Source: Zygnema circumcarinatum SAG 698-1b (Eukaryota > Plantae > Zygnematophyceae). Taken from it: a DNA stretch of 64,000 bases. A program made the position numbers and the translations under genes. Shown piece by piece: positions 1-64,000 of this stretch (position 1 is its first letter; each line of letters begins with the position of its first letter). The notes below the pieces were generated by a model. The model was not told where the DNA came from, did no database searches, and saw only the letters and a program-made list of their open reading frames with translations. The stretch spans positions 1,860,001 through 1,924,000 of the forward strand of contig CM074820.1 in NCBI GenBank assembly GCA_037447605.1, in the 5' to 3' direction.

Positions 1-14
1 AAGCGCACCCACTG

Positions 15-2046
15 GTGGGTCCGGCGGATTTGGATCCCAACGATGAACAGATCTCCCCCCCCTTAAGATGCACGACTAAGTCCTCGAGAAACGAAAGTTC
101 TGCGCCGCTGAATTCGAGCAGCAGGGTGAGGGAGGGGCGGGAGGGAGGGGAGCGGGACGAGAGAGAGGGGCAGGAGAGAGAGGAGAGAAGGGAGAGGGAG
201 GAGAGGGCAGAAAGAGGCCCACTCTCTACTCTCACTACCACTACAGGAAAGCAGCACGTCAAGATGCCCAGCCCCACCACAAGAAACCTCTTCCCTTCAT
301 TCAAGGAGGACGGAAAAGTACATAACTTGACAGCAAAACAGCCACTTGGGGTGTCGGAAAATCGAACTGAATTGGCTAAAAAGGACGAGAGCTGTGAAAA
401 TTCTGTACATCGGTCTCCGAGGAAACCGCCGAATCCCAGGAAGAGATCATCACCATCATCGTTGACGGCAGCACTTTTGTCGCCAGGGAAGGCTCCGATG
501 CTGACAGAGGAGGATTTTGGGAGCCCGATGAAGGGGGCTTACATGTCTATGTTGATGCTAAGTCCGGAAAAAGAATTTAATCCCTTTAAAAGCCCACAAA
601 AGGAGCTTGTGGGGGGGCTCAATTTCAACAGTCCCAACGACAATGTAGGCAAAGGCAAAAATATTTCTAAAGCTGCCCCGAGTCCCGGAAAGGGGCGCGG
701 CTCAAGGTCGAGTTCGAGGAGCGGAAATTCTTTGAATGTGAATTCGGAAAGTATTATGAGTCCTGCAAGGGGCTCCTCACTCTCCTTCAACAGCGAGGAA
801 GAGAGCATGGAAGCGGCTGCAGCTGCTTTTCCGTTAGACGGACTGCTGGACGACATAGAACCCGTAAGTTCGATGGGATTTTTTGCTATGGTGAGTGATA
901 TTATGACGAGTGAGATGACGTATCCGAGCCGCATCGCGGAGCACATAAACGGCAGTTCCAAGGCTGTCGCAAGCAACGGAAACGAAACAAGCGCAGCAAC
1001 GGAACTGGCGAGTAGTGGAGGGAGGAGTAGAGGCAGTGCAGAGTGGAGTGAGGGAGAGGGGAGGGGGAGCGAGGGAGTCGCATGTAACAGAACGGAGGAA
1101 TTTCATCAGTATTTGAACTACGGAGATGGAGATTTTTCACAGGGAACGGAGGAGAGTGAAGGACAGAGGGGCCCTTCTAGGAGGGGTGGAGAAAGAATGT
1201 TCATTGAAGATGTTTCGCTTAAACCTGAAGTGAAGCTGCGGGAGTTGATCACTAATGAGTAAGATACACATAAGACCTGCCACATGTTTTTTCTACTTTC
1301 CTTTCTCTGTTTCTCAGCCTACCTTTCTGTCTCTGCTTTTTTGTACCAGTTTTTTTCCTCTCTATCTCTCTACCTCTCAGTGTCTTCTGCTGTCTCTCTC
1401 CCTCTCTTCCTCTGTCTCCCATCCCTCCCCTCGCTCGCCCCCCATCACGCTCTTTCTCTCCACCTCGTCTCATGAGTCCGCATTCTTCCACTCTCTCCCT
1501 TTCCACCCCCGCCTCCCCCCTTCTCCTCCATCCTCTCTCCCCTTTCTCTCTCTCTCTCCCTTCCCATTGAACTGTCATCAAAGCTACCAAAGAAAGCTGA
1601 ACCGGTTTCATGCTTTGTCATTCCTCGTTCCGTCGGCTGTCCTCAGGGACGGAAAAACGGAGAACGAAAGTAGAGAGGACTCGGAAGATCAAGACATTGC
1701 GGTTGATGAGATTTTGGCCTCCATAGAAGCTGACCCCCACATGGCGGGGCTCCTCGACGCCCTCTCAACTCGGCCTATCTCTTTCACCCCGGAAGGTACC
1801 CTTATTTAAATTTTCTTGAGTTTTGACTTATATTTTTTGTTAGTTTATATAGTCTATTTTTTGATTGGCTGTTGGCCTCTCTTTTTCTGATTCTTTTTGT
1901 TGTTACGTTTATTTAAATGGTTCGTTAGCTTGATCGGAGCTTTGACAGGTGATCAGCAGAAGTGTGCGAAGGAGATCTGCTCAGTCAACAAGATGGAAGA
2001 GTACGCATCGGAGGCAGACACACCAGGTGGGAATGGGGAAGCTTAA
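15..2046 (+). CDS. Partial gene of unknown function (S/P-rich, probably disordered protein); 5' end probably upstream of the window
   Basis: Frame is open from the window start. Exons <15-1258, 1584-1795 and 1949-2046 join in frame via GT..AG introns (...ITND-YQRKLNR...FTPEG-DQQK...GEA*). Many SP motifs; no family recognised. Confidence 0.6.
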
Positions 2047-4735
2047 CTTATATGGGAGCTTAAAGTTAATAGGAGATTACTAAGTAAAATATGGGAGCTT
2101 CAGCTTAATTTCAAACCGGCCCATATCTCGACGTGAAATTTTTCTCACTTAGCTACGCATGGAGTGATGCAGGCAAATGAATCAACGTTCTGCTGAACAC
2201 GGAGCAGCAGTTCAGTTATAGTTAATCTTCAACGGCAAAGTCACATGGAACTGGTCTCTGCCCTTCTATGATCCGTTGTAAATAGCTCATGAGCTTTTTC
2301 ATAGATTGGCTGTCCAACGGTAGATCTGAATCTGTACAAGTTTTGAGGGAAGTCTTAGAGGAAACGTGAGGTTCCATGCGGAGCAGTTTGGTAGCATAGT
2401 TGAACAGGTCAAGAAATTCATCACATGCATGCATGGCGAAAGGAGCCCGATTGAAAAAATGGGGTTCTTCTTTCTGTTCGTTTTTTAAATCTAACTTGAA
2501 CTGAGGGAAGGTGAAGGAGTTCAATTCAAGGTGATTGTGAATTATACAACTCTCATGCATGTTGTTCTCCTGCCAAGTTTCATGTCTGATCTCCCATCTC
2601 CTCCCCCCCTCCCCCCACCTCCTCCCTCTGCTCTATGCTGAACTCAACGACCCTAAAACCCTTATTCCTCACTTCCATATGTGAAGCATTTTTCATGTTC
2701 AATGTTGGGGCCTGTTGGTGGTATAAAGTATGTCACTGCATCCGCCCGGATATGAGGCTGTATTCATACCACACTCTCCTCTTAGAAGAGGCCCTCCACC
2801 AGGGGAGCAGTAGCCAGCGTGTCTCTCAAACGCCCGATTTCATAACTAGCAGTGAACGCGTCAGTACTTCTGCGGCACAACGACCAGCTCCACCCCCGTC
2901 CCCCCCCCCCGCCCTCCCCCCACCCTCCAAACTCTACTTCACTCTACCTCCTTCCCGATCCTTCCTCGCAGAACTTTCTCCCTACACGTCTTTCTCTCCC
3001 CTTCTCTCGCTCCCTCTCTCTCTCTTCACCCCCNNNNNNNNNNTTGTACCAGTTTTTTTCCTCTCTATCTCTCTACCTCTCAGTGTCTTCTGCTGTCTCT
3101 CTCCCTCTCTTCCTCTGTCTCCCATCCCTCCCCTCGCTCGCCCCCCATCACGCTCTTTCTCTCCACCTCGTCTCATGAGTCCGCATTCTTCCACTCTCTC
3201 CCTTTCCACCCCCGCCTCCCCCCTTCTCCTCCATCCTCTCTCCCCTTTCTCTCTCTCTCTCCCTTCCCATTGAACTGTCATCAAAGCTACCAAAGAAAGC
3301 TGAACCGGTTTCATGCTTTGTCATTCCTCGTTCCGTCGGCTGTCCTCAGGGACGGAAAAACGGAGAACGAAAGTAGAGAGGACTCGGAAGATCAAGACAT
3401 TGCGGTTGATGAGATTTTGGCCTCCATAGAAGCTGACCCCCACATGGCGGGGCTCCTCGACGCCCTCTCAACTCGGCCTATCTCTTTCACCCCGGAAGGT
3501 ACCCTTATTTAAATTTTCTTGAGTTTTGACTTATATTTTTTGTTAGTTTATATAGTCTATTTTTTGATTGGCTGTTGGCCTCTCTTTTTCTGATTCTTTT
3601 TGTTGTTACGTTTATTTAAATGGTTCGTTAGCTTGATCGGAGCTTTGACAGGTGATCAGCAGAAGTGTGCGAAGGAGATCTGCTCAGTCAACAAGATGGA
3701 AGAGTACGCATCGGAGGCAGACACACCAGGTGGGAATGGGGAAGCTTAACTTATATGGGAGCTTAAAGTTAATAGGAGATTACTAAGTAAAATATGGGAG
3801 CTTCAGCTTAATTTCAAACCGGCCCATATCTCGACGTGAAATTTTTCTCACTTAGCTACGCATGGAGTGATGCAGGCAAATGAATCAACGTTCTGCTGAA
3901 CACGGAGCAGCAGTTCAGTTATAGTTAATCTTCAACGGCAAAGTCACATGGAACTGGTCTCTGCCCTTCTATGATCCGTTGTAAATAGCTCATGAGCTTT
4001 TTCATAGATTGGCTGTCCAACGGTAGATCTGAATCTGTACAAGTTTTGAGGGAAGTCTTAGAGGAAACGTGAGGTTCCATGCGGAGCAGTTTGGTAGCAT
4101 AGTTGAACAGGTCAAGAAATTCATCACATGCATGCATGGCGAAAGGAGCCCGATTGAAAAAATGGGGTTCTTCTTTCTGTTCGTTTTTTAAATCTAACTT
4201 GAACTGAGGGAAGGTGAAGGAGTTCAATTCAAGGTGATTGTGAATTATACAACTCTCATGCATGTTGTTCTCCTGCCAAGTTTCATGTCTGATCTCCCAT
4301 CTCCTCCCCCCCTCCCCCCACCTCCTCCCTCTGCTCTATGCTGAACTCAACGACCCTAAAACCCTTATTCCTCACTTCCATATGTGAAGCATTTTTCATG
4401 TTCAATGTTGGGGCCTGTTGGTGGTATAAAGTATGTCACTGCATCCGCCCGGATATGAGGCTGTATTCATACCACACTCTCCTCTTAGAAGAGGCCCTCC
4501 ACCAGGGGAGCAGTAGCCAGCGTGTCTCTCAAACGCCCGATTTCATAACTAGCAGTGAACGCGTCAGTACTTCTGCGGCACAACGACCAGCTCCACCCCC
4601 GTCCCCCCCCCCCGCCCTCCCCCCACCCTCCAAACTCTACTTCACTCTACCTCCTTCCCGATCCTTCCTCGCAGAACTTTCTCCCTACACGTCTTTCTCT
4701 CCCCTTCTCTCGCTCCCTCTCTCTCTCTTCACCCC
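1341..4735. repeat. Apparently identical 1.7-kb direct duplication (1341-3033 / 3044-4735) around a 10-N gap; likely an assembly overlap artefact
   Basis: Offset 1703 bp; the ORF translations repeat identically (2222-2560 vs 3925-4263); the junction is the N gap. Confidence 0.85.
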
Positions 4736-4759
4736 ACTTCTCTCTCACTCTCTCCCTCT

Positions 4760-7755
4760 CTAGTAGACCTCCACATGCCACTGGTGGTTCTTCTTCAGCT
4801 TCGCCGCCACTTCTTCCCAGGTGGTGCCCCTTTGCTCTGCCACCTTAGATAGCGTAGAGATGATGCCGGGCATCATCCCCTTGAGGCCGCAGAAGTAGAT
4901 ATGTGCGCCCTTCTCCAGCATTGCGAAGACCTCCTCTCCGTACTCCTCCAGCTTGTCCTGAATGTACATTTTGCCGCCCTCCTTGTTCGTCTGCTCTCGG
5001 CTGAGAGCCAAGTCATATCTACACAATTTTAGCCAGCAGGAAACAGAAGATGTTAGGGAATTGGGGTGGGAGAGGATTTTGAATGCGAATTTCAAACAGC
5101 AAAAAGCTGAGGAGAGAGAGTGAGAGAGAGAGCGAGAAAGAGGGAGGAAGAGGAGGAAACAAAGCAGAGAGAGGTAGAGGATAGAGAGAGAGTGATAAAG
5201 AGAAAGCAAGAGAGAGAAAGAGAGAGAGAGAGACAGAGGAGAAGAGAGAGCAAAGTATCATCCAATATCGCTGTTGGAAGGAGGTTGGAGGTTGGAAGCG
5301 CACCTGAACTGGTCGGGGTGACTCTTCAGGAAACCTTGAAACTCGTCATCATAGAGCAAGCTGTCTGTGTTGGCTACTCCAAGAAAGAGCCAAGCAAGAC
5401 CTTTGAACTTGAATTCAGGCACATCCTCCAAAAACATTCTCCGCAGGTATCCGCGATAAGGAGCAATTCCAGTTCCAGTCGCAACCATAATGTGTGTTGC
5501 GGAGGGGTCCTCTTCAGGAAGCAGCATCACTTTGCCGCTTGGACCTGTGGGAGTTCAAAAAAAAAAAAAAAAAAAAATGAAAACAGAAGTTGATCAACAC
5601 ACAGCAGATGGAAACCGATTTGGAGCTTTTTGCAGCTTACAAATCACAAGCTTTCACATAAAAAAGAATTCAAAAGTGGGAATAGGATTTGGAGACTGCA
5701 CCAACAATCTGCACTTTATCTCCTGGCTTTGCATCGCAGAGAAAGTTGCTGCAGATTCCTTTTTTAGAGGGGTCCTCCTCCTTCAATTCGGGGTCCCAAT
5801 AGACTGCCCTTCTCACACAGAGACTGGTAGTGAGACCGTCAAAGGAGTCCCCATATCTCGTAGAAGCAATTGAGTAGAGACGCACTTTATTGGGCGTTCC
5901 AGGCTTTCGTGGGTTTTCGCCCTGTTTAGTTTCATCACAATAAGAAAAAGATGCGGGATAGAATGAAGCAAAGTTTTAGGGACAAGAGCAGAGTTATTTC
6001 TAGCCGCAAATCAGCTTTATTGGCTATGTTGCAAGTTGTATCGAGACAAGAAGCGCAAAAAAATGATATGCCCTTGTTTGAAACAGTGCAGAAATGCCCA
6101 GCTGTCGTAATCCAAACAGCAGCTGCAAACAACGATTTTCAATATCGCTTTCGTGAAAGCAAATCTACATCAAGGAAAAAGACGGCAGAACAATAGAGAG
6201 CCATAACAAGTAAAGAAAAGCTTCAAACAACTGTGTCTAATAGAACAGTTTAAACAGAGGTAGATTGATTTCTGACCGGTGGAATGATGCCGTAGCTCTG
6301 CCCTTCCCAATAGGGAACTTTGCCCTCATGATCAATTACAACGTGGCAGGTTTCGCCCGTTGCATTTGGACCAACAATTCGTTCTACCGATTTGATAGTA
6401 CCAATAAAAGGATTCGCATTCCGCCAGATATTCAAAGGGGGTTCCGGACTTCCCTCCAAATGTTGCACCTTCAATGGAGTCACCAATTTCTGAGCCTTCA
6501 GAGGATAAGTTTTTGCTTTAATATAAAACTTTGGCGGAGCAATTCGCAAGCTCTCCCCTGAAAAAAAATACGTTCTTGAAATGCTTGATAATGCGGGAGC
6601 AGAAATCTGCAAAAGACGAGCTGAAATTTACGGGTTAATGCTCCGGGGTGTTCTTCAAAGGACGTTTTTTAAATATTTGAGGCGCAAAGTTGATGAATGT
6701 CTGCTTCATGCGTCCACCAATCTTGATTACAATCTTGAACCATAAAAAATATCTCGCTAAAAGGACGTAAAACAACAGCAGCAATTAGTTGAGCAGCAAA
6801 AGAGCTGCATCGAAACCTACCTTATCTGACTGAGGCCCACTTGCTATCGACCTTGTACTGATCGGAGAATCCCGAACAAGTCCAAAAGCCACGCCCTGCA
6901 AGGCTCCCCCTTACCCCAAAGTGAGGCTCCTTACTCCACTCCTCCCATACATTCCATCATTTCATCTGTACCATACTAACTTTGTTTCAGGTTTTTTATG
7001 AATTGCCAAGATAGCAGCCATCGTTGAACTCGCATTCTTCAAGCAATCTCAGATAACAACAGCGATAACTGAAAGAAAAAATTCTCCATGCAACCTCCGT
7101 GTAGAGCAGCAGCCATGGCTGAGTTCAAGAACACTCCAATCGAGCTTCAAGAAGCAGCACACATGGATGAGTTCCAAGAAGTACTTGGATTCAGATTCAG
7201 CCAATGCCAGCCAGTGCTGAAGCAAGCAAGCTCACAAATGACGGCTACGACATTCGTTCGAAAAAAAAAACTTGAAACACATGATTTTAATACCAACAAC
7301 CAGCGAGCCATCCGATTGCTTTCAAAAATACAAGCCAGCAACATGATTCTAACTCTCTCTCTCTCTCTCTCTCTTTCTCTCTTTCCCTCTCTTTCTCTCT
7401 CCCTCCCTCTCTCTTTCTCTCTCTCTCTCTCCCTCTCTCTTTCTCTCTCTATCTCTCTCTCCCCCTCTCTTTCTTTCTCTCTCTCTCTCTCTCTCTCCCT
7501 CTCACTTTCTCTCTCTATCTCTCTCTCTCCCCCTCTTTCTTACTCTCGCTCTCTTTTCTCTCTCCCTCTCTCTTTCTTTCTTTCTCTCACTCTCTATCCC
7601 TCTCTCTTTATTTCTCTCTCTCTCTTGCTCTCCCCCTCTGAGTCTCTCTCATTCTCTTTGTGAAGTAGACACAGCTGACTACAGATGACACTTTAACGAG
7701 GATCCCGAGCGCGGCAGCCATAGCCGCTCACCTGCGCAGCAGCGGGGGCAGCCAT
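4760..7755 (-). CDS. RFNR: Ferredoxin-NADP+ reductase, root/non-photosynthetic type, with plastid transit peptide
   Basis: Exons 7732-7755, (6821-6895), 6277-6606, 5702-5921, 5304-5544, 4760-5018. Motifs [54 protein letters not shown] and C-terminal WHVEVY. Confidence 0.95.
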
Positions 7756-9717
7756 GGCGGCGCTGCACGAGGGAGAGAGAGCTCCTGAGAGTTCCTGCAG
7801 GAACTCCTGAACAAGAGCCAGCGTCAAGCTCTGTAATATTTTTTAAGAGGACACATACACAAAAAAAAAATCTACCAAAAACAATTGTTCACGTTCGGGC
7901 AGGACAAGAATACTTCTCAATCGTTTTAGCATTCTGCCCGAACTTTCTGGCCTCCCGATTGGCCATCACTTCACGATGAAAAACTATCGCGCGAAAAAAA
8001 AAGCACTTTTTCAATTTTCTTTTTTTTTGCCAATGTCGGACAGCCCCAAAGGCTCGCCCCCTTCCAAAAGCTCCGGTGCAGCGAGGAGCCGCCACGTGGC
8101 AGCCACGTGTAAGCAACGTCAGCATAATTGGCTCCTCGCTGATGCCGCCCTGCCAGCGTGGGACGCGTGGACGTACCGACAACCCCGCCGGCCGGCCAAC
8201 CCCTGCTGGCCGGCCGGCCGGCGGTGAGTCGCATATTCTGAAGCCGCCGGCCGGCCGGAGAGCAGCCGCGGCCGTCGGCAGCCGGCTACCAACCGTAAGG
8301 TCTCGGTATGGTTGGCATGTCGGCCAGACCCGCCGCGGCAATTTTTTTTTTTTGGAGAGGTGTCCTAGCAGTCAATGGGAGAGCGCCACGTCAAAAAATT
8401 TGCCAGCGTGGTGGAAGTTCGACCAATGAGAAGCTGCCATTCGATTTGATTGATAGGCGCACTCCCCAAAGTAGGACCCGAGGGGAGATCGAGGCGACGG
8501 CCGGCGAGACGGCTCCCGAGTAAAAGGGTACGAAAGCGCCAATGGGAGGACAATGGGACGTCCGAAAAATTTGCCAGCGTATCGGGCATTCGCCTAATGG
8601 GAGGACAACACGTCAGCAACTTTACCAGCGTTGGTTACATGACCAATGGGAGGAAGCCACGTGGGAAAGAACAACACAAGGCGGCCCGGGCGAGGTACAA
8701 AGTGCGGCTTTTTGAGGAATGCGAAGGGCGCGGAATTGAAAAAAACAAAACGGAGCTGGGATCTGCGACACATGCGGTGGTGGGTCAAGGACGGTTACAA
8801 CGCTAACTGTGAACAGGAAAACGCTACACAGAGCGTTGGCAAAGCGGTGGTCACGGGCACAGAGGCTTCTCAACGGGCACAGCCCAATGGCTGGTTTGCA
8901 CTGTAAAAATCCAAACTCCGCTGACCAATAGGAAGCCGCCATTCAGATACGGGCACGGTGCAGCCGCCATAAACTCAGTTGGCGGCAATGAACTGATGAA
9001 CAAAATGGCGACCTTGGTGCCACCAAGGGATTTGGCATGTGGGTCTCACGCAGGGCGGTGAGGCCATGAAAGGTGCATGGTAAATAACAACAACAACAAT
9101 AACAACATGGGGAACCACGAGGATTCAAATGCGTACGAAGGACCTGGGAGCCTTACAAAGGATAGAAACCACGAGCTGAATTCTGCTCTAAAGCTGAAAT
9201 CTATCTCTTGTGACTTGTGACACAAAGGTGACGTCCGAAAAAGAAAAAAAAATAAAAAAAAAAAACTTAAAGAAGAAATTACGAAGAGAAGCCATCCTCC
9301 TCTCTGTTGTGCGGCGAACCATGCATGCATCATTCCATGTTGCAATGTGGGCACACGACCTGCTGCCGCCGGCCTCAGTTGCAGACAACGGAGCAGGGAC
9401 TGCATGTAGACCGAGGGGGCTCTCAAAGGTGGGGAGAAGGGCTCCAAAGAGGTCTGAGTTACAGAGAAAGCGCGTCAAGTAACAAAGAGAAAGCAGTCGG
9501 AACAAAAAAAATGTGCACGTGTTATCACTTGGGATGAAGTCATGATGCTTTTAATTTACTGAATACAGAGGGCAGGGGTTTACTATCATCGACTTGAAGA
9601 GTTTGACGAGCATTGAGAGTGTGTCAGAGATTGAAAAGCTGAAGCTGAACCCTCCTTATGGGCTGCGGGTTGTTCAAAAGGGAAAATTTGAGTACTCACC
9701 TAAAGCCAAACTCAGAT

Positions 9718-10214
9718 TCAGATTGGTCCGCACATTGGACAATTTCCCGAAGGATTACTTCCTCCGTCGTACCCGCAGGGGCCTGCCACACAACACATGG
9801 AAGAGAGAGCGAGGGAGAGAGAGGGAGGGAGGGANNNNNNNNNNGAGGGAGGGAGGGCGGGAGGGAGGGAGGGAGAGAGGGAGAGGTCAAGAAAATCCCT
9901 CCCACATCGCACACACCCTCTTCGTAATCAGAGAGTTCCCATGAGACCATCATCATCCCTCCGAGCGGCCGCGCTCACTCACTGTTTAGCGGCAGGCAGA
10001 TCGTTCGCATTCGCTGGACCACTCCGTTTGTGCACGCGCAATTGTTGAATTTCTTGAAGGAGGGGGAAAGCCGCCCCCCCGGGAAGCATCTGGCGAGGGA
10101 CGCGCACGACTCCCCCGCAACGACTGAGTGGGTCCTTCCCTTCGGGCAGCAGGTAGAGAGGAGGTCGCGGTGGACCTGCCCGGAGGCTCGGGCAGCCACA
10201 GCGAGAACACAAGG
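9718..10214 (-). CDS. Small secreted Cys-rich LysM-domain protein (5' end in the N gap)
   Basis: Exon >10214-9983 reads CVLAVAARASG..CCPKGRTHSVVAGESCASLARCF..FNNCAC..ICLPLN. GTGAGT donor, then in-phase exon 9782-9718 (SPCGYDGGSNPSGNCPMCGPI*). HSVVAGESCASLA and ICLP match the LysM pattern YTVxxGDTCxxIA...LCIP. Confidence 0.6.
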
Positions 10215-11739
10215 NNNNNNNNNNNNNNNNNNNNNNNNNNNNNNNNNNNNNNNNNNNNNNNNNNNNNNNNNNNNNNNNNNNNNNNNNNNNNNNNNNNNNN
10301 NNNNNNNNNNNNNNACGATCCGTTCATGAACATTTGATGGCATTGCTATTGTGAGATCAACTGCCACTTACTTTCAACCTTATGATCAGCGGTACATAGC
10401 TCTGTGTGTGATAATAGTGAAATTGGTTGTTGAGGGTGTATTGGTTTAAAGACGCACATCCCAAAAAACAGTTTTCACAGGCCAAATTTGAATCAACCAT
10501 TTGGGAATTGGTTTACAGGTCGTGCTGACACATGTACGTCACATTTCATACAAAGTTTGCATCTTACTGACGCATGAAGACCTCATTTACAAACAAGAAA
10601 GTCTTGAAGGGCCGAGCTTTTCGTGAGAACATGTGCCCCAACAAAACCCTAGAGGGGTTTGGGGGAGTTGTGGATGCTAGAGACGGAGCAAAGCATGCGA
10701 AGCATGAAATGACAATGTCAATGTTTATGGTACGGGTACACCCCAAAGGATGCCAACCGTCGAGGCCAACTTGGGCGCCGACCTGCGTAATACGAGGACT
10801 TGGGTAGGTACACACTTTGAGAAGGCCACAATAGTTAATAGCGCACGCACAGTATAGGCGACAGCAGGCATACAGAAAGGCACGTGCTACAAGCCAGCAC
10901 TGTGGACACAGGCCTAAAGTCACACACTCTAAAGGGGAAGAAATGGCATTGAACTCACGATGGCAAGGCCATCAAATGTACATGGACAAAAGCAACATGG
11001 GGAACCACGAGGCGTACATTAAAAAGGCGCGCTCAAGGCACACACAGGACAGGCAAACCAAGAGACACACTAAAGGCACTTCTCTGTTCGCTCTCAGTTC
11101 AAGTCCAGAGTCTCATACAATACCTTCGCATCCCACCTTTATTTATTTACAAGAGGATGTGTGCCAACTGTGCAGCGCCTATGTACATGCATCCAAATCC
11201 CGTTCCAGTTTCAGTTCTCATATAGTCGTGTGTCGGACTCAGTGCCCTGCCACACCTCGCTAAAGTAAAATGGACAGATAGAATTCAGTAAGCCCCTAAT
11301 TTTTTCCCCTTGCTTTCCTCCCATAGATTTTTTTTTTTTTTGGTTTTCCTCTTTTTTAGCTAACTCCTCCTACCTTACGCACTTATCTTGCATAGATAGT
11401 TCATGATCAACGTCACTCAGCGGTACAATTCATGCACACCTGCTCTGTCCTGTTTAACAGTCTTAAGCCCTAGCTTTCTTCAAGTAAGCTAATCAGTCAG
11501 GGTTCAGAAGGCCTCTTCCAATTTTTTCACTATCGCACAAAGGGCTGGTCCTGCTCCCCGAAATAGAAAAGAATGGGTCTCGGAATGGCGGCCAATCAAC
11601 AGCCAACGGACCGTTCCTCCGTTCTCCACCACCTACTGCAGAACAAGCTGTGCATGGAATACGGTCAAAGTGTCGATGCCGACTCTACTCAGTCAGTAGT
11701 TAGGTTGAAGACGCAGCCGCTCTCACATAGATCTTCAGT

Positions 11740-14700
11740 TCAGTTCCGGGCTACGGAACGTTCCGCCTGCATGCGTTGGGCCGCGCACTGGTTCTGACGG
11801 GTAATTACGGAATCCGCATAACGGCGGAGGCGATACCTGTCGGAGGGGGTCAGCTCAAAGTGAGGGTTCAGGGGCAGCGCGGCGGCTTCCACCAGAAGGA
11901 AGTTGAAGAGGGCGGAGGCTTTGGCATACCCCACAGCAGCATTGCTCACATTGCCCATCAGCTCTTCCACCTGCATCCCAAGAGAAATGGTCTAGCATGA
12001 GTGAGTGTCAGTGAGAGACTGGGTGAGGGAGTGAGGGAGGGAGTGAGTGAGGGAGTGAGTGAGGGAGTGAGTGAGTGTGGGAGTGAGTGAGTGAGGGAGT
12101 GAGTGAGGGAGTGAGTGAGGGAGTGAGTGAGGGAGTGAGGGAGTGAGGGAGGGAGTGAGTGAGGGAGTGAGTGAGGGAGTGAGGGAGGGAGTGAGTGAGG
12201 GAGTGAGGGAGGGAGTGAGTGAGGGAGTGAGTGAGGGAGTGAGGGAGTGAGGGAGGGAGTGAGTGAGGGAGTGAGGGAGGGAGTGAGTGAGGGAGTGAGT
12301 GAGGGAGTGAGTGAGAGAGTGAGTGGGGGGGGGGAAGAGAGGGGCCTACCGCGGATGACCGACCCACAGCAAGGGCTGACTGGAAGACGAGCTCAATAGC
12401 ATCCGGCATTTCCGCAGCTTCTGCATCCCAACCCATCTTCTCCATCTCAGTCAGAAGGATGTATAGGGGAAGGAAGTGGAAAGGAGGGGAAGGGAGGGAG
12501 GGAGGTAAAAAAAGAGAAAAATAGAAGTGAATAGGGAGGGAGCAAGGGTAGGGGAGAGAGTAAGAGACGGGGACAGAGGGAATGCGAGCGAGGGAGAGCG
12601 AGAGAGAGAGAAAGATAATGAATTAGTTGCTGCCTTACCATGTGGGCCCACATGCCGAGCGACTTCTTCCGCCTTTTCAACAGCGAGCAGAAACTCCCTC
12701 TCCGTTGTTTCACATGCCGCAGCAGCAGCTCCCTCCTGGTCGCCCCCCTCCTCCGTGCCCCCTCCATATCCCACTCCCAAGCTCACACTCATAGCAGTCG
12801 GCCCCCCTCTCATCTCTCTGAAGGGAGGGGGACTGCTCCCTTGTGCTGCTGATGCAGCCCACGAATGGCACACACTCAGAGCCATTCTCCATATTGCTAG
12901 ACAGAGCAATTGGAGGGAGAGAGCATCCAAAGGCTGTTGGGCTTCAAGCTGCACATCAGATTGGGAGAAGGAAGAGAAGAAAGAGAAGAAAGATTTGTAT
13001 TGTTACCATGGAGTATCCATAATTATCATCATAATTCATAATCTATCATATTCATAATCATGGAGTATCCTAACTTCACAACGACAGCATTACAGAAAGT
13101 GGAGGACTCAGGATGCACATTTGTGTAGGTCCTAAACAAACAAGGTTTCCAGTCACGAGAATAGGATGAACGGCAACAAGGAGCTATATGGGGTGTTGTT
13201 CCAACCTTATCCATTGCCACAACATGTACAAGTCGAGCACTCCTTTGAAGGGAAGCTACCCGAGTAGGCGGATGTGGGGAAGGGCCATCAAAGACTTCCG
13301 CAGAGTCATGAGATGAAGGAGTAGAACCCCTACTCCCCATGGGGTCAAATCCTCCACTTGCTCCTGCTCCTACACATATACAACCTCTCAATCCCTCCCT
13401 CAGGAAAACGAATAAAAAACGAAAATGCAACAAAGGTTGGCAACTAGAATATCCGTCTAAATTATCTGAACAGGCCTTTACGCATACGAAAAGCACATTC
13501 AGAGTCTAAAAAGCATCTTAGTCGAAGTCTTGGTCGAAACGTGGGTTCAGACAGAGATTGGGGGGCGGTTCTGGGGTCCGGAGGGAGGGAAGGGAGAAGG
13601 GAGGGAGAGAGGGAAAAGGGAGAGTGTAGAGGAGAGGAGAGGGAGGGAAAGGAGATGATGAGAAGTGGATGCGGGGGGAGGGTTTAGGGTTAGGGTTTAT
13701 GGCTAGGGTTTAGGGGGGAGGGTTTAGGTGGGGTTTACGTGCCTGCAATGGAGACAGGCACAGAAACAGGTGTGCTTGGACTCCTTGAAGGTAGAGGAGG
13801 GTTGGGACTTGGGCTCCTTCCTGAGCGTCTCACAGGGGCTGTTTGGCTTCGAGCCCAGCCAATCCGGAGAGGGCGTTGGGGAGATAAGGGTTCAGATGAC
13901 ATTCTTAGCGGAGCATCCACAACGACATATTCGCGTTCTATGCACTCCATGGAATCTGTGGACAAAGCTGCACGCAAAGTAGTGCGAAAAGCATAATATA
14001 GAGAGAGGTAGGATGAGAGTTGTGCGGGTACAACGGTAGAGCTATGCGATAGAACATGGTTTTACAGACAAGCTTAAACCTGGCAAGATGTTCTGTTCGA
14101 CACGAGGAAAAGAGTACTGCATTGTAAGAGTTGCATTGTAAGAGTTGTGCATTTCACTGACTGCTTGGCTTTACGAAGATTGTTTCATTACTGATCAAAA
14201 GCCGGATACGAGGATCGCCAATTGCAGTTGTAAGTTGACTACTCAAATTCAATGAACAAATTCAATGTCCCAAATGTCACTTTCCTCACCTTCACGAACA
14301 GAGCCTTCCCGAGACGATCCCGGGTCTCCCTCTCTCCCTTCCCCTCTTCCACACTTTCCAGTCCCTGAAACCTCTACTTGCCCCCTCGTTCCTCTCCCTT
14401 CTGAACTACTATGCCTACTCCCTGTTCCACTCCCACCACCCCCTTCAATCTTCCCAGAATCAGAAGCTCCCACAGCGGGAGAGGAATCGTTTAAACCCGA
14501 CTCTGCCATCGCCCCCGCTCCTCTCTCAGTGTGAACATGTAAGCGAGTTGAGCTAGAATCCTCTACCCCACTCTCTCCCGCTTCACTTCCTGTAGAATCC
14601 CTTACAGCTCCTTTTCGATTGCCTCTACCAACATGACCTTTCGCCTCTCCTCCTCCTCCTCCAGGACCTTCGGAAGGACCCCCTGTTGCATCACATGTGT

Positions 14701-14972
14701 CCTGCTGTTCTTCGTCTAATGCGAACGGTAAACATTCGTCATGTGAATGGCTAGAAACGGGAGCGTTCCCTCCAGGATGAGCATTTCCAGTAGTGCGAAT
14801 ATCCGCTTCAGGTGTGGTAACTCGAATGTTTCGAGCACCCCCTGCTCCTTTACGAGCACTCGATGGCACATTTTCACTCCTAAAGCCTTCTGCAGGTTCA
14901 GCGCCCCTAAATCTGCAAAAAGAAAATGATAGGTTTTCACGTATCAGCCGGCAAGACACGGGGTGACATATG

Positions 14973-15042
<70 letters not shown>

Positions 15043-18000
15043 ACTCTCCCTCACCCCAGTTCGCTCAGTCTTCCCATCTTGCCCCTCTCTTGGCTCTTCC
15101 CCAACGTTTTCTCTCCTCACATATTTCTCCCTTTCTCCTCAGCCTCCCGCATTCACACATGCGTGATAGTACCAAAACGGGGAACAAACAAGTCAACTTG
15201 TGATCAAGCGAGAGTGGAACATTCAGCAAATGCAAATTCAAGTTTTTCCAGCTCAGCCCATCGAAAAGTAAACTACCTACTCGTGGAAGTAGTGCATGGT
15301 TGTGCACCTCTGAAGGTCAAGGAACGAGTGATGGAAAAATTCTTCAAACGAGATCCGTTCAACTGCAGCACATAGAATGCGAATAAGAAGTTGTGTCACA
15401 ACTCTAAATATCACCGTAAGTCTTGGAATCTTCTAACTCACTAATCCAGTCCCCTCCCCGGATGTAAAGGGCAGAAAACAGGCAGTGTAAATTGAATATT
15501 TGGAGAGATCAAGCGCCCCTATGGTTTTCAGTTGCGAATGGCACTATCTGCATAAAGCGAATGGGTTCTAAATGCTAGAAAATGAAATAGTAAATCATGG
15601 AAGTCTCAGTTAACTCTAAGCAACAAGTTTCTGCAGCTCAAAGATCAGACATAGGATGTCATGAGGTCCTGAAAACGAAAAGTCATGCCAAACAACAAAT
15701 ATTATCCGCTTTCAAAACCCTAACAAACCCTAAAAACCCTAAAAACCCTAAAAAGTACCTGGATTGCGACGGAGCAAAAGCCTGCACAAGCTTATGCAGG
15801 AATCTGAAAGTTCCGCAGTTACATTGGGGGGAATAGTTGCTTCAGTTCTCTCAATGTTCCGCAGAAGCTGGAGAGCCAAAAAAAAACAATGGAAAACTCG
15901 GTTTCAGGTGATCTGAATAAGGAAGTTTCAAGGTCGTTGGCAGGGTAATGATAATTGCCAAGTTTGTTAGAAAGGAATAAAACGACAAAACCCAGAGAAG
16001 GAAACATACTCAAGAGGCAGTGCAACCCACAAAGTGAAAAAAGTGCATCCAAACATTTCTGTCACACTATGGAGAGGGGAAAAAGGAAAAAGGGGAAAGT
16101 CGAAAAACGAAGGGGAAAGAAACCATGCAGGTTTGAGAAGTGCAGATGGAGTGTAACCTGCACGTGGTTTAGGCCTCCAAATGGGGGGCGGCCCGTCACA
16201 AGTTCAAACAAGATAGCTCCAACACTCCACAAATCAGCCTGCACATTATCAACGTACAAAGCACACTGTAAATAGATAGATAAATAGATAAAGAGATAAC
16301 TAGATAAATAGAAAGATATAATAGATAAATACATTGTAAGGAGTACATTGCATTGAAAGGCTCATGCCTTCCAGAGCATCTGCTTCCCATGAAAGACGTA
16401 GAAAGTATGGGTACGAAGAACATACTTAAGTAATTGCTTGTCAAACAGTTTAACTACATAAGTGTTTTTAGGGTTTTTAGGTGTACCTTGGCGTCGTACT
16501 TCTGAAATTGCAAAATCTCAGGGGCCATATACAAGGGTGAGCCACATAATGTTTCTGCCAAACCTTGAGGCTGTAGAGACCTGCAAGGGATGCAAACAAA
16601 TTGGAGTTGGACAAAGTAAAATCATGTGTGACAAGACAATATCTCAATGTTCACTTGAATAGGTACTCTGTTCCACTCCCAAAAGTTGATTACAATTGCC
16701 AAGTTGAGCTTCCTCCGTAAATTGAATGAGCCCGACTTAATTATTTCTAATACTGCAGCGTAGTTCAATCGTCTCACACACACAATGGATGAACCAATAA
16801 TTAGACAGCCGGTTCTTTACATTTAACATTCACATTTTTTTACATTCATCCGTAACACTTGAAAGGTGGCATTTGCTGCAAGTTGCAAAAGTATGCATTG
16901 AGATGAACATGACTACCAGCATAGAGAGGTCAGTGCCATGAGGCAATCGAATAAGGACCATTTAAACCACATGAAAACATTCTCTGAGTTCTTTTTTCAT
17001 AGCCCATATGGATATATGTTGGCCTTACCGTGCAAATCCGAAGTCTGCAATTTTCAGAACTGCAGATGTGTCCTTTGTGGATAGCAGGAGGTTCTGAACA
17101 CATATACAAACAGAAGGCACATCTCAGAATTCACCGAAAACAAAAAAGGAAGAGTTGAAGCAACAGTATAGAAGAGAAACGTCGAAAGCAGAAATACAAC
17201 TTTGCAACCTCTTTACAGAAACATCACCAACATCCAAAAGCTGCATTCCAGGAAGACGCTCTCGTCAGCAATAATTTTGACTGCCTCTGCTCTCAAATGC
17301 AAATTTTCAAAAGAATACAAAACACTTAGGGTTTACCTGAGGTTTGAGGTCCCTATGGATGAGGTTGTTTGCTCGCAGGACTTGGAGACCCGCTCCTGCA
17401 TCCTTACAACAGATGGAAAAAACATTGTAAATCCAATTCAATTATACAGCGCACTAAGGAAAGCAGGAATGCAAAACGGACCGACGGGCAGAGATCGATA
17501 TTCATCACGCAAACTAAGGAAAAGGTTCTACAGCTTCCATGACTCTTTCCCTTTCAGTCCCTTCTTCGTCTTCTTCTTATTCACAAGCTCGAATTCATTT
17601 CCCCCTCTTACTATCCTCCTTCCCCTCCCTTCTCGCTCGCCCTCTACCTCTTGTGCTCACGTCGTTCAATTCCTGGGGTCCCTTCTCTCCCATCTCCCTC
17701 TCCCTTGTGTCTTTGCTTTTGACAGAAAACAAGAACCCCACCCACAGTTCAACAGAAACTACGACCAAAGGGACTCTACACACAAACGTCTTGTCAAATA
17801 GTTGCAGCCCAAAAGCTCAAAGAAACTGACCCAATTGTCGCATGAAATGACGAGCAATTGATTCTTTTACGCGACCGCTCTTCCGAATGTAGTCTGACAA
17901 GTCCCCTCCAGCGCAGTACTCCAGCACCAAAAATATTTTGCGTGGAGACTGCATTACGGAAAATAATTGAAAATCTTTGAAAATTGAGCGACGAGTAAAC

Positions 18001-18860
18001 ACATGGATGACACCATGTCGCCCCTATGCATACAAACATGCATGTACGGACCATGGAGCTGCTACACACTATCGGAACAACATCCGGTTGTCCAAGTCCC
18101 AAAAATTATCAACAGGGCCTTCTTTCCAAGTTTCTGCAGAATTTGAGTCAATCAGGAAGCAAGAAAAGAGACACAAGAGACGTAGTGGACAGGGAATGGC
18201 AGGGCCAGGGCGAGCGCGCGGACGGGGGCGCGGTCGCGGGCGAGGGAGAGGGAGAGGGAGAGGGAGAGGGAGAGGGAGAGGGGNNNNNNNNNNGAGGGAG
18301 CGGGAGAGCGAGAGGGAAAGGAAGAGAGAGAGGGAGAGAGGGAGGGGCAGGGAGAGGGAGAAGGAGAGGGATAGGGAGAGGAAGGCAGAGGGAGAAGGAG
18401 AGGGAGGACGGTGGAGAAGGGGGAGAGACAGAGGGAGAAGCAGAGGGAGAGGAAGAGGGAGAGGCAGAGGGAGAGGGAGAGGCAGATGGGAAGAAAGAGA
18501 GAGTGAGGGTGGGGGCATACGCCTGCGCAAACTCCGTACCTTCACAATCTCCAGAAGGCGAATGATGTTAGGGTGATTGGCACGTTTCAATATGGCGATT
18601 TCTGATTCCAAACTTTCTTGCAACTTCCTGTTGAGACTGTCTGTCGCAATCTCTTTGATGGCCACCTCCATGCCGTGAACGTGGTGCCGCCCCTTCCAAA
18701 CCACTGCGAACGAGCCCGACCCTATCTTCTGCGTCACAATGTAATCTCCAATCATCTGACCAATCACCTGCTGCTGCTGCTGCTGCTTGGAAGGCATGGC
18801 TGTCTGAACAGATGGGGGCTGCGCTCGTCTCGGAGGCGGAGGAGGGGGCTGCTGGCTCAT
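11740..18860 (-). CDS. ATG1: Autophagy-initiating Ser/Thr kinase ATG1
   Basis: Exons approx. 18540-18860, 17831-17948, 17337-17395, 17029-17093, 16487-16580, 16158-16238, 15759-15867, 15308-15362, 14290-14912, ~13740-13967, 13206-~13369, 12639-12948, 12350-12420, 11740-11970. Motifs [41 protein letters not shown]8-interacting EREYVVV, and plant ATG1 C-terminus ([21 protein letters not shown]). Confidence 0.95.
12008..12330. repeat. (GGGAGTGA/GTGA)n simple repeat in an ATG1 intron
   Basis: Direct inspection. Confidence 0.9.
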
Positions 18861-19746
18861 CTTGGAGCCTATTCTTCAGTGTCATGCCTAAGCCTGCCTT
18901 CTTAGAAGGCAAATTCTCAAAGAAATTGGGCAAAATTGGCTATCAGAGCCGCCGCCTCACATCCCTGCAACGTTCAAAATCTCTGCAGTTCTGTCAAATT
19001 TTTGCCTCACGAGATCAATACTCGAGTGTGTGGATCACCAGGGTCGTTCAATTGCAAGCTTTAAGCGCCTGCATGGCAGCCATGGTCGCGCTGCTGTCAA
19101 GCTTCGAGCAGCTTTTAACGTCGGGCAGGTTTGAGAGGCTGTCCTGCGCACAGGTGGCCGGTCCCAATGGCGGGGATGGATGGCCATGGGATGCATGCGC
19201 ATGGATGACATGACCATGGCCATGGCCTGCATGCGCATGGGCATGCATGGGTATGTGTACGGTCATGGGCATGGGCATGGGTCTTTGGACCCTAAGCCCA
19301 AGGCGTGCCAGACACGCCGGGCTTCCAATACCTATGGGAGATTCTTTTTTCTTTTGTCGGTGGAATATTTTTGTTGAGGTAAAATACTTCTTAGTGGATA
19401 GGGCTGAGACAAAAAGGTTATTGAGGCAAACGTGGCAAAAGGAAAGGTAATAAGTAGTTCACACGGACCAATATTGGCTCGTTCGTGGTGAGTAGAATTG
19501 GTCGCTCATATTCTGCCCGGAAAAGTATCGGCACGGACAGGTTTCTTTGGATCTGAAATATTTTACGGGCAGGTCGAGTCAGTGTCGAGTCAGAAATGCT
19601 GTTCCGTACATATACTGTCAAGTTGGATTTGGATTGAGCCATCCGTACAGTAATCTTGCGAAATCGAACGAATGACCGTCAGATGTGGTGACGTGGTAAA
19701 GATCGACAGGCCTGTGGTCATTAGTGGAGCCACGTCATAAGCACAT

Positions 19747-19765
19747 CCAATGGGCAGGTGCCACG
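19747..19765 (+). promoter_or_regulatory. ERSE-consensus motif CCAAT-N9-CCACG in the ATG1/FKBP15 divergent intergenic region
   Basis: CCAAT GGGCAGGTG CCACG is an exact match; function is unproven. Confidence 0.35.
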
Positions 19766-19866
19766 TGGAAGACTGACGACGGATCGCGGGCGGCCAACCA
19801 GAGCAGAGAGCCGTTGGCCCGCCAGTCGCGGACGGGCCCCAAATTCTGGTTCGAAAGCAAATCATT

Positions 19867-20025
19867 AGGGGGTGTCAGACTTAACAAAATCTTACGAAAA
19901 GCGTTACGAAAAAAAAGGTTACGAAAGTACTCCGCCGCACGAGGATCGCTATAATACTGGAGTACTCGTTCTGATGTCAAACTTACGAACACGCGTACTG
20001 AAATTTTTTAAGTCTGACACCCCCT
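19867..20025. mobile_element. ~160-bp MITE-like element with ~25-bp terminal inverted repeats
   Basis: AGGGGGTGTCAGACTTAACAAAAT ... AAATTTTTTAAGTCTGACACCCCCT, flanked by ATT on both sides (or TA if the ends are GGGGG/CCCCC). Confidence 0.65.
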
Positions 20026-20871
20026 ATTGGGGCAGGGGCAAAATTGCCCGTTTGTACCCGAAAGCACTGGAGCGTGTGGTTTATTGCTGCGCACGTGTTC
20101 GATCTGGCAGACTTGAAAATTGGGGTGTAAATTTGAAGTTTGTCTGTAGAGCAAGCAAAGCAGTCCTTTGCGACCAGTTCCTCGTGGTTCCCCATGATGA
20201 AGTTGTCCATGTACAGGCCATCGTGAGATCAATGCCATTTTCCCCTTTCAAGCAAAGCAGAAAGTGAAGGGATGTGGCATGGATCTCTCAATGGCGAGGC
20301 CACCAAATGTTCTTGGACAAAACTGCGGTTTTGAAAGTTTATTTTATTGTGAAGCCATAATCTTGGATTTCTGATGTAAATGGAATGGAATTTCTTATGT
20401 TTTCAACCTATATATGTATTCCTATGTATACAACCTATGTATGTACCTATGTATGTATGTACTCCTTATGTATATGTACACAACTTTCCACAATCCAAAA
20501 TGTTACGGTAATATCACGGCAATGTACTGCTGGAGTGCTGTCCGTACGAATCTAACTGGAATTCCATGTGAAAATCTGGGAGGCCAGTGTGAAAGTTTAG
20601 TTTGACGGCCATCGTGCAGTTACCGTTGGGAGCAGTCAAATGTCGTCGCCATTGCGCTCTGATTGGCCAACCGACGGCGCGTCCGCGAATACTCGCCTGC
20701 GATTGGCTGGTTCTTGCGATCTATGTCGTTGGGAATCCAGGTAACTGGAACTGGAACTCGGAGCATGGGTCTTGGAAGCATGGAGTCTTGGAAGCATTGA
20801 GTCTTGGAAGTAGGCGTTAGGGAACAGCTCCTGCTCGAGGGTCCGGAGAGGGCAGAGGAGGAGACGCAGCC

Positions 20872-23139
20872 ATGGCGAGGCTGACCTTGCTTGCTGCCGC
20901 TCTTTTCGCTCTTTTGTGTGTCGCAGGTTGGAAATCCTGGCCTAAATCTGACATTTTTTTTGTTGATTTGTGATAAATTACAACGTATGTGATGCTGATG
21001 TATCGGGACATATCGGCACCATAATGCGCGGATATGCTGTACATGCATGCAACCTGCTCGTGCTTCTTCCTGCATTGGATGCCGTTTTTTCAAAAAATTA
21101 AAAAACTTTCTCTAAAACTTTGCCGACCCCTATGCTTTCTATTTTTATCTCGAATATCTGTCAATTCCGTTTCAGTTTCAGTTTCAGTTTCTTTTCGTTG
21201 GTTCTGAAACCTGCCCCTTTTTACCTGCTCGCAGGAGTTGCTGCTGATGCGAAAGAGGGGAAACTGCAGATCGGAGTGAAAGTAAGCTCTGATTCCTTTC
21301 ACTTGTATGCTGCGCTTTGCAGAATTCCTTTCTGCCTTTTTGTTCTTTACATTGTTTTCCGTCTGGCTTGATGTCTCTGGCTGGCTGCTCTTTGCTACAT
21401 TCGTATCTGATATTTGTGGCTCGTATGAATGTGCAGTTTAGGCCAAAAAAATGCGAAGTGAAGGCGCATGCAGGTGATAAGGTGAAAGTTCACTACAGGG
21501 TGAGCTGCTACCTCTCTCTCCCTGTCACTCTCGCACTCGCATTCTCCTTCCTCCTGCCTACTCCTCTCTTCTGCCTCTTCCTCCCCCTGCTCCCTTTCTC
21601 CGTTTCCTGCTGGCTCCTCTACTTCCGTACCTTACCCGGTTTCCTGTCGTCCGCGTTTTTTTTGCCTTGCTAATGTAGAAAATTGAAGCATCAAACAATT
21701 GTTAATTGTTTAATGTTCATGTAAATAGGACACTAACAGTAAAGGTAACTCATCAACCACCAACATATATCTCAAAAAGTGAATGCATTTTTCGTGAGAT
21801 CCTAACTACATCAAAGATGCAATTCTTTTTCCTGCAATTGCGAGGCTTTTCTAGGAAAGGTGAACAAGCCCTCAGGCATGTGAATTTGTTTTTCTAATTC
21901 GAGTTTTAATATTTTATGTTTTATTATATGCCTTTCAGGGTAGCTTGACGGACGGAACGGAATTCGACTCAAGCTACGGGAGAGGAGACCCACTTGAGTT
22001 CACTTTGGGCGAGGGAATGGTCATTAAAGGTAAGGACACCCCTCTCTCTCTCTCTCGTCTCCCCCCTATCTCTGTCTCTCTCTCTCTCTCTCTCAAGCAG
22101 AATGCCCTGTTTCTGGTCGTACATTAGTTATGAGAATAGAGCGGTATGTTTCCTGGATGTTGATTCACATGTGTATGAAGCTTAGAGTTTTCTGATTAGT
22201 GCTACACATTTAAGATTCTTGGGAGAGAGAAAGCAGTGGTGCAAGGTTTGGGGCCGAGTAGGAGGGGTGAATACTGACTTAAAGTCATTTCAGCATGCTT
22301 GATAAAGTCAAGTTTGTGTGTATGGTCGAGGATCACCTCTCTACTCACTTGCAAGCTTCAAGATCTCGTGTTTAGATATTTTCAGAAGCCTCATTTTTTT
22401 ATGGGTTGAAAATTGTTTCGTGGTTTCGTCACATATTGGGTGCAAACTGACCCTTTCAACTGTCCTCTTTTGCTGGATGACTGAACTCTTTTACATGTGA
22501 ACAGGTTGGGATCAGGGACTTGCCGGTGCATGCTTGGGTGAGAAAAGGAAGTTGAAGATTCCTGCACACCTTGGATATGGCGCTAGCGGGTCTCCTCCGA
22601 AAATTCCAGGTACCTCACTTTTGTCTTTTGCTGTCATTGTGTTGAGAAGGCAGTGAACAACACCAGCTGGAAAAATGTCGTTGAGGTTATGCTGGATTGA
22701 ATGGTGAGCCTTCTTGAGATTGAAATATTCAGGTAGCATGAGAAACGTTTTGGGAAAGGAGGAGAGAGAGCATGGGAACGGAGTTGGATAGCACGAGGGA
22801 GGAGGGAGGATGAAGGGGAGGTAGAGGGAGGAGGAGACTAGGGTGAATTGGGGCTGGGGCCAGAAAGGAGAATGGAGAAGGTGAGGGAGAGAAAAAGGGA
22901 TACGGAAGGGAGGTGAAAGGGTAGAGATAGAGAGGGGGAAAGGGAGAGGGCGGGAGAGGGAGAGGCAAGAGGGAGGGAGACGGGGAGAGGGATGGGGGAA
23001 GGGGCGAGAGAGTGTTTGAGAGAGATAAAGCTCTGAATGACGTCGGTTTGCAATTGCAGGTGGGGCGACTCTCATTTTCGAGACTCAGCTTATGGGTGTG
23101 AATGGTGTCATGTATGAGCCGGAAGATACCGAGTTGTGA
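20872..23139 (+). CDS. FKBP15: ER-luminal FKBP-type peptidyl-prolyl isomerase (FKBP15/FKBP2-like)
   Basis: Exons 20872-20926, 21235-21281, 21437-21499, 21939-22029, 22505-22609, 23060-23139. Signal peptide [59 protein letters not shown] and C-terminal DTEL. Confidence 0.95.
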
Positions 23140-24202
23140 GCGGTAGAAGGGGAGGCTCTTTTCTCTCTTTGAATTATGTCCTGTTTTTCAAAAGCATTTC
23201 TTGAAGAAGTATTTCCAGAGGGAGAGGGAGAAGGAAATTGGCAGAATGTTATACTATCCTTTTCGGTAATGACTTTACAAAAAAGGAAACCAAGCCAAAA
23301 ATCTTTTGTCCGAAAAAAGCGACAGCAGAAGTGGCATGCCCCACATTGGTGCACAGACAGGCACTTGCCCACACGTGACAGCACATAACCGAAACTAGAT
23401 TAGTGGCAGCGCATTTGTGCACCGCAAGACACCGCCAGAAGGCCCCCCTTTAAACATATGAAACAACAAACCAAATGTCAAAAGCGACTGTCTGGATGGA
23501 CCAAAACACGTGAATAATAAGATAGAGAATCATTTCCCCGACGCCTGAAACATTTCATGGGGCATATTCCAAAACAATCCCGACGCATCCGCTGTGCACG
23601 AGGGCTTCTATGTGTAGCCCCCCCTCTCTCATTATCCATGGATGTTCAAATGCGTAGTGTCTATTGTTGTGTCAGAACCTGAAAAGTAGACAAACCAGAA
23701 CCTGCTATTTCGTCAAAGCGCAGCTCCGCCTACCCTTTCAGCCACCCAAAGGAGCGCTTAAATGCTACAGTCACAACGCACGACTTCTCTTTTTGAACGT
23801 GCCCATCTTTAACTGCCGCAACTACAAGCATTTCGCAATGCTCGGGTTAAATCACTGTGACAAATTTCTCTCCTCACATTCTGCCATTGCGCCCCAATCC
23901 ATCGTTTTAAGGATCACCTGAAAGGCAACGACGCGAACACAGTTGGAAGAAAGCGCACGGAGGCAAAAGGTGCAGGACTAGTGACGGTTGTTGAGTAAAA
24001 GATGGAAAGTATAGCAGGGTGAAGGTCAAGCTTGAACAATACTTCGTTTCGATGCGACATGAAGGAAAGTGTAGTTGACTAGTTCACGTATACCTTTATC
24101 CTACTCTTGGTAGGGGGACCCATGGGGTAAGGCTTCAACCATGATCGCTACATTCCATCAAGCCACATTCATAACTCGATTTGTTTTCAACAATGTTTAG
24201 CC

Positions 24203-26449
24203 TCAAGAAAGAGTGCAGTCAGTCCCCGTACCTGACCAGCTGCTCTGAAAATCCCACGTCAGCAACTCTTGCTTTGAAATGACCCCTCCAGTAGCAGCAG
24301 TAAAGCCGACGTACGCGCTGGTCACGTCACGGCAATCGCCGCACAATCGCAAGATGTCGCACAGCGCCGCCTTGCGAGTGAGCAGCGGCGCGGACGGCTT
24401 CGAGGAAGCTTCGCTGCTTAGGTACACTCTCCAAAGCTTGGCCCCTCCGTCGTAGTCCACCCACGCGTGCAGGGCGGAAGTGAGGTTGGAAAGAAGAGGG
24501 CTTTCTTGAAGAGCGGCGGTTCGTTTGAAGTTTTCGCGTATGCCCACATGAGGGGCGGGCTCCCCCAAATCAATGTTCCCGAAAATGTCGAATGTTATGG
24601 CCACACTGCCCACTGCAAGAGGAGGAGTTCTGAGGTACGAGTACGCAAGAGAGCCGCCTGTCGATCTTCCAAAGTCGCTCATGTTCGCGTTTGAAGTGAG
24701 AAGGAAGAATGTGATGCCATCAGCTTTTCGATCACTCAGGCTAGAAATTCTGAAAGAGAATTTTGTACTGAATGAAGCCGCGTGGCATCCGAGATCGTCG
24801 TCCTTTACTAACTCGATTGGATTACGATAATATGCGATTCCAGTACGATACTTAAAATCGGGTGTTAGTTGCACCGTGGTCCCATCGACGATCACTGCAG
24901 AATACTGGCATATTACTTCGCTTGAGGGAAAGGTCCCATATGTGAAGTTAGCCGGGCTGGGAAGTACTGACACCACACAAAGAGAAAACCAGAGATGTTC
25001 ATCAACGTGCCGTGCAAGAAGATATGAATTGGAACTCTGTGTGTTGACTATTGCGCCTCGAACAGGATAGAACCACAATGATGCACAACTCAAGTTTCAA
25101 GCTACCAAAGCATGCACCGACCTAGTATGCTCTCATCCATAAGTGAGCTTAGATGCTTCACTCTCCACCGTTCACTACCGACTCAATTTCAGTGAACTTT
25201 CACGAAAGATCGGCTGAAAGTTAAGGTATGCCTCTTCAAAATGTCCATAAGCATTGCACAGGTCGGACCATTGGATCGGCAACCATTGGACAACCATTGG
25301 ATGGCAATGGTTGGACTTCCAATGCTTCGCAACCATTCGAATGGTTGTTTCGGTCCGGCGCCAATGGTCCAAAACCATTGGATCCAATGAATATTCGAAT
25401 GGACCCAATGGTTGACAATTATTGAAGTCAAGGTTGTCAACGGTTGGCAACCCACCAAACACACATTGGACCCAATCTTGAATCCGCCAATGGTTCCGGA
25501 CCATTCCAATGGTGGCAACCATTGGATCCAACGGTTCCGAACCATTCGGATGGTTGTCAACCATTGGATCGAATGGTTCGGAACCATTCGAATGGTTGTC
25601 AACCATTGGATCCAATGGTTCCGAACCATTCGAATGGTTGATCCAATGGCCCGACTTGTATTGTAATGGGACTCCCAGATGCGAGTTTCCATTATTCAAG
25701 AGGGATGTGAATCAGGACTTTATGAAAACTCGGCCTTAAGAATATTTCAGTTGTCAGTTCTAGGCAGCGAATCCATTCGTTTTAGCTACAAGACCGTAGT
25801 CTTTTACTAGTGACGATATCAAGTTATCAACAAGTGCAGAAACTCGGCAACACAAAGTCATCCTGAGCACTTTTTTCGAAAAAAGACTTACCAGAGAGCG
25901 AGCAGGAATTGTCCACCAACGTAGATCCTGCATCGCACACACATGTCAATGTGTCCATTGAACATGTTCCATGGCCCCCACATGCTCCTTTGGGCTGTTC
26001 GCTGTTACAGTTCCGCTGGCAGTCTGCCAAGCTCCTTTGTGGTTGGTCAGTTCCACACCCCAGTTTCGTGTCGTAGGAATAAATGCAGTTGCCAGCTGCA
26101 GAAGTGCAAAAAGGCCGGTTCAAACCAAACGTAATTTCCAGCGGACCAGATAAATAGTTTCTGTCGAAATAACTATACGGGCTGGAGACATGGAGCCTTA
26201 GAGGACCAGTGAAGTAGTTGTCTCGAAAGTCCCTGGTACAGCAAAGTAGGAGGGTGCGTAAGAACAAGGAAGTGAGGGAATTCGAATGTCATCTGGTCAT
26301 TCTCTTTCATTACATTCACAGCCCAAAGTGAAGCAATGGAGGATGCAAGTAGAATCAAATACAGCGTAAAAGAAAGCTTGTTGGCGTTAAGGAAGGTGAG
26401 CACGGACGAGATAAGAAGAAATTCCAACTCCCTTTGAGACTCCCTTGAG

Positions 26450-26536
<87 letters not shown>

Positions 26537-29500
26537 ACTCAAGGCTTAAGCAAAGGGACGTTTCCAACATGAATCCAAACTTGACTACAACTGATTTGGT
26601 GATTCCATTCACGTATTGACACTCTCCAATCCCTCCGAACACGGTGCCGGAAATGTCCTAAAAGCAATTTCGACATATCGTCACATCGCTCAAAGTGACG
26701 CAAAAATTGTTGAGGCAACCCACAATATACCGCTAAACCTCTACCGAATGACAAGCTGCTCTTAAGAAGTTTCATCAAAACTTCCGTTCAATAAGAAGCC
26801 AAAAAAGAAGGAACCATAGAAAGAGGTGCTTACAAAAATTCCAAGTTCTGCAGATTGCTCATCGACTCCGGAATGCGCCCACTGAGTTGATTATTGGCTA
26901 GAGATCTACCAATAAAGACGTGCAAGAACAATCAAAATGTGGCAAAACCGGTAATGAAAACATGCAGAAGTTAGAATTTGTCCAATTTGTTTCGCAGTAC
27001 ATTTTGCAGAAACAAGATAGGAAAAGAATAACAGTTTTCTGGTGCGGGGAAAGAACGGACGATTAGCAGCACACTGCTCAAAGGGAAACGAGAATGGCCT
27101 TGAGTAAACCCACAACAAACCGCCAACCATTTATGATACGAAGAATGTTCTTCCAGTAGTTTCATGAAATCTTGAGGTGAATAACAAGCCAAAGGAGAAG
27201 GAACCATAAAACATGGAACTTACAGCGTCTGAAGCCACTTTAGATTGCTGATCGAATCCGGAATGCTCCCACTGAGTTGATTGTCCTTTAGAAATCTACC
27301 AAATAACGACAGAGAAGACAGATTAACACGTGGCAAAACGGGCAATGGAAGTGTGCAAAAGTTGGAATCGGTACGTACTGCAATCCGCAGTGATTTTTAA
27401 AAAGCAATCTATTCTCATTGGGTAGATTAGACCTTAGGTGTCTACCAACAAAAGAGATGGAAGAATAGGGACTGATATGTCAAAGAACGAGCAATAGAGA
27501 TCTGCAGATTATAATTTATACACTGGATACAAGCTAAAGTCCAGCCACAGAACAAAAAGCATCAAACAACGAACAGTTATTCAGTAGTTTCATGAATCTT
27601 GAGGCGAATAGCGAGCCAAAGGTGAAGGAACTATATACATAACATGGTGCTTACAGCACTCGCATGTCATGTAGTTTGTTGATCGACTCCGGAATGCTCC
27701 CAGTGAGTTGATTGTTGTTTAGATACCTATCAAACAAAGAAATTGGAGACAAACCAACACGTGGAAAAAAGGGCAATGTAGGTGTGAAAAAGTAAGAACT
27801 GGTAGGCACTGCAACTCGCACTAAATTTTGCAAAGCAATCTACTCTCATTGAATAGATAAAACCTTAGTTGTCAACCAACTAAAGAGATGGAAGAATAGA
27901 TCAACACGTCGCAAAAACAAGCTATGTAGATGTTCAGATAAGTATTTATACACTGCAATTCGCAAAAAAATTCTGCAGAGGTCAGTGTCCTCGAGAGGTC
28001 TCATCAGATCTTGCGCCGAATCGCAGGCCAAAGACGAAGGAATCATACAAAATGGTACTTACATATCTCTCATTTTAGTTAGATTGCCGATCGACCCCGG
28101 AATGCTCCCACTGAGGTGATTGTTTTGTAGAAATCTAACAAACAAAGAGACTGAAGATAAATCAACAAGTGACATATATAACGGGAGATACAGGTGTGCA
28201 GAAGTTAGGGTCGATAGGCACTGCAATTCACAGAATGTTTTTGCAAGTTGAAATTTGAAATTTAGCAGCAGAACACCAAGTTTTAAACTAAAAACTTTGC
28301 TTCACAAATGTAATCAAATTTTGCGCAAAAAAAAGTCAAAGGAGAAAGGAATCATAAACTATTGTGCTTACAGCGCATCCAAATTACGTAGATTGCTGAT
28401 CGACTCCGGAATGCTCCCAGTGAGTTGATTGTTGCTCAAAAGTCTACCAAATAAAGACATTCAAGACAGATCAACCCGTGAGGTTAGAAAAGGTAGGCAC
28501 TGGAAGTCATAAAATCTTTTTTTGTAGATTCAAGATAAGGGATAATAAACGAGTCAAGATAATTAACCTAAATTGACTCAGGGAAGAGAATTGTGACAAT
28601 TAGGATCACGCTGCTCGAAGGGCCAACAGGACACCAAGCTTCAAACGGAGAACCTCACAGGTTTCATCAAATTTTGCGCCGAGTAACAAGTCAAAGAAGA
28701 AAGGAATCATAGAAAATGGTGCTTACAGTGTTTGTAATTTACGAAGATTACCGATCGACTCCGGAATTCTACCAGTGAATCGATTACCATCTAGCGGTCT
28801 ACCAAACAAGGACATGCAAGAATAGATCAGCACGTGGAAAAACGGGCAGTGTTGAAATATTTGTACAAAGTAATTCGCAGAAAATTTCGCAGCGCAAAGT
28901 TAACGAGACAATTAACGTTTCTGATGTAGAGCAAATAATAATAATAATTGGACACTCAATGTCATGCTGCTCAATGGGATACAAGCAATACTTTCAAAGG
29001 GACAGAGCACAAAGCCTCAAACGAAGAATTGTTCTTCACAGGTTTCCTCACATCTTGAGGCAAATAGCAAGCCAAAGGAGAGGGAACCATAGAACGTGTG
29101 CTTACAGCGCATACAAATTAGTTAAGTTGCCGATCGACTCTGGAATGCTTCCACTGAGTTGATTGAAGAATAGATATCTACCAAAAAAAGTGATTGACGA
29201 TAGATCAACAAGTGTGAAAGCGGGAAATATAGGTGTGCAGAAGTTAGAATTAGTAGGCACCGCAATTCACAAAAAAACTTGCAGAGTAAAAACTTTTAAA
29301 AAACTTAACGTTTCCTGACACAAGGAAGAGAACTGGGACAATTAAGATCACGCTGCTCGAAGAGATACAAACTATATTTAAGAAATACAGCAACATAACA
29401 CCAAGCTTCAAACAAAAACCTGTTCTCAAAAAGTTTCATCAAATCTTCCACCACAAGCTAAAGAAGAAGGAACCATACAAAATGGTGCTTACAAAAATTT

Positions 29501-31234
29501 CAATTTGTATAGACGACTGATCGACTCCGGAATGCTCCCATTGAGTTGATTACCGGATAGATATCTACCAAATAAAGTCATTGAAGGTAGGTCAACAAGT
29601 GAGAAAACGGGAAATGTAGGTTCAGGTGTTAGAATTGCTAGAAAGCTGCTCTGCTCCAAGAGCTTCAAGTTATAATTCAAGGAATACAAAAAAAAAAAAA
29701 CTAACTTTAAATGAAGAACTGTTCTCAAGAGGTTTCATCAAATCTTGCGCCGAATAACAAACAAAAGGAGAAGGAACCATACAAAATGGTGCTTACAAAT
29801 ATTCCAAGCTTTGTAGTTTGGTAATCGACTCCGGAATGCTCCCACTGAGTTGATTGTTGGACAAAGATCTGCCACACAAAGACATTGAAGACATCAACAC
29901 GTGGCGAAACGGGCAATAGAGGTCTGCAAAAGTTAGAATTGGTAGCGCGGCCATCAAAGCCGAGATAAGTAACAAATCATTGTTTGCATTTGATGAGGAG
30001 ACCAGATCTAAACTTGTTGTCCAAGCGTTTACAACACGAAGGGCTGCCCCTTCATCACCCCCCATCGAAAGAACGAGACGAGGGAAACTGGGCCATACAA
30101 CTCACGCTCTCCTCCAAAATTTACGTACCAAGAGGAAATGAACCAGTCAAATAGGCCATTTGGCTTACTTTCTTCCTAAGTCCCTAGGGCCTACCTCCCC
30201 TATCTGTCATAAAAACGTTCAGCTCTACGGTCACCCGTACGGACGGTCAGCACCCTCAGTACCGTCATACGGTTCTGACTCAAACTGCGAAAAATCAGAT
30301 CAGCAACTCATCGGCATTGCGCAATATCGTGTCATCATACGCTCAAAAAGACTAGAAGAAAATACAGAAAAAAATCGTCCGAAAAACAGCATCTACAGTG
30401 GTAAAAAAAAATGTCCTTACAATTCAACCACACGGCCATTGGCATTGCAAGTCACTCCTTGCCATTCCGTACAGGTGTTCAGATCCGCGGACCATGAGGC
30501 CATGTATGACCATGTCGGATACGTCCAGTTCCCGCTCACTTTCAGTTCCAAGAGAGCGCTCTCTGCGAGTGGAAAACACCAAGCAATGAACGGATTCACA
30601 TTTGAGATTGTGCAATTCATGAACCTCGTCTAGGCGAGGGTTCAGCGCGTGAAGACTTTGAAAATCGAAACGAGGTTTCAAGGTGATGGTACTCGCTACT
30701 TAGAGACTGACATCAAGAACTCAACATCACACAAATATTCCCATTGCATCCAATTTTCTTCCACTACTTCGCAAAGGCCAAATCCGTACAATCATATGAG
30801 CGATTTTCTCACTTCACGCTCCCCTTAGCTTCTCCTACAGATTCAGCCCTATTAACGTGATTCCTTATCACTACATCACCCTCTCCCTCTTCTGCATCTT
30901 TAAGCCCCCATGGCATCTCGATTGAACTCTCTTCACTTCTTCCTTGATCCCTCGTGGCCCCACTCTCAAAGCCCTCATGCTTCACCTGCTCAGACCTTCC
31001 CTTTTGCAGGCTAATCTTTCTTATCTCTGTGCCTCTGCGGCATCACACCCGAATCCGAAGTCCTGAACCCTAATTATTTAATCCAACACAAGGCTCAGGG
31101 TTCAGGAGAGACGCACTGTCTGCAGCGTTAATGAGTTGGCCCACGACTGCCGTGGGGGCGCAGACCCTCATGGCCGCCGCCATATACAGCGCACAAAGCG
31201 ACAAACTGCGCCGCTGCGCCATCGCCCGCTTCAT
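24203..31234 (-). CDS. Secreted LRR-EGF-like-legume (L-type) lectin protein, paralog A (9 single-LRR exons)
   Basis: Signal exon 31117-31234; LRRNT exon 30421-30562 (D-KSALLELK..W..CTEWQGVTC). 72-nt LRR exons 29797-29868, 29493-29564, 29106-29177, 28727-28798, 28372-28443, 28063-28134, 27655-27726, 27224-27295, 26834-26905. LRR-cap/EGF exon 25892-26232 (CGGHGTC..CVCDAG); lectin exon 24232-24966 (SFSTKFSF, ADGITF, VAITFD, HVGI, AWVDYDG, VGFTAATG). The exact C-terminus is uncertain (read-through stop at 24203). Confidence 0.85.
25258..25659. mobile_element. ~400-bp foldback/MITE-like insertion made of nested palindromes, in an intron of paralog A
   Basis: TIRs ACAGGTCGGACCATTGGATC / GATCCAATGGCCCGACTTGT; flanks ATTGC / ATTGT; absent at the homologous position of paralog B (~34670). 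Confidence 0.8.
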
Positions 31235-33188
31235 GACCACTTCTTGTCTGAATGCCTTCTCGCCGCTCTGTGCCCCAATATCTCGATCCTTATAGATCCC
31301 TTTCCTCTCCTTCTCTCAAATTATTTATCAATGTAGTCCTCCAAATCCAGGAGAGCTCCACTCTCACGCTCTCCCGTCCTGGTTGACTCCCTTTCTCACG
31401 CTCTCCCTCTCACTTCCCCACCCCTCTCCCTCTATCTCACCTCTCTCTCACTTGTCTCTTTCTACCCCTCCTCCCTCGGCCAACCGCTCCTCCCTCGCCC
31501 AACCCCTCCTCCCCTCCCTCTCCCTCTCTGCTTCGCCTCCTCTCCTGTTCTCGCCTCCTCCCTCCCTCTCCCTACCTCCTTCTCCTCCTCTCCTGTTCTC
31601 GCCTCCTCCCTCCCTCTCCCTCTCTGCTTCGACTCCTCTCCTGTTCTCGCCTCCTCCCTCCCTCTCCCTCTCTGCTTCGACTCCTCTCCTGTTCTCGCCT
31701 CCTCCCTCCCTCCTCCCGCGCGAAAACCGCTCCGCCGTGCCGCGCTGTATCCGGCGGATCCCTTTTCCCTCCGCGCTGCCTCGTCATCGAACTTGAATCA
31801 CTCTCCGCCGTTCGATGGAACACGACCCACGTGCGGATTTTTGCCACGTGTCAATTTTCTTTTTTTCGCTCGCCAAGTCAATGTTTGGGCCAACTGAGGT
31901 CAACGGTTGGACCAACTGTTGTCCGCTTTCACCAATCGCGCCGCCGCCTCACCTTCAAAGATGTACGGCTGCCGCGCTGGCTCGCAGCGGCCGACCGCGG
32001 TGACGGCGGTGACGGCGGTAACTGCGACGACGGCGGTCACCGCGGTGACTGCGGTGGCCGCCGCTCCACGGGAACTTCCGACTAAAGGACAACCAGACTC
32101 CACGTGGCCCATTGATATCTCGCCACGTGTTCTACTGCCTCCTTGACCGTTGGATGCAGGGGGCAGAAGGCGATCGGACGGCTCTCAACGACCGCAGTGG
32201 CGCATGGCCATTGGGTCCGCCCAACACCCCCATACATCTGCGGCCCATCTGTACTGATCCGTACGGTTCCGAATCCGCCCCGATCATCACAGAAACTTCA
32301 AAAGTGAGGCGAGCCGCGAGACCTTTGTAGCTGACCTCAGGCGATAGAACATGCAATCATGAACATGCACGAGACAATTTCTGTGCAGTTTGTTGCAACA
32401 CGTTCTCGTTGCAATGTCCACAATGCGATTCAACATTGGTCCAGAGACAAGCATTAGTCCACGTGTTAAGAGACCCAACCGAAACAAGACCAATGGGGCA
32501 GCACACATGCAACACAAGACATGGCAAAGAAACTCACTTTTCCAAACATAAAGATGCTGATGATGGCCAACAAACCGAAATTCAAAACTAATGGCTTGGA
32601 AAACATGGAATTCAACATGTCTTCCAATCCTGATGCATTCGCTATGCGTGAGGGCTTGCATGTGTAGGCCCCTCCCTCCATCATTATGCCATAGATGCTC
32701 ATGTGCACAAGGACTATTGTTGTATCGGAACCTGAAAAGTAGACGATTAGAACCTCCCTGTGGTAGACTGTGCATGGACATCATCTGCTGATGACCCATG
32801 GCCATGGCTGGGGGCACATGTGACTCATGCGTGCCTAACGAGGTACATGGGTCTCATGACTAGTTCCAATTGCAATTTCTTTAAAGCGCAGCTCCGCCTA
32901 TCCTTTAAAAAGGTGCGCTGAAAACGCTACACTCACTACGCACGTCTTCCCTTTTAGGGCATGTCCATATTTAACTGCCGCCTCTTCAAACCTTTTGCAA
33001 TGATAGGGTTAAAATCAATGTGACAGATTTCTCTCCTCACAGTCTGCCATTACGCCCCAATCCATCGCTTCAAGGAACACCTGAAAGGCAACGAAGCGAA
33101 CAGAGTTGGAGAAAAGCGTACGGAGGCAAAAGGTGCAGGACTAAAGACGGTTGTTGAGTAAAAGATGGAAAGCATAGCAGGGTGAAGG

Positions 33189-36100
33189 TCAAGCTTGAAC
33201 AATAGTTGCGTCTGGATTCGACATGAAGGACATTTAAGTTGACAAGGAAGGAGGTCTGAGAATAAAACTTCGTTAAATGCTGGGCAATACGCTGGAGTTA
33301 ACTCACACTGCAAGCGTCAATCATTGAACTTGCTGTTTCAGTGTTTTCCAAGGCCTAAGCCGAGAATGACCGCCAAGTGAGGGGACCCCTTCTGGGATTA
33401 CATTGTTTACTTATACCTTTATCCTCACAGAGGGGCGGCGAATGGGTTTAGAGTTTAATCATGATCGGTACATTCAATCACGGGACAGTGGTCCCACAAC
33501 TCGATATGTTTCGAACAATGTTTTGCCTCAAGAAAGAGTGCAGTCGTCCCCGTACCTGACCAGCTGCTCTGAAAGTCCCACGTCAGCACCTCTTGCTTTG
33601 AAATGACCCCTCCAGTCGCCGCGCTAAACCCGATGTACGCGCTTGTCACGTCACGGCACTCGCCGCACAATCGCAGGACGTCGCACAGCGCCGCCTTGCG
33701 AGTGAGCAGCGGCGCGGACGGCTTCGAGGAAGCTTCGCTGTTTAGGTACACTCTCCAGAGCTTGGCCCCTCCGTCGTAGTCCACCCACGCGTGCAGGGCG
33801 GAAGTGAGGTTGGAAAGAAGAGGGCTTTCTTGAAGAGCGGCGGTTCGTTTGAAGTTTTCGCGTATGCCCACATGAGGGGCGGGCTCCCCCAAATCAACGT
33901 TCCCGAAAGTGTCGAATGTTATGGCCACACTGCCCACTGCAAGAGGAGGAGTTCTGAGGTACGAGTACGCAAGAGTGCCGCCTGTCGATCTTCCAAAGTC
34001 GCTCATGTTCGCGTTTGAAGAGAGAAGGAAAAATGTGATGCCATCAGCGATCCGAGCACTCAGGCTAGAAATTTGAAATGAGAACTTTGTGCTGAATGAA
34101 GCCGCGTGGCATCCGAGAACGTCGTCCTTTAATAACTCGATTGGATCTCGATAATATGCAACTCCAGTATGATATTTAAAATCGGGTGTTAGTTGCAATG
34201 TTGTCTCGTTAAGGATCACTGCAGAATACTGGCATATTACTTCACTTGAAGGAAAGGTCCGATATGAGAAATTAACCGGGCTGGGAAGGACTGACCACCA
34301 CACAACGAGACAACGAGACATTCATCAACGTGCCGTGCGAGAAGATATGAATTGAAAAAAGTGCTTTTTCTCTAGCGCCTCAAAAAGGCTTGAATCACAC
34401 TGATGCATAGCTAAAGTTTCAAGCTACTATGAAAAAACAACCTCAATTGGCAAAAGATTATTTTGAACAAAGGGGACCCAAGATTGGGACGTATTGTCAT
34501 ATTGAGAGATAAAGAGGACCTATAAATCATGCACCGATTCAGTATGCTTCAATCCATAAGTGAGCTTAGAAGGTACACTGTTCGCCGTTTAGTATCGACT
34601 CGAGTTCAGTTAACTTTCGAGAAAGTTTTAATGATAGTCAGGATATGTCTCTTCAAAATGTCCACAGGGATTGTAATGGGACTTCAAGGTGTGAGTTTCC
34701 ATTCTATTCAAAAGCAATGTGGATGAGGTCATTATGGAAGTTCTGCTTTTAGATTATTTCCTCTCATACTTCTTGGGCAGCGCATCCATTCGTTTAGCTA
34801 CAAGGCAAAAAACTTCTACAATGAAACGTACAAGTGACGATATCGAGTTATCAACACGTGCAGACAATAACCGACAGACTTAATATTCATTCTGAGCAAG
34901 TTTCGTGAGAAAGACTTACCAGAACGAAAGCAGGAATTATTCACTAACGTATATCCTGTATCGCACATACATGTAAATGTGTCCACTGAACATGTTCCGT
35001 GGCCTCCGCATGCTCCTTTGGGCTGTTCGCTGTTACAGAACTGCTGGCAGTCTGCCAAGTATTTTTGTCCTTGGTCATATTCACACCCCAGTTTGGTGTC
35101 GTAGGAATAAATGCAGTTGTCATAAGCACGTGCGCACACTTTCCGGCCAGATCTATCCGTAATTTCCACAGGACCAGACAAATAATTATCGCCGAGACCA
35201 ATCACCAGGGCTGAAACTTGAAGCCTTAGAGAACCAGTAAGGTAGTTGTCTCTCAAATCCCTGGTGCAGCAAATTAGGAAGGTGCATAAGATCAAGTGAG
35301 CGAATTCGACTGTCATCTGATCATCCTTCTTTATTTCACTCACTGCCCAACGTGAGGATAGCATCAAGGGTTGCAATGAAATTCAAGAACGGGCTTACAC
35401 GAATGCTAGTCGGCATTAAGAAAAAGGGGACGGACGAGATGAGAAGAAAACCGTTTGAGACTCCGTTAACTCGAGACTTAAGCTAACAGGCGTTTCCAAC
35501 ATGAACATGAATCCATACATGCCTACAACTGACATGGTTATGCCATGTTACGTTATGTTATTTAGCAACTTGCTTCTGAGAGTATAGCACAACTGATTTC
35601 CAAAATCGATGCGCACTACTTTTTAAAGTTTTTTGGTATGCTTTGAATCCATCCGAACACGGGGCCGGTGTTGTCCTACAAGCAATTTCGTCAAACCTTG
35701 AGTCGAACAACAAGCCAACAAAAAAGAAAAAGAAGAAGACGGAAAGGAAAACAATCAACGTTTCCTGATACAGGGAAACGAAAGGTCGATTAACATCCCG
35801 CCGTTCAGAGTAACGCAAAAATATTTGAGGGAACCCACCACAAACCGCTAAGCCTCTACAAAATGACAAGCTGTTCGTAAGAAGTTTCAGAAAATCTGAC
35901 CTGAATAACAAAAGAAACAGAAAAGGAATCATTGGAAGTGGCGCTTACAGCCATTGCAAATTCTGCAGATTGCTGATCGACTCCGGAATGCTCCTAGTGA
36001 TTCGATTGTGGGTCAGAGATCTGTCAATCAAAGACGTGCAAGAACAAATGAATACGCGGCAAACCGATAGTCAAAATATGCAGAAATTAGAATTGGTACT

Positions 36101-39100
36101 TTGTTTTGCAGAACATTTTGCAAAATCAGAAACAAGACGGGAAAACAAGTACCATTTCCGGAGGGGGGAAAAGGCCGGAGAATTAACAGCATTCGCGCAA
36201 AGAGAAGAGAATTGAATGCTTTGAGGAAACCCAAAGCAGACAGCCAAACCTTTACAATACGAAGAACTGTACTTTTGTAGTTTCATGAAATCTTGAGGAT
36301 AACAAGCCAAAGGAGAAGGAATCATAGTATATGGTGCTTACAACAATTGGATGTCTTGTAGATTGCCAATCGACTCCGGAATGCTCCCACTGAGTTGATT
36401 GCTATCTAGTAATCTTCAAAATAGAGAGATTGACGCTACATCAACACGTGAAAGAACGGGAACTGTAGAAGTGCAGATGTTAAAATTGGTGGGTACTGTA
36501 ATTCACATAAATCGTTTCAAAGTCATATAAAGGAAAACATAACGTTTCCTGATGCATGGAAGTGGACTGTGACAGTAAGTATTGCGTTGCTCAAACGAAT
36601 ACAAGCTTTGCTTTAAGGAATCCGGAAACAAAACACCACGTTTCAAACTAAGAACTGTCTCTCTCTCTCTTTCTTTCTCTCTCTCTCTCTCTCTGTCTCT
36701 CTCCCTCTCTCTCTCTACTTTTGTGGTTTCATGAAATCTTGAGGCGGATAGCAAGCCAAAGGAGAAATAACCATAGTATATGGTGCTTACATCACTTGCA
36801 TGTTTTGTAGATTGCCAATCGATTCCGGAATGCTCCCACTGAGTTGATTATTTCTTATAAATCTACCAATCAAACACATTAAAGATAGTAAACTATTAAG
36901 TTTATAAGAGCGCAAATGTTAGAATTAGTAGGCATTGCAATTAAAATACGTTTTAGCAGAATAAAAATAATGAAAAAATTTACGATTCCTTATGCAAGGA
37001 AAGGACTGGGAAAATTAAAGAATGAACCATAAATGATAGCGCTTACACCGTTTTCAACCTATGTAGATTGCCGATCGAATTCGGAATGTTTCCAATGAGT
37101 TTATTATCGCTTAGAGTTCTGGCAAACAAAGAGATTGAAGATATATTAACATGTGGCAAAGCGAGCAATGAAAATGTGCAGAAGGAAATTGACTGCCACT
37201 GCGATCCGCAGTAACGTTTGCACAAACGAGGTATGGATTAAAATATTGTTTGCATATCATGACCTAAAAACCCTAAAAACCCGAGACCGGATCTAAAAGT
37301 TGTGGCAGACGAAGAAGTAATAGGAGAAAATGAGGCTTACATATATTCCAAGGACTGCAGATTGCCGATCGACTCCGGAATGATACCACTGAGTGAATTC
37401 TGGCCTGTATATCTACCAACCAGGGGTGCAAGAACAAATCAAATTCTGGCAAAATAAATGTGCAAAAGTTAGAATTGGAGGAGACTGCAATCCGCAGTAC
37501 GATTTTCATTGACTAAAGGAAAAAATGAACGTTTTCTGATGAAGGGAAAAGAACGGCCACATCAGCATCACGTCGCTCGAAGAGATGCGAAAAACATTTG
37601 AAGGAACTCACAACAGACCGCTGAGACTCGAGAAAATGAAAAGCCGTTCTAAAGAAGTTTAACCAAAATCTTGAGCTGGAGAATATAGTAAGAAGGAATA
37701 GTATAAAAAGTGGTGCTTACAGATATCTAACGTTCTTCAAATTGCCGATCGACTCCGGAATGCTCCCACTGAGTTGGTTACTCGATAGTTCTCTACCAAT
37801 AAAAGACGTGGCAAAACAGATAATGAAAACAGGCAAAAATTTACAGTTGGTACACTTTGTTTCGCAGTACATTTTGCAAAAACAAGATAGAAAAAGAAGT
37901 ACTGTTTCCTGACGGAGGGAAAACAACGGAAAAAGAGAAACGAGAATGCCTTGAGGAAATCGACAGCAGACCGCCAAACCGCTAAAATACGAAGGACTGT
38001 TCTCAAGAGGTTCAAGCAAATCTTAAGCCGAATAAAAGCCAAAGACGAAGGAATCATACGAAATGGTGCTTACAAATATTCCAAGTTTGTTAGATTGCCG
38101 ATCGACTCCGGAATGTTCCCACTGAGTTTATTATTGTATAGAGATCTATCAACCAAAGGGATGCGCGAACAGGTCAACACGTAAAAAAAAAACCCGGGTA
38201 AGGGTGTGCAGATATGAATTGGTACACTGACTGCATTTTGCAGAAAAAAATTCAGAGTCAAGATACGGAGATAATTTACGATCCTAATGCAGGAGGTCAA
38301 AGAACTGGAACAATAAGGGTTACGCTCAAAGAAATAGAATTTATATTTTCAGGAATCTGACAACAGAACACCAAGATTTGATAGAAGAACTGTTCTTAAG
38401 TAGTTTCATGAAATCTTGAGGAGAAAAACAAGCAAGCCAAATCTTAAGAAGAAGGAATAATAGAAAATGATGCTTACAGCTCTCGCAAGTATTGTAGATT
38501 GCCGATCGACTCCGGAATGCTCCCATTGAGTTGATTACTGGCTAGATATCTACCAACCAAGGAGATGCAAGAATAGATCAAAACGTGGGAAAAATGAGGA
38601 CTGTAAATGTGCAGCTTTGAGTTTGTACACGCAGTTCGCAGAAAATTTTGCAGAGTCAAGTAAATATCGTTTTCTAATGCAGGGAAAGAATTGGGATAAT
38701 CAGCGTCAAGCCGCTCAAAAAGGAACAAGCTATACTTTCAGGAATCCTGCAACAGAACACCAAGCCTCGAACGAAGAACTCTATAAGTAGTTTCATGAAA
38801 TCTTGGGGAGGAAACATAGAACATGGGGCTTACAATGATTTCAAGTTGTGTAGATTGCTAATTGACTCCGGAATGCTCCCACTGAGTTGATTATTGGATA
38901 GATATCTACCAAAAAAAAAAAAAGATGAAGAGAGATCAACAGGGGACAAAACGGGCAATGTAGGAGTGCAGATGTTAGAATTCGGACTGCAAATCACAGA
39001 AACTTTTGCAGATTCAAGATAAGGAATAGTTTAACGTTTCCTAATGTAGGGAAAAGGGCTTGGACAATAGGAACACACTGCTCGCAGGGGTACAAGCTAC

Positions 39101-40381
39101 CTAAGGAATACAGCGACAAATCTCAAGATGTCTCATTAGATATTGCGCCGAACAATAAGCCAAAGAAGGAGGAACGTAGAATATGGTGCTTACATCCATT
39201 GCAAGTTTTGTAAATTGCCGATCGACTCCGAAATGCTCCCATTGAGATGATTACTGTTTAGAGATCTACCAAACAAAGAGGTTGAAGATATGTCAACACG
39301 TGGCCAGACGGGAAATGACAATGTGCAGAAGTTGGAATTGGTAGGCGCTGCGATCCACGGCATATTTTGCACAGACGAGGTATGGAAACGAATATTTTCT
39401 TCATTTGGCGGATCTAAAGTTGTTGCAGTGCATTTCAAGACATGCTGAAACGATATTGCGTCTCCTGCTTGGTAGGAGCCATGACTAGGATTTCGTCCAC
39501 AAGAAAAAAATGCAGAAGAGAATCATCCGGAAAACGGTAACAAAATGGAAAGAATAGTCCTTACAATTGCCAAACACGGGCTTCGCCATCGCACCACACT
39601 CCTTGCCATTCCGTACAGTCGTTCAGAGCCGCGGACCATGAGGCCACGGACGACGAGTTCGGATACTTCCAGCTCGCTTTCAGTTCCAAGAGAGCGATTT
39701 CTGCGAGTGGAAACCACCAAACAATGAACGGATTCACATTTGAGATCGTGCAATTCACGAACCTCCCCTAGACGAGAGTTCAGCTCGTGAAGACTCTGAA
39801 AATTGACACGAGGGTTCAAGGTGACGAAACTCGCAACTCAGAGACTGGCATAAAACTCAACGTCACACAAAACATTCCATGCCACATTATGTCCCACCCG
39901 ATTTTCTCCCATTACTTGTCAAAGCCAAAACCCGTGCAACCATAGTGAGCGAGTTTGTCAATAGTCACTTCCCTGAAATTATCCCAAAGATCAGACCACG
40001 AAGCCTTGTCACTACATCACCCCTCTTTCTTCTGCAACTTAAAGCCCCCATGGCATCTCCCTTGAATTCTCGACAGTCTTTCCTTGAGCCCTCGTGGCTG
40101 CACCCGTAAGCCCCCATGGCTTTCCCCCATGGTCGCACTCCCGTTTACCCCTTTCGCAGGCCAATCCTCCTTATCTGTATGCCTCTGCGGCAGCACACCC
40201 GAAGTCCCCTGAACCCTAATTCCTTTATCTCAACACAAGGCTCAGGGTTCAGGAGAGACGCACTGTCTGCAGCGTTTATTACTTGGCCCACGACGGCCGC
40301 GGGAGCGCAGACCGCCATGGCCGCCGACAGAGTTAGCGCGCAAAGTGACAAAACTCGCCGCTGCGCTTTCGTCCGTTCCAT
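33189..40381 (-). CDS. Secreted LRR-EGF-like-legume lectin protein, paralog B (10 single-LRR exons)
   Basis: Signal exon 40264-40381; LRRNT exon 39565-39700. 72-nt LRR exons 39194-39265, 38834-38905, 38478-38549, 38074-38145, 37721-37792, 37341-37412, 37047-37118, 36791-36862, 36342-36413, 35949-36020. EGF exon 34920-35260; lectin exon 33556-34290; putative last mini-exon 33189-33211 (DATIVQA*). Confidence 0.85.
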
Positions 40382-41240
40382 GGCAACTTCTTGTCTTTGT
40401 CCCTCGCGCTGCTTCGCCCCTTATCTCTCCCTTCTGAAAATTTCTCTCGATTTCTTCGTCGAAGTAGTCCTCCAAATCCCCCGAGACCTCCACTCTCACG
40501 CTCTCCCTGCCTGGTTCACTCCCGTTCTTACTCGCTCGCTCCCTCTCCCCCTCCCCTCTCCCTCTCACTTCCCTCTCTCGCACTTGCCTCTCTCTACCTC
40601 TCCTTCCCACTCGACCAAGCCCTCCTCCCCTTCCTCTCCCCCTCGGCGCCGCCTCCACTCCTACTCTCACCTCCTCTCCCTCTCCCTCTCGCTCTCGGCG
40701 GCCTCCCCTTCCCCCGCGCGAGCCTCGTCCGTACGGCCCGGCTCCGCCGCAACCGCGCCTGGCCGCGCTGTATTCGGCGGATCTCCTTTTTCCCTTTTTT
40801 TTCGGATCCGACCGCAATCCGTTTCGAATCATTCTGCGCCGTTCGATGGAGCCAATCGCTCGTGCAAAAAGCGTCAACATGCGTCTTCAAATGTTTTTGT
40901 GCCCCATTCGCTCGCCAAATTAATTACAGGGCCATGTCCACAGGGCAGCAATTTATGGATATCATTCCACGTGGACTATTCACGTATCGCCACGTGTTGC
41001 TTAAACCGCCAGTAAACCGGGCGGAAAAGTTTGTCGTATCTGTGTTGAACCAGCTGCCGGAGACAAACGGACAGTGACGGCGGGACGGACGGGGACCGCG
41101 ACGTCGGTCGAAGTTCCGTACAGCGACCCATCAACGCAGTCTGCCGTACAGTATGGCGTTTTCTTCGTTCTGGATCCCAGAGGCGCACAAAAAGACATGA
41201 AAAAATGTTGGGATGGAACCATGTGAAAACATGCGTGAAC

Positions 41241-41815
41241 ATTGTCCTTGTTGTCATGCATGAGTACCATGTTGTTGTGAGCCATGAAAAACCACCCAGT
41301 TCTTCCCGACCTCACTCTCGTAGACATACCCCCCTAGCTACTATCAGGGCTAATGGACTCAACATCAAGAACTATCGTAGACTTACCGGGAATAACTAGG
41401 GTCCCTATAGTAGAGCAGCCTATAGACATTCATGATCAGGTAGCAACGATGATCAAGAAGTACATTGAGCCGGAAGAGAGCGCCATTTTGAATGTCATTT
41501 GTGCAGAGGTGGACTTCTCCACTTGTGAGTCGATCCTTTGGGAGAAAGGACGTTAGCAGAAGTGACCAAGGCTGATCGTTACGGCCTTTATGAAAAGGTC
41601 TACACAAACAGCAATGTCAATGTCAATGTTAATGTTAATGAATGAATGAATGAGTGAATGTTAATGTTGGCCTCGGAAACGTTTGTGTTCGGAATCGCAC
41701 AGAAAATGACCGATCTTGGACAGAGGCTCACAGAATGGAGCCATGTTTCTTTGAGAATCACTCTCAATTGTCGAAGTTGGACAGAAGTATACTTTCAAAG
41801 AAATTGACAGAGGGT
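41241..41815 (+). pseudogene. Dynamin-related GTPase (DRP4/Mx-like) fragment, disrupted
   Basis: Pieces in different frames: LPDLTLVD, TIVDLPGITRVP..QP..I..MIKKYIEPEESAILNV..VDFSTCESI, GERTLAEVTKAD, NVGLGNVCVRNR. These are the G3/G4 region of DRP4-type dynamins. Frameshift/deletion and a microsatellite insertion are present, and there is no P-loop or GED. Confidence 0.8.
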
Positions 41816-42811
41816 TCAAGCAGTGAGGATGAGGCATGCATTGCCATTTGGTTTTTCAGTTTTTGAGGTTGGATTGGACGTAGGGGTTTGGGGCACCTTT
41901 TTCACTTTGTCAGGGTTTATACAGGAAATTCAATCACAGTGTGTGGCCCTGATCTTGTGATGACTCAGTGCCTTCGCAAGCTCAGAAACAGTTGTAAATT
42001 TTTTTGAAAATGGTAATTCAAGAAAAGACGAGGATATGAGGTCGTTGAAGTTTTGCTGATTGTTTGCATTTTGTTTCTTTTTTAGAATGTATTTTTTTAG
42101 GAGCTCATTCCTGCCCCAATCGGTTGATTTGCCTGGTCTATGCGAGTTTTGGAAGGACATTCCATGACCCAGAATTCAGCTAACCGTTGACTGGATTTGA
42201 GGAAGGGAGAGTGAGGCAGGAGGGAGGGGAGACAGAGAGACAGAGTGAGTGTGTGAGACAGAGGGAGTGCGTTAGAGAAAGTGGAGAGTGAGAGTGAGAC
42301 AGAGAGAGAGAGGGGAGGTTGAGGAGAGGGAGGTGTGAGCGTGTGAAGTGGGGAAGAGGCAGAGGAAGAGTTAAGAGGGAGAGGCAAATGAAAGGCATGC
42401 GTCTTTAAAATATGTAACAAGAAACCCACAGAAAAACGTCTGAAGCAAAATGAGATTACAAGCGTGTTTGGAGTATGTACCTATAGTCTTCAGGGAGCTT
42501 TTAGGGTTTCTAGCTTTTAGGGTTTAGGGTTTGACAGGCCAAAGTCGTTGTAGTGTATAGACAAGAAGTATTTGTTATAATGTATGCATCCCTGGACAGC
42601 CTTTGTCCAGGCAGCAGGAAATGAAAAACCTGCCCTTATTCCCTCCCTAAGTGCTCGGTAAGAACACGAGAGAGGCAATTCTATCGTGGGTTAACCTAAC
42701 CGCTAAAAGAAAGGGGTACAGCACGGGCAGCAAAAACAGTACAACCGGACAGCAAAAATGTACAGCAAGCAGCAGGAAAATGTACACTCGGGAAGCCCAA
42801 AAAAAAAAAAG

Positions 42812-46793
<3,982 letters not shown>

Positions 46794-47740
46794 GGGAGGG
46801 AGAGAAAGGAAGGCGAGGAAGGAGGGAGACGAAGGAGGGAGAGGAGGGAGGGAGAGGGAGGAGGAAGAGGGAGGAGGGAGAGGAAGGAGAGAAAGGGAGG
46901 AGGGAGAGGGAGAGGGAGGAGGGAGAGGGGGAATGAGAGGGCGAGGGGGAGGAGGGAGAGGGGGAGGGGGAGGGGGGGAAAGAGGGAGGAGGAGAGGAAA
47001 GGGGGAGAGGGAGGAAGGAAAGGGAGGAAGAGGGGGAAAGCAGTGGGAGAAGGAGAGGAATACGGGAGAAGGGTGAAGGAGGATGGAAAGAGGAGGGCGA
47101 GGGAGGAGGGAGAGAGAGGAAGGAGAGGGAGAGGGGGGAAGCAGAGGGAAAAGGAGAGGGAAACACGGAAAAAAATGAAAGGAAGAAAGCGGGAGAGGCA
47201 GAGAGGGAGATCGGAGGAAGGTCGAGAGAGTCCTGCCCTTAGAGAGAGAGAGAGGAGAAAGGGAGAGAGAGAGTGGGAGAGGGTGCACAGCGGTAAGTTG
47301 AGGATATGACCAGCCGTCAATTCGAAAGGAGCCTTTCCCGCGAAGTCAAAGGCGCTCACATGCTCGCTGTTCGAAATCCAGTCAAACAAATTAGAACAGG
47401 AAACCCGTAAACAATTACTGCCGATTACAGGCCTATACTGCCTGTATATGTATATATTCCTCCCTATATGTGTATTTCCAGTTTAACGCTATCACGCTCT
47501 GTTTTGTCACTGGAAAAAACGGTATAGGAAACGGAAGAGGGAACGGATCGGGAACACGAACGGAACTGGTAACACAGAGACTCATGTATTTGATAGGGCG
47601 ACGGAGAGTAATCCTCGCCGTCCGATGATTGCGACGGCCGATCTCGACCGTCATTTATCGCTTGTCACAAATTCTTGATCATTTTGTACCGTCCGATTTA
47701 TACGGAGAAATGCAGTCTGACAGTTCTACGCCTTTTCAAA

Positions 47741-48640
47741 GGAGAACTATATACCGCCCCCCCCCCCTTTTTGGTTATCCCGCCACTGTTTTTTTGAAAT
47801 CCGACCCTTCCATTTCGGCTATTCTGCCCCCTGTTTTGAAATATCCCGCCCCCCCCCATTTTGGATACCCCCCCCCCGTTTTCTCCTTCTCACACATCAG
47901 CGCAACGTTCGAGAGAGAGAGCAAAGGAGAGAAAGAGAGTGAGCAGAGGAGTGAGAGCAAAGGAGAGAGAGACTAGAGTAGAGAGCACAGGAGAGAGCAA
48001 AGGAGCGAGAGTAGAGGAGAGAAAGACTAGAGAGAGAGAGCAGAGTGAGAGCAGAGGAGAGAGACTACAGGAGAGAGCAAAGGAGAGAGAAGAGAGAGAG
48101 AGACCAAAGGAGCGAGAGCCGAGGAGAGAGAGAGTATGAGCAGAGGAGAGAGAGTAGAGGAGAGAAAGACTAGAGGAGAGAGAGCAGAGGAGAGATATTA
48201 CTCTTCTTACTACTCTCTTCTAGACCTCTGTCCTTGTAGGTCCCCCCGCTAACGCATTGTAGGTAGAGTCGGCGGCTATCGCTATGCTTGCCGATCTCGA
48301 TGTGAAAACCTTCCTTCTTGTAGTGCTTGGTCAAGACTTGTACAAGCTCATTGCGAGTCTTATACTCAGTCATTTGTGTGGAGATTGCAAACCGAGAGGA
48401 AGAAGGNNNNNNNNNNGGGGTGGGCAGGGGAGGGAAGGGGAGGGGGAGGGGAGGGGGAGGGCAGGGGAGGAGAGAGGAGAGGACGGGAGGGGCGGGAAAG
48501 AAATATTCAAAACAAGGGGGCGATCTCCTCCCGAAATATCCAAAATGGGGGAGGGGGCAGAATAGCCGAAATGGGAGGGTCGGATTTCAAAAAAACAATG
48601 GCGAGATACCCAAAAAAAAGGGGGCGGTATATAGTTCTCC
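47741..48640 (-). mobile_element. Non-autonomous Mutator-like element (MULE) with a transposase N-terminal remnant
   Basis: ~90-bp TIRs beginning GGAGAACTATATACCGCCCC; perfect 9-bp TSD CTTTTCAAA (47732-47740, 48641-48649). Internal ORF 48170-48373 (HYKKEGFHIEIGKHSDSRRLYLQCVSGGTY) resembles the FAR1/MULE DNA-binding domain. Confidence 0.9.
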
Positions 48641-48735
48641 CTTTTCAAATTGTTCGCTCGTACGAAAGGGAAAAAGGTGGCCCCATCATCGTTTCCACCC
48701 ATACACACTGCCCAGCACCATCTAGCCATCCACCC

Positions 48736-48935
48736 TTACATACATACCCATGGGTCCCACGTACACCCATACAGACATACCCATGGGTCCCACGTACACC
48801 CATACAGACATACCCATGGGTCCCACATACACCCATACATACATACCCATGGGTCCCACATACACCCATACATACCCATAGGTCCCACATATACCCATAC
48901 ATACATAACCATAGGTCCCACACACACCCATACAT
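48736..48935. repeat. 33-bp minisatellite (CCCATGGGTCCCACGTACACCCATACAGACATA), ~4 good plus degenerate copies
   Basis: Direct inspection. Confidence 0.85.
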
Positions 48936-49485
48936 AGTTTCCAACCACCATCCACCCATATTATGGACGTTTCTCATGCAACTCATGCTAAGTTTGTACA
49001 CATCATGCGATTGTGCCCCCGCCAAATTGCAAGGGATGTGGCATTGATCTCACGATGGCGATGATGCCATCAAATGTAAATGGCCAAAATCAGCATGGGG
49101 AACCACGAGGAACTCGCAAAGGACCTAAGGACAAAAGAAAAGAGCTAGGAGCAAAAAGCCAAGGTAACTTACCAATCATCATGCATCCTGGCAAGGTATG
49201 AATGCATACATACTGACCCATGCACCCATGCACCCATGCACCCATGCACCCATGCACCCATGCATCCATGCACAATCATACTTGAGAGCCGTCCTATGGT
49301 GTGAATGACGGCTAAGGACAAACATCGCATCTTGCAAGGTCGAAATAACTCTTGTAACAAAAAGTATGAATTGAACTTCGCAAACAATCAAATTTATTGA
49401 TTGATCCAACGGAGATGAACATGGAACTCGAGCCTTGTTGGCGCAGTTGACGTTTACTAGAAAGCCAACGAACTGAAGAGGCGTT

Positions 49486-52400
49486 CTATGTTGAAGTCGT
49501 CTCCTTTCCAGGCCCTCCCCATACCTGCAAAAAAAACCCAACAACTCCCCTTTATCGATTTTCCTACTAAGTAAACAAACAAAACGGAACAAGAAAGAGC
49601 CTCAGCCTGAACCCTAAAAACTCAGATAGCTCAAAATCACAAAATCTGGTAAATTAATCCTCCAGAATCCCCTGCAAACCCTAAAACCTGAAACCTGAAC
49701 CCAAAACCTTACAACCTCAAAACCCAAAACCTTAGAAGTAAACTCACCTTTTCAAGAATAGATTTTGACAATCGTGGTTTCTTGACAGCCGTCGGATCTT
49801 CTACTGATGCACGTTGTGCGAATCTACGGATCACATTGCTCGGCCCTTTGATTGATTTCTTGTTGGATTCTTCCTTATCCGCTTCACCCGATTCCGCTTT
49901 TCTCTACGGAAGGAGAAAGCAAACAAGGAAACACTATGAAATTTAAAAAGGAAAAATAAAATGGTTTTCTATACGTATTAGTTCAATGATGTGGTGATTA
50001 TTTGGGATGGAGGGGGGGAAAGGGAGGGAGGGTCGGTGGGAGCTAGGGAGGGAAAGAAAAGCGTGGGGGGGGGGCAGGGAGGAGGGAGGGGATGGAGGAG
50101 GGAGAGGAGGGAGGAAGGGTGAAATCAACGAGGGAAGGAGACATCGGCGGGGGAGAGAGGGAGGGGGAGGGAGGGAGGGAGACGGGGAGAGGGGGAAGAG
50201 GGTGAGAGGGAGGCACGGAGGTGGGGGAGGGAGGAAGAGGGGAAGGAAGGGAGCGGGGAAGAAGGGAGGGAGAGAGGGGAGGAGAGGGAGAGAGGGAGTG
50301 GGGGAAGAGGGAGAGAGGGGGTGGAGGGAGTCAGAGAAGGGGAGAGACAGACAGAGACAGAGAGAGAGACCATGAATGTGCTTTTCTCACCTTCTTCTTT
50401 CTCTCAGCCATGGCATTGATGGCCCGTGATTGGTCGACTCTCGACAAATAGAAATCGCGTTCCTTTGTAGCCGCAGAAATTTCGGCGGCAAGTTTTTGCT
50501 CTCGTACCGCATTTTTATAAGCTGCACGAAAATAATAAACCATAAACGTTTCATTTCATTTCCTTCTTCTGTTTCCCCCAAAGTCTTAACTCGTACTGAT
50601 TCGATTTACTTGAAAAAGCCCGCAAACTATCGGCATCTGAACTCCTTATAAGCCTGAAACCCCGTAAAGCTGAACACTTAAGGTACATTTAAAAAGGCAA
50701 GGATTAAGTTTAAATTCGTGAAGGTACAAAATGTCTCACCAAATTCCTCTGTAAGATGGTCCCATTTAAATTTCCGGAGATACTTTATATTCCACAAGTC
50801 GTAGTGATAAGATGATCGTTTTTTCCCTCCTGAGGACGCAGTCAAGGAAAGGGCAACACAGATGAGGGGGGAGGGAGAGAAAGGGGAAGGAGAGAGGGAG
50901 GGAAGGAGGGAGGGAGGGAGAGAGAGGGGAGAGAGGGAGAGGGGAGGAGAGGGAGGAAGGGAGAACGCACGTGACTGCAACTGGAAACCAAAATCAAGAA
51001 ATTTGAAAAATCTGGGAATCCTCACCGATCGGCTCTCCGTTTAACATTTCTGCAATTTTTTTTGCGTCTTTTTTCCGCATAAATTCCACCCATCTGAAAT
51101 GCGAAAAATGAAAAAACCCATGAAAGAAAAGAGAAAAAGATGAGAAATTGAATACCAGATGTGCGCAATTTGCAGGATACGTAGGAGACAAGGTGAGACA
51201 TTCCACAGAGGCTGGAGAGGGAAATGCAAAAGGAAACACGACGGAAGGGAGAGGAAAAAGGGCAGGCTGAATGGGAGGGGAAGATGAGAGAGTAGAGAAA
51301 GAGAGAGAGGGAGAGAGAAAGAACCACAATATTGCACACAACTCACCCTTCAGTGAAGTTTTTGCCGCTATTACCTCCCGCCTTCTTCCTCCTCATTCGG
51401 ACAGAGGCATCTGTTAATCCCTCAACATGTAAACAACGTATCAATATCTCCACACTCTCTATGAAATCTGGAAGTATGCCATGCGATGAATCAGGAAACA
51501 TCAGCAGTAAAAAAAAATTGTAGTTGTATGCTTATAATGTTAGGTCTCATGCCCCCCATGGCCTATGCCCCATACCATGACCCATGCCCAATCCCATGGC
51601 CCATGCCCCATGCCATGGTCCACATGCCATCCGCACCTTCTGGAGCCAAGTAGATGCGCAGCACTTCTCCATACTGTGACAACAAGTGGCGCAATTTCAA
51701 AGGCTTCATATGGGGAGGCACGCGGCTCAAGTAGCACACTCCCTTCTTCCTCTGCTTCTCCTCTAACAACTTCACTTTCTTCGCCACTGCTGCCTTCTTC
51801 TTCTTCTCCTTCTCTCCTTCCTCCCCCAAGCCTCCCTCCCTTCCCCCTTTCCTCATCAACGTTTCCTCACCGCTCCTATCACCCTCTCCTCCCTCCTCAG
51901 CCCCTCCCTCTCCCCCATCAGCACCTCCCTCTCCCTCCTCAGCCCCTCCTTCTCCCTCCTCAGCCCCTCCCTCTCGCTCCTCAGCCTCTCCCTCTCCCTC
52001 CTCAGACCCTCCCTCTCCCTCAGCCCCTCCCTCTCTCTCCTGTCTCTCCTCTCTCACTCCCACTATTCCCGCCACTTCCTCTACTCCCGCCCCTCCCTCT
52101 TCAGCCCCTCCCTCCTCAGCCCCTCCCTCCTCAGCCCCTCCCTCCCCCTCCTCAGCCCCTCTCTCCTCAGCCCCTCCCTCTCCCTCCTCAGCCCCTCCCT
52201 CTCGCTCCTCAGCCCCTCCCTCTCCCTCCTCAGCCCCTCCCTCTCTCTCCTGGCTCTCCTCTCTCACTCCCTCGAATCCCGCCTCTTCCTCTACTCCCGC
52301 CACTCCCTCAGTCCCTCCCTCTCTCTCCTGTCTCTCCTCTCTCACTCCCTCTAATCCCGCCTCTTTCTCTACTCCCGCCACTCCCTCCTCAGTCCCTCCC

Positions 52401-52726
52401 TCTCCCTTCTGTCTTTCCTCTCTCTTTCCCTCTACTCCCGCCTCTCCCTCTACTCCCGCCTCTCCCTCCCCTCCCTCCCTTAACTCTCCTAGCTCCCTCC
52501 GCTCTCCCTTTAACCCCTCCTCCCTATCCAACCTCTCCGCTCTACCTCCCAGCATTCCTCTCCCACCCTCACCTCCACCTATTCCCTCCCTCCCTCCAGC
52601 TGCAACGCCTTCCGTCACCTTCCTTCCTGCTGAAAGCCTCCTCTTTTTCAATGGCCTTCCTGGGGATACTTGTCGTTCATCCCCAGGCTGACATGTAGCA
52701 TCCTCTTCCTGGCGTATCCTCTTCAT
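49486..52726 (-). CDS. ESF2: Pre-rRNA processing factor ESF2/ABT1
   Basis: Exons 51637-52726, 51347-51410, 51026-51093, 50740-50829, 50391-50521, 49748-49903, 49486-49524. Motifs GVCYLSRVPPHMKP, RIYLAPE, FTEGWVEF, DLWNIKYLRKFKWDHLTEE. Confidence 0.93.
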
Positions 52727-53169
52727 GCCTCCCTCTCAGCCTCCCACCTTACCTTCCTCTCCCTCCCACTCCCACTCTCTCCCTCTCCCCAACCTCCCAC
52801 TCTCCCTCGGCCCCTCCAATCCCTCTCCCCCCCTTCCCTCTCTCCCTCTCTCCCTCTCCCCCTTTCTAGAAGCTTCCCAAAAAGTGAAGTACCCTACGCC
52901 CTTAACCCTAATTTCTTTCCTCAATTCCCTCCAATGACGGTTCGCCACGTGCACAAAATTCTACAATTTTGCAATAAAAACCAGAAACCAGAAACCGGGT
53001 TTGGGATGGTCAAAACGGTCGAGTTTTTATGCGTCAGCAAACGTCAGAAAGTTTCCAACATTCCTGGCGACAGTCTCTGGTCTGACGTCATACTATTTTC
53101 CAAATTCTGAAAACTAACCGTTATAGAACCTCTCCGCCTTTTTTTGAGACTCCCTTTAGGACTGCCGCG

Positions 53170-53580
53170 CCGCCTCACTCTAACCCTAACCCTAACCCTA
53201 ATCCTAACCCTATCCCTAATGTTTTTGCTGTAATCCTTCGCTACGTGCAACTTTAACTACAATTGGAAACGCTAAACTCTAACCCTAACGTTAATTTTAA
53301 CCCTAATTCTCAGCCTCACCCTAATTTCATTCGCCTTCTCTCTCTCTCTCTCTCTCTCTCGCTCTTTCTTTCTTTCTTTCACGCTCTCTCTATCTCTGCC
53401 TCCTTTTCCTTTCCTTCAATCTCCTATCATAAACTCAAACTCTATCTTGACCCTATGCTAACCCTAACCCTAACCCTAGGCCTGCCTTAACCTCTGCCCT
53501 TAACCCTAACTTCCATTCTCCTAAAAGCCATAACCCGAACCCTAATTGTAAATCTAACCCTTAACCTTAACCCTAATTCT
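53170..53580. promoter_or_regulatory. Telo-box/telomere-like (AACCCT)n tracts in the ESF2-MTR4 divergent promoter
   Basis: Multiple TAACCCTAA units between head-to-head start codons 52726 and 53590. Confidence 0.5.
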
Positions 53581-53589
53581 GATGCCAGC

Positions 53590-54823
53590 ATGAAAAGAGT
53601 TTATGAAGGCACCCTCGACAGTTCCACTGCACAGAACGGCCCTCATGGAACCTCCGTTAAAGTTCCTCGAGCCGGTGAAAATGGCAGCTATGTAGACCAC
53701 GCTGTGTTGGTGAAGGAGGAGGAGGCGGAAGGCCATGGAATTCGATGCCTTCATGAAGTGTCCCTTCCAGAAAGTTACAACCCTGATAAAGTCACAAAAA
53801 GACCTCCCCCGGAAAAGCCTGCGAAGGAGTACCCCTTCACTCTTGATCCATTTCAAAGGGAGGCTGTCAAGTGCTTGGAAGCAGGAGAGTCTGTGCTGGT
53901 AAGAAATAATTTATGGGTTTAAAGGAAAACTCAAACCTCTAGACTAGGTTAAATTATAAACAATAGACAAGGTTTAAGAGGGCTTAATGTTCTAAGTCTT
54001 GAAGGCATAGAGGTTGTGTCATCTAAATGCTAAACCAACTGTTAACAATGGAGTTTGACTAATTTAAAGGCTATGTATGACTCTTATTGATCGAAAACAA
54101 CCAAACAATCGATATTGTGACAATACAAATAAGTGTTTTTTGGGAACCAGTCTTTTTCATGATCATATGTAACATTTTCTGTTCACTGTTCTTCTTTTTG
54201 TGTCAGGTTTCTGCCCACACCTCGGCTGGAAAAACAGTTGTTGCTGAATATGCGATCGCAATGGCTCTTCGAGACAAGCAGCGTGTGGTCTATACCTCTC
54301 CAATCAAAGCACTCTCAAACCAAAAATTTCGAGAGCTGACCGAAGAATTCAGTGACGTCGGACTCATGACTGGTGATGTCACCATCGCACCGCGCGCATC
54401 ATGTTTAGTAAGCACCCTTTCTCAGAAATTCTTTCTCCTCCCTCCCTCCCTCCCTCCCTCCCTCCCTCCCTCCCTCNNNNNNNNNNCCTCCCTCCCTCCC
54501 TCCCTCCCTCCCTCGCCCCCACTAAAAAAACCCAAAACAAAAGGGCTTCTTTGTTCCTACTTTGAGATGTTCAATTTTCGAAATTTTAGGTGATGACGAC
54601 GGAAATTCTTCGAAGTATTTTCTATCGTGGGTCGGAAGTGATGCGCGAGGTGGGGTGGATAATTTTCGATGAAGTTCACTATATGAGAGACAAGGAGAGA
54701 GGAGTGGTGTGGGAGGAGAGCATAGTCATGGCTCCCAATAGTGCTCGATTCGTCTTTTTGTCGGCAACAGTGCCCAATGCGAGAGAGTTCGCTGACTGGG
54801 TGGCAAAGGTGAAGCAACTTCCA

Positions 54824-54857
<34 letters not shown>

Positions 54858-55986
54858 ATCTTACTCTCGTCCCACTCTTTGTCCCTCTCCTTCCATTCTT
54901 CCTCCTCCCCTCTCCCCCTCCTGTCTCCCTCGCCTTTTCCTCCTTCCCTTTCGCATGTCATCTTCCCTCTCGAATCTCTCCTCTCCTCCCTTCTCTACCT
55001 CTGCCACCTCTCCCATGTCTCCTTATCTCTCTCCCCTCTCCTCCCTCTCCCTCGGCCCTCATTCCCGTCCTTCTCCATGTCTGCCTCTCCCTCTCCTATG
55101 TCCCTCCTATCTCCCTTGTCATTTTTCCCCCCCTTATCTCTGCCTTCCCCTCCCTCCCTCGTCCCCTCCCACCTCCCTTTCTCCCTCTCCCCTCTCCTTC
55201 TCCGTTCCCTCTCTTCCTCTCCCTCTCCCAGCTTTCCCTCTCTCCCTCTCATTTCCCTCGCCTCAACCTCCCACACTTCCACCCTCTAATCTTCTAAGCT
55301 TTCTCAAACCTCTCTATCTTGATACCCTTCTTTCTCTCCCCTTCCTTTTCCCCTTTGTTTTCACTTCTTTTTTCGTCTCTTTTTAATACTTTCTTATCTC
55401 CATTTTTTAGGTCCACCAACATCCCTGCCATATCGTATATACGGATTTTCGCCCTACCCCTCTCCAACATTATATATTTCCAGAGGGAGGAAAGGGCCTA
55501 CATTTGATAGTGGATGAAAAGGGAGGGTTTAGGGAAGAAAATTTTCAGAGGGCAATCACGGAATTGGGGGCAGCCGATACGGCTGACCGGAAAAAAACGA
55601 AGGGAGACAGATGGGGCCAAAATAAGGGTACGGACGGACCCAGCGATATTTTAAAAATCGTAAAATTAATTATGACTAAACAGTACGATCCGGTCATCGT
55701 CTTCAGTTTGAGTAAAATGGAATGCGAAAATTTGGGAAATCAGGTGCGTATATGGAATACCCTTTTTTTTTTCTTTAAACTTTTGGTTTTGTGTCGAGTT
55801 TTGTCGCCGTCCAGGTTCTTATTTTTCAGTTTTCATTTTTTATGTTTTTACCTTGTTTGTTTTTTGTGGGTTTGCGGGCAGATGGCAAAATTGGACCTTA
55901 ACGACGAGGATGAAAAAAAACTCGTAGAAGGTGTTTTCAATAACGCGATAGATAATTTGTCCCCGGAGGATAAAAAGCTTCCTCAG
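53590..55986 (+). CDS. MTR4: Nuclear exosome DExH helicase MTR4 (5' portion only; the rest is missing at the gap 57072-57171)
   Basis: Exons 53590-53898, 54207-54407, 54590-54808, 55411-55743, 55882-55986. Motifs [58 protein letters not shown] (MTR4- rather than HEN2-type). Confidence 0.92.
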
Positions 55987-55989
55987 GTA

Positions 55990-56945
55990 GGAGAGGGAGG
56001 GGGAGGGGAGGGGGAGGGGAGGGGGAGGTGAGGGGGAGGGGAGGGGAGGGGGAGGGGAGGGGAGGGGAGGGGGAGGGGAGGGAGGGGAGGGGAGGGGGAG
56101 GGGTGAGGGAGGGAGGGGAGGGGGAGGGAGGGAGGGAGGGGAGGGGGAGGGGGAGGGGAGGGGGAGGGGGAGGGGGAGGGGAGGGAGGGAGGGGAGGGGA
56201 GGGGAGGGGAGGGGAGGGAGGGGAGGGAGGGGAGGGGAGGGGAGGGGGGGAGGAGGAGGGAGGGGAGGGGGAGGGGGAGGGGAGGGGGAGGGGAGGGGAG
56301 GGGGAGGGGAGGGGAGGGGAGGAGGGGAGGAGAGGTGTGAGGGGAGGGGAGGGGAGGGGAGGGGGAGGGGGAGGGGAGGGGAGGGGGAGGGGAGGGAGGG
56401 GAGGGAGGAGGGGAGGGGAGGGGAGGGAGGGGAGGGGAGGGGGAGGGTGGAGGGAGGGGAGGGGGAGGGGAGGGGAGGGGGAGGGGAGGGGGGAGGGGGA
56501 GGGGAGGGAGGGAGGGGAGGGGAGGGGGAGGGGAGGGGGAGGGGAGTGTGGAGGGAGGGGGAGGGAAGGGAGGGGAGGGGAGGGGGAGGGGAGGGGAGGG
56601 GGGAGAGGAGGGGGAGGGGAGGGGAGGAGGCAGGAGGGGAGGGGAGGGGAGGGGAGGGGAGGGAGGGAGGGGAGGGGGAGGGAGGTGGAGGGGAGGGGAG
56701 GGGAGGGGGGAGGGGGAGGGGAGGGGAGGGGGGAGGGGGAGGGGGAGGGGAGGGAGGAGGAGGAGGGAGGGAGGGGAGGGGAGGGGGAGGGGGAGGGGTG
56801 GGGAGGTGGTGTGAGGGGAGGAGGGGAGGGGAGGGGGAGGGGGAGGGGAGGGGAGGGGAGGGGAGGGGGGAGGGGGAGGGGAGGGGGAGGGAAGGGAGGG
56901 GAGGGGAGGGGGAGGGGTGGGGAGGAGGGGAGGGGGAGGGGGGAG
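55990..56945. repeat. G-rich (GGGGA/GGGA)n low-complexity tract, intronic, next to a gap
   Basis: Starts right after the donor GTAGG at 55987. Confidence 0.9.
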
Positions 56946-57294
56946 GACCACAGAGAGAGAGAGAGAGGTAGAGAGAGGGAAATGCGGAAAGGGGGAAAGA
57001 CAGAGGACCCGAAGATAGAAAGGGGCACAGAGAGAGAGGGCGAGAGAGAGAGGGAGAGAGATATACGGAGGNNNNNNNNNNNNNNNNNNNNNNNNNNNNN
57101 NNNNNNNNNNNNNNNNNNNNNNNNNNNNNNNNNNNNNNNNNNNNNNNNNNNNNNNNNNNNNNNNNNNNNNNAACCCTAAAACCCAACCGTAAACCCTGAA
57201 CCCTAAAACCTGAACCCTAAACTCTAAAACCCTTGACCGTATAACCCAAACCGTAAATCCTAAACCTAAAACCTGCTCTAAACCCTTAAAACCC

Positions 57295-60118
57295 ATGGCC
57301 TCGTCTCCAGAGGAAACCCTAAATCCTGCCCTAAAACCCTTAAAACCCATGGCCTCGCCTCCAGAGGAAACCCTAAAAACCCTAAATTCAGTGACCGACG
57401 AAGACCTGGCATCTCTCCCTTCTGAGGAAACTCCCAAAACACTAAAAGACCTAAAACCCCTTCAAGCTCTCATAAAGAGTTCGAGCCAGCCATTCTATGC
57501 GGCCGATTTAGTTTCAGTTCAAACGGCGCGTGAGAAAATTGCACCCTTCGTGACCGTGACACCTGTCATAACTTCGAGTTCGATCAACTTGGAAGCGGGA
57601 CGGAACGTGTATTTCAAGTGCGAGATTTTTCAAAAAGGGTGAGGGCAAAAATCGACAATTTTTAGAAAAAAATCATTTGAAAGAATCAAATCGGGTTTCA
57701 ACCCGATGGGGTGGGTTTTTGGAGTGGCGGTTTTTTTGTAATTGGGTTTTCTTTTTGAGCGATTTATTGCTTTTTGGGGCTGATTTTTACAGTGGAGCGT
57801 TCAAATTCCGTGGGGCTTGCAATGCCGTACAGTCCCTCTCGGAAGAAGAAGCGAAAAAAGGCGTCGTGACGCATAGCAGGTTCGAATTCCTCCATTTAAA
57901 AAAAAAAATGGGTCTATTTACACACCTTTTTGGGCTAGGTACGCATCTTTTTTGGCTAGATGCACACCTTTTTTCGCCGGTCAGATTTTATTTTAGGGCT
58001 CTTAAGGTTTTGAGTTTTTTTCTTAAGGTGGTTATCTAGCCAAAAAGGGTGTGTAAATATGTAATTTCAAACATAAAATGGTACACGCATTCAATGGAAT
58101 AATCTTGTCGATTTTCAAATCGAATGGTTACATGTATTCGGCCGACTGACCGATTAAACTTCGCAGTTTTCATATTCTTAACTTATTTATAATTATCACT
58201 TACTGTTCATGGTTGCCATAACTAACTCAACCTCCCCCTTCTCCTTCTTTAATTCAATAAAACGAATTATTTTCCCCTTCTCTCTCTCCGCTCTTCTCTC
58301 CCTCTCTCTCTCCCTCTCTCCCTCTCTCACTCCCTCTCTCTCCCCCTCTCTCTCCATCTCTTTCTCTCTCCCCCTCTCTCTCTCCCTCTCTCTCTCCCTC
58401 TCCTTTCTCTCCCACTCACGCTCTCCCACCCTTTCTTCCTCTCTTTCCATCACTCTCCCTCTCTCGCTCTCCCTATCTCTCTCTCTCTATCCCTCTCCGT
58501 CTCTCTTCCTCTCTCTCTCTCCCTCTCTCTCTCCCCCTCTTTCTCTCTCCCTCTCTCTCTCTTTCTCGCCCCCTCTCCTTTCTCTCCCACCCCCCCTCTC
58601 CCTCTCTNNNNNNNNNNGGAGGGAGGGGAGGGAGAGGGAGAGGAGAGAGTGAGAGGGAGGAAGAGACAGAGAGAGAGGGAGAGAGGGAGAGAGGGACAGG
58701 AGAGAGAGGGAAGTGAGGGGAAAGAGAGGTAGGGAGGGGGGAGTGAGGGAGAAAGGGAGAAAGAGAGGGAGGGACCAAAGAAAGAGAGACAGGCCGAGCG
58801 GGAGAGAGGGACAGACGCAGCGAGGGAGGGAGGGACGGGGAGAGAGGGAGAAAGAGGGAGAGAGAGAGAGAAAGAGAGAGACAGACACAGGAGGGAGGGA
58901 GGGGGAGAGAGGGAGAGAGAGAGAGAGAGAAAAAGAGAGAGAGAGAGCTTCTAGTGATGAGGAGTCCCTGCATGTTGGCAGTGGGCAGGGGACCATTGCG
59001 TTGGAGTTTCTAGAACAAGTACCTCTCCTTGACGCCATTGTGGTGCCGATAAGCGGTGAGAAATTCGATCTAACTTTCACTTTAAAAACTTTGATTTCGA
59101 AAATGAAAAATTTCTCATTTTTCCATTCATTACTTGCAGTATTTCAAGTAATTGTTTACCATTTTAGTTTATCATCATCGTTCATTTTAAATGCCCCCAT
59201 TTATTCATAACATGACCCTTTTTTTTTCTTTTTGTCGTTTGGGTTGTAGGCGGAGGTATGATTTCCGGAATAGCAGTTGCCGCAAAGGCCATAAAAAAAA
59301 ATATAAAAATTTTCGCCGCCGAACCGAAGGGTGCAAATGACGCTGCAGAGTCGAAACGGAACGGAATGCTGACGTCATGTGCCAACCCTAAAACGATCGC
59401 AGACGGTCTGAGGGTCTCGAGCTTGGGCTCCCTCACGTGGTGCGTATACCCCATTTGTACCCCAAAAGTTTGGCCTTTTTGCAATTAATTATTTGTCGTG
59501 CATTACGTATCTTCCTAAAAACCCTAAAACCCCAGAAACCCTAAAACCCCAGAAACCCTAAAACCCTAACTTCCTAGAACCATAAAACCCTAACATTCTA
59601 GAAACCCTTAAACCCTAACTTACTAGAATCCTAAAACCCTATCATTCTAGAACCCTAAAACCCTATCATCCTAGAAACCCTAAATCCCTAAACTCGCGTT
59701 TTGGCAATGGTTTTAAGATTTTAGGGTTTTTGGAGCGTCTAAACTGAGCTTGATTCCGTTTCCTTGTTGCAGTTACGCGTAATTGTATTTATTGGTGCCT
59801 TTTTAGGACTTTCTTTATATGTATTTATTTACGTTTTGGTCATGTTTGTGTTGGGGTACAAATAGGCCTATTGTTCGAGACTTCGTGGATGACGTCATCA
59901 CTGTTGAAGAGCATGAAATTGTGGCGGCCATGAAGATGTGTTTTGAGCGCTTGAAGGTTGTGGTGGAGCCAAGTGGCGCCGTGGGATTGGCCGCGGTCTT
60001 GACGGCGCAATTCGCGGAGCGGGCCTCAACGGCTATGTGTGAACACGTGGGGGTCATTTTGTGCGGTGGGAACATGGACTTGGACGTGTTGTGGGCGGCT
60101 CTAGAGGCGCAATGTTAG
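57295..60118 (+). CDS. SR: PLP-dependent serine racemase; middle exons not visible (gap 58608-58617)
   Basis: Exons 57295-57638, 57793-57879, [gap], 58982-59055, 59250-59439, 59866-60118. Motifs FKCEIFQKGGAFKFRGA, GVVTHSS, SGQGTIALE, VPISGGGMISG, TIADGL, VVEPSGAVGLAA, ILCGGNMDL. Confidence 0.9.
59510..59692. repeat. Degenerate telomere-like (AAACCCT)n intronic tract
   Basis: Repeated AAACCCTAA/AAAACCCTA. Similar tracts at ~13680-13730, 15716-15752, 49600-49740, 57172-57290 and 61320-61480. Confidence 0.75.
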
Positions 60119-60894
60119 AAGGGGGGTTGGATAGCTGTAGGGTTTATGGGGTACTAGGGGTTGTGGGTTGTTGGGGAGGACATGGATGCATGGTTTTGAT
60201 GAAGTTGTCTTACTTTTTTAAGAAACAGGAGTTGATCGAATTAGTGGAGCAGATTTGGGAAATTTTGAAAGCAAAGAGGTTGTGGATTAGTATGGTAAAT
60301 GAATTGTTATGAAACCGCCATGTTCTTGTTGTTAATATGCTGTGATTGGCAGAGTGAATTGTTTTTATGCCATGAATTGTTGTTGAACGCATGTTTTGCG
60401 CGTGAGCTGCGACACTCTAGAAGGGAGGTTCAAGAAGGGAGGGAGGTTTTCGCCTCGTGGTCACGTCACGGCACGGTACTGTACGGTATGGTACGGTAAT
60501 CTGTACAGTTTTGTACGGTATTTTTGTCAGTATCCGATACAGTATCAGAAGCAAGTACAGTACTAGTTCTCATATTCTTCCTTTAGGTTACAATATATGC
60601 GTCTCTCACCACGCTTACTGTAACTTTAACTGTAACGATGAGTTCGTACATAGAGTTGCAAGAACTAGTCGTTGAACATTGCACAAGATAACGTCACTAA
60701 AACCAATTTTAACGTCATCAATCGGTTCGTTTTCCTTTACCGTACGATAGGATACGGTTTCGTACAACTCATTTGGGTCCGTGAACGGATGGATTCCGGC
60801 ACCTCGTGGTTTCGCAAAATTAGGGTTTCGGGGTTCCAAGAGACGCAGAGATTGAGAGTTCGACTTTAGGGTTGGGAGAAGGAGAGGAGCAGCC

Positions 60895-63603
60895 ATGGGG
60901 CGGCGGGAAGAGGAGAGGGAGAGAGAGAAGAGGAAGGAGAAGGAGAGGAGGAAGGAGAGAGAGGAGAGGGAGAGGGAGAGGAGGCGCAAGAGGAAGCGCA
61001 AGCAGAATGAGTCGGAGAGCTCGGAGGAGTCGGGGAGCGGAGAGGAGGAGGGGTCTGAGGACAGCGAGAGAGAGGGAGGGAGAGAGAAGGTGTCGGATGA
61101 GAAGCTCAAGGAGTACATGGCCAAGAAAGCGCAGAAAAAGGTATGAGCGGGAGGCATACGCGCATGCATGGGGGGCATACAGAGAGGCATGTGGGAGCTG
61201 TATGTGGAGACGTATAATTTAACTCGAACTTCAACCTCAACCTAACTCAGAATTACTGCTCTGAATCTTGCAGTTATTGCAACCCTATCCCAAGCCTATT
61301 CCTGACCCTTACACTAGAGGGTTAACCTAATCCTAAACCTAGTCTTAACCTTCATCATAATCCTAACCCTAACTCTAACCCTAATCCTGACTCCTAACTC
61401 TGACTAACACTTACTCGAAGCGTATCCCTCCCTATATTTACTCCTACCGCCAGCTTTCACCTAAGCCTAACCCTAATCCTGACAGCCAATTTTAACCTAA
61501 ACAGGGTAGCATGGCGTCGAAATTTGTCACAGTGGTAGAGCTAGGGTTCCCTTTGACCTCGAAACTACATTTCGGAATGCTGCTACATTTCACAAGGCTC
61601 TGAACACCAAATTTTGAAATCGTCAAATTTTTAAGTCTTAAATTTTTTTATTTGAAGAACCTGAGGTATTTGACAGCAGTTTTCTGTCCGTTTCTGGCTC
61701 TGCAGGCTGTGAAAGTTGCAAAGGCTTTGAAAACCAATACTGTTTCTGGGTACTCAAACGACAGCAATCCGTTTGGTGACACAAATCTGACTGAGAAGTA
61801 AGTTTCTATGTTCCCATTTGTTTGAAAATGAAAAGATCAATAGTCAGCGAAATGCGTGTGTAGAATTGTCATTTAGTCTTTTGAATTTTTTTTTTTCATT
61901 TTCTCGCACACTTCTTGATGCAGGTTCGTATGGAGAAAGAAAATAGAGAAAGACGTAATGACCGGAGTGCTCGACCCGCGGGATTTAACTTTGAAGACGG
62001 AGAAGGAGAGGCTGAAGCAGCGCATGGTCAGTTCTCTTTAGGAGTGGGAGAGAAAACTTGACTCTCTCTCTCCCTCCCTTTCTCTTTTTCGCTCTCCCTC
62101 TCTTTCTCTGCTCTCTTTTGGCCCTCCTGTTGCTCTCCTCTTTTCTCTTCTCTGTCTCCCTCTCCTCTTGCTCCTCCACTTTCTCTTCCCTATGTTCTCT
62201 CCTCCCCTCTTCATCGTCCCCCTCCCACCCTTCTCCCTCCCACCCTTCTCCCTCCCACCCTTCTCCCTCTCGAACCCTTGTACTCCCCCACTCCTCCTTC
62301 CCTTCCTTTTCCCAATCATCCGGAAGGATATTCGTTCACCATTCTCGTGATGTATTCCTTCTTAAAAAAAAAGGGGAAGTGGCTCCAATGGTTCTGGCCT
62401 TTGGTCAGAATGAATACCGAGCTTCCTAGACTGATGCACATTGTTGAGAGTACTGTTTTCAGGTTGAAATTGAGAAAGTGAAAAAGCGGCGAACAGAACG
62501 AGAGCTTGAAAAGGCCCAACACGAGGAAGAGATGGTCAGATTATTTTCTCCTTTTTGCCTCTTCTTAGATCAGCATCCCTTTTTTTTTTTACATCACATG
62601 AACTACGCCATGCATGCACGCAACATCCTTCAACCCTTCATGTCAAAATCGTTGTTTTTTTGAATCGTTTTTAAGTATATTGGGTTTGGGGCTTGCTTTT
62701 GAGCATACGGGTTTAGGGTTTTCCTGATTTCATTCATTTTTTTTAGTGTTTTCTTTGTATGGTAACAGGCTATGCTTGCTCGCGAGAGAGCGAGGGCTGA
62801 ATTCCAAGATTGGGAGAAGAAGGAAGAGGAGGTAAACTGTAGCTTCTATGTTATCCTCTGTTTCCGTTCCGTTCCTCAGTTCAGTTCAAATGGGTTCAGT
62901 TCATCTAAAGTCATTCCAATTCAATTCAGATCAGTTCAGTTATACTCACTAGTTTTCAGTTCAATTCAGTCGCAGTTTGGTAGTCCTTTTTCTATGTGCA
63001 CAGTTGAACTGAAGTTGAACTGAAAACGGTGCCCTTCGCATGTATTCAGTTCCACTTTGAGCAAAGCAAAGTGAGGTCGGAAATTCGACTAAGGGAGGGC
63101 CGAGCGAAACCGATCGATGTGTTGGCGAAAAATCTGAACTTGTCGGATGACTTCGACGTTGAAATCAACGAGCCGTACAAGATCTTTAAGGTGTGTGTTT
63201 TACTTCTTCGGAACATCAAAAGTTAAGTATAGTTTAGTTTAGTTTAGTTTTTTTTTTTTTTTTTTTTTTGTTTCAAAGGTTTGGAAAACCCGCAAATTTT
63301 CAAAACTGCAAAAGTACGCAGGACGTCAAATTTTGAGGGACCTTTGTCATGCATAATAATACTATGCATAGTTTGGATTTTGGGCAAAAATGAAATTGGG
63401 TATCTTTTTTGCTTGTATTTGCAGGGTATATTATTATGCTAATAAATATAAATATTTTTTATCAGGGTGTATGTTTTAGTTTTTTTTTTTTTTGCTTGTA
63501 TTTGCAGGGTTTGACTGTGAAGGAAATGGAGGAGCTTCGGGAGGACATCAAAATGCATTTAGAGCTCGACCGCTCCACGCCGATGCATATCATGTTCTGG
63601 GAG
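60895..63603 (+). CDS. CACTIN: Spliceosomal protein cactin (3' end beyond the window)
   Basis: Exons 60895-61140, 61706-61797, 61924-62026, 62463-62534, 62769-62831, 63050-63190, 63508-63603. Motifs GYSNDSNPFGD.NLTEKFVWRKK, WEKKEEEFHFEQSKVRSEIRLREGRAKPIDVL. Confidence 0.95.
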
Positions 63604-64000
63604 GTGACTGAATGTGGACCCGTTTCTATGCATCATTCATTCTGTCTATTCATCTATTATTATTCGTAGAAGCAAATGAAATATGAATGCAAGCATTGAC
63701 ATGAGAAACCAGCACCATTCTTCCATGCCATATTTCCTGTTTTCGTCCTTCCTTAAATCTTCCCGACGATGTTCATGTTTGTGAGGGTGACGTGACGTGA
63801 CGTGACGTGATGTGTGTGAGGTGACAGGCCATGATGGTTGTTTGCCACCATGAAATAGCGGAAGCGACAAAACGAGATATTTTCGACAGGGCGAGAGTGA
63901 GAGGTAAGCATTCTCCCTCCTTTGTCCTTATCCATTCTCTTGCAAATTCTCAGTAACCCCAAAACCTAAAACACAAAAAACCCAACAACCAAATCCCCTC

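Follow-up and report, generated by a model that had tools for sequence, protein, structure and literature searches.

Two intact tandem genes of Zygnema circumcarinatum, A and B, encode arrays of plant-type LRRs in which each repeat occupies a single 72-nt exon. These paralogues have probably been diversified by an old germ-line exchange of exon-intron modules together with positive selection on the concave-face codons, and A is expressed as a fixed mRNA string. As the examined RNA has one fixed exon order, this is an evolutionary diversification of a known kind and not a shuffling machine, and the two genes give no evidence for an adaptive-immunity-like machine.

Architecture of genes A and B

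The window, i.e. the whole 64-kb stretch of DNA that was analysed, contains both genes on the minus strand. Their products (664 and 686 aa, respectively) are 71% identical and present the same domain order: a signal peptide, LRRNT_2, 9 (A) or 10 (B) LRRs of the plant type, an EGF-like domain joined to a capping LRR, a legume lectin and a last exon predicted to encode three residues. The features are located in the window as follows.

Gene A, 31234 to 23907, minus strand: complete open frame, 664 aa
31117..31234, minus: A exon 1, signal peptide, predicted start ATG; hydrophobic N-terminus; join to exon 2 in 4 RNA runs; transcript contigs reach past 31390
30421..30562, minus: A exon 2, LRR N-terminal cap; Pfam LRRNT_2 above cut-off; both junctions in RNA
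26834..29868, minus: A LRR array, nine 72-nt exons; splice-aware scan; all consecutive junctions in RNA, no skipping
A LRR exons, minus: 29797-29868, 29493-29564, 29106-29177, 28727-28798, 28372-28443, 28063-28134, 27655-27726, 27224-27295, 26834-26905
25892..26232, minus: A degenerate last LRR/cap and EGF-like exon; Pfam EGF matches below cut-off, E 4e-4; loose ends of A9 continue into it in 4/4 RNA runs
24232..24966, minus: A legume (L-type) lectin exon; Pfam Lectin_legB E 4e-32; PDB legume lectins; predicted splicing
23907..23917, minus: A last coding exon (predicted; three residues and stop); position of acceptor and stop conserved between A and B
Gene B, 40381 to 33070, minus strand: complete open frame, 686 aa
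40264..40381, minus: B exon 1, encoding the signal peptide; 80% identity with its counterpart in A
39565..39700, minus: B LRR N-terminal cap exon; Pfam LRRNT_2 above cut-off
35949..39265, minus: B LRR array, ten 72-nt exons; splice-aware scan; predicted junctions
B LRR exons, minus: 39194-39265, 38834-38905, 38478-38549, 38074-38145, 37721-37792, 37341-37412, 37047-37118, 36791-36862, 36342-36413, 35949-36020
34920..35260, minus: B LRR cap and EGF-like exon; Pfam EGF E 5e-4, just short of cut-off
33556..34290, minus: B legume lectin exon; Pfam Lectin_legB E 7e-34
33070..33080, minus: B last coding exon with stop (predicted)

In the last LRR exon of B, a Gly of the motif is changed to Arg. The lectin domain matches solved legume lectins in the PDB, with E-values down to 7e-11. 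In the sequence alignment, the Ala-Asp-Gly loop and the Asp, Asn, Asp and His of the metal loop are aligned with those of the legume lectins, and the first metal ligand, Glu, is replaced by Thr.

Downstream of the lectin exons, no kinase motif, conserved hydrophobic segment or membrane anchor was found in either gene. The stop is predicted three residues past the lectin exon in both A and B, the 3' ends being predictions. Through a second acceptor near 32731, B, unlike A, could acquire a hydrophobic tail. Little space is available 3' of either gene, A being followed by an FKBP-like gene on the opposite strand (from about 22,000) and B by the promoter of A. The 24-residue plant-type LRR, LRRNT_2 and the signal peptide are features of plant LRR-RLKs and LRR-RLPs, whose transmembrane helix or kinase was not found in A and B as delimited by their predicted 3' ends. 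LRRNT, LRR, EGF-like and Lectin_legB are the only domains seen, and a ROC-COR GTPase domain is absent. Judged on their sequence, the products look secreted and do not look like membrane receptors.

The same architecture was found in P0153, a homologue translated from an mRNA contig of run SRR8128907 (35-36% identical), which also stops right past the lectin. Because P0153 shares both the architecture and the ending, the predicted secreted LRR-EGF-lectin form constitutes a family. Homologue searches were run exon by exon. The EGF and lectin exons gave no matches in the word-index search, which is limited by length. With HMMER, lectins with 29-41% identity were retrieved; those checked were mostly bacterial-type multidomain proteins, and no plant-type LRR protein was present among the 150 matches listed. 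Metagenome loci provided distant lectins (26-41%), and the Atlas search generic LRR clusters below 0.9. The LRR-EGF-lectin architecture was not found in the literature searched, nor, together with the exon arrays, in the text and supplements of Feng 2024 (PMC11096116).

We infer that A and B are probably secreted two-headed binders, in which an LRR solenoid, variable on its concave face, is followed by an EGF-like spacer and a legume lectin. They may function as recognition proteins of the wall or mucilage, the lectin tethering the protein to a glycan and the LRRs binding a changing protein, foreign or self. Such proteins would point to a kinase-free arms race of extracellular recognition in land-plant relatives.

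Exon modules and transcripts

All 19 LRR exons (9 in A and 10 in B) are exactly 72 nt long, bounded by AG and GT, and in phase 2 on both sides. This number, length and phase had been claimed in a preliminary description and are borne out by the splice-aware scan; the variable flanking words that it listed were all recovered in the exons. Its picture of a constant scaffold with variable flanks holds overall, with the correction that loop codons 19-20 vary too and that the helix mostly reads PESIGNL. Whole LRR exons are 56-86% identical to one another.

The claimed homology between introns was also recovered, with 55-79% identity across the 17 LRR-LRR introns in a MAFFT alignment. The mean alignment score of intron pairs was -4, vs. 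-149 for shuffled sequences, and profiles built from the donor and acceptor halves pick up nearly every module. Global pairwise intron identities are inflated (70% in the shuffled control) and were excluded from use. The acceptor halves of the introns following the LRRNT exons belong to the same intron family. The layout is modular as proposed, with an exon-to-exon spacing of 256-449 nt and not the ~320-480 bp initially given for the modules.

From the 342 possible exon-to-exon joins, 342 yield a hydrophobic junction codon, and the proposed frame symmetry is therefore real. Since each LRR is encoded by one 72-nt phase-2 exon, the gain, loss or swap of a repeat keeps the reading frame. The splice junction had in addition been placed inside the beta-strand. 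This agrees with the AlphaFold model of P0153 (single-sequence; mean pLDDT 60, mostly 60-90 in the LRR part), whose predicted strand covers repeat positions 23, 24 and 1-4, where the junction of A and B falls.

Profile searches with nhmmer on both strands returned exactly the 19 exons and two decayed remnants, without any spare LRR exon in introns or on the antisense strand, and a reservoir of pseudo-exons is thus ruled out. As for a system of the lamprey VLR type, no donor cassettes were found elsewhere in the window, and both germ-line genes are complete.

We then followed the transcripts of gene A in four RNA runs from four studies, mapped as contigs on 26600-31400 (min_share 1). The depth sits on exons and the joints are canonical; these runs are therefore transcript assemblies. 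Three runs contain every consecutive joint between exon 1 and A9 (ten joints, depth 60-365), whereas the fourth, at a depth of 10-22, contains six. The loose ends at A9 lead into the EGF exon each time. No exon-skipping joint was found in the four transcript-contig runs of gene A, assembled contigs being able to drop rare isoforms. As intron-retaining contigs survive at a depth of 2-26, isoforms that make up a few percent often come through, although assembly can remove small bubbles. One run (X20) displays a hole over A2-A4 with no bridging joint; filters can make such holes. A non-canonical joint from 28114 to 31095, seen in one run with a side of 27 nt, was rejected as an isoform of A: its 27-nt intron edge is identical in B, and it is probably a contig of a paralogue. 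In two runs, a loose end matches the first 12 nt of exon B9, which hints that B is transcribed too. As far as the contigs show, gene A yields a single major mRNA with a fixed string of exons, constitutively spliced from exon 1 to the EGF exon.

These data bear on a repertoire generated by regulated exon skipping, in which isoforms would acquire composite beta-strands like those of Ectocarpus ROCO genes. In its favour, all joins keep the frame and place a hydrophobic codon at the junction, the modelled strand straddles the junction, and up to nine splice variants are described for ROCO genes, whose exons share the 72-bp length and phase 2 (PMC11378527). However, the contigs of gene A from four studies present consecutive junctions only and do not support the alternative splicing put forward in the preliminary description. 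The LRR exons have uniform splice sites close to the consensus, neither mutually exclusive nor spare exons were detected, and the conserved RNA structure searched for around these exons gave a mean z of +0.4 and a trivial consensus fold, with no docking-type fold. We consider such a repertoire improbable.

Age of the modules, probable conversion and selection

The introns flanking the modules differ by at least 22%, and by about 39% on average (mean differences: A, 0.37; B, 0.41; A vs. B, 0.40; minimum of 0.22 for the nearest pair). Orthologous introns of A and B that align well have a p of 0.15-0.24. The intron tree is star-like, with internal branches representing 14% of its length, and its firm forks are three: iA6 with iA7; iA8 with iB4 and iB9; and the latter group with iB5. 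Judged from the flank distances and the star-like tree, most module copies arose around the time of the A/B duplication or earlier.

The number and order of repeats are not collinear between the paralogues (9 vs. 10), the supported pairs being iA8 with iB9/iB4 and A4 with B3 in a poorly resolved tree. In the sequences compared, the array ends appear to be roughly orthologous and the middles remodelled, and it is for the middles that the lack of position-wise orthology claimed earlier is confirmed. B also holds an internal copy of the penultimate-intron type. In addition, introns A6-A7 and A7-A8 are sisters (support 98/96) and carry the duplicated remnant of a deleted module.

27413..27526, minus: remnant of a decayed module within intron A7-A8; additional acceptor half, AG intact, about 19 nt exon-like; unused in RNA
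27843..27980, minus: sister remnant in intron A6-A7; acceptor AG lost

The ancestry of B5 is a mosaic, its acceptor side being near A9/B10 and its donor side not. Mantel tests on donor, acceptor and exon halves, addressing the duplication unit and its breakpoints, were all weak (r up to 0.33; one p of 0.04 among ten). A modular origin by duplication of exon and intron, as initially claimed, is supported. Because the modules are old and mostly without position-wise A/B orthology, unequal exchange must have lengthened and shortened the arrays in the course of evolution. Exon-intron modules would add, remove and swap repeats through unequal crossing-over or conversion, a star-like burst of module copies in the germ line probably being followed by separate gains and losses in A and B.

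Six DNA runs (four samples from three studies) contain 97-98% of the words of the A stretch, introns included, the samples being possibly one strain or close relatives; exons A2-A4 and their introns are therefore present in each DNA sample. No allelic variation in the number of repeats of A was seen in these samples, which may be of one strain.

Silent sites are not equally variable along the exons. The 33-nt scaffold core (codons 5-15) has a silent rate of 0.23 of that of the introns, whereas the codons outside it reach 0.80-0.88 (p 4e-4 to 2e-5). Only 12 out of 114 fourfold sites of the core depart from the majority, vs. 26% for intron columns, and distant modules share exact runs of up to 38 nt. 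Codon bias is ruled out as a cause of this uniformity, as every synonymous codon is in use in the exons of A outside the LRRs, and the LRRs of P0153 vary at silent sites. RNA structure is likewise ruled out, no fold being conserved. Between the lectin exons of A and B, 5 mismatches were counted in 341 nt (98.5% identity) vs. 47 in the other 394, and this tract suggests gene conversion at the locus.

24356..24696 in A, shared with 33680-34020 in B, minus: probable gene-conversion tract in the lectin exon; permutation p 5e-5

The uniform core could be kept by short gene-conversion tracts or by selection on a splicing enhancer of this small exon; micro gene conversion confined to the core is the most likely explanation and was preferred over an enhancer. 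Homogenisation of the kind described for HNWD genes is limited to this 33-nt core, whole exons being only 56-86% identical. Going further, the scaffold, kept uniform by micro gene conversion in the many one-LRR exons of the genome, might serve as a recombination seed for exchanging ligand-facing parts of the strand inside secreted LRR mosaic genes as well as from one gene to another, at a pace sufficient for strain-level or condition-dependent binding repertoires; we regard this extension as unlikely.

Still less likely, and comparable in this respect to a repertoire made by splicing, is an ongoing shuffling of DNA seeded by the core, in which the number and order of cassettes would differ by strain or by cell as in HNWD. 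The silent uniformity of the core, the exact runs shared between distant modules (up to 38 nt), the conversion-like lectin tract and the mosaic B5 would all fit this reading. Nevertheless, no two modules are recent copies (minimum p 0.22), and concerted evolution would leave the repeats far more alike. Together with the 97-98% of the A stretch retained, introns included, in six DNA runs of four samples, the age of the modules speaks against the diversification by ongoing shuffling that had been proposed.

To the old exchange of modules is added selection on the repeats themselves. Five concave codons (repeat positions 22, 23, 1, 3 and 4) were fixed a priori. Under an MG94-type codon model with branch lengths taken from the intron flanks, which assumes one tree and is violated in this by conversion, their dN stands at 2.8-fold the rate of the introns, with a profile interval of about 2.1-3.8 (p 5e-13), and their omega at 2.3-2.8 (p 0.004-0.01); the dN of scaffold codons is 0.14. 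The result is robust to the removal of the two splice-adjacent codons (2.1-2.3, p 1e-5 or lower), is the same on a star tree, and stands under two frequency models and two trees. The excess of non-synonymous change expected at the concave positions is thus found. Substitutions at these five ligand-facing codons would have been fixed by positive selection, and five codons per repeat can now be named as targets for mutation.

The least probable alternative is that A and B are structural wall lectins whose concave codons are merely unconstrained, the excess arising from constrained introns or model error: the introns keep conserved motifs beside both splice sites and may not be neutral, and the sample is small (five codons in 19 sequences) with a divergence near saturation, but outside the core silent sites change about as fast as the introns (0.8-0.9) and the concave codons themselves have an omega above 1 (p 0.004-0.01), with two frequency models and two trees.

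Comparison with known systems

Same-phase exons, non-collinear paralogues and concave selection, which characterise germ-line exon-duplication LRR arrays of the ROCO/Tetrahymena type, are all found in A and B. The layout itself is already known: in brown algae, ROCO genes possess 72-bp phase-2 LRR exons with positive selection on the concave face and up to nine splice variants (Teng 2024, PMC11378527), and in Ectocarpus the introns of ROCO loci and their antisense strand harbour additional intact LRR exons (Zambounis 2012, PMC3341825). A and B share with these genes one LRR per 72-bp phase-2 exon, a similar 24-residue consensus, the concave selection and a number of repeats that varies between paralogues. 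The ROC-COR GTPase, the splice variants and the intact spare exons are features of ROCO, whereas A and B are LRR-EGF-lectins, predicted to be secreted, with no skipping seen (A) and decayed remnants.

Tetrahymena presents tandem arrays of 90-bp phase-2 LRR exons, ascribed to unequal crossing-over and ectopic recombination or conversion (Xiong 2019, PMC6564038). Tandem exons of fixed length with phase-2 junction codons are common to both systems. In contrast to the 90-bp unit, the thousands of genes and the near-identical exons across genes of this ciliate, the unit in A and B is 72 nt long and of the plant type, and their modules are old.

Land-plant extracellular LRR proteins and LRR-RLKs also have the plant-specific 24-residue LRR, the LRRNT_2 cap and an intron-rich LRR region. 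One-LRR-per-exon layouts occur in ERECTA and SERK genes. For LRR-RLKs of the ERECTA subfamily XIII-2, 26 introns are reported (PMC5296948). Unlike land-plant LRR-RLKs, A and B have no transmembrane or kinase domain, carry EGF and lectin domains after the LRRs, and their introns are still recognisable as mutual copies.

The fungal HNWD/het WD-repeat genes combine homogenised repeats with four positively selected codons (Paoletti 2007, PMC1805685), and the likeness lies in this homogenised scaffold with selection at few surface codons. They are however WD40 proteins, intracellular and NLR-like, with strong concerted evolution and allelic variation in repeat number, whereas only the 33-nt core is homogenised in A and B. 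Within the 71 Mb genome of Z. circumcarinatum, Lectin_legB occurs in 26 often lineage-specific domain architectures (Feng 2024, PMC11096116); like these mosaics, A and B join a legume lectin to other domains.

A and B therefore evolve like ROCO, Tetrahymena and fungal het genes, yet belong to none of these groups, having no ROC-COR, membrane anchor, kinase or donor library. With them, the exon-modular diversification of LRRs described in brown algae and ciliates also appears in a streptophyte alga, where the proteins concerned are apparently secreted LRR-EGF-lectins and positive selection was measured on their ligand face.

Lectin exons and introns of A and B

The lectin exons of the tandem paralogues A and B share a near-identical tract. 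GC3 is about 0.64 within this tract but lower in the 5' third of the exon, where it is 0.40-0.44. On the 3' side of the tract, GC3 is as high as inside it. Gene B also presents a second conserved acceptor downstream of its lectin exon. The tail that B would gain from this acceptor comprises 88 residues, including a hydrophobic stretch; in gene A, the equivalent frame reaches a stop after 15 residues. In the introns, we found an array of 42-nt units made of short palindromes and an orphan remnant of a donor half. The array, present only in gene A, is a fold-back or MITE-like insertion, and the EGF-lectin intron is therefore longer in A.

Features of genes A and B
24356-24696 (A) and 33680-34020 (B): near-identical lectin-exon tract (341 nt, 98.5% identity)
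32731-32465, minus: second acceptor, possible tail of B
25280-25641: palindromic array, EGF-lectin intron of A
35680-35726: donor-half remnant, last intron of B

Transcript runs on gene A

In run X20, exons A2-A4 (28727-29564) are not covered and a joint bridging them is also absent; either filtering removed the contig or the strain differs here. Run X7 displays a non-canonical joint (28114 to 31095, depth 40) connecting the edge of intron 1 to an LRR core. This joint probably comes from a paralogue transcript with the first intron retained or alternative.

Rest of the window

Positions 841-2532 and 2544-4235 form an exact direct duplication (1,692 nt, 100%). A 10-N gap lies within this region (at 3034). 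The duplication is likely an assembly artefact. An FKBP-type gene, convergent with gene A, was judged from its translated exons; seven further neighbours were named by eye from the ORF text.

Neighbouring genes
About 20700-22500, plus: FKBP-type prolyl isomerase
4760-6612: ferredoxin-NADP reductase
9975-10367: small LysM-like protein
12000-18933: ATG1-like kinase
42812-47288: RING/IBR-type E3 ligase
51563-52726: ESF2/ABT1-like protein
54087-56031: MTR4/HEN2-like helicase
57677-59210: serine racemase-like enzyme

Comparison with the homologue P0153

P0153, encoded by L001 (a transcript contig of run SRR8128907), has, like A and B, a predicted secreted LRR-EGF-lectin architecture. Its lectin domain is preceded by a proline-rich linker, and its LRR scaffold codons vary at silent sites.
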